A stretch of DNA of 40,323 nt from Klebsormidium nitens (Eukaryota > Plantae > Klebsormidiophyceae). Location of the stretch: the NCBI GenBank assembly GCA_000708835.1, contig DF237677.1, positions 1-40,323 on the forward strand. Reading direction: 5' to 3'. Positions 1 through 40,323 of this stretch are shown here, one piece after another. The number at the start of each line of letters is the position of its first letter. The stretch's first letter is position 1. The notes below the pieces were generated by a model, which had not been told where the DNA came from, ran no database searches, and was given only the letters and a program-made list of their open reading frames with translations. Position numbers and translations under genes: made by a program.

Positions 1-976
1 AGATGCAACGGATGTGTGGAGGCTTTGAAGGGGGTCATCTGCAGACCCGAGCTGGTCAAAGTGACCGGTATTGGCGTACAGAGTCTCCCAAGCATCTGAT
101 GCGGTGCCCAGAGTGTTTGAGCCCACTGGCACGATGGGCATGTCAAAAGCCACAGTGCTCGAGTCCTCATCAAGGACTCTCAAGCCTCCGGCATCACTTC
201 TTGTGAAGCGTATTAGATTGCTGCCGCTCTGCAACCCGACCGCACCTCCCTTTGCCAACCACACGCCTCCGTCCACATCATTCCATGTGAAAGAGATTGC
301 ACCTGGATCATCTGCAAAATCGTCCCCCATTACCCTAATGCCAGCCCCATCAGCATTCACATCAGACGGGCTATCTGATTGAGCAAGAGTGATGGTCCGA
401 TCCTCGACTAGGAGGTCAGTACTGGTTACATAGTTGATTGGCCCATTCACGTCAAGGCGCCCATTGATTGTCAAATCGGGCATCACCATTTGCAACATGC
501 AAGGAGGCTTGAGGGTTAGAGGTGCCAACTCCAACCCTCCTCGAATAGAGGGTGTCCCATGGTGCATTTGAGCTTCCCAGGCTCTGGCTGCCGACAGGCA
601 CCACACTCGTTGCAAAGGAACCCACGTTGAAGGTACCAAGCTCAACATCAGCTGCGGTTGCGCTTGTGGCTATGCGCTTCAGTGGTTGCCCTGCCTGGTA
701 GAGAGTTGTGGCATACACGCCTTTGTATTGCAGATTGGACGCACCAAGACTTACACTATTATCAGTTGCAGGGTTGAAGTTGGAAGTTGGGGCAGAAACC
801 CCACCGCTCGATTCAATCGGCACATTGCCCTTGTAAAACTCAGTTGCATAGACCTTCCCAAACCGATCAGTGCCGGAATATGACTTGGCTGTGTACATCA
901 CGCGGCACCCTATCATGATGGAAGAAAAGAGACTTGACAAGTGGTAGAGGAAGCTAGGTACAAGCAACAGGTTCAT
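1..976 (-). pseudogene. Virion fibre/tail-like beta-rich protein, frameshifted near 478, running off the window edge
   Basis: ORF 976-452 (RVGVGTSNPQASLHVANGDA) continues after a 1-nt shift at about 477 as DLTINGRLDVNGPINYVTSTDLLVEDRTITLA..., open to base 1. The motif VPVGS(Q/N)(S/T)LG..(N/D)AW(D/E)TLY occurs on both sides of the shift. Confidence 0.7.
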
Positions 977-980
977 TTTG

Positions 981-1433
981 CTACTTGCATGCTGATGACC
1001 TCAAACAGGCCTCTTTGTGTCCCTTCCAAGCCTTCTTGATGCAGGACTTGGAGCAATAAGCTGCCTGCTTGCACTGGGAGCACCTTTGCTTGGTATGCTT
1101 GTTGCAGACCAAGCAGGAGTCAGTGACAAGAGACATTCTGCTAAGCAGCCTGTCTATCTGGGTATCATCAAGTTCTACTTCATTGCCTCTCACCTCCCAC
1201 CCGTCTGATATTTCTGCAAACGGAAAGTCCTTCTCAGCTGGCAGCTCAACCCATAAGGAGCCATTGTCTCGGTTGCTGCGCCGATTCTGCACCTCAATCC
1301 TAAACAGGATTGAGCCTGGCACACGGTTTGGCACTGGATAGTCCTCAGCATCGATTGGTACAGCGATGATTGGGACGTCAGCTGGTGTTCTCTGGTCTGT
1401 GAACTTGGCCAGCTGTTTCCAGGTGAACGGCAT
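981..1433 (-). CDS. MYND-type zinc-finger protein
   Basis: C-terminal CLVC...RCSQCKQAAYCSKSCIKKAWKGHKEAC; ATG at 1433. Confidence 0.85.
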   Translation of the reverse strand: MPFTWKQLAKFTDQRTPADVPIIAVPIDAEDYPVPNRVPGSILFRIEVQNRRSNRDNGSLWVELPAEKDFPFAEISDGWEVRGNEVELDDTQIDRLLSRMSLVTDSCLVCNKHTKQRCSQCKQAAYCSKSCIKKAWKGHKEACLRSSACK

Positions 1434-1550
1434 CCTGCAGACATGATTATGTTGCTTGAAACCGAGCACTGAGACACTTTGCTGCATGCAAGCTAACGGA
1501 AGACATTGCACAGCTCAACAAGGCAGATTGCAGAGACAATAAAGAGGGAC

Positions 1551-1739
1551 TCACAGGAAGAAGATGTCGTCAAGCTCCGATGCTAGCCTGGTGACATAAG
1601 GCCACGCCTCTTGCATCACGGATGCGACCAACAACTTGAATGGAGACAGAACGCCAGGCTTCGGCGCAAGAGCGTCAATACCACTCCAGTCCATCCCAAA
1701 CCAGACCTGTAACCTGTCGTAGGCGCTTCGGGCATCCAT
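1551..1739 (-). CDS. Small hypothetical protein
   Basis: 62-aa ORF in the same orientation as its neighbours, with coding-like composition; no motif recognised. Confidence 0.3.
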   Translation of the reverse strand: MDARSAYDRLQVWFGMDWSGIDALAPKPGVLSPFKLLVASVMQEAWPYVTRLASELDDIFFL

Positions 1740-1927
1740 TGTGTCAGTAAGGATTGTAGAACGGCCATGGTACAGGCTTGTATGCGCTCGACTCCCTCCT
1801 GAGCTGGACAGTGACTCAAGTGCTGACTCAGACGTTCGCAGTTCTCACTATGCTTCACACTGCTGCACCGCTTGTCACCAAGCGTCACTTGATTATACAC
1901 GAAGGTGAGCTGTTAATCCGAAACTGA

Positions 1928-2052
1928 CCGTCGATTACCCGCAGGTAGGCCGTCGATCTCGTACGGCCACCCGCGAGCACCTGTTGTTCGCCCAACTTCA
2001 CCCATCGGTACACCGTCGATAACTGTCGATAGCCTAAGGGCTACCGTTCGAT
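1928..2052. promoter_or_regulatory. Cluster of CCGTCGAT-like motifs in a divergent intergenic region
   Basis: CCGTCGAT at 1928, 1950 and 2013, CTGTCGAT at 2023, CCGTTCGAT at 2044; hairpin GGCCGT/ACGGCC at 1948-1968. Lies between minus-strand and plus-strand gene blocks. Confidence 0.4.
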
Positions 2053-2202
2053 TATTTGGTTGCCAGACTCAGGTGGCTTAATAGCAACTACTGTCCCCAC
2101 AGTCCGCCAAAGCAGCCGGAGTGCGCAACAGCAGCCTGACAAAAACGGGAGTGCAAGGCAGGCTCGTTCTCACAAGCACTTAAATCCCATCAGTGAGACA
2201 AC

Positions 2203-3192
2203 ATGGAGCCTGCCCCCGCAGAGCCCATCCTTGCTGCATCCAACGCCAGGTTCACAATGTTCCCAGTCCAGTACCATGAGCTATGGAAACTGTACAAGGA
2301 GGCTGTGGCTAGCTTCTGGACCACAGAGGAGGTGGACCTCAGTGACGACCTTCCCCACTGGGAGAAGCTCACAAGCAAGGAGAGGTTCTTCATCTCACGA
2401 GTGCTGGCATTCTTTGCTGCCAGTGACGGGATTGTCCTGGAGAACCTGGCCCTCAGGTTCTTTGCAGAGGTGCAGATTCCAGAGGCACGGGCATTCTACT
2501 CGATGCAGATGGCGATTGAGACCATCCATTCCGAGCAGTATAGCCTCCTCATCGATGCCTACGTGAAGGACTCTCAGGAGAAGGACGAGATGTTCCGCGC
2601 CATCGACTCCATCGCATGCGTCAAAAGGAAGGCGGACTGGGCAACCAAGTGGATCGAGTGCGGGCGGTCGTTTGGAGAGAGGCTCGTTGCCTTTGCATGC
2701 GTGGAGGGTATCCACTTCTTGGGGTCCTTCTGTGCCATCTTCTGGCTGAAGAAGCGGGGGCTCATGCCTGGCCTTTGTTTTGCCAATGAGCTCATCAGCC
2801 GCGACGAAGGGCTGCACACAGACTTTGCGTGCCAGCTCTACGAGACCCTCCAGGAGAAGCTGCCAGCTCAGACCGTGAGGGACATTGTCACTGATGTTGT
2901 GAAGATTGAGCAGGCTTTCATCAGTGAGGCACTACCCTCTTCATTGATCGGGATCAACGCTGGCCTGATGTCAGAGTACATTGAGTTTGTTGCTGACAGG
3001 CTCTGCCAGCAGTTAGGATACGAGGCAATTTACGGTACCGCCAACCCTTTCGATTTCATGGACCTTCAAAGCCTCGATGGCAAGGCAAACTTCTTTGAGA
3101 GGAAGGTCAGCGCCTATCAGCGGGCAGGGGTCGCCGGTGGACAGAGTTTCGCAGACATGTCAAATATTAGGACATATTATTTGGACTTCTAA
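2203..3192 (+). CDS. RNR2: Ribonucleotide reductase small (beta) subunit
   Basis: Motifs [67 protein letters not shown]; intronless, 329 aa. Confidence 0.97.
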
Positions 3193-4521
3193 AGGTCTAT
3201 GTAACAAGATCAGTAGAATGAAGTCTCATAAGGACAAACGTGGACACAATATATTACTCAATTGGCCTCCTGGAGGGAGCCTGGTGCTCTGTGTGATCCA
3301 TGCGATTGCCCATCATGCCATGCATGTCTGACAGGAGATTATGCAACAATGACGAATGAAGAGAATGTCATCATAGTGGAACGTAAGACATGCTTGATAC
3401 ACACACTTAGGGGAACGCATCTGCTCTTAGAGCACCAACCTACAGATGGATGCTGCTGCTATCACCGTTGCACGGGCCGCCAATCTGGCAACCTACGGGA
3501 ACAACCACAACAAAGAAGCGCAAGGTCTGCGACCGATCTCGCGTGCACTTCAGGAGGACGGCCGTCTCAAGTTCCACAAGTCCTTTGAGAAGGCTCTTGC
3601 TGACTTCTGCGTATATATGCCCGGTTTCCCCGCGCTCGGAGTACAGCTCAAAACCACGGGTGTAAACTGGATACAGAACCGTACAGACTACGAGTACTAC
3701 AGCTTCTCGCAAACTGGTGGATACGCTGGCCTGTTAATGATCTTCGTGGCCCTCCACACGCAGCCCCGCCGCATCTGGCTTGCGGATGGATCCAGGGTGA
3801 CCCGCATGAAGGTTGTGATTCCAGTAACCCTCCGGCGGGCCGTGAGGTGTGACGAAATTCGAGAGATAAAGCTCGCCACCCTGGCAGACGCAATCTACAC
3901 GATCTATATGGCAGCCCTATCAGGCTCTAGCAACTACGTGCTCCGCAGCCCAATGGACCACGAGAAGCCCACGGAACGAAACGCCTTGGCGGAGTACAAT
4001 GCCTTCCAGCGTCTTCAGTGCTCATTACCGGTCCTTTTCATGGACCCTCCAGCCGAGTACCTGAGCTACGATTATATCGTGGATGGCAGAAGGTGGCAGC
4101 TGAAGTTGGCCCGATACAATCGTAAATCTGATTACTACTCCGTGGGCTGCCATAAGCAAGCAGGCAGAGTGAACGGGAAGTGCACACAGAGGCAGTACGA
4201 AGTCGGCGATTTTGATTTCCTCTGCATCCAACTCCCCGAGGCCCCCAAGACCTTGCACTGCTGCTACGTGATCCCGCAGAGCATATTGGCCGATCATGAT
4301 CTCGTCGGCAACGCCACCAAGTCTTCCGGGGCTGTCCTTGTATACCCGGATCGACTGGTGACCGCCAGGAATGCTGTGCACAAACAGGGCGTTCACTGGA
4401 CGGAGACTTATCGCATCGATTTTGCCCGTGACCCGTTGGCACAATTGGCGCGCATTACACAGGGAGCATATCAAAGGGCAGGGGTCAGCAGTCAGAGCTT
4501 CGCAGACATGTCAAACATTAG
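3112..4521 (+). repeat. Direct repeat pair: RNR2 3' end (3112-3170) and endonuclease 3' end (4466-4521)
   Basis: GCCTATCAGCGGGCAGGGGTC...CAGAGTTTCGCAGACATGTCAAATATTAG versus GCATATCAAAGGGCAGGGGTC...CAGAGCTTCGCAGACATGTCAAACATTAG. Confidence 0.92.
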
Positions 4522-4537
4522 CGACGAGGAGTTTTGA
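3446..4537 (+). CDS. Tandem PD-(D/E)xK-type (D...QxK) endonuclease, probable free-standing homing endonuclease; C-terminus copied from RNR2
   Basis: Two nuclease-like motifs, ADFCVYMPGFPALGVQLKT and YDYIVDGRRWQLK. Ends [23 protein letters not shown]. Confidence 0.7.
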   Translation: MDAAAITVARAANLATYGNNHNKEAQGLRPISRALQEDGRLKFHKSFEKALADFCVYMPGFPALGVQLKTTGVNWIQNRTDYEYYSFSQTGGYAGLLMIFVALHTQPRRIWLADGSRVTRMKVVIPVTLRRAVRCDEIREIKLATLADAIYTIYMAALSGSSNYVLRSPMDHEKPTERNALAEYNAFQRLQCSLPVLFMDPPAEYLSYDYIVDGRRWQLKLARYNRKSDYYSVGCHKQAGRVNGKCTQRQYEVGDFDFLCIQLPEAPKTLHCCYVIPQSILADHDLVGNATKSSGAVLVYPDRLVTARNAVHKQGVHWTETYRIDFARDPLAQLARITQGAYQRAGVSSQSFADMSNISDEEF

Positions 4538-4588
4538 GGTGTTGTTAAGAAGAGACAAATTCTTTCCAACATTACAACCATAAGTCAT

Positions 4589-5410
4589 ATGGCAGCTGAG
4601 TTCAAACACGTGCCACTTACCCCAGAGACCAAGAAGCCTGCTCCTCCTCCACCTTACAGCCCGCCTCCTAGCCCTGTGCCCGCCAGAGGCCTCAGATTCT
4701 TCCGTAGGATTCATGAGCAAACGGCTGCTGTCACAGGTGGTGCATGGCAGGCAGTATCTACAGAATTCATTGCAACGTTCATGTTTGTGTACTTGGGTGT
4801 GGGATCAGTAATTGCATGTGGGCTGAGCCCCGACTCTAGGATCCATAGCACATCGGCACTCCTCGCATCGGGCCTTTCAAACGGCCTCGCACTGTCAGTC
4901 GGCACCGCCTTGGGTGCCACCAATGGGGTGGGGCACTGCAACCCATCCTTGACATTTGCCTATGCCGTAACGGGACGGTTGAGCATGCTACGAGCCATGT
5001 ACATGATATTGGCACAATGCGCCGCATCCTTTGGAGCGACCGGGCTTGCAGTAGTAGCATACCCTGTCTCCCTTTCTACCAACCGCCTCCATGCATGGTC
5101 GCTCGAAAGGGCTTTCTTGCTGGAACTGATTGCAGCATGCATCCTCACAATCACATCCATGGGGCTTCGAGCCAAGAAGGGATTGCAAAACCCTGCAGCT
5201 CCTGTTATCATGGGCTTTCTGATGACGGCAAGCATGGTGGCGGTGTCTCCATTTGCTGATGGAACAGTGAATCCCGCACGGAGTCTTGCGGTTGCGGCAT
5301 TCACGGCAGGTTGGAAGGATGCTTGGATCCATGTGATTGCACCACTGAGCGGGTCCATAGTTGGTGCCGTGCTTCACGAACTCATGATTGAAAGTACTGG
5401 TGAACCGTAG
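4589..5410 (+). CDS. Aquaporin / major intrinsic protein (NPS and NPA boxes)
   Basis: TEFIATFMFVYLG, GHCNPSLTF, GTVNPARSL, WIHVIAPLSG; several hydrophobic segments; intronless. Confidence 0.92.
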   Translation: MAAEFKHVPLTPETKKPAPPPPYSPPPSPVPARGLRFFRRIHEQTAAVTGGAWQAVSTEFIATFMFVYLGVGSVIACGLSPDSRIHSTSALLASGLSNGLALSVGTALGATNGVGHCNPSLTFAYAVTGRLSMLRAMYMILAQCAASFGATGLAVVAYPVSLSTNRLHAWSLERAFLLELIAACILTITSMGLRAKKGLQNPAAPVIMGFLMTASMVAVSPFADGTVNPARSLAVAAFTAGWKDAWIHVIAPLSGSIVGAVLHELMIESTGEP

Positions 5411-7254
5411 ACTTTCACTGCCTACTTCCTCAATTTCTTCTCACTTATTGCAGGAGGTTGATGGCCCTGATACAAAAACAGGCTCGCAACAAGAAAGGTT
5501 CTGGAATTCAGAGCGGGAAATCTGACAAACGCGCTGTATTAGAGTTTCAGTACCGGAGAGCTGTGAAGAACAAGGAAAAGTGGGCCAAGGAGAAGCTTCA
5601 AAGTAGGCTGAGCGCAAGAGAGAAACAGAAAAAGAACAAAGAGGTTCAAGATGCAATTAATGCTGGACAGAAGAGGCGGCAGAAACTCAACGAAGAAGAG
5701 GCGGCTACCGTGCGCAGACAGGTTGCACTGGGAGAGAGAGCTGCAATGGGACGGGAGCTCAGCAAGCAAGGGAAGGGGAAGAAGAAGAACAATCCCAACC
5801 AAAACACGGGAACTCAGGACGTGAGCCACATTGAAATGGTTCAAGGACTCAATAGACAAGGCAAGCAGAACAGTCCTGGGCAGTCTGCAAAAGCGCTTGA
5901 ACCGACCGAGACAGCCCGGAACAACCCTCTCTTTGAGAGCAACGTGCATAATGGGCAGCAATCTGCGACCCTCTTGGCACCTCAACAGATGCTTGGAGGA
6001 TCCGTGGTGACCAGTCACGACAATCCACTCTTCAAACCGGGCACCCCAGACGTGAGGAGCAGCTTACGGCTCCTTAAGAGCTCTCAAGGGAAGAGGTCGT
6101 TGAGGCCAGTTGCTACCCTGCCCGACTACCTAGAACCGCAGCCGCCTGCCGCGAGAAAACGACGGGATGAAGCACGGACAATCGACAACGACATCTACAA
6201 CAGTTTACAAGAGATGGATCTAGCAAAGATAGCAGAAAACGAGGAGAGGGAGGTGGTAGAACGTCTCGAGCAACTCCGATTCGCCCGTCCTGCAATCCCG
6301 AAACTTCGACGTCGCCCCTTTTTCTATGAAGTCGGTGCTGCAGTGTCCTCGCCCGACGAGAACGGGTGGGATGATCATGCGGAGGCTAAGCTGATTGAGA
6401 CCGAACTTCCGATGCCCCGCAAGGGTCACCCGCTCACTGATCGCATCTACCTGCGTGAACGGCATCCAAGAGCTAGTGAGAATCTGCCTGCCCCGTACAA
6501 ATCGACGGCCCTGCCTTATCGGCCACGTGCTACAAAGCTGCCAGTTTTTGACACTCGCAACCTACCAGTACCCAGCAGTATTGTGGTGCCCCCGCTGAGG
6601 AAAAGGCGCTCTACGTGGTACGAGGATCTTCCACCTACAAGCAATCTGAACGTCCCTACCTTGCGGACTAGGAGGGCTGGTCATCCTGTTGATATCCTTC
6701 CACCCACAACCATTGATGTTGCCACCACACCCCAAAGAACTCGACATGAATTGCTTGTGAAGGAACTTCCGCCACCTAACTACAACATGACCACTCCGCT
6801 CAGAGAACGTCGTCAAGGACTTGTGAACAATGAACTATTCCCGACACACAACAACCGCTCTCCCGGACCCCCTGACGACCTGCCGTCATTGAGTGGTCCT
6901 TTTGTCACGCCGCTCCGGATACGGCGTGCCGAAGACATGCTCACAGTCGCATCAACTTCCAGTGGCCTCCTACCCCCAATCCAAGCGAGAGAGTTTAAGA
7001 ACCTTCGAGGCAAGAGAGGGCCAGTAAACAATCTGGCCTTCAAGAAGCAGAACAACGCAGGGCCCCAACCGGACATTGGGCCGACAGGTGCATTCCCTCA
7101 GGGACGGATCACAGGAAAGCTGGAAAGGTCGCTTGCATTCAAGAAGCGTAACAATCAGAGGCCTCTCCTGAAACATGGCTCGACCATGGCCAAAAAGCCA
7201 AGCAGCTGGTCTCCGTTTGGGAGCCGAACAAAAGGGTACACGAGGATTGAGACA

Positions 7255-7610
7255 GACTCTGGAGGTGACGGCAGCTCGAAACAGGCGTCCGGCTGGTTCA
7301 AGGGCTGGTCAAAAAGGGGAGGGTACCCGAGTACTCCAAAACTTGATCCCAACAAGCAAGCCCCCAATGGAAGATTTGACAAGTCCCAGCACAAGAGCTC
7401 AAGGGACTCGGGGGGTGACGGGAGCTCGAAACAGGCGTCCGGCTGGTTCAAGGGCTGGTCAAAAAGGGGAGGGTACCCGAGTACTCCAACACTTGATTCC
7501 AACAAGCAAGCCCCCAATGGAAGGTTTGACAAGTCCCAGCACGAGAGCTCAAGGGACTCGGGGGGTGACAGGAGCTCGAAATAGGCGTCCGGCTGGTTCA
7601 AGGGCTGGTC
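7255..7610 (+). repeat. Coding tandem repeat, 150-bp (50-aa) unit, about 2.4 copies
   Basis: Units start at 7255, 7405 and 7555 (DSGGDGSSKQASGWFKGWS...). Confidence 0.95.
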
Positions 7611-7998
7611 CTCCGATCCTTGGGGTCCAAGGCAAGGTTACAGTAGTGACCCCAACAAGCAAGTTGCAGTAGAAAGTGCCCAGAAGCCCAGGCAACAGCA
7701 AGAGACCACGAACATGCAGGGTGCTAACAAGCAGGCCGCGAAAGAACGCTCTGAGAAGGCTCAGAAGCTTAAGAATGATTTGAAACGGGCAGAGAGAGAG
7801 GAAAAAACTTGGTTGCAAAAAGAGAAGGAAGAACGGGGTATCAGACAATTGCAAGAACAGCTGGATAAGAAGATGAGATCCAAGCAGATAAGGAATGGTT
7901 GGGACGGAACTCAGAAGCTCATAGACGAACAGAACAGGAAAGAAAGAGAGAGGCGAGATGCACAGCAAGCGACCACGAGCTTCGGAACCAACCCCGTA

Positions 7999-8238
7999 TT
8001 GCCAGGCAAGCCCATGCTTGCAGCCACACAGCCGGGAAGGCAGAATGGCACTCGCTATCCACAAGAAGCACTGCAAGCAGCTGTTGTGACCGCACCAAGC
8101 ACTGAGCTCAAGTTGCCAGGCAAGCCCGTGCTTGCAGCCACTCAGCTGGGAAGGTCAGAGATGCAGACTGTCACTCGCTATCCACGAGAAGCACTGCAAG
8201 CAGCTGTTGTTAAACCACCTGGCACTGAGCTCGAGCTC
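7999..8238 (+). repeat. Coding tandem repeat, about 114-bp unit, 2 copies
   Basis: TTGCCAGGCAAGCCC at 7999 and 8113; LPGKP.LAATQ.GR...TRYP.EALQAAVV...TEL occurs twice. Confidence 0.9.
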
Positions 8239-8604
8239 GTCAGCCACACAGCACCCACAAGAGGCTCTGGCTGGACAGCATTCTCACCCAATGATAAACG
8301 GTCCCTTTACTATGGCAAGGCAGCAAAACAAGTTGCTCGTAGAAAGGTTCCCACCACGACAATGCACATTCCCATACCACAGTCACCCGCACCAGTTGCT
8401 GCCACCACAATCCTCACAAAGCAGGGAGGTGGTTCTGTGGAAAGACTGCCCCTCTCACTGTCATCCATGAGAGGGTTGCCATGGAGCGACCCAAGATGCA
8501 GGGGAGTGAATCAGTAGCACTGAGAATGCTCATCGAGCGGGAAAAGATGCACATTTCTCAAAAGCGTGCGGCAATTGTTGCACTTGATAGATTGCTTTCA
8601 AGGC

Positions 8605-8781
8605 TCACCTGAGCGCTCGGCAGTTTGCAGATGACCTTTCCAGGTTAGTAACACAATACACCGGAAACCTGTCAATGTCCACAAGCAGCTCCCTTCGCTC
8701 ACGCTTCTTTGATGCAACAAGGATGACACATGTGGCTGCTGCCATCAGCATGATGAGGCACCATGCACGGTCCATTGCCAT
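8605..8781 (-). CDS. Small membrane-anchored protein or fragment; weak resemblance to the glycosyltransferase family 25 N-terminus
   Basis: Hydrophobic N-terminus, then KKRERR, then FPVYCVTNLERS (compare GT25 YVINLDR). Ends at AG/GTGAGC, which could be a stop or a splice donor; no downstream exon found. Confidence 0.3.
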   Translation of the reverse strand: MAMDRAWCLIMLMAAATCVILVASKKRERRELLVDIDRFPVYCVTNLERSSANCRALR

Positions 8782-9149
8782 AGAATAGCAAAATTGTTGG
8801 ACGGACAATTTGGGGATTCCGCATGTCTTTCTTATTGGACCACCGACAATGTTTGGTAGCGGCGGTCAGCCAGGTGATGGGTCTGCAAACATTTGTCGAA
8901 CCTGTGTATGAAATGACACGTAAAACCTTTACTCCTGTGCGCTTCTTCTCTACAACATCCCCAAATTGTGTCAGATAGGGTTTATGGTCCCAATGAGTGC
9001 CCACTGTGCTAGCCGCGGCGCCGCACAAGTGCGAGGGTGGCCTTTTCGAGCCCGGTTCTGAGTCAGTTAGGGTTCGGAGGTACCGGTACGAGCATCGAGG
9101 GGGGTCAGTGGGTCCCTACAGCGGCCTACAATGTTTCATTTTTGTGGGG

Positions 9150-9430
9150 GTATGGCCTTACATACATACATATTGGCCTTTGGATTCCACCAGAGAAACT
9201 CTGTACTACTAATCTGTTATATTCTCTCCTCCGAAAAGTAGATTATAATATTGTATCTTTTTGAGGGTATGGCCTTACATACATACATATCACCAATTGG
9301 AAAGCAAAGGGGGAACTCTGTACTACTAATCCGTAATAATTCCTTCCCTGGAGAAGAAAGAAAAAATAACAGATTGTAGTACAAGAGTCCTGGGTTCCCC
9401 CGCTGCTTGCCAATATGTATGTATGCAAGG
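9150..9430. repeat. AT-rich module upstream of topo II: two direct copies (117-bp period) plus one inverted copy
   Basis: GTATGGCCTTACATACATACATAT exact at 9150 and 9267; AACTCTGTACTACTAATC exact at 9197 and 9314; inverted near-copies at 9368-9388 and 9410-9430. Confidence 0.9.
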
Positions 9431-11258
9431 TCCCTTGGAAGAAAAACAAAGAGTTTTGGTATGGGGATTGAAGCCCTCAAATCCGCCCTTTGTATGACTT
9501 TCAAGCTGGCGCCGCCGGGCGTGGGTAGGCAGACCATGGCACACTCAAGCCACAGGCTGCCAATCTGCACTCATCCAGGGCCAACTTTCCTTCCTCCATA
9601 TTGCTTTCATTGTGGCCTGCAGCTCAGAATGTTCCTCTCTGTTCAACATGGCCTCCACTGCTCAGATCTCAGCAACTTACAGGCGCTGCACGCCCATCGA
9701 GCACATCCGAACTCGACCAGACTCCTATGTAGGCTCCGTTGTCCCAGAGCAGACCAGGACCTGGGTCATCGAGGAAGGGCGTGCCAAGGAGAAGGAGATC
9801 ACTGTCGTCCCTGGCCTCTACAAGATTGTGGATGAGATCCTGGTCAACGCAATCGACCAGACAAAGGTGGACCCGACCGTCGACTCCATCAAGGTCGAGG
9901 TTGATGTGGAGGCAGGGCTCATCAGCGTGACCAACAGCGGGCGAGGCATCCCTGTTGTTGAGCACGACTCTTACAATATGTACATACCTTAGCTGATCTT
10001 TGGCAACCTCCTGACCTCCTCAAACTATGATGACTCAGAGTAGCGGACAACCGGCGGGCGCAATGGGTACGGGGCCAAGCTGACCAACGTCTTCAGTCAG
10101 TCCTTTGCTGTTGAGACCCTGGACATAGAGAGAGGCATCAAGTATTGCCAGGTCTGGGAGGACGGGATGTCCAAGTGCAAGCCGCCAAAGATCTCCCGCC
10201 CCAAGAACCCCAAGCACGGCTACTGCAGGATCTCCTTCAAGCCCGACCTAGCTGTCTTCTCCATGGAACGCCTGAACGACGAGTTTGTCAGCCTCCTTCA
10301 CCGGAGGGCCCACGACGCCGCAGCCTGCACGCGGCCGAGCGTGAGGGTGTCTTTCAACGGCAAGAACCTCCCGTCCAAGGGTGGATTTGAGAGCTACTGT
10401 GAGCTGTTTATCGGCCCCAAGAAGGAGGCGCCGCGCGTGTTCTTCCGCCCAAACGAGCGCTGGGAGGTTTGTGTGGCTGCTTCCGCGGACGGCTTCCAAG
10501 CCATCTCGTTCGTCAACGGGGTGCACACGGCTCTGGGCGGCACCCATGTGGAGCACGTGGTTGCGCCGCTCACCCGGAGGGTTGCCGAGACGCTGCAGGG
10601 CAAGGTGAAGGGGGCTACTATCCGGCCAGCACATGTCAGGGAGAAGCTGATGCTGTTTGTGAATGCGACGCTGGTCAACCCCACCTTCAGCTCTCAGACA
10701 AAGGAGATGTGCACACTGAAGGTGAGCCTTTTTGGGAACACGTGCGACGTGCCTGACGAGGTGGTTGGCAAGGTGGTGAGCAAGCTAGGGATTGCTGAGG
10801 CGATCGTCGCAAAGGCGAGGGAGCGAGAGGCCAAGACCCTGTCACGAACGGACGGGAACAAGACGGGCGTCATCAGAGGGATCCCAAAGCTGGAGGATGC
10901 CAACAAAGCAGGTGGCAGGCGGAGCTCCGAATGCACGCTCCTGGTGGTAGAAGGGGACAGCGCGCGTGCTTTCGCCATGGCAGGGCTCTCGGTGGTTGGC
11001 AGGGATCTGTATGGGGTCTTTGCCCTGCGGGGGAAGATTCTCAACTGCAGGGACGCCCCAATCAAGGCCATCGCTGAGAACAAGGAGATTGCCAACCTCA
11101 AGCAGATCCTGGGCCTCCGAGAGGGCCACAAGTACAAGTCGCTCTCCGAGCTGCGCTACGGACGAGTCATGCTCCTCACGGATGCTGACTGCGATGGCAC
11201 GCACATCCGGGCGCGCTTCCTCAACTTTGTTGAGTTTGGCTGGCCGGAACTCATCGAG

Positions 11259-11391
11259 GTGAGCCACACATCCAGTGAGGGCTCTCTGACAATGGTATGC
11301 TGGATTTCCGCAGTCTTGTATCTGCTCGTGCCTTTGTCTGCCGCCGTCCCTGCCTCCTTCTCCATTCAAAAGTACAACGATTCTTTTGCAG
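11259..11391 (+). other. top2 intron 1 (133 nt, GT-AG, phase 0)
   Basis: GAG/GTGAGC ... TTCTTTTGCAG/CTG joins WPELIE to LGFAWH. Confidence 0.88.
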
Positions 11392-11521
11392 CTGGGGTTT
11401 GCGTGGCACCTGAGGACCCACGTGGTCAAGGCGTTCAAGAACAGCCAGACGCGTGCGTTCTTCACGGAGCGACAGTACAGGGAGTGGGCACAGACGAGCG
11501 AGGCCCGTGGTACCTGGCGCA

Positions 11522-11992
11522 TCAAGTTCCTGAAAGGTGTGGGCTCCCAGGGACTCGGTACCTCCCGGGGCCAGTCAACCCCTCCCTTTCGTCTTGGACC
11601 GGCTGGAAACCATAGCGCATGTAGAGGGCCTGTAGCCTGCTCAAGAGTGCGTCTTCGCCTGTAGGCTGCTCTTCGGCCAAAGGATAGCAGAAAAGCTGCA
11701 CTTCACTGATACCGAGGGAGTACATGTGCGCGAGTGCGGTGTTCAGCAGCAGAAACGAGAGTCCCAAACCCCGGAACGGTCTGGCGACACCCATAAGGCT
11801 TATGTATGCACTTGTCTCAAAGAGCTGATAGTTGAGGTATGCAATCTTTTGAGGAATGGCTCTGATTGCTGCGCCTGTGGTGAGCAATTCGATGGTCCCA
11901 GCAGCAAAATCATGGCGAGTCCTGACCTTCTGTTGGCTCAAATCTGAAACCGGCACCTGGACAAGCGGCTCTAGGCGGGCCACCATTGCCAT
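11522..11992 (-). CDS. GNAT-family N-acetyltransferase nested antisense in top2 intron 2
   Basis: YISLMGVARPFRGLGLSFLLLNTAL (acetyl-CoA motif A), GISEVQL and LYMRYGF. ATG at 11992 or 11986; the stop overlaps top2 exon 2 by 15 nt. Confidence 0.85.
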   Translation of the reverse strand: MAMVARLEPLVQVPVSDLSQQKVRTRHDFAAGTIELLTTGAAIRAIPQKIAYLNYQLFETSAYISLMGVARPFRGLGLSFLLLNTALAHMYSLGISEVQLFCYPLAEEQPTGEDALLSRLQALYMRYGFQPVQDEREGLTGPGRYRVPGSPHLSGT

Positions 11993-12045
11993 ATCTCTTG
12001 ACCCTCTACCCAAAGAGCACTGTCCTAAGCCCATGGGCGATGCAG
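11537..12045 (+). other. top2 intron 2 (509 nt, GT-AG, phase 1), containing an antisense GNAT gene
   Basis: AAAG/GTGTGG ... GATGCAG/GTCTGGGC restores IKFLKGLGTSTAKDAK. Confidence 0.82.
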
Positions 12046-12471
12046 GTCTGGGCACGTCCACTGCCAAGGATGCCAAGGATATCTTCAGCAACATGAGCAA
12101 GGTCACGTACACGACCGACCCCGGGGCGGCAGCGGCCATGCAGCTGGCCTTCCAGAAGGCAAGGGCAAACGACAGGAAGAGGTGGATTGTTGAGGCGATC
12201 GCAAAACCAGCGCCGGAGCCAGTGGGAGAGCGGGTGACCCTCTCGGAGATGGTGGACACCGAGCTGGTCAACTACTCCATCGCCAATGTCCGGCGCTCCA
12301 TCCCCAGTGCAATCGACGGTCTGAAGCCCTCGACGAGGAAAATTGTCCACGTCAGCATCAAGAGAAACGTTCGGGAGGAGTTCAAGGTGGCCCAGCTAGC
12401 CGCAGCGGTCGCAGAGGGGAGTGCATACCATCACGGTGAGAAGCGAACCTCTTGCGCAGATGGAGCGCATG

Positions 12472-13222
12472 AGCAAGTGATTTCAACCCCCCTCCTATAG
12501 TCAAAAAAGGGGGGTCCCAAATTCTCAAACACTTTTCAAAATTAGTCTCCATCCGTGTTTATGCGTGAGCTTGCCGTGACCTACAAACCTATGCTTTCTT
12601 ACCGGAATGGTTATAGTGTGCTGGGAACTACCAAGTCTTAGGTCTTAGCTCTTCCTTCAGGGATGGCTTCAACACGCGTGCGCGCATAAGCAAGTCATTT
12701 CAACCCCCCTCCTATAGTCAAAAAAGGGGGGTCCCAAATTCTCAAACACTTTTCAAAATTAGTCTCCATCCGTGTTTATGCGTGAGCTTGCCGTGACCTA
12801 CAAACCTATGCTTTCTTACCGGAATGGTTATAGTGTGCTGTGAACTACCAAGTTTTAAGTCTTAGCTCTTCCTTCAGGGATGGCTTCAACACGCGTGCGC
12901 GCACAAGCAAGTGATTTCAACCCCCCTCCTATAGTCAAAAAAGGGGTCTCCCAAATTTCAAACACTTTTGAAAATTGCGCTCCATCCGTGTTTGTGCGTG
13001 AGCTTTCCGTACACTACAGACATTTAATTTCTTACTGGAATGGCTATGGAACGCTGTGAACCGTAAGTTTTTGGTGCAGGGATGGCTTAAACACACGTGC
13101 GCGCATAAGCAAGTGATTTCAACCCCCCTCCTATAGTCAAAAAAGGGGTCTCTCAAATTCTCAAACACTTTTGAAAATTGCGCTCCATCCGTGTTATGCG
13201 AAAAGGTTGGCCGTTGACTACA
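12472..13222. repeat. Non-coding tandem array, units of 217, 217, 202 and about 115 bp
   Basis: AGCAAGT(G/C)ATTTCAACCCCCCTCCTATAGTCAAAAAAGGGG starts at 12472, 12689, 12906 and 13108. Copies 1-2 have an ACCCCCCT/AGGGGGGT stem. Confidence 0.95.
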
Positions 13223-13223
13223 A

Positions 13224-13745
13224 TCAGACAACCCTTCGGAAATTGGAAGTGTTGAGGGTCTGACGGGTGAACGGGTTTCTCGCACCCTCGTGCAACCTTT
13301 GTAATGCGTCTTTGTGATACGCCCTCGGAGCCTTTCCACCCCTCAACTCGCTTTCAAGGTAGATGTAGTTCCTCCGGTTTGCGGGGCGCTTGTTCAAGGC
13401 CATGAAGTTTGTGTTGATGAAGTCCGTATCATTCGAGACGGCGCCTGCTCGACCGTTCCGCACACTAGCCATGTTAAGGCGCCTATGACAAGGAGCAACC
13501 TCCATAGTTGCAGGAGTCTCGTAACCGACGACACTGCGAGGCCCTTCGGAATGCAACGCCCAGACAACGAGGTCGCTCAATGACCACTCATCGTGCATAG
13601 GAGGCTCACCTGACTCCACGTAAACGACTTCAAAGAGCTCTGGTGCTACCAACCGAGCGGACGTGGTGGCACCGTTCTCATGCTGCAGCTGGATGACGTC
13701 TCCAACGTCCATATAACGCAAGGTCTCCCAGATCTCCCTCTCCAT
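13224..13745 (-). CDS. Hypothetical viral protein nested antisense in top2 intron 3; C-terminal D-F-I...Y...L...NPFTRQ motif
   Basis: Intact 173-aa ATG ORF. The C-terminus (NDTDFINTNF...YIYL...YHKDALQRL...RNPFTRQTLN) resembles short U-box-like tails seen in algal-virus proteins (recalled, not searched). Confidence 0.72.
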   Translation of the reverse strand: MEREIWETLRYMDVGDVIQLQHENGATTSARLVAPELFEVVYVESGEPPMHDEWSLSDLVVWALHSEGPRSVVGYETPATMEVAPCHRRLNMASVRNGRAGAVSNDTDFINTNFMALNKRPANRRNYIYLESELRGGKAPRAYHKDALQRLHEGARNPFTRQTLNTSNFRRVV

Positions 13746-13904
13746 TCAGCATAACACAGAACCAGAATTTACTTTTTGTTGCAGGTGAGGAGAGCCTGAG
13801 CGGCGCCATCATCAACCTTGCGCAGACGTTTGTGGGATCCAACAACCTCAACCTGCTCGAACCGGTCGGAATGTTTGGAACACGCCTGGCCAACGGGAAG
13901 GACA

Positions 13905-14184
13905 GTGAGTGCACTGCGTTTGAGCCGTGTTCAAAACCTACGTGCCAATGAAGGACAGCATGTCAGCCAAGTCACTGGTGGGAGCCCCTCACTACGCCAC
14001 CCTGGCATCATGTTACAGGCCTGTGGTGGCAACCAAAGCGCTCGGCATGCAAGATGCCGCGTGTCTTGCAGCTCATGGCGCAGCCCTCTCTGCATGCTGG
14101 TACATTGCCAATGACTATCTCGAACGTCAAAAGCTGAAGGAGAAGCGCAGGCAGCTCCTTAAGAAGCAACTTGGGCGACCGCAG
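13905..14184 (+). other. top2 intron 4 (280 nt, GT-AG, phase 1)
   Basis: GACA/GTGAGT ... CCGCAG/GTGCC restores NGKDSAAPRYLFT, five codons before the catalytic Tyr. Confidence 0.88.
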
Positions 14185-14217
14185 GTGCCGCGCCGAGATA
14201 CCTCTTCACGCACCTGA
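13948..14217 (+). CDS. Possible small protein nested in top2 intron 4 (hydrophobic segment plus basic coiled tail)
   Basis: 89-aa ATG ORF spanning most of the intron, with coding-like codons (YLERQKLKEKRRQLLKKQL); runs 33 nt into exon 5 in another frame. Confidence 0.4.
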   Translation: MKDSMSAKSLVGAPHYATLASCYRPVVATKALGMQDAACLAAHGAALSACWYIANDYLERQKLKEKRRQLLKKQLGRPQVPRRDTSSRT

Positions 14218-15212
14218 CAAAGGCTGCGCTCTGCGCCTTCCATCCTGCCGACGCCCCCCTCCTGACCTACCTCGAAGAGAACGGCAAGGCCATAGAGCCG
14301 GCCTACTTTGTCCCGACCGTGCCCTTGATCCTCCTGAACGGTGCCTCCGGCATTGGCACTGGCTTCTCCACGTACGTCCCCAACCACGCTCTGGAGGACG
14401 TCATCGCCAACATCCGGGCTATGCTGCAAGGCCTGGACCCGGTCGAGATGCACCCTTCCTGGGCTGGCTTCAAGGGGACCGTCCGGGCGACCGAGAAGGG
14501 AGAGTACGTCGTCTCCGGGGTGTACGAGAGGATCGACAGCAGCCGCATCCGCATCACTGAGCTGCCAGTTGGGACGTCAATCGACGCCTACAAGGCTTTC
14601 CTGGAGAGCGACAAGCTTGGGGCCCGTTCCATCAAAAACGACTGCACGGACGCGGTTGTTGACTTCACCGTGGAGTTCAGCACCGGGAGGCTCGAGGCCA
14701 TCCTGCCTGACATCGAGAGGGAGCTCTGCCTCACCAGGAAGCTGAGCACCAACAACATGCACCTGTTCGACTCGAACGGCCACATCAGGCGCTTCGAGAC
14801 CGTGACCGACATCCTGCGGGAGTTCTTCGGGGTGCGGCTGAGCCTCTACGAACGCCGCCTGCTGCACCTGATCCGACAAAAGGAAGAGGAGCTGGCTGCC
14901 TGCTCCTACCGGGCGCTCTTTGTGACGAGTGTGCTTGATGGGGGTGTCCGACTCCTGAAAGCCAAGGTGGCGGACGTCCGTGCCGACATGAGCGCGGCAG
15001 GGATCCCCGAGACCTACCATCAGCGGTTCATGTCGCTCCCCCTGTCAAGCCTGACGGCGGACGAGGTGGAGAGGCTCTTGGCAGCCAAAGAGGCCCTGGT
15101 GTCAGCCCTTGACCTCCTCAAGGGCAAGACGGCCCCGGCTCTGTGGGAGGAGGACCTGCTTGAGTTGGAGAGAGCGCGGAAAATTGGAGCATAGATAGCC
15201 TGGTTGCTTGGT

Positions 15213-15956
15213 ATGGACTTTGGAGTGTGCGCAGATGCCTCATGTAACGAGAGGGTTTACCAGAAACACGACCGGTACTGCATGAAACACTTTCAGATCT
15301 CACCGAATCAAAGAGTGCGCGACTTTGACATTACTGAGAAGACCAGCATGGATGCCATCATGAAGGACCTGCACGCTCTAACACGATACACGTGGTACTA
15401 CAAGCCCGACGAGGATGACGTCCAAGTTGCAGAGTTGTCCTTGCAATACGCTCTGCAATGGAAGGCTGTGAGCTACGATGCAATTGCCCGCCTGGCCGTC
15501 GTCATGCAGTACCTCTATTGCACAATGGCGGCCCTCGAGCCCGTTGACGTGTACCTAAACCCTTACTCTCTCCCGGAAGAGCCCGATTATCACCCACTCG
15601 GGGAGACCCGATCGTCCCTCATGTACCTCATAGAGAGCTGCGGGATCCACGCTGCAAAGTTCTCGGGGCTCTCTAGGAGCCTCCCTTTGGTTGCGTTTGC
15701 CAGGCGCCGCTGCTACAGGCAGGCAGCAGACGTCTGGTGGAAGAGCAGGTTGAAGCTCGAGGCTTTTCACAAGGCCCTCGGCTGGCTGTGGTTCACCCTC
15801 AAGCGCTTCACACAGGCAGCCTCTCTTGCCCGCAGAGAGGGCCTCGCAGCAAGGGAACGCACTGTCCTGCGCATGGATGCTGAGGTGCTCGGTGGGCTTG
15901 CCGAGACCCTGTTCAAAACTGCATTGCTGCACTACCAAGAGCTACTCACAGTCTGA
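15213..15956 (+). CDS. Hypothetical protein
   Basis: 247-aa ATG ORF with an N-terminal C-x4-C...C-x2-H cluster; packed closely after top2. Confidence 0.7.
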   Translation: MDFGVCADASCNERVYQKHDRYCMKHFQISPNQRVRDFDITEKTSMDAIMKDLHALTRYTWYYKPDEDDVQVAELSLQYALQWKAVSYDAIARLAVVMQYLYCTMAALEPVDVYLNPYSLPEEPDYHPLGETRSSLMYLIESCGIHAAKFSGLSRSLPLVAFARRRCYRQAADVWWKSRLKLEAFHKALGWLWFTLKRFTQAASLARREGLAARERTVLRMDAEVLGGLAETLFKTALLHYQELLTV

Positions 15957-15985
15957 AAGATTTTGTGGCATTGGTTACATAGAGG

Positions 15986-17770
15986 ATGCAAGTGACAATC
16001 GGGGACTTTGTAGACAAGTGGTTGGCGGAGTTGCGTGACGCACAATCGGAGGCTAAGAAGCACGAGTATAGCAGCGATACACGCCTGTACTATGAGAAGC
16101 ACGTGCAGGATTTGCTGGACGAGTTGGCAAGGGAGCTCGTGACTTACATTGAGCACCCACCGGGGTACGAGAGCAACGAGAAGGCCGGGATAACTGCCAA
16201 AGATGGCAAACTCGTTGTCGCTCTGGATGGCGACGATTACAACACGGCAAGCGAGGCGACCCGCAGCGCCCGCTTGAGCTTTGTGATGGGAAAGATCCTC
16301 AAGGAGAAGGGCACTCTGGCGCAGGGTGGCGATCTCAGCCTATACAATGCGGTGAGCAATCTCTTGAAACCATCGCGCCTGAGCCCTCCGCCTGACAGGC
16401 TTTCGCTCAACCCAGAGTACGTTGACTTCAACACAAAGAGCCTTCCTGACGCGCAAGAGGATGGTCAGACCCACATCTTCTACGATCCAGCAAACGTAAG
16501 CGACAACCTGGAGCTGAAGAAAGTCTTCCGATCAAGGGTGAACCTCGAAGATGTTGATCAGTACAGGAATGCCAATCACCGCTTTGGGACTACCTTGACG
16601 AATCGGTTCATGCACCCCGACTACCGGACACTTGACAAGCGCCTTGCAAACAGGGTTCCCCTCATGAACAAGAACACGTTTGAGAAGGGTAAGAGCAACG
16701 TGAAGGCTTGGGTTGCCAATCGGACTGCTCTTCCTCTAAACAAGAACGCATTCGAGAAAGGGAAAGGCAACATGAAGGCTTGGGTTGCCAGTCAGAACAA
16801 GCGAGTCAACAAGCAGGCTGATGTTGCGCTAAATAATCAAGGCCTGACTGCAACCGCTGAGGACAAACGCCTCATTGCTGAAAGCATACCTTTGGGAGAA
16901 GAGAGCACTGCAAAGGCTATTGCAAACGTGGCTCTAACCACCAACGGGGGCCCTCCCCCAGTGAAAGCAGTCAGTGGAGCCCTCAAGGACATTCTCCAGC
17001 CAGGACAGGTGACACCAGAATCTGTCGCAACAGTCTTCAAGCAGAACAACCTCGTAGCTTCCAAAAATGGTCACGAAAGTGTTGCAAATGTTGCAACAAC
17101 AGGAAACCCATCGGCCGTGCTTGCCGCGGTGGCGCAGGTTGCAACATTTCCTGCTGGTGGTGAGGCCCCAACTGAGGCAGTGGTTTCGGCCGCCAACGCA
17201 ATCAACAAGTCGGCAAAGGCCAATCACCAAACTCCCAACTTTGCAAACTTTGATAGGTCGCAGCTGGGCACGGGCACAAAGACTGGTCCGAACCTCAAGA
17301 CTCCCAACCAGTTGAATGCAAAGGGCGGCTCAAACGCTTCCAAGATGGCGGCAACTCAGGTTGCCCTGATTGGCAACGGATTCAGAGCAAACGGCCCGGA
17401 GGGACTCGCAAACATTGCAAAAAAGGCCGGAGCTCCAAATAAGGATCTGCGTGAGACAATTCAGAACAACACCACAGGTGCAAGGAACAATGTCCAGGTT
17501 GCAAATGCGGCAGAGGCTGTAAAGGTGCTCACAGGGTCTAAACTGTCAGAATCAATGGCTGCAAACGGGCTCAACAAAATCAACACCAGCAAGAATCCTT
17601 TCGTGTCCAAGAACAACAATAAGAACAAAGGAATCTCAGGATCGAACCTGTCAAACTCAATGGCGGCAAACGGATTCAACAAAACAAACACCACAAAAAA
17701 TCCCTTTGTGACCAAGAACAACACGGCCAACAAACCAATTGTAAGTTCAACCGGGATGGGCTGGAAGTAA
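15986..17770 (+). CDS. Asn/Ala/Lys-rich hypothetical protein with short internal repeats
   Basis: 594-aa ORF; duplicated PL(M)NKN(T/A)FEKGK.N.KAWVA and SMAANG.NK.NT.KNPFV.KNN. Confidence 0.8.
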   Translation: MQVTIGDFVDKWLAELRDAQSEAKKHEYSSDTRLYYEKHVQDLLDELARELVTYIEHPPGYESNEKAGITAKDGKLVVALDGDDYNTASEATRSARLSFVMGKILKEKGTLAQGGDLSLYNAVSNLLKPSRLSPPPDRLSLNPEYVDFNTKSLPDAQEDGQTHIFYDPANVSDNLELKKVFRSRVNLEDVDQYRNANHRFGTTLTNRFMHPDYRTLDKRLANRVPLMNKNTFEKGKSNVKAWVANRTALPLNKNAFEKGKGNMKAWVASQNKRVNKQADVALNNQGLTATAEDKRLIAESIPLGEESTAKAIANVALTTNGGPPPVKAVSGALKDILQPGQVTPESVATVFKQNNLVASKNGHESVANVATTGNPSAVLAAVAQVATFPAGGEAPTEAVVSAANAINKSAKANHQTPNFANFDRSQLGTGTKTGPNLKTPNQLNAKGGSNASKMAATQVALIGNGFRANGPEGLANIAKKAGAPNKDLRETIQNNTTGARNNVQVANAAEAVKVLTGSKLSESMAANGLNKINTSKNPFVSKNNNKNKGISGSNLSNSMAANGFNKTNTTKNPFVTKNNTANKPIVSSTGMGWK

Positions 17771-17821
17771 CAAAGTGCGTTCCATCTGTGGCAGTTTCTC
17801 CTCTGTAGCTTGGAGGAAACC

Positions 17822-18622
17822 ATGCTTCCAACCGATTGCATCCGAGGCATCAAGATGAGGATTGCTGCCCGAGTGCCTACACCCCCGGGGGCCATCTTCT
17901 ACACACTCCGAAGCGACGCGACCGGGATGTTTGACTCCTTTTACCGGCTCCGTTACGACCAGAGGGCCCTGGGCCGCTGCCTGATTGACCCAAGTAGCTG
18001 GACGATCATGCATGATTTCGGCCAAACGTGCCCTGGGGAGGACCCAAGGTGCATCTCGCACAGGGGCACGGACTACCTGCTGGACAACACCTGGGGCAGC
18101 AGCAGCTTGATCGTGCCAGCTGACAACTTCAAAGTGTGCAAGCTTCCCTCAAAGGGCAAGAACCTTAGCCTCATCTCTCACGGTGACGAGCTCCTCTGCA
18201 TCGAGTGGCTCCGACCCCTGACCGTTCTGTCAACGAGCGAGTCGCCCTACCCTGATACTTGGAGGCGGACAAGGGCCCGGAAGGAGATTCCGGACTACAG
18301 CCTGCGCGGTGGCACCCCTGGTTACAAGACCCCGGTCGACGGTGTATATGTCGGCTTTGGGCACCGGACGACGGCAGGCCCCAAGGGTGAGGTCAAACAC
18401 ACCCCATTTGCATGGCGGCTGGATGTCAAGAATTGGCAGATGAGCTTTGAAGAGGTGGGGGGGCAGCTCGAGCGGGCTATCACATACCCCACCTGTGTTG
18501 CACATCACAACGGGAGGCTCTACTTGGTCACTGCAGAATCCCACCTTCCCTGGTTCGGTGCCCTTCAGGAATTCTTTACATGCATATATGAGCTGCATTT
18601 CGGAGAAAATACAGCGGTATAG
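17822..18622 (+). CDS. Putative five-bladed beta-propeller glycoside hydrolase/phosphorylase (GH130-like)
   Basis: GEDPR motif, KN-hydrophobic motif, LRGGTP...YVGFGH. Confidence 0.55.
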   Translation: MLPTDCIRGIKMRIAARVPTPPGAIFYTLRSDATGMFDSFYRLRYDQRALGRCLIDPSSWTIMHDFGQTCPGEDPRCISHRGTDYLLDNTWGSSSLIVPADNFKVCKLPSKGKNLSLISHGDELLCIEWLRPLTVLSTSESPYPDTWRRTRARKEIPDYSLRGGTPGYKTPVDGVYVGFGHRTTAGPKGEVKHTPFAWRLDVKNWQMSFEEVGGQLERAITYPTCVAHHNGRLYLVTAESHLPWFGALQEFFTCIYELHFGENTAV

Positions 18623-18629
18623 GAGGCAC

Positions 18630-19643
18630 ATGGGGCTGTGCATTGGGAAGCAGAGAGAGCATGGGACTCAAGATCAACAACCATCGCCAGAGCAGGTTGT
18701 GCCAAGGGCAACCCTGTCAAACAAGGAGTTTGGATTCAACCAGCACTTTAAGGACATGTACACGGTCAAGGAGGAGATTGATCGCGGATCGTTTGGCAGG
18801 ACGCACATCGCAGAGGCCAAGTCACAAAAGGGTGGCACTGTGGCCGTAAAGATCATCCCAAAGAGCTCCATGATCAGTGAGGCCGCAATTATGGACGTGC
18901 ACAGAGAGGTCCAGATACTGAGCCTGCTGTCAGGCCACGAGGGGATAGTGGAGTTTATGGCAGCTTACGAGGACTTGATGAACGTGTACATTGTGATGGA
19001 GCTATGCCAAGGTGGTGAGCTGATGGATCACATCCTCAGCAACCAGGGGCCATACAAGGAGGCAACCGCAATCGAGCTGGTGTGGCAGATCCTCACGGCA
19101 GTTGCCTACATGCATGAGAAGAAAGTCATCCACCGCAACATCAAGCCTGAAAACTTCATCTTTGCCAACGAGAAGGACAACATCATAAAAGCGATAGACT
19201 TTGGGCTCTCCTACCGGTGTGAGGAGAACGAAACTATCAAAGAAGTGGTGGGCAGCCCATTCTTTGTCGCACCAGAGGTCCTAAAGCAGGCCTACAATCT
19301 CAAGGCAGACGAGTGGAGCGTGGGGATCCTGACCTACATCCTGCTGATTGGAACACGGCCATTCTTTGGGAGGACGGACTCGGAGATCTTCAAGGCCGTG
19401 CTGAGGGACGAGCCTGACATTGACAACGCGGACCTCAGCCTGCCCGCAAAAGACTTTCTGAAACGGCTGCTCAACAGGAACGTTGAGTCCAGGGCAACAG
19501 CAAGAGAAGCCTTGGATCACCCTTGGCTCAGAGATAGATCCGCAATGCCCGTTCAACAGGGCTGCGGCAGTAATGACACATGCTCCGCCCTCGATAGCAC
19601 TCGTCACATATGCAATGACCGCACGGAATCATTGCAAACCTGA
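18630..19643 (+). CDS. CDPK-related (CRK-like) Ser/Thr kinase domain without EF-hands; catalytic HRD reads HRN
   Basis: MGLCIGK myristoylation/palmitoylation-type start, VAVKII, YIVMELCQGGEL, HRNIKPENF, DFGLS, APEVL, EALDHPWL. Confidence 0.85.
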   Translation: MGLCIGKQREHGTQDQQPSPEQVVPRATLSNKEFGFNQHFKDMYTVKEEIDRGSFGRTHIAEAKSQKGGTVAVKIIPKSSMISEAAIMDVHREVQILSLLSGHEGIVEFMAAYEDLMNVYIVMELCQGGELMDHILSNQGPYKEATAIELVWQILTAVAYMHEKKVIHRNIKPENFIFANEKDNIIKAIDFGLSYRCEENETIKEVVGSPFFVAPEVLKQAYNLKADEWSVGILTYILLIGTRPFFGRTDSEIFKAVLRDEPDIDNADLSLPAKDFLKRLLNRNVESRATAREALDHPWLRDRSAMPVQQGCGSNDTCSALDSTRHICNDRTESLQT

Positions 19644-20091
19644 CCTGGGCGTGAGTGCAGACCGGGCACTCCCCGCATATGTCTGGATTGATTGCCCGTT
19701 TCATCTTGCTCGTCACCTCGTAGAAAACAGCCACTTTTGCGTGTACTTGTTCCAATCGGATTACCCTCTCAGTCAACTCCCTTTCCAGCCCGTTCTTCAC
19801 ATCTTTGACAAGGCTTTGTATGACTTCCATGGCTGAGGCCTCGTGCACGTGATGCATGACCTTGGACAAACCCTCCTCAAAGGTTAGCAGCTTCCGGCGG
19901 GCCTCTTCGACCTCCTTGCCACAGGCCTCCTGCTCTGTCTGCAAGGGCTTTATGAGGCGATCGACCTCCAGGGAAGCCTTGGCAAATGCGGCAGCATTGG
20001 GCAGGTCCGCAAGAAACATCCAGTCGTTGATCGAGTTTGATTCCAACAGCGAATAGTCCTCCTGGCCATTGTAAGCTGGCGTCATCTCCAT
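19528..20091 (-). CDS. Coiled-coil plus C3HC4 RING-finger protein (putative E3 ligase)
   Basis: CPVC...IPCGHCICDEC...CHYCRSPV; its 3' end overlaps the kinase 3' end by 116 nt. Confidence 0.85.
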   Translation of the reverse strand: MEMTPAYNGQEDYSLLESNSINDWMFLADLPNAAAFAKASLEVDRLIKPLQTEQEACGKEVEEARRKLLTFEEGLSKVMHHVHEASAMEVIQSLVKDVKNGLERELTERVIRLEQVHAKVAVFYEVTSKMKRAINPDICGECPVCTHAQVRFAMIPCGHCICDECYRGRSMCHYCRSPVERALRIYL

Positions 20092-20118
20092 GAGAGGCCT
20101 CGCGACTTTTGGGACCCA

Positions 20119-21315
20119 CTAGAAACGTGCAGAGGCCCCCACACTTGTCAGGCGCTGGATCCCTTGGTTGGGCTTCAGTGCCTGGTCCCTCACGCGCCGC
20201 ATCATGCCAAGCTTGTTGAGGAAGTCCGAAAACGAGAGATCGCATGTCACATAAACAGATAGAGAATTGGAGATGGACAGGACCGGCAACACGGGGTCCC
20301 GGAACAGCCGAGAGACCCGCCCTAGCAGCTTGCTCTTGCGGCTGTCACGTGCCACCTCGAGCTCGTGCTTGACCGATGCCCGAAAGGTGTGCATCCCCTT
20401 GTCTTGGAGAAGCCACATCGTGTCGAGCTGCATGTCGGATACGTCCCCAACTCCCGAGAGGTCGTCCAATCGGTTGCATCTCAAGGTGGATGCACCATGA
20501 TGAGCATCACAGCTGTCAGGAATGTCCAACTTTGCAGGCTCTTTGACCGACCAATCCACCAAGCTGCAAAAGCTGCCTCCGTAGAGGTCGACCTGGCCCC
20601 TGTGACGCACCTGCCCACCCGCCTCAGTTGTTGCTGTACATGTGGCAGAGAGGAGCACGCGCAAGACTTTTGTACTGCATCCGGGATCCTCTCCGTCTGC
20701 TTCCCCGAGTGAAGCTTTGAGTGTCAGGTCAGCCACGGCACCCCTTGATGATCCTTTTGAGGTCGAACTGAAGCACTGGATGATGTAGCTCACGCCCCTC
20801 GCGAGCTGCCCACGTCTCTGAAAGGCTTGCATCGACGGGTTCTGCCTCACGCTTGCAACCCTAGCCCGCTTCCACTCTCGGACGAGCTTGTATCCAGACC
20901 TCTGCCAAGCACGCGACTGGGTGTAGGCGTCAACTTTAGGGGCTTCAGGCTCCTCAACCATGTGGACACGAACCTTGATGGGGCTGTGGGGGTGAAAGGT
21001 GACCGAGACATCCCAGGACCCTTCCAAACCAAGTCCGAGGAGCCGTGACATGTGAGAGGCCTCTACAAACCGAAAGTCCATACGGTTGGCATTCTTGTCA
21101 CGGCTCAGGCTGCTCTCCTCGGGGTCGTGAGAGGTTGCGTTCTTCCGGGCCTCTTGAGAGTACGGCCCATCTCGGAACCAGTACAGGAAGCAACTCTCTT
21201 CAAAGGCCTGCTCCTCGTTTTTTGGGAGCTCTCCCTTTAAGCGCGCATCGATCAGATGGTCAACGGCCATCCCGTCCCCAGCGTTGGCTGCTGCAATGAG
21301 CCGACCCCACTCCAT
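20119..21315 (-). CDS. Hypothetical protein
   Basis: 398-aa ATG ORF packed closely with the RING gene; no motif recognised. Confidence 0.7.
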   Translation of the reverse strand: MEWGRLIAAANAGDGMAVDHLIDARLKGELPKNEEQAFEESCFLYWFRDGPYSQEARKNATSHDPEESSLSRDKNANRMDFRFVEASHMSRLLGLGLEGSWDVSVTFHPHSPIKVRVHMVEEPEAPKVDAYTQSRAWQRSGYKLVREWKRARVASVRQNPSMQAFQRRGQLARGVSYIIQCFSSTSKGSSRGAVADLTLKASLGEADGEDPGCSTKVLRVLLSATCTATTEAGGQVRHRGQVDLYGGSFCSLVDWSVKEPAKLDIPDSCDAHHGASTLRCNRLDDLSGVGDVSDMQLDTMWLLQDKGMHTFRASVKHELEVARDSRKSKLLGRVSRLFRDPVLPVLSISNSLSVYVTCDLSFSDFLNKLGMMRRVRDQALKPNQGIQRLTSVGASARF

Positions 21316-21388
21316 CTGTCATACTGTACAAGAAAAACAGGTTGCAGAATTCTCGTCCCACTTTTTTTTGTGATGCCATTCCACGGCG

Positions 21389-21670
21389 ATGGCTTCTCAA
21401 GTCAAGAAGTACAGGCTAGAGCGGAGGCAGGTCATGAAGTCTGAGAAGGACCACACCTCGTCGGGCCTCAGGAAGGATGACCTTATGTACAAGAGTCATG
21501 ATGGAAAGTCCAGGACTATCGTGTCCCGCAAGAGGCACGAGAATGCCTTGAACAATCCTAAACTCCAGGCGTGGTTGGACCACGTCAAGAGCGTTTACGA
21601 AGACATCAAACCCCTCGGCAAGACATACAAGGATGCCATGCAGCTCGCTGCAGCCACCTACAAACGGTGA
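21389..21670 (+). CDS. DVNP-like (dinoflagellate/viral nucleoprotein) basic DNA-binding protein
   Basis: T-S-S-G-L-R-K-D-D-L-M ... IVSRK ... L-Q-A-W follows the DVNP pattern T.GGL.K.DL...IVSK...W. Confidence 0.72.
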   Translation: MASQVKKYRLERRQVMKSEKDHTSSGLRKDDLMYKSHDGKSRTIVSRKRHENALNNPKLQAWLDHVKSVYEDIKPLGKTYKDAMQLAAATYKR

Positions 21671-21707
21671 AGTACCATGCCACTTTTTCTACCCGTATCA
21701 CAGAACG

Positions 21708-22535
21708 ATGATTCTCTTCCTTGTGCTCCTATCTTTAAGCAGCTGCGTAGTTTCTCAGGAGCAGGGCTGGCTGGCGGGTACCGCCACTTACTACACAGGA
21801 GTTGACGATGTGTCCGGCGGTTATGCTGGAAATTGCGGCTTCTCAGATCTCAGCCGCAACATTGCTGGGATCCCGGGGGCCACCTACGGCCCTCTCTTTG
21901 CAGCCGGCAGCGATCAACTCTACAAGGGCGGAGCAAACTGCGGGGCATGCTACGAGATCAAGTGTCTAGAAAACCCTGTGTGTACCGGCAAGACCATCCA
22001 GGTCACCATCACCGATTACTGTCCGACTCAGGGCAACGAGCAGTGGTGTGGGGCCGATAAGCACCATTTCGACCTCTCGGGAAAAGCATTCAGCGAGCTG
22101 GTCAGCACGATGGCGATCGGCCACTTTGAGCTGCAGTACCGCCGAGTGCCTTGCAAGAAGACGGGGCCGCCTGTTGTATCAATCGAAGGCAATCCCTACT
22201 GGCAATCCCTTCGAGTCCTGAACTTGGCAGGTGGGGGCGCGTATAATGCGATGCTCATCCGCTCACCTGGAGGCCAGTACGTCCCGTTGAAGCGGGACTG
22301 GGGCACGAGCTTTGTTCACAATGGTCAAATTCAGGCTCCAATCTCGGTGAAGCTCTTGGTTAATGACCCAAAGAGCGAGGTCGAACTGATTGATTGCGTG
22401 CCAGTGGGATGGGTTGGCGGAGAGTACGCTTGCAAGGACAGCAGTAGTACTGTACACACGCCAGAGAGCAGGAGGATGACGATCCAGGACAACAAGCAGC
22501 GCCTCCAATGCAACTGCACGTGTGCCACCTTCTGA
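21708..22535 (+). CDS. Secreted plant-type expansin (DPBB plus CBM63 domains)
   Basis: Signal peptide; ATYY, GNCG, CGACYEIKC, TITDYCP, HFDLS, YRRVPC, LKRDWG. Confidence 0.9.
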   Translation: MILFLVLLSLSSCVVSQEQGWLAGTATYYTGVDDVSGGYAGNCGFSDLSRNIAGIPGATYGPLFAAGSDQLYKGGANCGACYEIKCLENPVCTGKTIQVTITDYCPTQGNEQWCGADKHHFDLSGKAFSELVSTMAIGHFELQYRRVPCKKTGPPVVSIEGNPYWQSLRVLNLAGGGAYNAMLIRSPGGQYVPLKRDWGTSFVHNGQIQAPISVKLLVNDPKSEVELIDCVPVGWVGGEYACKDSSSTVHTPESRRMTIQDNKQRLQCNCTCATF

Positions 22536-22571
22536 GAGACTTATTTTGTTGGTTTATATCTGCAGTCCATC

Positions 22572-22865
22572 ATGTCAACTAACAAGACGTCAGGCTACGT
22601 CGACAAGGCCGTCGGAGCTTCAAAGCAGGCCGCAGGGAAGGTCTTCAGCAACCGCCTTGAAAGCCAGGGTGGCGCACAGCGTGAGAAGGGGCAAGCAGAG
22701 ATAGACGCTGCAAACGCTCGGAAGCAGGCAGAGGCCACTGGCGACAAGGTTGCAGGAACGGCAAAGCAGGTTGCAGGATCTGTCACAAACAACACGAGTC
22801 TGGCTAACGAGGGCAGGGCTGAACGTCTATCAGGCAAGCAGAAGGGGGCCCGTAACGAGTTTTGA
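22572..22865 (+). CDS. CsbD-like / LEA-like small hydrophilic stress protein
   Basis: Two G..K...G repeats (DKAVGASKQAAGKV, DKVAGTAKQVAGSVT...EG.AE...G). Confidence 0.7.
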   Translation: MSTNKTSGYVDKAVGASKQAAGKVFSNRLESQGGAQREKGQAEIDAANARKQAEATGDKVAGTAKQVAGSVTNNTSLANEGRAERLSGKQKGARNEF

Positions 22866-22870
22866 AGACT

Positions 22871-23281
22871 CTAGTGGATCCTTTCGAGATAGAACTGGTT
22901 CGAGATATCGTGCTGTCTTGATGTGTTCAAGGGAATTGAAGTCGGATGTTCCGAGTAATATAGAATCAAATATGGTGGATCGTCCTTTGTGGGCGAGGAA
23001 GGACCACAAAGACCTACATACTCGATCACTTTAGGTCGAGGAACCAGTTCATGCGCCAATATATCTCGTATAGAAAGAGCATCAGCTTGTGCTAAAGTGA
23101 CACCATCATCATCGTCAGAGATGTCGAATCTGTTCTCTCCATCGAGCCTCTCAATCTCGTAGGTGCTCCAGTTCTGAGTGCCAGGCGGCCGAGCCAAGAT
23201 ACGCAGCCTAAGGCGGCTGGTGCTGCGACTCATCATCAACATTGCGTCCGAGATTAACTGGAAGATCTGTGAGCGGTTCAT
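22871..23281 (-). CDS. Hypothetical protein
   Basis: ORF of about 136 aa from MNRSQIF; acidic patch DDDDG; no family recognised. Confidence 0.5.
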   Translation of the reverse strand: MNRSQIFQLISDAMLMMSRSTSRLRLRILARPPGTQNWSTYEIERLDGENRFDISDDDDGVTLAQADALSIRDILAHELVPRPKVIEYVGLCGPSSPTKDDPPYLILYYSEHPTSIPLNTSRQHDISNQFYLERIH

Positions 23282-23316
23282 TCGTTTTTGTATCATACAA
23301 GCATTTTCTCTCAGCA

Positions 23317-24109
23317 TCACCGACTCGGTAGCAAGGACAGCCTGGTCAAACGGATTGTGTTGATGGCTGCTGACAGCATCTCGGCATCACAGTCCATCGC
23401 ATATCTCACGCGAAAGCACCGTACGTGCTCGAGTTCCAGGGGCGACACAGAGGGAATCAAGAGGGGAAATGCCTGATGCCGTATGCATTTCGCTTGAACC
23501 GAACGGACCCCCCCTCGGCCAGTGTGTATGTATTCATAAGCGTATCTGGTCAGCGCGGCAGGGTCCGGCCTGTCACTATGGTAGAATGTTTCGCAAATCA
23601 TCGCTTCGATTGCTTTCGTTCTTGCCAGCTTCTTCTTCGCCTTGTTAATCCTCTTCTGCAGCTTCTCCAACAGAGCTGCAAGATAGGTGGCGGGCGAGCC
23701 AAATTTCAGGATGCCTGCTACCACAACATCTTCAAACCCGTAATGGATGAGCTTCCCGATCCGGTTTGAGGTCCACAGTCTCAACAAGGAAATGGTGCCG
23801 TGCCATGTCTGAACGCATTGCTGCGCTATCCCAGCCACCCCAGACGCCCGAGAAGACAAAGTGCAAATTCAGGTGGCCTCTGGCATTTACTTGAGCATCA
23901 TAATCCGAGTCCCACGCATATTTGCGCTCCCATTGCTTTGGGGGCCCTGTTGATTGTGTGGCTGCACGACGCCTGGCCGCATCCCGTGCCATGTCCCAGC
24001 TGTCACCAACGGCCTGCTTGAAGCCCTGTGAGACACACGCCAGTGAACAGAGGGTTTTGACGTCGATTGAAGAGTGCATGTGGAGGAGCTGAACCAACGT
24101 CGACTCCAT
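23317..24109 (-). pseudogene. F-box-like protein, probably one gene frameshifted near 23760
   Basis: The 24109-23732 frame begins with an F-box-like IDVKTLCSLACVSQGF. A second frame (IGKLIHYGFEDVV...) stays open to 23317. Confidence 0.45.
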
Positions 24110-24195
24110 TCTGTAAGAAGGTGCAGGAAGTTGGTGCGTGGGCGGCGCACGGTCAGGAGCTTAGGACTAGCTTCACATGCACTGGAGTATTCGCA

Positions 24196-24924
24196 ATGGA
24201 GCGCCTGAGAAGATATCACAACATGGTTAAGACCAAGGCGTTGAGCGAAGCTCTTCAAGGCCGGGACGCTCCCAACACCTCCCTGCTTGACCTGGCATGT
24301 GGGCCAGGTTCAGATTTGCACAAGTGGCATCGGCTTGGGATCCATGATGCGATGGGCTTGGATGCCAGCGAGGAGGCCATCCTAGAAGCGCGAAAGCGGA
24401 ACAAGACATGCAAGACAGCCTACCGTTTTGTCATCGCAGATGTTTGCAATCGGCTGGAACGGTATGCAAGACAGGAACGCTGGGATGTCATCACATGCAA
24501 CTTTGCAATCCACTATCTCATGGAAGATCCAGAGAAGTTTGCCAACCTCCTCAGTGCAGTCAGTGGCGCATTGAAGCCTGGTGGATATTTCATTGGCACT
24601 GTCCAGAACGGTGATAGGGTGGATCAGCTTATGGGCAACAGCAGCAGCTACAGGAACAACATCCTCAGTGTGCGGCGGGCGGGTGACATTGTGGAATTTG
24701 ACATGCACGGCACGTACTACTTTGAGAATGGAGCCAGCAGAGAGATGTTGGTATGACCAGAGAACATCATAGGTCCTGCCTTAACAGCAGGGCTCAGTTT
24801 GAAGCGCTGGAGTAGCTTCCCTCAATACCTACCAACCCCACAGGACTACCCAGAAGATGAGATTGTGATTTCAACAATGTATGACACGTTTGCTTTCTAC
24901 AAAAGGCCTTTCAGCTGTTCCTGA
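24196..24924 (+). pseudogene. mRNA cap guanine-N7 methyltransferase with in-frame TGA at 24754-24756
   Basis: LRRYHNMVK, LLDLACGPGSDLHKW, GLDAS, DVITCNFAIHY, LKPGGYFIGT. After the TGA the frame continues PENIIG...MYDTFAFYK to 24924. Confidence 0.85.
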
Positions 24925-24934
24925 TATCTATTTG

Positions 24935-25539
24935 TCACTCAGCAAGCTGGAGCAGCTCCGGAGAAGTGTTCAGAACTGTGTCAGCTCTAGCCTTGTAACC
25001 TTCGAAGAGACAGTTGGCAGCTGCCACGAATGCTCTGATTCCTTCACAGAGCTCAAACTCTGTGCAGCTGCCAGTCTCTCTGATGAGCTCAATCTCAGAC
25101 TCCTCAAGAGACCTTGCTATGCACTCCAGAGCCCAAACATCAAAGTCCACATGAGCGTAGGGGATGGCACCATGCTTGTGCACCGCTGATAGGAAGTTGT
25201 AGAAGGGCTTTGAAAAGTCATCAAACCCGTCCATGAGCTGGAGATATGCAGACCCAGCACGTTCCCAGTCCGCCTTGGTCTTTAGCTGAACTGGCAGGTC
25301 CTCGATCCAGCAGGGTTCGTCTGCAATACTGATCTCGGCATCAACTTTTGGGACCGCACTCTCCAGCACCTTGCGCACGCGCCCTGATCACGCGACTGAC
25401 GGGCTGGATCAATCCCACCGAGGATTTCTCTCAGTAACTTTGACAGCCTTTTTGAAAGTGTACAGGGCACCGCGGCAATTGGGCCGCCGAAGGTGAGCTT
25501 GAGCAGTCGGAGTGGCCGGTTTGTCAAAGACGGAACCAT
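24935..25539 (-). pseudogene. Hypothetical protein, probably frameshifted near 25385
   Basis: The 147-aa frame 25378-24935 has no ATG; an ATG frame from 25539 overlaps its start. Confidence 0.35.
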
Positions 25540-26376
25540 CTATCGAGGGTTTTCGTGTCGATTTTGAGCTGATCCACGACATGGTGCATAGCACATCCGA
25601 TTCGCATAAAGCTCATGCATGCAAGTGTTTGAAAGTTGCACTTGGATGCAGGCGTGTGGAGATGTGCAGCCGGAAAAGAAGAGCAAAATGGACGGCCAAG
25701 GGTAGATTGTGGCAAGGGGAGAACTTATTGACTAATTGACCTTGTAAGACTACCCAAAAGCGAACAGTATTCTGTGGTACTAAGCAATCTTCGATGCTTG
25801 GCGGCGGCTAAAGAGCCAGTCAACTTTGGAGTACTGCCTTTTTGGGTGTCCCCGTTACATCACATGGGCGACAAAGTGGGCGAAAATGGGAATGAAAACA
25901 GTAAGCCACTCTCGACCACCTTCGACATCATGAGAGACCCTAAAGAGTAGGACCGCCCACATGTCGTTTTCTCCCGCCAAAGCAGTTGTTGCATATTACT
26001 CAAAGGCCAATTTGCGTTCAACATCAGACTGGCCTGCTGATGCATACTCGTAGATATTTATTCCATTTACTCAATCGGTCATGTATGATGGCAGGATATA
26101 TTCATTCCTCTATATCCAGTTCAGAGCGTCGCATCACCTTTTCCCAAAGGGTATATGCCACAGTACTAACTCCAGTCCTGAACACTCTTAAATCTCAATT
26201 CTGGAACTGTGGTATTGATGCTCGGTGCCTAATTCAACATTGGCAAAAATGGGACGAGCTTCTTCAGATGTTGTTTTTCAATAGGGCTGTCCATGACTTT
26301 CTCCATGTTTTGAAATCCAATCCAAATTTTGTTTTACTAAGTGACTGCACAACGAGGGCCCCAAGTTCGGCAAAAG

Positions 26377-29300
26377 CTAGAACACATCTTGAATAAACAG
26401 CGCCCAAAGCTCGGCCGAAAATGCAAAAATTGTGGCGCACTGAGGCCACAGCATGCTCCAGTGCCTCTTCCCTAGTTTGCGCGTAAGGGCTAAACTCAGG
26501 CCCATGCCCCCGGCCAAAACCGCTCCTTGAAGCAAACCCACAACGGAAGGGTCAGCAACCGCAATTGGGAGCCCCGAGTCTCGAAAGCCCACCGTCGCTG
26601 CTGTGACCGGGAGAAGGGTTCCCCCCTCAACGAGGAGAAGGGGCAAATAGTGGGCTAGCGTGGCGCTCCACACTAGCGGCAAGTATCCATATGCCAGGTG
26701 CAGAAAGGGTGCGGGTGCGAGAGTCCGTTGGGTGTGGTGGTACAGGCGATTGAGGGCATCGACGCAATATGAGATGACGCCCGGGAGCGATAGGAGACCG
26801 GCGGCAACCGCGATGTGAATGGGCTTTGAGTCGATCAGGATGGGGTCAAAACCGAACTGGCTCAGAAGGTTTGGCGCTCGGTGGAGGTAGACTGCAGACA
26901 CAAAGCAAATGAACGGCCTGAGACTTCAAAAGGGGACCCTCAGAGTCCAAAAGCGGAACGTTTCCTTGACTGATTCATAGTTAAGATCGCTTGCATAAGT
27001 GTGCGTGCAGACGTGGGATAGATAGATTGGAAACGGACCAAAGATGAGCGTTAAATGTAAAAGTAGAAAATCGGAAATCGGAACTCTTATCTGACAGATC
27101 CATATCTCAACGACGAAGAAATGTAACTGTATCCGCATGACCATGTGTGGTTTGAATGCAGGAAAGAGACTATAGGCGTGCCAAAGCAGGACGTCAACGT
27201 CTAAGACACGACTTTTGATATTCAGATACTTGACCTCGCTTACTTGCAAAACGAAACCAAATACTTGCCAAAACCGCCTCGATCAAATACAAAGCCGTCT
27301 CGGATCACACAAACCGGCATCGATCACTTGCACAGCCGCTGCATCAATCCAACCTCCAAAAGCGATGCCAAAGAGGACAGAAAGTATAGGGAGAGAAGCG
27401 AGGCACGTTGTGCTCAAATTCTCCAAGAGAGACAATACGTAAGGGGAACTGGGCTGAGGCAAAATAGATGGAAGCCAAGTAGAGAAACACCTCTTGCTTG
27501 AGAGCATGGCGCAGTCTCCGATACGGTCAATTTATGGTGGTCCATGTTCAGCTTAGGGTTTACAATCGAAAGCGAGAGATTAGGTAAAGAGGGAAAACAT
27601 ACCTCGGTCCAGGCGCATAGACATGAGCACAATATCGAACACAGCCAGCTTGTGGGCAGTCCAATGCTGGATTGACTCTTCATAGTAAAGGGTAGATGAG
27701 GAAGACCAGTTTGACGGAAAGTCAAAGCGAAAACCATACATCCGCCGAGAAAAAAGAACGTGAGCGCGACCTCTGTCGCAGCCGGCTTGTGGCTGGTTCA
27801 CCTGACTTTTCTCAAGGAGACAAGCGTGAAACAGAACGTGAGATAAGGAAGGTAGAAGCGAACTACACCTCCGCCTAGGAGCATGAACATGAGGGCGACC
27901 TCCGACACGGCCGGCTTGTGGGTCGTCCAGAGATCGACCCCGGGGGCCCTCAGGTTGAACTGCACGCTAGTGTGAGGGCACGCTTTGAGGCAGTCCATAC
28001 ACAGGGTGCAGTCCTTGTTGTCGACCAGCTGGGCGGGGTGGGAGTGGAGGGGACACCCCGAGGTCTTCAGGCCCTCGGGGGGCTCCGCGGGGCCTCCCTT
28101 GTAGCAATGGTACGTCTGACACGTGGCTGCAGGTGGATAAAAACATGTCAGCAGGAGCTGTTGTTGTTTTCTTCAACTTCCCTGCTTGTACTCTGCTCTT
28201 AAGATCCCTTCCCTGCAATTCTTTTCACCGTCGTTCCCCCGTCCTATGATCTTACAATCGCACTCCTATAGAATTCCTGCGCAGTGGTCAGAGCGAAGGG
28301 GGCAGACTCCGTCGCTAGGCCCTCTTGGTTTGTCCTTATAGTAGTGATACGTCAGCCGAATTGGCCGCAAGCAAGTACTCAATGATCAAGTGCGCACGTA
28401 CAGCAATGTACGGCAGACCCAGACAGATGTTCGAAGGAGGGGGCGCCCAAATGATGAGTCTTTTCAGGATAAAGAGAGTCTCTTCCTGCAAAGAGACCAC
28501 GTGTCTCTATCTCGCCAACACCAGATGTTGCATCCAATGAGCGACTTGGCTTGGGACAGGTCTTCTGGCACTCAAAGACCCCACAGATCTTCGAGCAATG
28601 CCCAGCGTTTGGAGATTGCTCCGAGAATGTTGGCCTCTCAGACACTTTCCAAACGCTAGGGATTGGGTCTCCCTTCTCAACCGAACACACCATTGGCTTG
28701 CACGCAATTCCAATCTTGATTCTTAGCGGAGAGGCCGTTTTACATTACGAAGGCACAACAGCGGCACCTGCTAATCCTCGGCACCAAATCTATTCTGGCC
28801 GCCTACAATCTTGAGCTCCTAAGATTCTGAATTAAGTGCGCTCCTTGTCCGAGCACACGCCCTGCCGTGCAAGCAACTCTCGGATCGAAGTCTTAGCGAA
28901 GAAGGCAGTCATGTCATCTTTTGGGCACCAGCTAGCCCGTGCTCGGAAACTGCTGGGAAGTAAGCGCTACGAATAAAGGCGTCGAGATTTTGCTGTTTAC
29001 TCGTTAGCTCAGTACATGCCCTGTAATGACCGCAACTTCCGCCATTAACAATCTCGCAAAGAGGCTGTTCAGGTTGCGCAGCAGGAGAGGAGCTCGCTTT
29101 GTGCCGAGAACTTCACAGCATTCGAGTGCTAAAAGTTCGAAGAATTGGGCCCTTCTTTCAGTCCACAGCAAGGAAACCCACTTGCCACTTGCGTACTCCC
29201 GACATTGTCGTCTTAGCAATAGGGCCGTTCATGCAGCCAGTTTTGCACAGATAGCGGCATCACAGGTGGCGCTCAAAGCGGCCACCTACGAATGGCGCAT

Positions 29301-32300
29301 ACAATTTGAGGCTCTAGGGTTGTGTGTCAATCCTGAGCACATGCCTAGAACGCACGTATTTCCATCTTCAATCTTCGACATCTTGGCGAACAGGCACTTC
29401 AGAGCGCTAATCAGCACAGAGAACAGGCGCTCTGAAGTGGCTACTAAATTTAAACGCGTCAAATTCGAGGTCCTAAAAATTGGAATCACTCCTCACCTGA
29501 GCACACGCCCTGCCGCGCGCGCACTTCCGTCATCGACATTTTAGCAAATAGGCCGTTCATGCCCCCAATGGGGCACAGGTACCGGCACCAGAGCCGGCGC
29601 TCAAAGATGGCAGAACAGATGACGGCGCCTGACGTGATGAGGATGAGGAGGCCGCCAGAGAGTGCGGCATGGGTGCTGAGGTGCCATACATCCTCCCAAA
29701 GTAGGATCCCGGCGAACATGGCAAACAAGAACCAGGGACCCCATGCTTCAGCTGCAAGGAGAACATGGTTGATCTCTTGTCGCCTTGAAGGGATAAGGCC
29801 TTGAACACCCAATAAGAGACCAAAATATGAGCAAAGCGAGCAGAGAAGTGGAAATAGGGGTACCAGCAAGCTGACAAAGAAGCGTGGGTGCAGAGGTTGG
29901 CCCTCGTAGAAGTCCTTCTTTGGAGGATTGAGAATCAAAGGGAAAGAGGTTGCAGAACGTGCGGCTGGTTGCGTTGGTCCTAACACCTGAGCGTCGAAAG
30001 AAGCAAGGTCTTCGCAAATGTGGACACGTTCCTAAGTTCTGCAAGCAATACCGGATTAAAAATAGGAACTGAGCCCACTGCACCTGTCTCCCGAGGCCAC
30101 TTCAAGAGCTGGGCGCCCCTACTGAGCCGCCACCTCTGTACCAATTCTCCATAAATCATGAAGGGACATACTGCAGTAGCAGAGATGGGTAGGTCAGATT
30201 GTAGAAACCGGTGGTCATGGTAAGCTTGCATATATATTACTCGAAAGCTGACAAGACGGAGATTTGAAGGCCTTCAAAGCGGATGTAAACCAACGAGTCC
30301 ACACTGTGCTCCTAGAAACGTCCTGCGGGGTTACAAGTTGTCCGGAGAGTACGTCGGCTCCTTGGGAGACGCGAGAAGAGAAATCCGTGTTTTGGACTTG
30401 TAATGTGACGTTATTGCAGAAGCATCTGCGCAAAGTCTTTTGAGCACACTCTTTTGGATGTCATTGGAGTTAACGAGTGTGTCAGAACAAGAGGCTGTCC
30501 ACTCTGCTGAATCAAAAATCGAGACGTTTAGGTGCCAGGCGAGTTATAAATCCTGGTACAATGTTTGGACTCAGAAGACAAGCCCTAAACTGGAAGGCTC
30601 ATAAAAGCACAGGCCACGATTGGGCTAAATACCGTCAAGACGATGTTCCGCCCGATAAGGGCCCAAAACCAGAAAGCCGCAGATAGGAAGGAAACAAGAG
30701 GGGTTGATGAGCGGATTGTACTAGCGCACCAGATGTGGCTCAGGAAGGGTTGGCCTAGACAGGTGGGCCCAGAAGAGCGTCGATCAACATCATAAGAGTC
30801 GTTCAATAGAGATGAACAATCAATCCGCAACAAGAGGGAAAATGACAAAAGCTACCGTGCACCAGAGGCGGCCTGCGAACGGGTAGAACAGGAAGACCAA
30901 AGTGGTCAGAGTAGAGCTACGATGATGTCGAGGCAAAGAAATAGATACAAAATTGGAGAAGGAGCCTTACTAGCACACCATACGCGGCCCAGGAACGGGT
31001 ACATGAGGAAGATGACCGGCCACCAGTAGGCCCAGAACACAGTCAGAACGACATTGTGCTCCCGGTCCTGGGGCCCGAATAAGAGGAGGCACACCCCTAT
31101 GGCAAAGGCGTAGGCGGTGAAGCGGAAGTTAATCTCCTTGGGCCAAATGTCGCTCCGGAGAAAGGTGCGCAGGGGGGGGTACGCCTTGAGGAGGTCGAGC
31201 CGGAAGGGGTCATGCCCTTGCTGCGAAAGATGCGGCCAGGCTTAAAGTGCCACTTGCAAGCGCAAAGCAAAAACGAAGCTCTTTGGCTTTCACAACTGAC
31301 GAGTAACCGGACAGGAAGTATGTTCAATGTGCCGGGTACCAAACTAAGTCAATTGAAAGGTTGTAGACACTGATGGACGTACCTAGGCCTATAGGCCCAT
31401 GCAAAGCTCGACGAACTTTTCATGCACATAAGACTCATTCCCCCATCAAAACCACAGTTCCAAAACTAATTCCAAACCTTGGACCTATGAAAGGCCAAAA
31501 GCAACCAGCGTTGAAGACTCTTTGCACTTGCTCAACGCAAAACCCAAGCCTCTAAAAATGAACCCATACCTTGGTCGTGTCCCACAGGACGTCCGCAGTC
31601 AGCTGCGTCTCGTCGTCCTGCACGTTGCCTGCCGCCCTCTCAAGGACTGCCTGGAGCTCCTTGATGTTGCCCGGGAAGGGGCTCGTTTCTAAAGTGCGCA
31701 GTGCATCGGAGGTGGGCACGATGGGCTGTGAGCGGTGCTCGAGGCAGTACTGCTTCAAAAAGTAAGCGGTTAGGTCGGGGATGTCGGAAGGGCGCACTCG
31801 GAGTGGGGGCACCTGAAAGGACGAAATACGGGATCTAAAAGTTGAAGTGGGAATAGAAAAGTAGAAGCAGAAAGGAATAAAAGTGAGTAATAAAGTATTG
31901 GTAACAGACAGACTGAGAAAGTACTTGCAACACGCACTTGGACAATGAACAACCCCGATTCTACCTTCACCAATGCAACTGGGCGATCGAGGCACCAGAA
32001 GTTGGCGCTTAGGTTGGCAATGTTGGAAAGGTGCACCTGGAGCGGGTGACAGAACAACGCAAACGATGTCTTATTCGTCTTGCTATCTGTTACTTGAATT
32101 GACTGAATGGAATCAAATGTAACTTTGTGTTCCATACTGCACTCTGTCAACCGAGCAACCTTCAGAGGAGCGGTTAGGGGGAGAATGTTAAAAGGGCACA
32201 CATGGAGGGGAACCAGAAGTGGAATGAAACCCTTGCTCATCCAAAACTCGGTACTCCAATGAGAGTGTCTGTTTCTAAGCATATTCGATATACCTTGCAT

Positions 32301-35300
32301 AAAATTATACAGCAAAAACTGTCCCTACAAGATCGCATTGATTGGCAAATCCAAGAAGCAAGCAGTCACATTTGGAGATTGTTGAACGAGGAAAGAGGGG
32401 ATGAAGCGTGGCGCTCGATCTTCTGCATCTTACAAATGTGCTTGTAAAAGTTGAGGAAGATCATGAGAGGCCAGTCCTCAAAGTGTTACTCATTCTCTTT
32501 ATTAGACTTTGTATTCAATAAAGAACTGATCAACTCCGCAAAACCTGAGCGGCCGGGGCTGCTAGGTGGGGTCAATCAATCAAACCCTTGAGAGTCAGTC
32601 ACTAGTAGGAGATGGTGCGCAGGCGAAGGTGAACCCCATTGAGCTAGTTACGCAAAGCGGAAACAAAGCCTAGGATTGCACTCCAATTAGTTGGCGTCTG
32701 TGTTCCCGTGAGCTCTCCACGACCTACTTTCAAAGCATCTCGAGAATATCAGCCGATGCCTTTATGTTCCCTACTTCGCTCCTCTTACCTTTCTTTCCAT
32801 GATGAATCTAAGACAGTAATTTGAATGTGATCGCTTTCCAACCGGCCAGAGATGAAGAATGACGCACCTTGATGATTGTCACGAGTTGGTCGAGAGCTGG
32901 CACCCTTCCCTCTGCCGTCAGGATGATGCGCGCGCTGCTGTGTTGCACAGGCTCTGCATTTAGTCCGTCTGCAAGACGAGAAGCGCTACCAGCTATGGAA
33001 GGATACTTTCTGGACTGCAACAATGGATAGCAACCTTGCTTAAACGAAACTCTGGTGCTCAAAATCTCAAGCGTTTGCGACTAGATTGCTTCGGCATCTG
33101 ATTGGATTAAAAAAAGCTTCATTTGGAGGAAATTGTTTTGACACCTTATGCTCTTTGAAGCTCAAACTTGAAATCCTCTCATTTGATGCTGCGAGAGTGC
33201 ACCACGAAAGGCCAAAAGATGAAGAGGAAATTCTCAAATCCTTTCACAAACACATCCACTAGCCGTAGTATGCAAAGCAAAGTGTTAGAAATGCCACACA
33301 CTGTAAATGCTACAATCTCTTCTGCACGTCCGTCCGCAAACAACACATTACCCTACCAACCGCAGGAACGTGTTGCACCTCAAGAGCAGTACCGTCCTGG
33401 AAACGAACCAGTTGAAGGCGGTAGTGTAGGTATGCTTACCTTCTGGCTGGGCCCAATCCTCAAGACGGGTATTGGCTGCGGGAAGATAGTTTCCTGAACG
33501 CACTAGTTCAACTAGGTTCTTCAAAAAATCAGGATGTGCCTGCAAGAAAGGCATTTTTCAGAAATCATTCGGATGGGAGCATCAAAACCTTGTCCGATTA
33601 ATCGGCAGAGGCGGCAGGGAAGAACGGAGACTGAGCAAGACCGACCTCTCCCAACGGACTTCACAATGTTTGCATCTCTTGAAGGAGACAAGCTGTAAAG
33701 GATGGTAGTGCACGACTTTGAAGAAAATGGAGGCATTCGCAGAGTCAAAAGAAGACGCCAATCTTAGTAGACAACGGCGAAACGAGGTACGAAAAGAGGA
33801 ACAAGTGGTGGCATTTGGGCTCAATGAGCAAACAAACACATACACTCACAAGCAGTTTGATTTCAGGCTTTCCCTCGAATTGAGGAGCCTAAGAGCAATT
33901 GCCATGGCATGGTGATATGACCTCCTAGTGAAACCATGTGCTTACCAGCACTGAAAGGACAAGGTCAGAACCGTTTGTCCTCCTGCTCGGTACCACTTAG
34001 AAACCCTTAACCCCTGAAACTCTATAACCCCTGAAACCCTAGAAAGCGAAAACCCCAAACATTGTGACAGCTGGCTACATCTCCGGTTGATATGCTACCT
34101 CATGTCTGACATTTGCTTTAACAAATCAAATCCTATAACAAAGAAGTACGTTACACAAATAAGCAACCAGCACATCGCACATGGTGAACATTTTCCAGCA
34201 GCAGCGTCCCATCCCCTAGCCAGTACAAAACCCCCCGCTTGTTGGTGCGGCCAAAGAGCTCCACTGCACTTCTGCCCAGGCAGCTGCAGTCCAGGCGCAC
34301 AAAGTCCTTGGAGCTGTCTGGGGAGCCGGAAAAGATCAACGCCGCAAAGTCATCCTTTTCAAGGCCGGGCTCTCCAAATAAAAGCACCGGGCCCCTGTAA
34401 AGAAACGCGTGAGGATTTCAAGAACCAATTGGCCACACTCTCTCAACGAACTCAGAAGAAGCACGTCTCGACCAACCTGCTGGCTGAACAAAGGGCGGCG
34501 TCCTAAACGCAGTAGGTGCATTTACGAGCACAATGCAGTCCCGAACATCTTGTTAGCTGGGTTTCCAGATTCCCGAGTAGTTAAATTCTATTTTGTGTTG
34601 GCCCAAATGCTACCGCGAAAACTCACAAAAACTACTTGGGAAGGCCAGTACAGAAGCTATATTCTGGCATCGTATGCTGTTGTTCTGTGCTTTGCAATAC
34701 ATGTTGAATAATAAAATGATATGCTGAGTCAAGACCCATTGACCCTCTAAGTGCTCAATTGTTCAAGGGACACATGCATCCTTCCTAGAAGCAGGCCCAC
34801 TTCTGAAGCAAAGCCTAGAAAAAAGCCACCCTTAAGTAGAGCAACGCACAACAACGTCAGAACCCAGACAATGTTGCCCACACAAATGACTAAACCCTGA
34901 ACAACGAAATTACCATTTCCGCCGTCCAGAGATGGCCAGAGTTAGAAAGCGCCATTTAGCACTGAATCCAAGTACCAGAGTGGAACCTGCATTAGATGCG
35001 ACGTGCAACAATCTGGTGCAGATTCGACAACTCACCGGCTCATGTCCCTTGCTGCCTGTGCAATCTCTTTACGAAGGCGCACTGCGTATCGGGACTTGCC
35101 AATCACTCCCCTTCGAGGAAGATTACCCAAGTGCGGCCGCAAAGCATGCTGCTTGGCGGCCTCGTCCTGCAGAAAACATATTTTCTGCGACAAGTTGTTT
35201 ACAGATTGCATTTGCCGGGTAGATTTTAATCCTTTCAATGACGCATGGGCTAGCCGCATGACGCCCCTGCAGGGATATAGCATGCTGCCTGGGTGTAAAA

Positions 35301-36598
35301 GCATTTCCACTGCAGTATCTTTTCTTTCCTTCTAAAAGATAGCAAACAGACCTTACTCATGCGAACCTAAGACTGGAAGGTAAGGTGGGGCAGAACAGAA
35401 AAGGAAAGGAAAAAGGAAGAACGCATTAGGCGTTCAGACCTTACGATGGGAAAGGAGCTCAGTCTCCAGAACAAATAAAATAGGTCTCGTCCAATCTCTT
35501 TGAACTAGGCATATCTTTGCAGTGCAATTTTGCATCCCTGATGGTGCAACTTCAGAATTAAAACACATACACGGGATCCCCGCGATTAAACACTTAGAAG
35601 AGGTGAAGAAGGTTTGCCAGATTGTCTTTCAAAGATGCCAAGCCTTGGGCACAAGAAGCCAGCACAGCAGGGTTCTTGCTGGCACATAAAGTTAAACAAA
35701 TAAGAGAGGAAAGAGATTATGCTGCTGTACGCGATCCTATACCTTTCCTTGGCATCCTAATACAATTCCCACATGTCAACATTCTTGCAGCTTGTTGCGA
35801 TTGAACCTAGTGTCTACAGGTCCTCAAACTGAGATGTCTTGGTAGCTAAGAAAAAATGAATAATCAGAACTTTGTCAATTCTGCAGGTCCTGCAACCAAA
35901 TATCTGGGCAAATCCTGTCAAAAAGAGTGTCAGCTAACACTCCAAGCACTCAAAACCACAGTATATTTGACTTCTCTTGTCCATCTCAGAGTGTTCACCA
36001 CAAATTCGTTACACTTGGGATTTTTGCAACCACCATAGAGAACATTGAACATTCTGCAGTCAATTGAACCGAATGTGCTCTCGTTCTTGCCTTTCTAAAC
36101 TGATTGATTTGCATGCAGAAAAACCAAGTGGCTATGGGTCTGCCATCGGGTTGCCTGTCTAGGAACAAATTGCCAAGAAGAAGTACTGAAACCTGTTTCC
36201 AACACCCCTTTGTCCTACACCAAGAGAAAGACTGACCCCTATAGTTATAGGGTTCTGGTCATTCTCCATAACAACGAAAAGAACGATACCTGAGCAGCTC
36301 CCTGAGCATCTCCTTTCCGGTGTAGACATAGCACCGGAATCTTTTCACCCTTCTGGGCAAGCGGTAAACCCTTCTCTTTATAGCTCAGGAAGCCCCCATT
36401 GTGCAGCACTCTCTGCCTTCGCAAGAATCTCCCCTTCGATGCTAGGAGTAATGGTGTGCTGCAGAAGGCTCTCTGATTGGAGCTTGGGAGAAAGGATGTA
36501 TACAAGCCTTGGTCCCGCTTATCACATGAACGCAACAGGAGGAAGGAACGTGAATACGCATGACGCAGGCCCGTTTGGGTGGTCCCAGCGACAATCAT
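26377..36598 (-). CDS. Host gene: sigma54-interaction (AAA+-like) domain plus polytopic 4Fe-4S-binding domain, cyanobacterial type, probable plastid transit peptide. Exons 36598-36290, 35166-35036, 34394-34181, 33539-33440, 32968-32868, 31812-31570, 31220-30971, 30170-30084, 29751-29497, 28126-27869, 26891-26377 (820 aa)
   Basis: All junctions are GT-AG with consistent phases (2463 nt total). Motifs GVIGKSRYAVRLR, LFGEPGLEKD, VPPLRVRPSDI, FPGNIKEL, GRVWCAICPF, WCRYLCPIGG, CTLCMDCLKACP, LAYGYLPL. Exon 1 is less certain. Confidence 0.88.
27598..33700 (-). repeat. Degenerate intronic copies of neighbouring exon segments of the host gene
   Basis: 27601-27663 aligns ungapped to 27867-27929 (46/63 identical by hand count); 28851-28867 is identical to 29499-29515; 29213-29278 resembles 29541-29606; 30719-30750 resembles 30968-31000. 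Confidence 0.85.
33998..34060 (+). repeat. Short degenerate telomere-like (AAACCCT) tract in a host intron
   Basis: AGAAACCCTTAACCCCTGAAACTCTATAACCCCTGAAACCCTAGAAA. Confidence 0.45.
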
Positions 36599-37142
36599 TG
36601 CGTCACATCAGCTTTTGACCGCCTCCCAAATCCAACAGCTTTTTCCAAAGGTCACTCTCAAAGATCAAGCACCGCTTCTCAGGCTGTCTAAAGGGAGGTC
36701 TGATCTGCTTTGATGCTCTACCAGTTTAGTTTTCAAAGGAGGTAACCAAAACATGTTATAACCTGCCCAAATAGTGCATGCACATTTTAAACTGCAGCAG
36801 ATGCCAATTACTCGAGCTTTGAGGGAGGTAGAGCACTGGCCAGGCTTCAGTGGAGCTCAAAGGCGTTCGGCAAACCAGTATCGCTGACCGGCTCTGACGG
36901 GGCTCTAGCCGAAACGCACCTGCTTTTCCGAAGTCTTGGTTTTTGTTGGAGTTCGTCGACAGATTCTGCCCGATTCGTCAGACTTTCTCAGGGTCAGATA
37001 TGCGAGGTCTGCTGAGCTCGAATGAGGCGCACTATGTCCTCGTTGGCATACCTTATGAGTCTCATAAAAGTAACTTTGGTATTCCTATATTGGTCGAGAA
37101 GGAAACTTTTTTGTTGAAAATTTTCAAGAGATCCTATAGGCG

Positions 37143-37590
37143 ACCCATACATACATATTCGCTACTCTCCAGTGGGAAAGAAAGGAGTTCTACTGTGCCA
37201 ACTGTTATAACTATTTTGCACAAAAGTCTGTATATACATATCCTTTACTCTTTTGGAAAAGAAAATACATCTACTGGGACTACTAGTAAAACTTTCTTAC
37301 ACAAAAGTATGTATATACATATTCGTCACTCTTTTGAAAAGAACAATTCCCTACTGGGTCTATTGTTATGATTTTGTTACACTGGATACATGTGTGAGAA
37401 ATCTATAAGAGTAGAGGTAGGACCAACTTTTGGAACCGGCAGATGTTGGAGGAAAATGTTAGTATGTACCTATGTTCTCCCTTCTCGATAAAAGATGCAA
37501 GTTCCCTAATGTGTGAAAAAATTATAACAGTAGCAATAGTACAAACTTTCCGGCTGGCTACCAGGTGAAGGAGTCCTATGTATGTAGTCT
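37143..37590. repeat. AT-rich module: about 80-bp direct units plus inverted remnants, related to 9150-9430
   Basis: CATACATACATATT at 37146; ACAAAAGT(C/A)TGTATATACATAT...ACTCTTTTG.AAAG...CTACTGGG at about 37220 and 37300; TATGTATG on the other strand near 37576. Confidence 0.7.
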
Positions 37591-37633
37591 CACCCCTTTG
37601 AAACAAAAAGCAGAGACAGGGTCGTCCTCTAAC

Positions 37634-37797
37634 GCTCTCCCACTCCAAAGCAGCTCCTCCTCCTACCGCCTCTCTCACTTGAAAGCAGCTCCTCCTCCTA
37701 CCGCCTCTCCCACTCTAAAGCAGCTCCTACCAACCTTCCACTCCAAAGTAGCTCCTCAGCTCCTACCGCCCTCCCACTCCAAAGCAGCTCCTCCTCA
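37634..37797 (+). repeat. Minisatellite, units of about 27-33 bp (CACTCCAAAGCAGCTCCTCC...), about 5 copies
   Basis: Repeated (C)ACT.(C/T)AAAG(C/T)AGCTCCT. Confidence 0.85.
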
Positions 37798-38325
37798 ATC
37801 CCCTAAATACAAACGCTTTTACGAAAAGAGCATTGACTTGAAATGATTGGAAAACCTGGAGCTTTATATTCGTATGAATGGCACCGGTCGTCACGCACCA
37901 AATTCACCAGAAGTTTGTTCGACTAGGGTACCTGGCGCGTGTCCAAATAGCAGTCAGGGAAGTTCTCGGTCATTTAGAGCATTTGGACACCTTTTCCAGA
38001 TGTGAAAGAAGCGTGAAGTGGCTATTAGCGCCTACAAGCAGGATCCATACTAGAGAAGGACGGCGTCTGCCCTTCCTCTAGAATTCTGCAAGTAGAGGTA
38101 GTTTGCCAATCCAGGCAAGCAGATGGCAGCCAGCTCCCGGACAAGTTATCTTAGGGGGGCCCCTTTTAACTTTAGCCTCAGACTACGTGCTAGAGGGGCT
38201 GAGTAGGCCTTCCCGTCCCACCGCACCTAGAATAACGAGAACAGGAGCAGCAATAGGGCAGGCCCACCAGAATTTGGAAGGGCCTTAGAGCAGCAATTCC
38301 GCCAGTTGGTAGATGCACCGCCATC

Positions 38326-39097
38326 NNNNNNNNNNNNNNNNNNNNNNNNNNNNNNNNNNNNNNNNNNNNNNNNNNNNNNNNNNNNNNNNNNNNNNNNNNN
38401 NNNNNNNNNNNNNNNNNNNNNNNNNNNNNNNNNNNNNNNNNNNNNNNNNNNNNNNNNNNNNNNNNNNNNNNNNNNNNNNNNNNNNNNNNNNNNNNNNNNN
38501 NNNNNNNNNNNNNNNNNNNNNNNNNNNNNNNNNNNNNNNNNNNNNNNNNNNNNNNNNNNNNNNNNNNNNNNNNNNNNNNNNNNNNNNNNNNNNNNNNNNN
38601 NNNNNNNNNNNNNNNNNNNNNNNNNNNNNNNNNNNNNNNNNNNNNNNNNNNNNNNNNNNNNNNNNNNNNNNNNNNNNNNNNNNNNNNNNNNNNNNNNNNN
38701 NNNNNNNNNNNNNNNNNNNNNNNNNNNNNNNNNNNNNNNNNNNNNNNNNNNNNNNNNNNNNNNNNNNNNNNNNNNNNNNNNNNNNNNNNNNNNNNNNNNN
38801 NNNNNNNNNNNNNNNNNNNNNNNNNNNNNNNNNNNNNNNNNNNNNNNNNNNNNNNNNNNNNNNNNNNNNNNNNNNNNNNNNNNNNNNNNNNNNNNNNNNN
38901 NNNNNNNNNNNNNNNNNNNNNNNNNNNNNNNNNNNNNNNNNNNNNNNNNNNNNNNNNNNNNNNNNNNNNNNNNNNNNNNNNNNNNNNNNNNNNNNNNNNN
39001 NNNNNNNNNNNNNNNNNNNNNNNNNNNNNNNNNNNNNNNNNNNNNNNNNNNNNNNNNNNNNNNNNNNNNNNNNNNNNNNNNNNNNNNNNNNNNNNNN
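38326..39097. other. Assembly gap (772 N)
   Basis: Run of N. Confidence 1.
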
Positions 39098-40090
39098 CAC
39101 TCATCGGACGGTGCCAGCCCCAGCCAGCGGAAAGTTCGGGACCCCGAAATGTACCTAGTTAAAGTGCGCTTTTTGACAACGGGATGGTCAATGTAGTGGC
39201 AGCCTACTTCCCAGCCTTCAGATCTCATCCAGTCCATTACGCCTCCAGTGGGCACTCAGGTGCAGCAGCAGGACTGTAACCGGCTAAGTATCAGTATAGA
39301 ATTTATATAGATGTTCCGGTGATTTTCTGAGGGCTTTTAGGGCCATTTTGGACTCAGAAACAGCTAAAAACCAAATATATTCCGCCCTCCGGTCGCATAC
39401 GCTATAGGATCGAAACCGCCGGGTTTCGAGATATTACTAGATTTCTAGGGTATACAACCTAGAAGTTTGTATAGACTTCCGCCACGTCATTCTACTAGGT
39501 AACGACACCTAGAAGTAGATCAAGACTGTACTAATCTAAGCTAGGCTAGAACCACTAGTATAAGTGGTGCATCAAACATACAATTGGATCTCTTTCCATT
39601 TGGAACATTTCAAGAACGCAGTCAGGATTCTGTTAGTTGGTATATTGACTTCAGACTTGATCTCAAGGATTTGCGGTACCGTGTGTCATTATCAGTCCCG
39701 TTTCATTGGTATCAGAGGGAGTTCCGATACTTAAGCGGTTACGCTACAAGGAAACATGGGTGATCAAGCAACTTCAATTCTGGCTGCGGAGATGGCGGTA
39801 CAAGTGCAACAAATGGCGGCGGCCATGCAAGCAGTACAACCGGAATTGGCAAGGACACAAGAGCGGCTTCTACATGGAGAAGGCCAACGCCAAGAGTTTC
39901 GAACAACGACGGGGGACGAATTTAACGGGGAGCGTGCAAAGTTTCCAACACCGAAAGGGTATGGCGGCTCCAAAGTGCCAGGTCACTGCACTTTTCCACT
40001 GCAGTGCAGTGGAAAATTTTCTCTTTGACTGCGAACAATATTTCAAGGCAGTTCCTATGGCGGATAAGAAGGCTGTTCCGACCTCTGTGC
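39098..40090 (+). mobile_element. gag: 5' part of a Ty3/gypsy LTR retrotransposon: LTR 3' portion ending TTTCA at 39705, primer-binding site 39707-39717, disrupted gag from 39756
   Basis: CA followed by TGGTATCAGAG (complementary to initiator tRNA-Met). Gag-like FPTPKGYGGSK, then AVENFLFDCEQYF in a shifted frame. Confidence 0.85.
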
Positions 40091-40323
40091 GGAAAGGACC
40101 CCTTGCAAGTAATCAATGACATCCTGACCTTTGTAGGAAGCCAGGATGAGCTGTTCCTGTGGCCATCTAGCATGGGCAGGCATCTTATCTCGCCAGCAAG
40201 GGACGCTCAGCTGATCAGACAAGCTCACTGCCTGGTCACCTTAGCAAAAGCAATCGCCTCCTGCCTTTCTGATGATGTCTGGATGTAACGGCACGACTGC
40301 GCACCGACTCCCGGCTGCGCGCC

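Follow-up and report, generated by a model that had tools for sequence, protein, structure and literature searches.

The RNR2 Locus and its Repeated 3′ End

The window analyzed in this work is the whole 40,323 nucleotide (nt) stretch of contig DF237677.1 from Klebsormidium nitens. Its forward strand contains an RNR2 open reading frame (ORF; positions 2203–3192) encoding the class Ia beta subunit of ribonucleotide reductase (RNR), a protein of 329 amino acids (aa) that matches PF00268 (E = 1.5e-106) and ends at its own stop codon. This gene is followed by an A-rich spacer of 253 nt (3193–3445, +), in which no RNA fold more stable than those of shuffled sequences was found (z = 0.40) and which carries a CAG immediately before the ATG of a nuclease ORF of 363 aa located on the same strand (3446–4537, +). 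The next gene (4589–5410, +), which begins 51 nt past the end of the nuclease ORF, codes for an aquaporin (MIP; PF00230, E = 5e-31) and is the predicted right-hand neighbor of RNR2 in an allele free of the nuclease element.

The 3′ end of RNR2 is present twice at this locus. Nucleotides 3112–3171 (60 nt) are imperfectly repeated at 4466–4522 (57 nt) with 82–84% identity, and the differences between the copies consist of one 3 nt indel and 9–10 substitutions over 57 nt. The local alignment score of this repeat is 73, compared with 27 for the remaining window, while 60 shuffles gave values up to 36, and its 20 nt core has exactly two occurrences where 0.00 are expected. Each copy shares the frame of its own ORF (viz. 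RNR2 and the nuclease) and both ORFs finish in Phe, in agreement with the original prediction that an RNR2 C-terminal repeat closes the two genes. The repeat of about 57 nt described in that prediction is indeed present twice, but its copies are not identical and the first contains one extra codon. Tail copy 1 (3112–3192, +) completes RNR2 and is likely a replacement 3′ end brought in by the element; tail copy 2 (4466–4537, +), which makes up the last 23 aa of the nuclease ORF, would then likely be the displaced native 3′ end of RNR2.

Elsewhere in the window are a top2 gene that is split into pieces and coding regions for an mRNA cap methyltransferase domain, an expansin-like protein, a kinase, and a RING protein. 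The seven closest relatives of its RNR2 are 71–81% identical to it, and giant-virus MAG records are among the viral contigs with the best RNR2 relatives; giant-virus endogenisations have been reported in K. nitens (PMC11244446). Residue 173 of RNR2, which is Ser in all seven relatives, is Leu in the window, and the top2 gene (9600–15194), which contains several GT-AG introns, has in-frame TAG codons at 9990 and 10041. The window is probably a decaying segment of an endogenous giant virus. G-to-T changes, and not deamination, could account for both of these stops and for the Tyr-Tyr of RNR2 tail copy 1 (3175–3180). One top2 intron contains about 3.5 copies of a 217 nt repeat (12430–13195) and an opposite-strand ORF of 173 aa (13224–13745) that has no Pfam match. 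An echo of target duplication had also been proposed for top2, where we find no DNA repeat and, at a GT-AG intron, only a weak resemblance to GLGTS. Upstream of top2 (9127–9430), two 95 nt direct repeats and a 22 nt inverted repeat represent possible origin-like or promoter elements. A 150 nt coding tandem repeat (7255–7610) closes an ORF of 708 aa, and a TAG in the third unit of this repeat (7582–7584) may split one long gene (5458–8517).

Comparison of the Two Tails

The tails of the seven close RNR2 relatives, which were compared as proteins, are each 25 residues long. Tail copy 1 is 26 residues long, contains an extra linker codon and ends in RTYYLDF, with Tyr-Tyr near the end where most RNR2 relatives have Asp-Asp or Asp-Glu. 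Tail copy 2 has the linker length found in all seven relatives, but it lacks two residues near the end. Against the tails of all seven relatives copy 1 outscores copy 2, a result compatible with later decay of copy 2 as well as with a native copy 1. The linker length favors copy 2 as the native tail and the overall score favors copy 1.

The two copies differ by five synonymous and three non-synonymous codons, and the latter are found only in the linker and in the final codon that the copies share. At least five silent codons would arise under random substitution with P = 0.004–0.02, in a test based on 9–10 substitutions. The mostly silent nature of these differences suggests that the tails derive from two once-functional alleles, and the pattern appears to fit a donor-recipient hybrid better than a recent duplication followed by drift. 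In sequencing run X9, one contig does not contain the extra 3 nt at 3133, so that a third version of the tail, with the common spacing, exists. We encountered no element-free allele in which RNR2 directly adjoins the aquaporin gene, and a joint in which the element is skipped was not found in the contigs of four runs, none of which spans the region. The differences between run X9 and the window over 1900–5600 are, with few exceptions, of the types C-to-T (91 places) and G-to-A (92 places), as expected of a bisulfite-type library or of methylation-driven decay.

The Nuclease and its Family

The first 340 aa of the nuclease ORF (3446–4465, +) form a core that is predicted, from its fold and motifs, to consist of two PD-(D/E)xK domains in one chain. 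The AF2 model of the nuclease (28-sequence alignment) has a pLDDT of 86 and a pTM of 0.78; its domains span residues 3–163 and 174–326, and residues 348–363 are disordered (pLDDT < 50). The top PDB match of this model is I-Ssp6803I (Foldseek E = 1.9e-7), to which the C-terminal domain aligns over 141 residues (VIA Z = 13.6, rmsd 2.9, model range 176–351), while the N-terminal domain (about 3–163) matches PD-(D/E)xK folds of the Hjc/RecU type (Z about 8). The nuclease fold expected in the original prediction is thus recovered in the predicted model, which would place the ORF in the PD-(D/E)xK superfamily as an I-Ssp6803I-like member with a restriction-like alpha/beta core.

Each domain contains an E…D…QxK pattern, and on the basis of this motif the residues E24/D53/Q67/K69 and E183/D209/Q218/K220 are predicted to be catalytic. 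D53, Q67, K69, Q218, and K220 are kept in all 56 full-length family members, and E183, D209, and E24 are found in 55, 54, and 52 of them, respectively. BLASTP detected no sequence similarity between the two halves of the nuclease, and a tandem two-domain arrangement is suggested by the combination of fold and motif. I-Ssp6803I (PDB 2OST), a cyanobacterial intron homing endonuclease and the closest solved fold to the window nuclease, is a single domain of 148 residues that forms a tetramer recognizing 23 bp (PMC3384342), whereas the window nuclease is predicted to combine two domains in a single chain, an arrangement that would be suited to an asymmetric target within a coding sequence. I-Ssp6803I is also intron-borne, whereas around the window ORF we detected no self-splicing intron of group I or II at the Rfam thresholds, at which divergent introns can be missed (one 37 nt match inside the ORF, 21.7 bits compared with a cut-off of 53).

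A profile search with the nuclease identified 797 proteins at E values of 0.001 or better, and full-length structural relatives in BFVD occur in Hyperionvirus, Klosneuvirus, and an Aureococcus virus (E about 1e-16). Pfam PDDEXK_5 scores under its cut-off for the window nuclease (E = 0.007) and over it for several relatives, and a search of the ESM Atlas returned only matches under 0.9. Some distant members of the family carry NUMOD1 or AP2 domains, which are typical of homing endonucleases. The proteins P0016, P0017, P0018, P0021, P0036, and P0071 have in common an N-terminal extension of 20–30 residues, with no Pfam match in the four tested, which could be a genuine leader or could belong to a different host gene. 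A second family nuclease labeled as K. nitens (P0022, GAQ90392.1; 62% identity) is located on a 51.6 kb contig and has an aberrant C-terminus.

Where Nuclease Homology Ends and Loci of the Family

The similarity of 27 homologs to the window nuclease stops at the RITQG junction, i.e., where tail copy 2 begins. The protein ends were compared in 19 homologs that show at least 51% identity and have an intact last helix, leaving aside the cluster mates P0034–36, four proteins that are truncated or aberrant (P0019, P0021, P0022, and P0023), and the distant P0024–27. Eight of these 19 homologs stop no more than one residue from G340, 10 carry 5–14 unrelated residues, and one (P0006) runs into an RNR2-like tail without the conserved Tyr and several other residues. 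When 176 proteins (175 family members and the window nuclease) were scored for an RNR2-like tail, only the window nuclease and P0006 scored as having one (78 and 66), the next value being 37. The P0006 nuclease is 65% identical to that of the window and its fusion point is the same; the two proteins were grouped in 0 of 200 bootstrap trees, and the well-supported branches are compatible with one origin. Another family nuclease (P0004) ends at the junction, and an RNR2 that is 80% identical to that of the window (P0183) comes from a JGI record that is like the record of P0004 in its contig count and in its longest contig (41,192 nt). This match of the records hints at linkage between nuclease and RNR2 without a tail fusion.

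One locus of the nuclease family was identified in the JGI metagenomes (L001, 1–2024; 35% identity to the window nuclease), and no confirmed loci were found in IMG/VR or in the GTDB genomes. In L001, the only family member besides that of the window whose DNA context is known, the nuclease homolog is arranged head to head with a neighboring ORF, which we take to be a probable NCLDV major capsid protein, with 116 nt between the two. This neighbor and the BFVD relatives agree with a viral setting of the element. The L001 locus does not adjoin RNR and has no long repeat, indicating that the nuclease family as a whole is not specific for RNR2. A degenerate pattern of the shared tail gave no matches in IMG/VR. 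The 103 distinct IMG/VR RNR2 loci that were inspected (55–65% identity; 93 of them extending 1.5 kb or more downstream; 2 of the 103 mis-anchored) contain no second copy of the tail and no member of this nuclease family, and such duplications are therefore not a common background at viral RNR2 genes.

The observed layout could also have been produced without homing, if a local duplication or illegitimate recombination had copied the RNR2 end to a position behind a resident nuclease gene unrelated to it (e.g., a restriction-like or resolvase-like viral gene). The matches of the nuclease fold to MepB, Hjc, and restriction enzymes, the location of L001, the only other family locus seen, away from RNR, and the decayed appearance of the region, as judged from the in-frame TAG codons of top2, agree with such an origin. 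However, a chance duplication is weakened by the recurrence of the junction in P0006, with a nuclease diverged by 35%, and by the 103 viral RNR2 loci without a second tail, and the mostly silent differences between the tails are unlike random decay. We thus consider an origin of this kind improbable.

The distribution of the tail is also relevant to a suggestion in the original prediction, viz. that the tail fused to the nuclease might bind RNR alpha. R2 binds R1 through its last seven residues, and RNR is inhibited by a heptapeptide mimic (PMC2900304), so that docking has a sound basis. In this scenario the nuclease tail would be kept on purpose, as a working RNR-beta peptide that tethers the nuclease to RNR alpha or inhibits a host or rival RNR; the fact that the window nuclease and P0006 both continue into a tail with a final Phe, and the acidic character of copy 2 with its mostly silent differences from copy 1, are in keeping with it. 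The tail is, however, missing in 26 of the 27 homologs and is decayed in the remaining one, the two nucleases that carry it are not sisters, and in copy 2 of the window two residues are missing within the heptapeptide region that binds R1. It is therefore very unlikely that the tail serves in docking, and we attach a similarly small chance to the broader proposal of a giant-virus homing element whose double PD-(D/E)xK nuclease with an RNR-beta tail, or whose spliced RNR2-nuclease fusion, docks on RNR alpha as a decoy or tether. If true, such an element would be a selfish nuclease doubling as an RNR-binding decoy against the nucleotide supply of the host or of a co-infecting virus.

Splicing, Introns, and the Public Gene Model

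The nuclease ORF could alternatively lie in a spliceosomal homing intron or be expressed by splicing, with a donor at 3106 and an acceptor at 4462 (joining RNR2 to tail copy 2) or at 3445 (producing an RNR2-nuclease fusion). Splicing is plausible here because top2 of the same window has GT-AG introns and because mirusviruses have spliceosomal introns with PD-(D/E)xK nucleases (15 of 334; PMC12768974). Usable sites are also present, as AAG/GTCAGC occurs at 3106 and CAG precedes both 3446 and 4463, and several homologs have Gln or Glu directly before their start residue, which, at the protein level, would be compatible with an AG. The splice from 3105 to 4463 put forward in the original prediction is possible with regard to its sites, a GT being located at 3106 and a CAG at 4460–4462, but the product has an altered spacing of the conserved Tyr, which lies five residues past the NFFE glutamate, compared with six in the window RNR2 and its seven closest relatives.

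RNR2 is complete without splicing. There are 18 in-frame donor/acceptor pairs; in the product of the best-looking one, Glu and Tyr are one residue closer together, and the remaining pairs have weaker donors or produce a distorted tail. The acceptor at 4462 does not have the pyrimidine run that is found at two of the four top2 acceptors examined, and in the product of the acceptor at 3445 the catalytic tyrosine is 340 residues away from the beta core. Taken together, we regard an intron or spliced expression as doubtful. Boundaries of the mirusvirus shintron type, whose removal would restore an intact RNR2, were not found, since none of the 18 in-frame pairs combines a good donor with the tail of the relatives. 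An intein was rejected: the two nuclease domains fill residues 3–163 and 174–326, a Gly follows the junction Gln, and a stop codon and the 253 nt spacer precede the nuclease ORF.

The public gene model for this locus (P0182, GAQ91103.1), which is labeled “Ribonucleotide reductase [Klebsormidium nitens],” implies a predicted GT-AG intron at 3106–3445 (+). This protein of 664 aa consists of RNR2 residues 1–301 and the whole nuclease ORF, and it is 100% identical to the window nuclease over the latter. It was also the one protein recovered when longer relatives of the nuclease were sought. P0182 is likely a chimeric gene model in which the nuclease is hidden under the name of RNR.

Proposed Origin by Replacement of the RNR2 3′ End

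We propose, with a probability of roughly two in three, that the element is a free-standing homing endonuclease gene that replaces the 3′ end of RNR2. The predicted nuclease would cleave RNR2 alleles that are free of the element in the vicinity of codon 303, within about the last 25 codons, and repair of the break would copy the tail, spacer, and nuclease of the donor into the recipient. The incoming tail (copy 1) would complete the recipient RNR2, which remains intact without splicing, and the old tail (copy 2) would be shifted behind the nuclease. The silent differences between the tails may help to shield the occupied allele from being cut again. Insertion at the 3′ end of RNR2 with replacement or duplication of the tail, as envisaged in the original prediction, agrees with this proposal, for which we rely on the layout and on precedent.

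The natural end of the nuclease is at the junction, and the old tail would hence be read in frame only if no stop codon intervenes. The in-frame tail on the nuclease is accordingly likely to be a by-product of the insertion and not a docking device.

Relationship to Known Systems and Significance

The closest precedents are the gene hybrids formed by mobile ORFs (mORFs), in which a 3′ end of the host gene is found on both sides of an endonuclease ORF and the first copy is in the host frame. These are known for atp6 of Allomyces macrogynus and for atp6, atp9, cox2, and nad3 of Glomus sp., where the endonuclease was shown to drive mobility (PMC3630166), and gene hybrids are also described in Phlebia (atp6/cox2) and Ophiostoma (rps3; as described in PMC4019555). 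The fungal mORFs have the same order of gene core, inserted in-frame C-terminus, endonuclease ORF, and displaced native C-terminus, and likewise have two ends that are diverged as DNA and similar as protein. They differ in that they reside in mitochondrial DNA and encode LAGLIDADG or GIY-YIG nucleases, whereas the element in the window belongs to a probable giant virus and has a tandem PD-(D/E)xK nuclease. In the window the displaced tail is, in addition, read in frame at the C-terminus of the nuclease, and it is from the layout that we infer mobility and the direction of replacement.

A nuclease gene adjoining an RNR gene is also known from the T4-like phages, in which the free-standing mobE targets nrdB (PMC2988022). 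The T4 genes, however, encode HNH or GIY-YIG enzymes, are intergenic and cut far from their insertion site, and no duplicated gene end is described in the available text of that account. The mirusvirus shintrons (PMC12768974) share with the window a nuclease ORF, nearby GT/AG sites and a virus-like region with spliceosomal introns, but RNR2 of the window needs no splicing and the end of its target is duplicated, not split. In the accessible literature on homing endonucleases, we did not find this layout described for a giant virus or for a PD-(D/E)xK enzyme, nor two I-Ssp6803I-like domains in one chain described in this role. The layout itself is not new, being that of the fungal mitochondrial hybrids, and the type of nuclease and the probable viral host appear to be new to it.

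These results have several implications. The public 664 aa “ribonucleotide reductase” is flagged as a likely chimeric gene model. The duplicated 60 nt predict the position of the target, which makes the family of 797 matches testable as monomeric endonucleases with long sites. If our proposal is correct, the gene-hybrid homing strategy of fungi would extend to a probable giant virus of algae.

Follow-up and report, generated by a model that had tools for sequence, protein, structure and literature searches.

A probably endogenised nucleocytovirus topoisomerase II pseudogene with four likely host-type introns, one of them holding an antisense GNAT gene

We found that the window (the whole 40,323-nt stretch analysed here) contains a broken topoisomerase II gene, which probably belongs to an endogenised nucleocytovirus and is interrupted by four introns that are probably native to the virus lineage; the second of these contains a GNAT gene in antisense orientation, which four relatives have at this site as well. 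Taken as a whole, we consider this reading fairly probable. The features are listed in Table 1.

Table 1 Features of the topoisomerase II locus and its surroundings
Feature	Position	Strand	Remarks
Gene-dense viral block	1..25400	.	RNR small subunit, MIP, kinase, RING, DVNP, expansin, CsbD, cap methyltransferase
Further lesions in viral block	near 450-480; 24754-24756		Frameshift; stop
Topoisomerase II exon 1	9648..11258	+	ATPase, transducer, most of TOPRIM; in-frame stops 9990-9992 and 10041-10043
Intron 1	11259..11391	+	133 nt, GT-AG, phase 0; no supported cargo
Exon 2	11392..11536	+	48 codons; final 15 nt antisense encode last four GNAT residues and stop
GNAT acetyltransferase gene	11522..11992	-	Antisense within intron 2; start likely at 11986 or 11992; stop codon lies in exon 2
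Intron 2	11537..12045	+	509 nt, GT-AG, phase 1; within KGLGTS motif
Exon 3	12046..12435	+	TOPRIM C-terminal part, start of breakage-reunion domain
Intron 3	12436..13784	+	1349 nt, GT-AG, phase 1; within YHHGE motif
Tandem array	12465..13200	.	3.5 copies of 217-nt unit with 89% matches; three other runs show it at high depth
173-aa gene	13224..13745	-	Antisense in intron 3; conserved family
Exon 4	13785..13904	+	40 codons
Intron 4	13905..14184	+	280 nt, GT-AG, phase 1; six codons ahead of active-site tyrosine (residue 761)
Sense ORF, 89 aa	13948..14217	+	Intron 4; ends out of frame in exon 5; gene status unsupported
Exon 5	14185..15194	+	Lacks long C-terminal tail of cellular enzymes
Intron-rich host-type gene	26377..32070	-	AAA+ lid, NapH-like 4Fe-4S membrane domains; flanks viral block

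The restored gene and its surroundings

Frame reconstruction showed that removal of four GT...AG segments, none with a length divisible by 3, gives a single type IIA topoisomerase frame of 1091 codons with the junction peptides WPELIE^LGF, KFLK^GLGTS, AYHH^GEESL and NGKD^SAAPRY, and the spliced protein aligns with distant relatives through the junctions. This agrees with the initial annotation, which had proposed four GT-AG introns at topoisomerase II motifs. The ends and the protein restoration typical of the major spliceosomal class were found for 4/4 segments, which are likely host-type introns. Judged by eye and not against a host consensus, the 3' end is T-rich in introns 1 and 3 and the pyrimidine tract is weak in introns 2 and 4. 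No Rfam match to group I or group II intron covariance models was found at E ≤ 1 over positions 9000-15300, no second copy of any intron sequence, the mark of an introner, was found within the 40-kb window, and no clean join across any intron was found among the contigs of four DNA runs, where contigs show presence and not absence.

Exon 1 carries two in-frame stops that the initial annotation did not mention, so the window copy of the topoisomerase is a pseudogene. A code reading TAG as Gln was rejected, since TAG also terminates this gene and three other runs contain copies that are open where the first stop lies. Coding coverage was 0.84 in the viral block versus 0.30 for the flank, and the gene-dense viral block, the intron-rich host DNA and the decay, with a putative junction, together are those of a giant endogenous viral element. 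We conclude that a probably endogenous nucleocytovirus is decaying beside an intron-rich host gene, the host of the inserted block being likely an algal genome. The hallmark genes for capsid, PolB and packaging ATPase were not found in the 29 window ORFs scanned, the rest of the element lying outside the window. The other viral genes had been described as intronless, and this holds for those that can be tested by profile coverage, namely RNR (1-281/281), kinase (1-263/263) and MIP (7-222/222), as well as for the cap methyltransferase, which is colinear with a 247-aa relative.

Genes inside the introns

The GNAT gene occupies 90% of intron 2, and the length of its frame was matched by 0/500 shuffles. 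Profile search gave PF00583 at 21.1 bits against a cut-off of 20.7, and five close homologues were also above the cut-off; the R-x-x-G of motif A, which binds acetyl-CoA, is invariant, and Foldseek gave matches to GNATs with E 2.7e-6, so both the fold and the binding motif are those of a GNAT. A GNAT gene in intron 2 had already been reported, but its frame ends inside exon 2. Among nine phmmer matches, P0027, P0029 and P0031 were excluded as repeat artefacts and P0030, which was not found in the genome contig collection, was counted as distant.

In 4/5 close homologues the GNAT C-terminus is compatible with the antisense of (I/V)KF(Y/L)KG|GT, that is, the exon-2 end followed by the GT donor, for which the chance is 1.75e-4 per protein; P0026, the fifth, does not show the exon-2 overlap. 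The same four GNATs are on contigs equal in source and size (6442, 3257, 6302 and 23299 nt) to those of intron-split exon-3 fragments, and since these relatives are predicted protein fragments, the co-placement of GNAT and exon 3 rests on equal-sized contigs and the C-terminal overlap. As in MING-1 introns, one gene family was found at one site in diverged viruses, here a GNAT at intron 2 in the window and in four of the five close GNAT homologues. Between lineages the GNATs are 37-48% identical versus 77-89% for exon 3, and distances of the two did not track each other significantly (29/120 permutations). The frames are intact in the relatives, and where they differ in length at the donor end the difference is in frame and amounts to 7 residues. 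By these comparisons, the GNAT gene is a stable intron resident with its predicted stop codon inside a topoisomerase exon, and, given 37-48% identity, an old one. Because four relatives share the site of the antisense GNAT, this virus group likely stores extra genes in introns.

The donor also bears on whether there is splicing at all. The topoisomerase could instead be split into separate subunits, or be read by ribosomal bypass, with ordinary genes lying between the parts as in phage T4 genes 39/60, and the available text of 10.1101/2022.08.31.505936 indeed describes splitting of the topoisomerase gene by mobile elements in T4-like phages. But GT...AG ends are found at 4/4 breaks, three of which split codons within tight motifs. 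Exons 2 and 4 have 48 and 40 codons, and four GNAT relatives, with three different donor trinucleotides among them, retain GT at the intron-2 donor. We regard an unspliced gene as highly improbable.

For intron 3, a 173-aa ORF and a repeat array had been described; both are present, and the 173-aa protein is conserved. The length of this ORF was reached in 3/500 shuffles, and its protein has seven homologues, whose contigs match 0/12 exon-3 contigs in size; the contents of intron 3 appear to differ between relatives. The protein is unrelated to the GNAT and has no PDB or NCBIfam match, and its Atlas lead, NleG/U-box-like at 0.84, is below the 0.9 line. Its model (pLDDT 64) gave a best VIA Z of 7.0-7.1 to YkuJ over residues 1-74 with rmsd 2.5-3.0, which is not above background, and the C-terminal half is barely covered.

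The weaker small ORF proposed for intron 4 does exist, but its standing as a gene found no backing, since its length was reached in 18/500 shuffles and it has no Pfam, NCBIfam or Atlas match. We rejected a 69-aa ORF lying antisense over intron 1 (83/500 shuffles), its only matches being to exon 1 antisense. Both the GNAT frame and the intron-4 frame end in the adjoining exons, which the initial annotation did not record.

Intron sites in relatives and the origin of the introns

Comparing intron presence at the same sites in relatives had been proposed as a check. In 10/11 close exon-3 relatives the match ends right after AYHHG, at the intron-3 site, while P0008 reads through this site and lacks intron 3, yet breaks at site 4 after KDS. 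The N-terminal tails of P0008 and P0017 before GLGTS are unrelated, which marks a break at site 2. A single run contained, besides near-identical copies, a diverged one in which unalignable inserts occupy the intron-1 site (about 116 letters) and the intron-4 site. No inserts were found at the four sites in the distant relatives (69 viral contigs). These comparisons support the view that the segments behave as lineage-wide introns, not peculiar to the window copy, though the relatives might themselves all be endogenous copies. Because intron sites are shared across diverged copies, we argue that the introns predate integration.

The host could alternatively have added the introns after one old integration, the nested ORFs being viral genes shuffled in during decay. 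The decaying copy does adjoin a host gene, and introns of endogenous nucleocytoviruses are read as decay in the discussion of PMC12768974 and left open in the available text of PMC9693826. However, the same sites are found in lineages with 74-86% exon identity, the GNATs are intact at 37-48% identity, near-identical and diverged copies occur in one run, the adjoining viral genes are intronless, and 13/22 of the exon differences listed fall at third codon positions, so we judge later addition by the host improbable.

The topoisomerase groups with viral contigs (support 0.994), NCLDV capsid genes being present on two of them, in a midpoint-rooted tree that omitted 17/69 loci as short or duplicate and held no cellular or named sequences. 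The virus lineage itself was not found in viral contig or metagenome contig collections, two short matches of 13-18 residues being dropped as chance. Capture of a cellular TOP2 as genomic DNA, host introns included, would account for GT-AG introns as a host trait and fits a block with host-like kinase, MIP and expansin genes, but the protein has 1091 aa versus 1531-1626 aa for the human topoisomerase II enzymes, its grouping is with viral contigs, if in a tree lacking cellular sequences, and the host-like genes nearby are intronless. Such a capture is extremely improbable.

The long introns are at strongly conserved positions, introns 2, 3 and 4 being at the 99th, 93rd and 86th conservation percentile (combined p 0.005), versus the 58th for the short, empty intron 1, and the in-frame inserts of distant relatives, likely inteins, are at percentiles 81-93. 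This pattern, together with presence and absence of intron 3 among relatives and a free-standing ORF at 3446-4537 with a weak PD-(D/E)XK match (E 0.007, below cut-off), would suit homing-type mobile introns, with introns 2-4 shintron-like, driven into conserved motifs by a trans-acting or lost nuclease, and with the GNAT and the 173-aa gene as cargo or helpers. But no nuclease was found in them: intron 2 encodes a GNAT fold, and the other intron ORFs have no family match. Conserved motifs are also rich in glycine codons, the codons that phase-1 G|GT sites favour, and each intron sequence is single in the window. We consider homing unlikely as the explanation in its own right; a homing-type origin is also compatible with the favoured reading, as the source of the state it describes.

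Proposed mechanism and comparison with known systems

In the reading we favour, a lineage-wide set of introns in a nucleocytovirus topoisomerase, the virus would have a nuclear phase, and the host major spliceosome would excise the introns when the topoisomerase message is processed. Transcription of the GNAT would run on the opposite strand, from a start near the 3' end of intron 2, and the gene would use the stop codon supplied by exon 2. Precise loss of intron 2 would then take the GNAT with it, and a damaged donor would affect topoisomerase and GNAT alike. Because the intron is nearly all GNAT coding sequence and the donor is shared, the two may be locked together and inherited through long divergence, while intron 3 would be less locked, one relative having either lost it or never acquired it.

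More speculatively, in green-algal nucleocytoviruses nuclease-free spliceosomal cargo introns might target the most conserved motifs of an essential replication gene, carry and exchange antisense enzyme genes and become undeletable by exon overlap, making splice sites a durable route of gene gain; we hold this broader idea to be doubtful, if worth stating. The initial annotation had seen the introns as gene-acquisition sites, which is partly upheld: the segments behave as lineage-wide introns, a gene that five lineages conserve fills most of intron 2, and 1/11 relatives lacks intron 3, but the GNAT is an old resident.

If correct, this would extend stable gene-carrying introns to a second viral phylum, here with an enzyme that can be named and a fixed overlap open to testing, and it would imply a nuclear, spliceosome-dependent step in an uncultured virus lineage. 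A green-algal study left open whether introns of endogenous giant viruses are viral or post-integration. Ordinary gene callers fragment the topoisomerase of such viruses, for which the reason is now visible.

The suggestion of an undescribed system goes too far, since the available text of PMC12768974 reports >2,000 genes inside spliceosomal introns of mirusviruses, one family being at a fixed site. According to that text, such introns appear to be without equivalents in other viruses, and in the literature covered, which was that outside subscription journals, we found them only for mirusviruses (PMC12768974), whose intron genes could include a GNAT. What we describe is a nucleocytovirus counterpart of the mirusvirus gene-carrying introns, in which a replication gene carries an enzyme that is not a nuclease.

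The closest match, going by the accessible parts of the sources cited from here on, is the MING-1 intron of mirusviruses (Medvedeva et al. 2025, PMC12768974), which likewise has a non-nuclease gene in a spliceosomal-type intron at a fixed site of an essential viral gene in diverged lineages. The hosts of the intron differ, being here a nucleocytovirus and a replication gene and there a mirusvirus and its terminase; the cargo here is a recognisable GNAT enzyme whose antisense frame takes its stop from an exon, and one gene here has up to three long introns, which are predicted from sequence. The GNAT in topoisomerase II is set apart from MING-1-homologous cargo in a mirusvirus terminase by these traits and not by direct sequence comparison with MING-1. 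Mirusvirus shintrons (PMC12768974) are also GT-AG introns with nested genes at conserved core-gene sites, and a donor and an acceptor enclose a gene-bearing intron here too, but no HNH, GIY-YIG, VSR or PD-(D/E)XK homing endonuclease was found in these introns (GNAT in intron 2, no nuclease family found in introns 3 and 4).

Spliceosomal introns are known from active chloroviruses (DNA polymerase, pdg; PMC7019647), from 14/372 genes of the Ectocarpus EVEc (PMC13236599) and from 61/506 genes of a punuivirus, with a mean of 176 bp (PMC13692296), and core genes are spliced in active chloroviruses and phaeoviruses (PMC7019647, PMC13236599). Like those here, the chlorovirus, EVEc and punuivirus introns are host-type, lie in core genes of alga-infecting nucleocytoviruses and vary in presence among strains; unlike those here they are short, with no genes inside described in those texts. 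Phycodnaviridae-like inserts in streptophyte algae (PMC5294986) are similar as endogenous nucleocytovirus blocks with captured plant-like genes, but no intron-nested genes are described for them there. Finally, in T4 gene 39/60 (10.1101/2022.08.31.505936) a viral type II topoisomerase is likewise interrupted by an insertion, a mobile element tolerated by recoding through a 50-nt translational bypass and a subunit split, whereas splicing is proposed here.

Topoisomerase frame and intron sites

Removal of four segments joined a single type IIA topoisomerase frame of 1091 codons, along whose pieces the HATPase, gyrase B, TOPRIM, TOPRIM_C and topo IV domains lay in order (Pfam), and all four segments started with GT and ended with AG, with no length divisible by three. 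The initial annotation, which had proposed four frame-restoring GT-AG segments, was borne out here; a split enzyme fits worse. It had overlooked two in-frame stops in exon 1, the first of which is open frame in copies from three other runs, so the copy in the window is a pseudogene.

Among 69 IMG/VR viral loci with distant relatives (tblastn segments mostly 34–48% identical), we did not find a frame-breaking insert at the four intron sites. The alignment crossed junctions 1–4 in 67, 67, 64 and 61 loci, respectively, and elsewhere it ended early or was interrupted by other in-frame inserts. Close relatives numbered 11 (8 of 12 proteins from an exon-3 search at 74–86%, and three via cluster look-up), and 10 of them lost similarity directly past AYHHG, with differing tails. 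The predicted fragment P0008 was continuous across the intron-3 site and broke after KDS, the intron-4 site, and the N-terminal tails ahead of GLGTS (intron-2 site) were unrelated in P0008 and another fragment, P0017. In DNA runs with a second organism label, one contig spanned intron 1 at 97% identity, and a more diverged copy had 116 unalignable letters at the intron-1 site and 237 at the intron-4 site. The exon-3 break points and the diverged copy thus mean that intron positions are common to relatives, that intron sequences have diverged and that intron 3 can be missing. The introns are likely the property of a lineage, and their manufacture by the host after integration fits worse.

The leading alternative is a homing origin of the long introns, which lie at the 99th, 93rd and 86th conservation percentiles (combined p 0.005; empty intron 1, 58th) and in this resemble the in-frame inserts of distant relatives; however, searches of the introns found no nuclease, and G|GT sites tend to coincide with conserved glycines. 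Viral topoisomerase II has long in-frame inserts, likely inteins, at three further conserved positions: near residue 146 (loci L020, L025, L040, L042, L061), at 514 (L055–L058, L063) and at 747 (L023, L029, L031, L033, L051). In P0012 (Logan), a 48% relative, similarity ended after NMAQ, which suggests that another lineage has an intron elsewhere in the gene.

Features of the window
Feature	Position (strand)	Remark
Viral block	1 to ~25,400	RNR, MIP, kinase, RING, DVNP, expansin, CsbD, cap methyltransferase
363-aa ORF	3446–4537	adjoins RNR; weak PD-(D/E)XK match
Aquaporin	4589–5410	plant-like, intronless
Upstream repeat	9127–9430	two or three copies of 95–117 nt, one inverted
Topoisomerase	9648–15194 (+)	five exons
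Exon-1 stops	9990–9992, 10041–10043	in frame
Introns 1–4	11259–11391, 11537–12045, 12436–13784, 13905–14184	
GNAT	11522–11992 (-)	intron 2
217-nt array	12465–13200	intron 3
Inverted repeat, 19 nt	13188–13206, 13742–13760	imperfect; flanks 173-aa ORF
173-aa gene	13224–13745 (-)	intron 3
Intron-4 ORF	13948–14217 (+)	
CDPK-like kinase	18588–19643	plant-like, intronless
DVNP-family gene	21389–21670	
Expansin	21633–22535	plant-like, intronless
CsbD	22572–22865	plant-like, intronless
Assembly gap	38326–39097	run of N, host-like part

Genes carried by the introns

An antisense GNAT frame makes up 90% of intron 2 and ends in exon 2. That a GNAT gene lies inside this intron, as had been claimed, was confirmed; the frame has a predicted GNAT fold (pLDDT 75.5) and five close GNAT homologues. 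Of nine phmmer matches, these five (40–48%) were close and one was a distant GNAT; the other three were set aside as repeat artefacts. Four of the five close GNATs ended in YLCRT, NLSGT, YLCRT and YLCRI, each of which matches (I/V)KF(Y/L)KG plus the GT donor read in antisense, with the stop inside the exon; 352 of 3.2 million pentapeptides fit this pattern (1.75e-4 by composition). The four lie on contigs of equal source and length to those of the exon-3 fragments P0010, P0016, P0018 and P0008. Compared with the other three, the window GNAT and P0024 (paired with P0016) have seven extra residues before the exon overlap, a length difference at the intron's donor end that keeps the frame. Because the GNATs are 37–48% identical where exon 3 is 77–89% identical, the arrangement is, judged from sequence divergence, old and its frame maintained. 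Intron 2 is the carrier of a fixed gene.

Beyond the anatomy, shared intron sites and nested GNAT with exon overlap, which are demonstrated, we infer that the topoisomerase gene would be transcribed in the nucleus and its introns removed by the host major spliceosome, as passages of PMC7019647 and PMC13236599 establish for chlorovirus and phaeovirus core genes. The GNAT would be transcribed antisense to it, and intron 2 would be retained because its exact removal from the gene would take the GNAT with it. The introns may serve as sites of active gene acquisition, as the initial annotation proposed.

The remaining cargo is a weaker case, and of the nested ORFs proposed for introns 3 and 4 only the former stood. 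With three homologue clusters at 45–52% and 49 invariant columns, the 173-aa protein is, by its conservation, a real gene family; structure and family searches found no secure fold or family. The intron-4 ORF was marginal (size equalled in 18 of 500 shuffles), and no homologue was found. P0017 reads on into intron 3, in what may be a further small sense ORF (a lead only). Near the intron-3 acceptor, a loose end of diverged copies also contains the core of the 19-nt inverted repeat. The 217-nt array and the upstream repeat reached 10 to 40 times local depth in other runs, so both are probably dispersed; the upstream repeat, whose depth in four other runs was very high, is likely a small mobile element or a dispersed repeat of viral origin.

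Viral block and comparison with known systems

Coverage by genes was 0.84 in the viral block vs 0.30 beyond, and the block has an internal stop in the cap methyltransferase and a frameshift in its first gene. The gene past it is rich in introns and has AAA+ lid and NapH-like domains; its family is probably a marker of green algae. A 53-row tree placed the topoisomerase with a set of viral contigs (support 0.994), and both contigs scanned from that group carried NCLDV major or minor capsid genes; a captured host topoisomerase gene fits worse. The block is, in our reading, an endogenous nucleocytovirus in decay, probably Algavirales-like. The 363-aa ORF and the RNR frame have similar ends (QSFADMSNI in both), which fits the insertion of a free-standing homing nuclease along with a short duplication. 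The DVNP-family product may belong to a class of proteins that a viral acetyltransferase modifies.

Phycodnaviridae-like inserts in streptophyte algae appear in passages of PMC5294986, and introners in viral elements in part of PMC12166617; the relevant passage of PMC9693826 leaves undecided a viral or other origin of GEVE introns. In punuivirus, 61 genes have introns, with a mean of 176 bp (excerpt of PMC13692296). Sections of Medvedeva et al. (PMC12768974) describe mirusvirus spliceosomal introns that contain over 2,000 genes, among them 334 nucleases (shintrons) and, at a single site in the terminase gene, 271 MING-1 genes, and call such introns apparently without equivalents in other viruses. 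In the literature searched, no nucleocytovirus was reported to have a spliceosomal intron that carries an enzyme gene. The gene-carrying topoisomerase introns are real, beyond chance; intron 2 is not a shintron, and it acts like a MING-1-type gene-carrying intron outside the MING-1 family.

Follow-up and report, generated by a model that had tools for sequence, protein, structure and literature searches.

How does an intact acetyltransferase gene come to lie backwards within an intron of a viral topoisomerase gene, top2, that is itself interrupted by stop codons? The question is raised by a stretch of 40,323 nucleotides of Klebsormidium nitens, analysed here over its whole length and called the window. 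We consider it probable that the GNAT-family gene, antisense in a GT-AG intron of top2, is an old and fixed resident belonging to a nucleus-dependent virus lineage, and not a late insertion into a dead gene. The nested arrangement is probably older than an earlier note on this DNA had recognised.

The window consists, from position 1 to about 25,400, of a dense block of giant-virus-type genes (Table 1), a RING protein gene among them, followed at 26.4-32 kb by an intron-rich gene with 4Fe-4S and AAA-lid domains. We interpret the block as a viral element that has become endogenous and that continues, in the one assembly examined, into host DNA. Among its plant-type cargo, the expansin has plant beta-expansins as its best solved relatives, and the kinase has a calcium-dependent protein kinase, from which we take the host to be of the green lineage and probably an alga. 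In the kinase of the window, HRN replaces HRD, the usual kinase motif at this position. The element is in decay, with two stops in top2 (TAG at 9990-9992 and 10041-10043, both in exon 1) and one in the cap methyltransferase, amounting to 3 stops in 3445 codons across 11 recognisable viral genes. A reading of TAG as an amino acid was rejected, as TAG terminates 8 of 24 ORFs and occurs in frame only twice.

Judging from its sequence, the element likely derives from Nucleocytoviricota. An NCLDV capsid is present on all three searched contigs of the window's top2 clade; the window itself contains no capsid gene. The assignment is given as likely only, because mirusviruses also encode top2, according to the part of PMC12768974 covered here. 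In a FastTree phylogeny of the window and 60 of 67 viral top2 ORFs (those longer than 900 aa), which has no labelled mirusvirus or eukaryote reference rows, the window top2 occupies a long branch within a starred clade of 16 rows.

Table 1. Positions of the features discussed, counted from the first nucleotide of the window; a slash marks a predicted splice junction, here and in the text.
Feature	Position	Strand	Remarks
RNR small chain + PD-(D/E)XK-like ORF	2203-4537		
PD-(D/E)XK nuclease	3446-4537		
Aquaporin	4589-5410		intronless, plant-type cargo
top2 exon 1	9648..11258	+	ATPase, transducer, TOPRIM
top2 intron 1	11259..11391	+	133 nt, GTGAGC...TTGCAG, no cargo seen
top2 exon 2	11392..11536	+	ends W-R-I-K-F-L-K-G/
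GNAT-family acetyltransferase gene	11522..11992	-	156 aa; 3' end overlaps the donor and top2 exon 2
top2 intron 2	11537..12045	+	509 nt, GT-AG, phase 1, carries GNAT gene
Second in-frame G-L-G-T-S	11551..11565	+	just inside intron 2, antisense of GNAT G-R-Y-R-V
TGCAG acceptor of intron 2	12041..12045	+	reads CTGCA on GNAT strand
top2 exon 3	12046..12435	+	
top2 intron 3	12436..13784	+	1349 nt, splits HHG/E
Tandem array	12465..13200	.	about 3.5 units of 217 bp, within intron 3
Conserved gene, family without name	13224..13745	-	173 aa, nested in intron 3
top2 exon 4	13785..13904	+	
top2 intron 4	13905..14184	+	280 nt, GTGAGT...CGCAG, few codons before P-R-Y
top2 exon 5 to stop	14185..15194	+	
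CDPK-like kinase	18630-19643		intronless, plant-type cargo
DVNP gene	21389-21670		
Expansin	21708-22535		intronless, plant-type cargo
CsbD-like stress protein	22572-22865		intronless, plant-type cargo
Cap methyltransferase	24196-24915		internal TGA at 24754-24756, frame runs on beyond

Removal of the four predicted GT-AG introns from top2 yields a frame of 1091 aa. At KG/LGTS, HHG/E and GKD/AAPRY, the last including P-R-Y, which we take to be the top2 active-site motif, no residue is gained or lost after removal in comparison with 10 intact viral top2 proteins. Intron 2 splits the Gly codon of KG/LGTS and has the borders AAAG/GTGTGG and GATGCAG/GTCT, with TTGAC at -48 in a pyrimidine-rich stretch; a consensus branch site was found in none of introns 1, 3 and 4. 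On sequence grounds, the host spliceosome is predicted to excise intron 2 and yield a full-length top2. A self-splicing group I or II intron was rejected: there was no Rfam match at E <= 1 in 8500-15300, and 90% of intron 2 codes for protein on the opposite strand. Introners would occur as several similar copies in one genome; within the window, no long repeat common to the four top2 introns was found (background on introners and endogenous giant viruses is given in the covered parts of PMC12166617, PMC11244446 and PMC12344493). In 65 of 67 viral top2 ORFs, all of them distant (identity <=52% with the full exon-1 query), KGLGTS runs on without interruption. A sequence pattern designed to detect a donor at this position in any viral top2 retrieved six loci, none of them top2.

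The gene inside intron 2 is largely as the earlier note had described it. Its stop-free frame of 156 aa covers 456 of the 509 nt of the intron, in agreement with the 90% claimed, and runs through the donor to end at the first antisense stop in exon 2, overlapping the exon by 15 nt with the stop included. The two stops of top2 and the DVNP gene about 10 kb away were also correctly noted. The GNAT assignment is borne out by Pfam Acetyltransf_1, with 21.0 bits (E 4e-4) lying just above the cut-off of 20.7, which all five family homologues introduced below pass as well (21.3-37.7 bits). Atlas look-alikes, based on language-model features, are GNATs at 0.95. An alignment-based structural model (pLDDT 75.8) matches the GNAT fold with a Z score of 13.8 and an rmsd of 3.1 over 121 aligned residues; its strands are confined to residues 23-69, and its tail at 136-156 is disordered (pLDDT < 50). 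R74 and G77 of motif A are invariant in the family, and of the 19 residues that do not vary among the five homologues the window protein keeps 17, the exceptions being F80 and A106. A 205-aa version, with the frame extended to 12139, was rejected: four homologues start where residues 1-3 align, making 156 aa the likely length.

The earlier note had also contrasted the clean passenger with its broken host gene. This contrast carries no weight, because a gene of 156 codons would be stop-free anyway with P = 0.75 at the rate of top2 and P = 0.87 at that of the 11 genes; on the same figures, the argument that clean means selected was rejected.

A phmmer search with the GNAT query over 1.84 billion cluster representatives gave nine hits, five of which form a family with the query and are 40-48% identical to it (core identities within the family, 36-49%). 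Three others (P0009, P0011 and P0013) were discarded as spurious matches driven by their repeats, and P0012, a more distant GNAT, served only as outgroup. The query and its five homologues, six known members in all, form one branch (100/100) with respect to the next GNATs. Each homologue lies on a single Logan, ENA or JGI contig of 3.3-29 kb, which could belong to a further endogenous element and not to a free virus. A word-indexed protein search with the GNAT gave no match among 80 candidates, and with the family alignment it returned only three known members. Neither the family loci nor the junction pattern was found in the viral contigs searched, and no family loci were found in the metagenome contigs searched. 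Prokaryote genomes gave only 18 weak, partial and generic GNAT matches (30-38%), and the family profile had no match in two viral records.

The ends of these proteins are informative on the location of their genes. The tail of the window protein, H-L-S-G-T-stop, is the antisense of top2 I-K-F-L-K-G/GT. Four of the five homologues end in N-L-S-G-T, Y-L-C-R-T (twice) or Y-L-C-R-I, and these tails back-translate in antisense to [IVT]-K-[FY]-[YL]-K-G/GT in the same register as in the window, in proteins only 41-48% identical to the query; P0008, the remaining homologue, lacks the tail. If the motif is limited to residues that occur in the window and in 65 intact viral top2 proteins, it is matched by 544 of 3.2 million pentapeptides, which puts the chance per protein at 1.7-3.7e-4, and none of 314 giant-virus ORF ends fitted the first form of the motif. 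The differences among the tails are those expected from an L/Y change in top2 and a synonymous Lys codon. Furthermore, position -5 is H, N or Y in all five fitting proteins (the window and four homologues), residues that are among the 4 of 15 possible ones that force the Gly codon GGT, that is, the donor. No tail fits an uninterrupted KGLGTS. The fold does not explain the conservation of the tail, since this part is disordered in the model. The three proteins ending in YLCR[TI] may represent a single lineage, which the family tree does not resolve, and their predicted donors are weak, with C at +5. In the flanking host gene, GTGTAG and GTACCC are among the candidate donors at junctions picked by eye, and the host therefore seems able to use donors of this kind.

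As four of the five tails carry the footprint of the site, the gene likely occupies the same top2 intron site in related viruses, a reading obtained from back-translation, and would predate integration. Its presence before integration is also suggested by the divergence within the family, which is far deeper than the decay seen here.

Other explanations of the locus have to be weighed against this evidence. The usual view of introns in endogenous nucleocytoviruses is that they reflect post-integration decay (PMC12768974, in the part covered), and the GNAT cassette and the introns could accordingly have entered top2 after integration, during decay and host assimilation. The stops in top2 and the cap methyltransferase fit such a course, as does a CpG observed/expected ratio of 0.70 in the element, close to that of the host flank (0.71); nine loci within the window's top2 clade have ratios of 1.19-1.54, and two sister loci have 0.86-0.87. 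A late event does not account, however, for a same-site footprint in four homologues at 41-48% identity, nor for the concentration of introns in top2, which has four at conserved motifs when the other recognisable viral genes of the window are single ORFs, and we regard it as unlikely. We are similarly sceptical of a selfish mobile intron that homes in trans, for example by means of the PD-(D/E)XK nuclease, with the GNAT as a hitch-hiker or maintenance factor and of no benefit to the virus. Like homing elements, introns 2-4 do occupy strongly conserved motifs; introns 2 and 3 begin much like the exons that follow them (10 and 9 of 14 nt alike, with 5 of 14 for introns 1 and 4); the same element contains a nuclease gene that carries a duplicate of the RNR 3' end; and another viral top2 has an intein-like insert. 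But none of the four introns holds a nuclease, and no evidence links the PD-(D/E)XK nuclease to top2.

The same conserved arrangement could also be read with top2 split instead of spliced, so that the GNAT gene would lie between two genes. The N-terminal half would then keep the inner GLGTS and stop at 11662, and the C-terminal half would restart at the ATG of M-G-D-A-G-L-G-T-S, in frame and 12 nt before the acceptor. An in-frame GLGTS five codons into the insert has a chance of about 3e-5 within 10 codons, which rises to 0.007 on the assumption that G-T-S is dictated by the GNAT, whose G-R-Y in antisense itself gives G-T-S. Nevertheless, the other three introns of top2 need splicing anyway, no in-frame ATG precedes exon 4 in intron 3, the motif is restored with single-base precision when the GT-AG intron is taken out, and the tails of the homologues give K-G-T-S, which lacks the inner G-L and keeps the GT. 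Of the readings considered, we find this split the hardest to credit.

On the reading we favour, that of an old resident in a spliced intron, host splicing would remove intron 2 to give full-length top2, and the GNAT would be transcribed from the other strand with its own short upstream region, in which CTGCA would double as the TGCAG acceptor. The intron would probably have arisen when a small gene cassette inserted backwards into K-G-L-G-T-S, supplying or reusing G/GT and CAG/G; the inner GLGTS and the likeness between intron and exon starts may be relics of target duplication. The intron would persist since its loss would lose the enzyme, and the window copy now sits in a decaying endogenous viral element.

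The layout is repeated in intron 3, which also encloses a conserved antisense gene. This gene has three Logan homologues with 45-52% identity and a C-terminal N-P-F-T-R domain; its Atlas look-alikes are weak (0.84, below 0.9) and serve as a lead only, and it was not found in the viral contigs searched. The tandem units in the same intron are 78-98% alike, two of them 98%, and occur nowhere else in the window. CTGCA lies 53 nt upstream of the GNAT ATG, where it coincides with the acceptor of intron 2, and 39 nt upstream of the ATG of the intron 3 gene, where it coincides with the acceptor of intron 3. Of 22 other viral ORFs, 12 have the motif in the 70 nt upstream and 1 has it downstream, and among 239 coding windows it occurs in 32; shuffles gave a mean of 3.0, and none of 2000 reached 12 (p = 0.006, corrected for 1024 5-mers). 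TGCAG is an ordinary splice acceptor as well. We treat the enrichment as a lead, because the motif was chosen after the fact, on our own list of 24 ORFs, and is loosely placed (-12 to -68). Whether the top2 introns of this nucleocytovirus lineage constitute a cargo bay, with backward insertions, CTGCA turned into an acceptor and inheritance down to about 40% identity, is in our estimate an evenly balanced matter.

As to the enzyme, the best solved matches of the family profile include Naa30, Naa50, Naa60 and uncharacterised bacterial GNATs (E of about 1e-4 to 3e-3), and in fold the protein comes closest to the C-terminal domains of tandem GNATs. It shares with NatC/Naa30, Naa50, RimI-like proteins and these tandem domains the motif A R-G-x-G, an LLN helix, a strand and LY-x-x-YGF. 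It differs from RimI in falling far below the cut-off of the RimI equivalog (NCBIfam TIGR01575; 14.1 bits for the window protein against 86.4, best E among six members 4e-4), in its restricted strands and disordered tail, and in belonging to its own small family. The most likely activity, proposed tentatively, would be the N-acetylation of a protein or peptide during infection; a small-molecule amine is a possible substrate that we favour less. The earlier suggestion that the enzyme acts on chromatin proteins or DVNP finds no support, as its nearest matches are N-terminal acetyltransferases and bacterial GNATs and DVNP is just a neighbour, and DVNP or a histone as the specific substrate appears doubtful.

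The closest known parallel is found in mirusviruses. In the part of PMC12768974 covered, more than 2,000 genes are reported in mirusvirus spliceosomal introns, including shintron nucleases and MING-1 at one terminase site, and nucleocytoviruses are described as generally lacking such introns, with the exception of decaying endogenous elements, pandoraviruses and some chloroviruses. The covered part of its supplement file 10 contains one GNAT row and two top2 rows marked as not gene-carrying. Like MING-1 in that account, the gene described here is a non-nuclease gene carried by a GT-AG intron of an essential viral gene, probably at one and the same position in distant relatives. Unlike MING-1, it likely belongs to a nucleocytovirus, its host gene is top2, its cargo is a GNAT enzyme and its tail overlaps the exon and donor; in addition, its conserved position is deduced from homologue tails. 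By analogy, the GNAT intron would work like the MING-1 intron, with its GNAT cargo and top2 host gene placing it outside the MING-1 family. Nor is it a shintron: it shares with these the location within a spliceosomal intron of a conserved viral gene (PMC12768974, same part), but HNH, GIY-YIG, VSR and PD-(D/E)XK nucleases are absent from all four top2 introns, and the ORFs within introns 3 and 4 match nothing in Pfam.

The introns of chloroviruses (PMC7019647) and punuivirus (10.64898/2026.10.09.758095) are, in the parts covered, likewise host-type and nucleus-dependent, and can be functional and conserved. They are short, however, at 81-98 nt in chlorovirus cv-pdg (PMC7019647) and 176 nt on average in punuivirus (10.64898/2026.10.09.758095), compared with the 509 nt of intron 2, and a nested gene appears in neither account as far as covered; the covered text of the punuivirus preprint mentions neither nested genes nor GNAT or topoisomerase. 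Within the literature searched, in which subscription journals are thinly represented, gene-carrying spliceosomal introns were found in print only for mirusviruses, and none in a nucleocytovirus top2.

If the cargo-bay reading is true, the GNAT intron would be the first enzyme-carrying MING-like intron outside Mirusviricota, and would show that the introns of an endogenous giant virus can date back to the virus itself instead of being products of decay. A GNAT retained in a top2 intron throughout a diverged lineage of viruses would extend the gene-carrying layout to the other giant-virus phylum and to a replication gene, and such introns would imply a stage in the host nucleus for these viruses. 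A testable route of intron gain also emerges, in which an antisense gene inserts and brings its own acceptor, together with a reusable method, in which the C-terminal residues of homologues reveal where a nested gene is located.

Several minor features of the window and of related loci were observed along the way. An N run, marking an assembly gap, lies at about 38.2-39.1 kb in the host flank. Intron 4 contains an 89-aa ORF on the same strand (13948-14217, +) with a hydrophobic and then a basic stretch, which crosses the acceptor, gives no Pfam match and may be due to chance. The intein-like insert in another giant-virus top2 (locus L051, 8020-9145) lies at the Q-F-G motif, a few codons from the intron 4 site of the window; it starts with Cys and ends with His-Asn, the pattern of an intein. 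Several other viral top2 ORFs are 1400-1800 aa long, and inteins are possible there. The last ~26 codons of the nuclease ORF repeat the RNR C-terminus, with 27 of 29 nt identical in the best stretch, which is the pattern of a homing-type nuclease inserted, with duplication, into the 3' end of a gene. A pyrimidine tract and CAG a few bases before the ATG of several viral ORFs (for example at 5461, 22572, 24109 and 21315) look like the acceptors of putative 5' UTR introns. Finally, the non-coding stretch at 9127-9430, upstream of top2, contains two 95-nt direct repeats and nested inverted repeats around TACATACATACATA, and could be an origin-like sequence or the remnant of a mobile element.

Follow-up and report, generated by a model that had tools for sequence, protein, structure and literature searches.

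Predicted introns with antisense cargo genes at fixed sites of an endogenised nucleocytovirus-like topoisomerase gene in Klebsormidium nitens

Results

A virus-like segment carries a decaying type IIA topoisomerase gene

The stretch of DNA analysed here, 40,323 nucleotides of contig DF237677.1 of Klebsormidium nitens, is referred to as the window, and positions are counted from its first letter (Table 1). Its left 25 kb are gene-dense and virus-like, and dense viral genes are joined to intron-rich host DNA and show decay in the form of stop codons in the topoisomerase gene (top2), as in a giant endogenous viral element. Insertions of nucleocytoviruses are on record for green algae (PMC5294986). 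The cyanobacterial affinity of the host gene in the right part of the window (Table 1) is in line with a photosynthetic eukaryote, likely a green alga, as the host. One host intron contains two degenerate duplicates of an exon of the host (motif RYLC...GMNG; 28850-29277, minus strand), and a short degenerate telomere-like repeat with the unit GAAACCCT... (33998-34041) likewise lies inside a host intron; an assembly gap of Ns is located at 38327-39098. Two small direct-repeat pairs, one in the viral part (9127-9338) and one in the host part (37173-37334), have a TACATACATA-type motif in common and are possibly one repeated host element.

Table 1. Features of the window and their positions. A slash marks a splice junction here and in the text.
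Feature	Position	Strand	Remarks
Ribonucleotide reductase (RNR) small subunit, cap methyltransferase, RING protein	left 25 kb of window		assigned by Pfam search
Aquaporin (MIP)	4538-5410		plant-type cargo in viral segment
Protein kinase	18444-19643		plant-type cargo in viral segment
Expansin	21552-22535		plant-type cargo in viral segment
Type IIA topoisomerase (top2)	9648..15194	+	five predicted exons
Predicted intron 1	11259..11391	+	133 bp, phase 0, junction identity 4/9
Predicted intron 2	11537..12045	+	509 bp, phase 1, in K-G/G-L-G-T-S
Left copy, intron 2 junction repeat	11535..11544	+	AG/GTGTGGGC, contains donor
Right copy, intron 2 junction repeat	12044..12053	+	AG/GTCTGGGC, contains acceptor AG and Gly-Leu-Gly codons
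GNAT-like acetyltransferase ORF (putative)	11522..11992	-	156 aa, nested in intron 2
Predicted intron 3	12436..13784	+	1349 bp, phase 1, in H-H-G/G-E
Left 9-mer, intron 3	12435..12443	+	G/GTGAGAAG, ordinary donor; last base inside the insert's inverted repeat
Right 9-mer, intron 3	13784..13792	+	G/GTGAGGAG, conserved Gly-Glu codons and one more
Secondary insert in intron 3 (likely)	12443..13211		inverted repeat around tandem array
173-aa ORF	13224..13745	-	nested in intron 3, conserved family
Predicted intron 4	13905..14184	+	280 bp, phase 1, junction identity 3/9
Host gene with long spliceosomal GT-AG introns	26377-35232		nearest prokaryotic relatives cyanobacterial
Control host-gene intron donor	29489..29497	-	G/GTGAGGAG, 9/9 identical to intron 3 right 9-mer

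The top2 gene encodes the Pfam domains HATPase_c, DNA_gyraseB, Toprim, TOPRIM_C and DNA_topoisoIV. Once four predicted introns are removed, 1091 codons can be read as one continuous frame that is interrupted by two in-frame TAG stops (9990 and 10041), and the edges of the five exon blocks agree with tblastn searches using three intron-less viral top2 proteins. Decoding of these TAG codons as Gln was set aside, since the 1091-codon frame contains only two of them and TAG also terminates further ORFs of the segment (e.g. at 15194). The nearest viral top2 matches are ~51% identical. PhoH, asparagine synthase and minor capsid P2 are among the gene neighbours of the best of these matches; accordingly, the virus of the segment would be a nucleocytovirus. 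We conclude that top2 is a decaying, endogenised nucleocytovirus-like gene.

Junctions of the predicted introns

The positions of the introns, their GT-AG ends and the frame restored by their removal can be read directly from the DNA. Introns 2 and 3 both interrupt a Gly codon in phase 1. The initial annotation had interpreted the junctions of these two introns as near-duplicated 9-mers resembling target-site duplications (TSDs), and its description of the letters was accurate: GGTGTGGGC is present at 11536 and GGTCTGGGC at 12045, GGTGAGAAG at 12435 and GGTGAGGAG at 13784, each pair is 8/9 identical, and the offsets of 509 and 1349 equal the lengths of the GT-AG introns. It also held that introns 1 and 4 are devoid of near-duplicate junctions, which agrees with their identities in Table 1. 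At intron 2, the repeat actually comprises AGGTGTGGGC and AGGTCTGGGC, which are 9/10 identical with the AG/GT included.

Related contigs possess other sequence at the site of intron 1. Intron 4 is located five codons upstream of the Tyr residue of the catalytic motif (KD/SAAPRY). A sense ORF of 89 aa in intron 4 (13948-14217), in which a hydrophobic stretch is followed by a Lys/Arg-rich one, has no Pfam match. The intron 4 region is common to an X6 contig, whereas in an X5 contig the sequence before 14164 is different.

The junction matches were assessed against a null of splice donors, i.e. nine donors belonging to window genes other than top2, or 14 upon addition of five from top2 introns of the window and relatives. 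This null is a small version of the comparison of within-site with random pairs, which serves as a TSD test for introners in PMC9860276. One control host intron (34180-32969) gives no open frame and the position of its donor is therefore uncertain; it was kept in the pool. Given G/GT, the probability of at least 8/9 identical positions is 0.048-0.079 for intron 3 and 0.002-0.005 for intron 2, based on small matrices of 9 or 14 donors. Corrected over the four top2 introns, the value for intron 2 is still about 0.01-0.02, with the caveat that introns 2 and 3 had originally been picked after their junction match was seen. The control host-gene donor listed in Table 1 agrees in all nine positions with the right-hand copy at intron 3; at the right copy of intron 2, none of 14 control donors exceeds 7/9. 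Measured against ordinary donors, the similarity at intron 3 thus falls within the null, whereas that at intron 2 lies beyond it. The initial annotation had cautioned that GGTGAG also matches the donor consensus. This caution is justified for intron 3, where GGT GAG represents the conserved Gly-Glu codons as well. Hence, the match at intron 3 is likely a coincidence of the donor consensus with Gly-Glu codons, while the repeat at intron 2 may be a genuine relic of a duplication.

Occupied and empty sites in related top2 genes

We compared 149 top2 loci, comprising 69 viral contigs and the best 80 of 195 metagenome matches. Intron-less orthologues with a single copy of each target, for which the initial annotation had proposed to look, were indeed found: KGLGTS is uninterrupted in 140 and HHGE in 133 of the 149 loci. 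Since the empty sites keep one copy of GGN YTN GGN (site 2) and GGN GAR NNN (site 3), the right-hand copies are fixed largely by the conserved protein. The idea that both introns arose by insertion is supported as far as insertion into an uninterrupted site is concerned; the further assumption of an introner with TSDs fails at intron 3, while a TSD is plausible at intron 2, where the repeat exceeds the donor null.

A search with exon 3 retrieved ten proteins, six of them close, to which cluster members added three further close ones; no locus was obtained from metagenome_contigs. The nine close database relatives are 74-86% identical to the window in exon 3. Eight of them read into an intron at site 3, and P0020 is empty, reading HHGEESL at the protein level. 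Five different intron starts occur in these eight relatives (E-D-S, K-G, E-S, K-S and A-Y), implying GTGAG, GTAAG or GTGCN donors, and an 83%-identical X6 contig reads G/GTGAG-TACTGC. Among the relatives, only P0022/P0023 can reach 8/9 at this site (G-E-D-S versus G-E-E-S), and two lineages with this ability, the window being the other, are slightly more than expected under the null. P0020 has introns 2 and 4 although its site 3 is empty: like P0029, it reads ...AGLGTS, representing an acceptor at the intron 2 site, and it reads KDS-ERP, representing a donor at the intron 4 site. In the best tree, P0020 is nested among the bearers of the site 3 intron (96/95), but monophyly of these bearers is not rejected (p-AU 0.34); therefore, a single gain followed by loss and repeated gain both stand.

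Site 2 contains the same intron in X5 and X7 (~95-96% identity) and an 81% variant in X6 and X7, while another X6 contig has a different intron, which starts with GTG-CGTGGC and matches the right copy of the window in 5/9 positions. An empty site 2 was encountered in none of the close relatives, and knowledge of the ancestral target therefore comes from distant orthologues alone (~40-52% identity). No joint skipping an intron was detected in the contigs, which are short, of X5, X6, X7, X8 and X9. Occupied sites, empty sites and differing intron bodies are seen directly in these data, and judging from the predicted introns, the same top2 sites are occupied across the viral clade with changing bodies and antisense passengers.

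Antisense genes within introns 2 and 3

Both introns carry an antisense ORF with homologues. The ORF in intron 2 extends across the intron donor and stops within exon 2. Its match to PF00583 (E 0.001, 19.8 bits) is below the curated cut-off of 20.7; five of nine matches are full-length homologues, 36-46% identical in alignment, and one is named GNAT by its source. We regard the antisense product of intron 2 as a putative GNAT-like acetyltransferase. P0004, a GNAT homologue with 48% identity, ends Y-T-N-L-S-G-T-stop, and the ORF of the window ends in the same LSGT-stop. Read on the opposite strand, the last codons of exon 2 give L-S-G-T-stop, so that P0004 most likely sits in the intron 2 of a diverged virus. 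The donor implied for P0004, G/GTTNGTRT, would be between 3/9 and 8/9 identical to its own right copy, and the 5' end of intron 2 is heavily diverged between the window and P0004. For three of the five GNAT homologues, the source and the size of the longest contig (3257, 23299, 6302) equal those of a top2 exon 3 relative, which is indirect evidence, from matching source and longest contig and not from DNA, that GNAT and top2 lie together in relatives. Near its start, intron 2 contains another in-frame G-L-G-T-S, which was considered as an older duplication and dismissed: P0004 does not allow it, and its G-T-S results from the reverse complement of a G-R-Y motif that P0005 and P0009 retain. The cargo ORFs of introns 2 and 3, alignment A1 and P0007 detected no locus when used as queries against viral_contigs.

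The 173-aa ORF of intron 3 has homologues in three clusters (45-52% identity) and no Pfam match. Its structural model is mediocre (pLDDT 64). Resemblance to Sm-like proteins (Foldseek E 0.05 or worse; VIA Z ~4 versus Z 7.0 for the best unrelated structure) and to NleG/U-box proteins (atlas 0.83-0.84, recognition below threshold) provides weak leads that the protein might be U-box/NleG-like or Sm-like, and it could still be a novel nuclease.

In addition, intron 3 contains a likely secondary insert, in which an imperfect inverted repeat (12443-12469 versus 13179-13211; score reached by 1/2000 shuffles) encompasses a tandem array of a 217-bp unit (3.5 copies, 12465-13200). The contig depth of the array is 46-113 versus ~5 for the rest of the gene in X5/X6, and the array bounded by the inverted repeat is high-copy in runs X5, X6 and X9. 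A 97%-identical X5 contig stops matching the window at 12441, with 12 letters left over. The multicopy inverted repeat starts at 12443, just beyond the end of this match; the final matching base of the left-hand 9-mer at intron 3 thus likely belongs to the later insert.

Comparison of introns 2 and 3 with introners, shintrons and self-splicing introns

Terminal inverted repeats (TIRs) were not detectable at the intron ends, as shuffled sequences reach the observed score in 96% (intron 2) and 61% (intron 3) of cases. Many introner families are devoid of TIRs, and a lack of TIRs alone does not exclude an introner. The 3' ends of the two introns are unrelated to each other, and similarity of the 5' ends (p 0.03) falls on a run of C residues inside the later repeat. 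No second copy of intron 2 or 3 was found by blastn in the 40-kb window, and neither cargo represents a transposase or a recognised nuclease according to Pfam and fold comparison. At intron 3, the null probability, the 9/9 host donor and the differing relatives speak against a locus-specific TSD beyond the splice consensus; at intron 2, the low probability on 9-14 donors is accompanied by only 5/9 in another intron at this site. An intron-less allele with a single target exists for site 3 in P0020 and for both sites in distant orthologues, which would be true of any gained intron. By these sequence comparisons, introns 2 and 3 do not look like an introner family.

Rfam searches detected no group I or group II intron; the only match is a sub-threshold snoRNA match in exon 3. 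The predicted GT-AG ends and the lack of group I/II structure are features of shintrons, and no nested homing endonuclease gene (HNH, GIY-YIG, VSR or PD-(D/E)XK) was recognised in introns 2 or 3. As with MING-1, the insertion sites in a core gene are shared by related viruses and the cargo is not a recognised nuclease.

Possible site-directed traffic elsewhere in the segment and in distant top2 loci

About 60 bp at the 3' end of the RNR small-subunit gene occur in two copies (3112-3173 and 4466-4525), which differ mostly at third positions and flank a PD-(D/E)XK-like ORF (3446-4537, plus strand). One copy of the RNR C-terminus forms, in frame, the end of this ORF; RNR uses the other copy. This ORF, the sole PD-(D/E)XK-like one in the window, is free-standing, adjoins RNR and looks like a homing endonuclease gene that brought along a replacement gene end. 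The possibility that the RNR insertion is a spliceosomal intron was rejected, as by eye no GT donor restores the frame. An intein at GQFG/C, i.e. approximately ten codons before intron site 4, is present in 11 of the 149 top2 loci, all of them distant viral ones (L023, L029, L031, L033, L050, L051, L053, L102, L118, L133, L144). The PD-(D/E)XK-like ORF with its RNR duplication and the inteins near site 4 suggest site-directed traffic in this virus; a nuclease or recombinase acting on the intron sites was not identified in the window.

Discussion

The initial claim of two introner TSDs proved mostly ordinary, one of the two matches reflecting splice consensus against conserved codons. The better finding appears to be fixed-site, cargo-carrying predicted introns in the top2 gene of a nucleocytovirus. 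We give a probability of roughly 0.55 to the reading that these are spliceosomal introns at fixed top2 motifs with antisense genes, in which the repeat at intron 3 is coincidental and the repeat at intron 2 is the relic of a ~10-bp duplication. Among the observations in favour, the read-through of the GNAT-like ORF into exon 2 is kept in P0004, and a second insertion in the viral segment, at the 3' end of RNR, likewise has part of its target gene duplicated on its flanks. According to this model, each intron would have begun as a DNA insertion at a G/GT proto-splice site in the virus lineage, before its entry into the host genome. At site 2, the insertion may have filled a staggered break and left AGGTCTGGGC on both sides; as these copies would supply GT and AG, host spliceosomes could excise intron 2 cleanly. 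Spliceable introns might then have served as slots in which antisense accessory genes did no harm. Intron bodies would have been replaced, probably via recombination through the conserved flanking exons, while their positions persisted. After integration, the multicopy inverted-repeat element would have landed beside the intron 3 donor and top2 would have gained its stops. We infer all of these mobility steps as well as splicing itself.

It is conceivable, albeit doubtful, that both junction matches are due to chance, the introns being old cargo introns at fixed sites where degenerate host donors meet Gly codons with G-rich conserved codons downstream. In host donors, G is frequent at +6 and T occurs occasionally at +4, one donor reaches 7/9 at site 2 and one even 9/9 at site 3, and the X6 intron at site 2 scores only 5/9. 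As the 5' end of intron 2 has diverged between the window and P0004, an ancient duplication could have been erased. Chance is hard to reconcile with the probability at site 2, which is 0.002-0.005 per intron and ~0.01-0.02 over four top2 introns, and with the T at +4 in the window and the implied T at +3 in P0004, both of which are off-consensus and toward the Leu codons. We consider it unlikely that both repeats are true duplications from one site-directed process, namely a cut of the homing-endonuclease type followed by staggered repair, and have mostly decayed toward the donor consensus. The location of all four introns in or beside conserved top2 motifs, the inteins near site 4 in 11/149 loci, G-E-D-S versus G-E-E-S in P0022/P0023, the nesting of the empty P0020 among intron bearers (96/95) and the PD-(D/E)XK-like ORF with target duplication in the same segment are consistent with such a process. 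However, site 3 is within the null and its last matching base in the later insert, monophyly of the intron bearers is not rejected (p-AU 0.34) and neither cargo is a recognised nuclease.

The original proposal, according to which introns 2 and 3 are introners, i.e. non-autonomous DNA transposons whose 9-bp TSDs are reused as splice sites, draws on the 8/9 matches at exact offsets and on single-copy empty sites, and splice sites derived from TSDs as well as introners in integrated viral genes have been described (PMC9860276, PMC12130899). Nonetheless it seems quite improbable to us, given that there are no TIRs, no real similarity of the ends and no second copy in 40 kb, that the cargo is GNAT-like or of an unassigned family rather than a transposase, and that the same sites are occupied across the viral clade, unlike in scattered transposition. 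A gain of the introns from the host after integration, as part of the decay of an inactive viral relic, would agree with the two stops in top2 and the multicopy repeat inside intron 3, but relatives with 14-26% divergence in protein use the same positions and the GNAT read-through is common to a 48%-identical homologue, rendering this scenario very improbable.

The preferred reading, that of fixed-site introns with antisense cargo, has parallels in known systems, each with clear differences. In the case of MING-1 of Mirusviricota, as described in PMC12768974, long spliceosomal introns of viruses likewise occupy an exact and conserved site of a core gene and enclose a non-nuclease gene. Unlike there, the target is top2 and not terminase, the cargo is GNAT-like or belongs to the 173-aa family, the bodies differ among relatives at one site, and the virus is nucleocytoviral-looking and endogenised. 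Shintrons, the spliceosomal homing introns of the same report, share the GT-AG ends, the lack of group I/II structure and the conserved viral gene targets, but no HNH, GIY-YIG, VSR or PD-(D/E)XK gene was recognised in the introns studied here. Introners resemble intron 2 in that splice sites can be recruited from duplications of 3-9 bp (PMC9860276, PMC12130899) and the repeat at intron 2 would supply both sites; here, in contrast to the introners of these accounts, there is no family of similar introns in the window, the sites are fixed instead of scattered, and the cargo is unrelated to transposition. Short direct repeats also flank introns gained by repair of staggered double-strand breaks (PMC2809761, citing Li et al. 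2009). A single-copy insert with a short flanking direct repeat over the splice sites fits intron 2, whereas the insert is old, viral and gene-carrying here. Finally, host-type GT-AG introns occur in the integrated viral genes of punuivirus-type algal endogenous giant viruses (10.64898/2026.10.09.758095); those introns average 176 bp, and the terms nested, antisense and topoisomerase are absent from the main text of that report.

We tentatively raise the possibility, which we would not yet call probable, that a clade of algal nucleocytoviruses uses fixed intron sites in top2 as swappable slots for antisense accessory genes (an acetyltransferase and a possible ubiquitin-ligase-like protein), with intron 2 keeping its founding 10-bp duplication, without an encoded nuclease and outside the mirusviruses. 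The literature covered, consisting mostly of open-access main texts, contained no account of top2 introns with nested genes in nucleocytoviruses. The origin of new spliceosomal introns is a long-standing question, and gene-carrying viral introns have been described only recently, in mirusviruses. If true, a second virus phylum with cargo introns at fixed sites would provide a comparative series of empty, differently filled and same-cargo alleles, and such a series would allow birth by duplication and later exchange of cargo to be tested.

Follow-up and report, generated by a model that had tools for sequence, protein, structure and literature searches.

Gene content of the expansin locus

An intact, intronless gene for a plant-type expansin lies at positions 21708 to 22535 of a 40,323-nucleotide stretch of Klebsormidium nitens DNA (assembly GCA_000708835.1, contig DF237677.1), referred to here in its entirety as the window. 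The gene sits among viral-type genes that are joined on the right to host DNA, and the main features are as follows.

1..25368, no strand: block of NCLDV type with closely spaced genes, most of which are single ORFs, continuing past the left end of the window
21389..21670, forward: DVNP-family gene, upstream neighbor of the expansin gene (PF19060, E 1.3e-11)
21708..22535, forward: expansin gene (P0001), 275 amino acids, intronless and intact, from ATG at 21708 to TGA ending at 22535
22572..22865, forward: CsbD-like gene, downstream neighbor (PF05532, E 5.6e-12)
25369..25497, no strand: right boundary of the viral insert, as inferred from the divergence of the X5 contig and the end of the X16 transcript
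25497..32324, reverse: spliced host gene with 4Fe-4S and AAA-lid pieces (Pfam), upstream limit approximate

The expansin frame contains no internal stop and no intron. An in-frame ATG at 21633, which would give a product of 300 amino acids, was rejected as the start because it overlaps the DVNP gene and because close relatives begin at the position of 21708.

The original prediction placed the expansin between viral-type genes, and this is what the annotation of the block returned: the DVNP and CsbD-like genes adjoin it, and genes for the ribonucleotide reductase (RNR) small subunit, topoisomerase II, and an mRNA cap methyltransferase lie farther away, together with a MIP-family gene, a kinase, and a RING protein. 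The GC3 of the expansin gene (0.67) is within the range of its viral neighbors (0.60 to 0.73). The block has the look of an endogenous NCLDV element, in that its viral-type genes are closely packed, poor in introns, and continuous with host DNA. No family match to a capsid protein, polymerase, packaging ATPase, D5, or VLTF3 was obtained among the 28, 15, and 48 window ORFs scanned, so we base the assignment of the virus to a family on genes outside the core set and on an earlier report (PMC5294986). The topoisomerase II gene, at 9639 to 15194, matches in five pieces across three frames and is broken by a tandem repeat of approximately 217 bases (12465 to 13200) and an opposite-strand ORF (13224 to 13745), so the block is decaying. 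The absence of lesions claimed at the outset thus holds for the expansin gene itself and fails for the block around it.

The right edge of the insert was placed between 25369 and 25497 because a related contig from run X5 departs from the window sequence after 25368 and a host transcript contig from run X16 stops at 25497. A 10,431-base contig from run X1 spans this edge without any differing letter, and X1 may be the source of the window itself. Beyond the edge, the joints of the host gene have CT..AC ends in two RNA-type runs. In X16 and X19, RNA-type runs with the same species label, the host gene was covered and spliced over 25.5 to 30.2 kb, and no contig covered 19.4 to 25.2 kb; such contigs prove presence, not absence.

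Sequence and predicted fold of the expansin

The encoded protein is divided into four parts, all on the forward strand.

21708..21755, forward: predicted signal peptide, residues 1 to 16 (hydropathy and the start shared by relatives)
21768..22157, forward: domain 1 (DPBB), residues 21 to 150 (Pfam, motifs, alignment)
22170..22436, forward: domain 2 (Expansin_C, CBM63-like), residues 155 to 243 (Pfam, model, alignment)
22440..22532, forward: C-terminal tail of 31 residues ending in CxCxC, low model confidence

Residues 1 to 16 form the most hydrophobic segment of the protein (Kyte-Doolittle 11-mer value of 2.8, compared with at most 1.5 past residue 25), and hydropathy gave no second such segment. 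The mature start, S/A-Q-E-x-G-W, is common to the expansin and its close relatives, and cleavage is likely between VVS and QE. The signal peptide of the original prediction is therefore best described as a signal-like hydrophobic start that relatives share; its designation as a putative signal peptide comes from these two observations.

Pfam matches above the curated cut-offs were obtained for DPBB_1 (residues 65 to 131, E 8.9e-16), EXPB1_D1 (E 2.7e-10), and Expansin_C (residues 157 to 222, E 5.4e-7). Domain 1 contains the motifs TYY at 27, GNCG at 41, CGAC at 78, TD at 102, and HFD at 120 to 122, the last preceded by an alpha-type CP..WC loop (C105 to C114). Among the 14 cysteines of the protein, C43, C78, C81, C86, C92, C105, and C149 reach a conservation of at least 90% in 120 relatives, as does H120. 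Domain 2 carries the aromatic residues Y164, W165, W198, and W235, of which the first three align with aromatic positions of structures 7wvr, 1n10, and 2hcz, positions that we take to form the cellulose-binding surface. Of the features by which membership in the expansin superfamily is judged, a DPBB domain followed by Expansin_C, the HFD aspartate, a T-x-Y motif, the domain 1 cysteines, and an aromatic surface in domain 2 were present. The intact, intronless plant-type expansin first read from the sequence was confirmed at its exact coordinates, with its cysteine pattern and HFD motif.

A two-domain expansin fold is predicted by a structure model built from a 120-sequence alignment (mean pLDDT of 90.3); an earlier one built on 12 sequences reached a pLDDT of only 54 and was discarded. 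The top 10 Foldseek matches were all expansin-fold proteins, the best being EXPB1 (2hcz, E 2.4e-18), with which the model aligns across 244 columns, and the top three ESM Atlas clusters were streptophyte expansins. The closest sequences in the PDB were likewise Phl p 1 (1n10) and EXPB1 (Zea m 1), so that these two are the top solved structures by both sequence and fold, but they are only 27 to 28% identical to the expansin and do not have the C105 to C114 loop. Since no solved EXPA occurred among the structure matches, the rank of EXPB1 and Phl p 1 does not set the subfamily.

Alpha expansins are marked by a cysteine-bearing insertion before HFD and the absence of the EXPB insertion. The protein has a signal-like start, DPBB and Expansin_C domains, HFD, and the CP..WC loop in common with plant EXPA, including charophyte members, and, as in EXPA, the EXPB-type insertion after HFD is absent in an alignment with named EXPA and EXPB proteins. 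It differs from plant EXPA in its identity of approximately 30 to 35%, its placement outside the land-plant EXPA clade, its intronless gene, a 7-residue insertion after GNCG, and the CxC tail. On these sequence features, the expansin is best described as alpha-like in a wide sense that takes in charophyte members. Microbial EXLX proteins of bacteria and fungi, non-plants that meet cellulose walls, have the same two-domain fold; unlike them, the expansin has the cysteines of plant expansins in place and clusters with sequences from charophytes, and its score against the bacterial-type EXLX1 family NF041144 (40.7 bits) is below the cut-off of 100. Chloroviruses, which infect walled green algae, encode barwin/DPBB proteins (Q84565, A7K8Y4, and A7J8G5) that have the DPBB fold but correspond to domain 1 only, match weakly (E 4.5e-3 to 1.1e-2), and have no Expansin_C domain.

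Phylogeny of the expansin clade

Word-based searches returned 12 and later 15 clade proteins at 44 to 91% identity, along with two partial ones. A profile search returned 1576 proteins at an E value of at most 0.001, in which four clade representatives scored 278 to 436 bits (two of these formed part of the query), ahead of the next best protein at 189. An unrooted tree was calculated from 60 rows picked from the matches; P0004 and P0018 (both chimeric), P0027, P0044, and P0057 (all partial), near-duplicates, and most representatives without a name were left out. In this tree the expansin falls into a distinct clade of 16 rows (support of 100/99), and both the land-plant EXPA and the land-plant EXPB groups fall outside it; the phylogenetic check proposed with the original prediction thus separated the gene from both. 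An earlier FastTree of 143 rows recovered the same clade. Its sister is a pair from Chara (97/88), one row of which has an odd composition.

The clade is divided into subclade A, with 8 rows including the expansin (97/94), and subclade B, with 8 rows including P0013 (95/85), and the terminal CxC is present in both. Its members are encoded on contigs of at most 78 kb from Logan and JGI. Gene calls at JGI are unspliced, so the JGI members are probably single ORFs. The label "viral" is extended by inference to 14 of the 16 rows, those with unread surroundings, and the split into two subclades would have taken place inside the viral lineage. A further four Logan proteins (P0038, P0101, P0132, and P0147) form a clade of their own (100/96) and have a GN..WC loop in common with the viral clade.

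Other copies and the origin of the gene

Copies of the locus were compared in four runs (X1, X5, X8, and X9) and then in four more (X10, X11, X16, and X19). The order DVNP-expansin-CsbD recurs on a different contig of 60,194 bases, where the model P0018 fuses all three in the manner of the public model of the window locus, with identities of 91% for DVNP, 85% for the expansin piece, and 79% for the CsbD region. In X1, a 764-base contig running from the expansin into the CsbD-like gene has 109 differing letters and represents a second copy. Run X5, which bears another organism label, contains two expansin versions, a 789-base piece with 21 differing letters and a 384-base piece with 59, as well as fragments of the genes for the kinase, the RING protein, and the methyltransferase. 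A 252-base contig in X11 reaches from DVNP into the start of the expansin gene, three 151-base pieces with 3 to 5 differing letters occur in soil metagenome X9, and X10 yielded just two 151-base pieces near the expansin gene. A DVNP relative (P0196; 84%) and an expansin relative (P0002) are each encoded on a 2833-base contig, probably one and the same. Among the differences listed in the ORF, 15 of 20 distinct ones, a subset drawn from the best 40 supported rows of each of two tables, were synonymous, compared with 28% expected (p 2e-5), which suggests that the expansin has been kept under purifying selection. As a separate observation, the viral pieces in X11 (21388 to 22500) are approximately 91 to 95% identical to the window, compared with approximately 81 to 82% for the host-gene pieces (26401 to 29668), at a depth of 2 to 4; if one organism is behind these pieces, the contrast hints weakly at a transfer of the virus from one algal host to another.

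The expansin gene is very probably virus-borne, to judge from its sequence and context. The original prediction proposed capture by the virus before integration and named, as marks of a retrocopy that entered later, a near-identical host gene and absence from other copies of the virus. Neither was found: the order DVNP-expansin-CsbD is kept in other copies, and word-based and profile searches, of a set in which no intron-bearing K. nitens expansin was identified, gave no near-identical host gene, with named algal expansins at approximately 31 to 37% identity. That a host retrocopy landed in the insert after integration would agree with an intronless gene of plant type in an alga that has intron-bearing expansins, but the same gene order stands in diverged copies under other organism labels, the stem of the clade is long, its internal split is near 50% identity, and no near-identical parent occurs among the relatives searched. 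The repeated gene order, the diverged copies, and the mostly synonymous differences together lead us to reject a single late retrocopy, an origin that we regard as extremely improbable. It is also very unlikely that the gene arrived with the virus and stays intact because the host now keeps and uses it. The expansin is intact where topoisomerase II is in pieces, and the other K. nitens models of the clade (P0013, P0018, and P0027) look partial or rearranged, both of which speak for host use; against this, the neighboring DVNP, CsbD, kinase, MIP, and RNR genes are open frames too, no introns have entered the expansin gene, and its GC3 resembles the values of the viral genes around it. The copy in the window is instead probably a passenger of the decaying insert.

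Searches for free viruses that carry the gene gave none. Scans of IMG/VR with the protein and with the alignment returned no expansin relative, a DVNP scan of the same resource returned no virus with an expansin gene, and no expansin match was present in 149 viral loci (2.29 Mb) fetched via RNR and topoisomerase. A metagenome scan gave 37 loci, all distant (best segment at 23 to 43%) and none a clade member. The RNR and topoisomerase scans reached distant viruses only, with best identities of 65% for the RNR small subunit (a GVMAG contig) and 51% for a topoisomerase II piece (an IMG/VR contig). The expectation that this would not be a standard NCLDV gene agrees with the empty IMG/VR scans and with BFVD, in which no two-domain match and only single-domain DPBB proteins were found.

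Earlier reports and annotation of the locus

The core idea was published in 2017 and is not new here. In section 3.4 of that report (PMC5294986), two expansins are described in NCLDV-like contigs of K. flaccidum, now K. nitens, and viral capture and wall crossing are proposed; the passages of that section contain no expansin tree, fold, or selection test. The published pair and the expansin of the window have in common the host species, the kind of insert, and the idea of capture and wall crossing, but the pair is flanked by VLTF3 and a phycodnavirus-only gene, whereas the flanks here are DVNP and CsbD, and the window ORFs gave no VLTF3 match. Judged by record names, contig sizes (137,706 and 29,316 bases), and mutual identity, the pair is probably P0013 and P0027, in or matching sister subclade B; these are 75% identical to each other over 106 residues, and P0013 is 53% identical to the expansin. 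What is new here is the second subclade, the spread in metagenomes, the C-terminal CxC tail, the evidence for selection, and the misannotation.

The public model for the locus (P0004, 21389 to 22865) fuses DVNP, expansin, and CsbD into a protein of 393 amino acids with two false introns and lacks the expansin's signal peptide as well as its final 62 residues. We reject this fusion, since the three ORFs have their own starts and stops and relatives of DVNP and the expansin exist as separate proteins. A 2024 expansin survey (PMC11547041) lists seven K. nitens EXPA genes. One row, at 21389 to 22865 with 394 amino acids and 2 introns, is the fused model counted as a host EXPA; another, of 250 amino acids, fits P0013; and the remaining five have 4 to 7 introns. 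The words "virus" and "viral" do not occur in the main text of the survey, and through it the misannotated locus reaches the plant expansin phylogeny and the question of expansin origins. No further viral expansin appeared in the available parts of 10.1101/637728, PMC11244446, and PMC10762512, and the phrase "viral expansin" had no match in the literature covered, outside which subscription journals lie.

Possible roles of a probably virus-borne expansin

An intact viral expansin, which can be directly expressed and assayed, bears on how large DNA viruses cross the cellulose walls of streptophytes. Expansins hold on to cellulose through domain 2, and their domain 1 lets glucan contacts slip without hydrolyzing them. 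The alpha-type expansin would have passed from a charophyte alga to an ancestor of the virus, probably via mRNA because the gene has no introns. The signal peptide would route the protein through the endoplasmic reticulum, where its disulfides would form, and on to the wall; there the aromatics of domain 2 would bind cellulose, the HFD aspartate of domain 1 would slip glucan contacts without hydrolysis, and turgor would then burst the wall or open the cross-walls of the filament. That the virus-carried expansin is exported to the infected cell's wall and loosens this wall for the release of progeny seems to us an evenly balanced proposition. We prefer a role in release or in spread along the filament to one in entry or an accessory one, a preference held with middling assurance, and release is placed before entry because the signal-like N terminus and the 14 cysteines fit a secreted protein.

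The original prediction named entry as well as release. In an entry role the expansin, on or in the virion and perhaps tethered by its C-terminal cysteines, would open the wall from outside. The gene adjoins that of DVNP, a DNA-packing protein of viruses; the terminal CxC, which in subclade B follows a Ser/Thr/Pro-rich linker, could be a tether; and chloroviruses have single DPBB/barwin-fold proteins. Entry is nevertheless doubtful, as a putative cleavable signal with no second hydrophobic segment would be more in keeping with a secreted protein than with one packed into particles that assemble in the cytoplasm, and expansins loosen walls by slow creep rather than by boring holes. The entry-type reading is that of the 2017 report (PMC5294986). 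An accessory role, in which the protein would boost wall hydrolases, swell the infected cell, or bind surface glucan and would not itself cause rupture, seems rather unlikely. Microbial expansins of the same fold are weak looseners with roles in adhesion, and the aquaporin-family gene in the block would suit control of cell volume; against this, a Pfam-type scan of the window ORFs found no wall hydrolase, and every plant-type motif is retained in the expansin. Release remains the favored role. More broadly, we give about even weight to the joint reading in which an uncultured giant-virus lineage of Klebsormidium-type algae carries an old expansin family of its own, with two paralog subclades and a CxC tail common to both, which is maintained under purifying selection and breaches cellulose walls without hydrolysis, its fossils being two of the seven K. 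nitens "EXPA" genes on which the 2024 survey drew to place the origin of plant expansins.

Additional features of the block

The MIP/aquaporin-family gene (4589 to 5410, forward strand) is an open frame of 273 amino acids with NPS and NPA motifs, and together with the expansin and CsbD-like genes it could make up a viral toolkit for water, wall, and drying. An intronless Ser/Thr kinase gene (18588 to 19643, forward), which we take to resemble calcium-dependent kinases, is probably another host-derived gene of the virus. The ORF at 3446 to 4537 (forward) has a weak match to PD-(D/E)XK endonucleases (E 0.007) and ends in an 81% copy (4466 to 4521) of the 3' end of the RNR gene (3112 to 3170), an arrangement such as insertion of a mobile endonuclease close to that end would leave. 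In run X8, the region from 17800 to 26000 is covered by many short contigs with an excess of C>T (327) and G>A (344) over other changes, which could come from a bisulfite-type library of methylated DNA or from deaminated copies. Two copies of the 9-mer CCACTTTTT are present in the window, one at 21358, 31 bases ahead of the DVNP start, and one at 21680, 28 bases ahead of the expansin start; the 9-mer is a possible shared promoter element, proposed from these positions.
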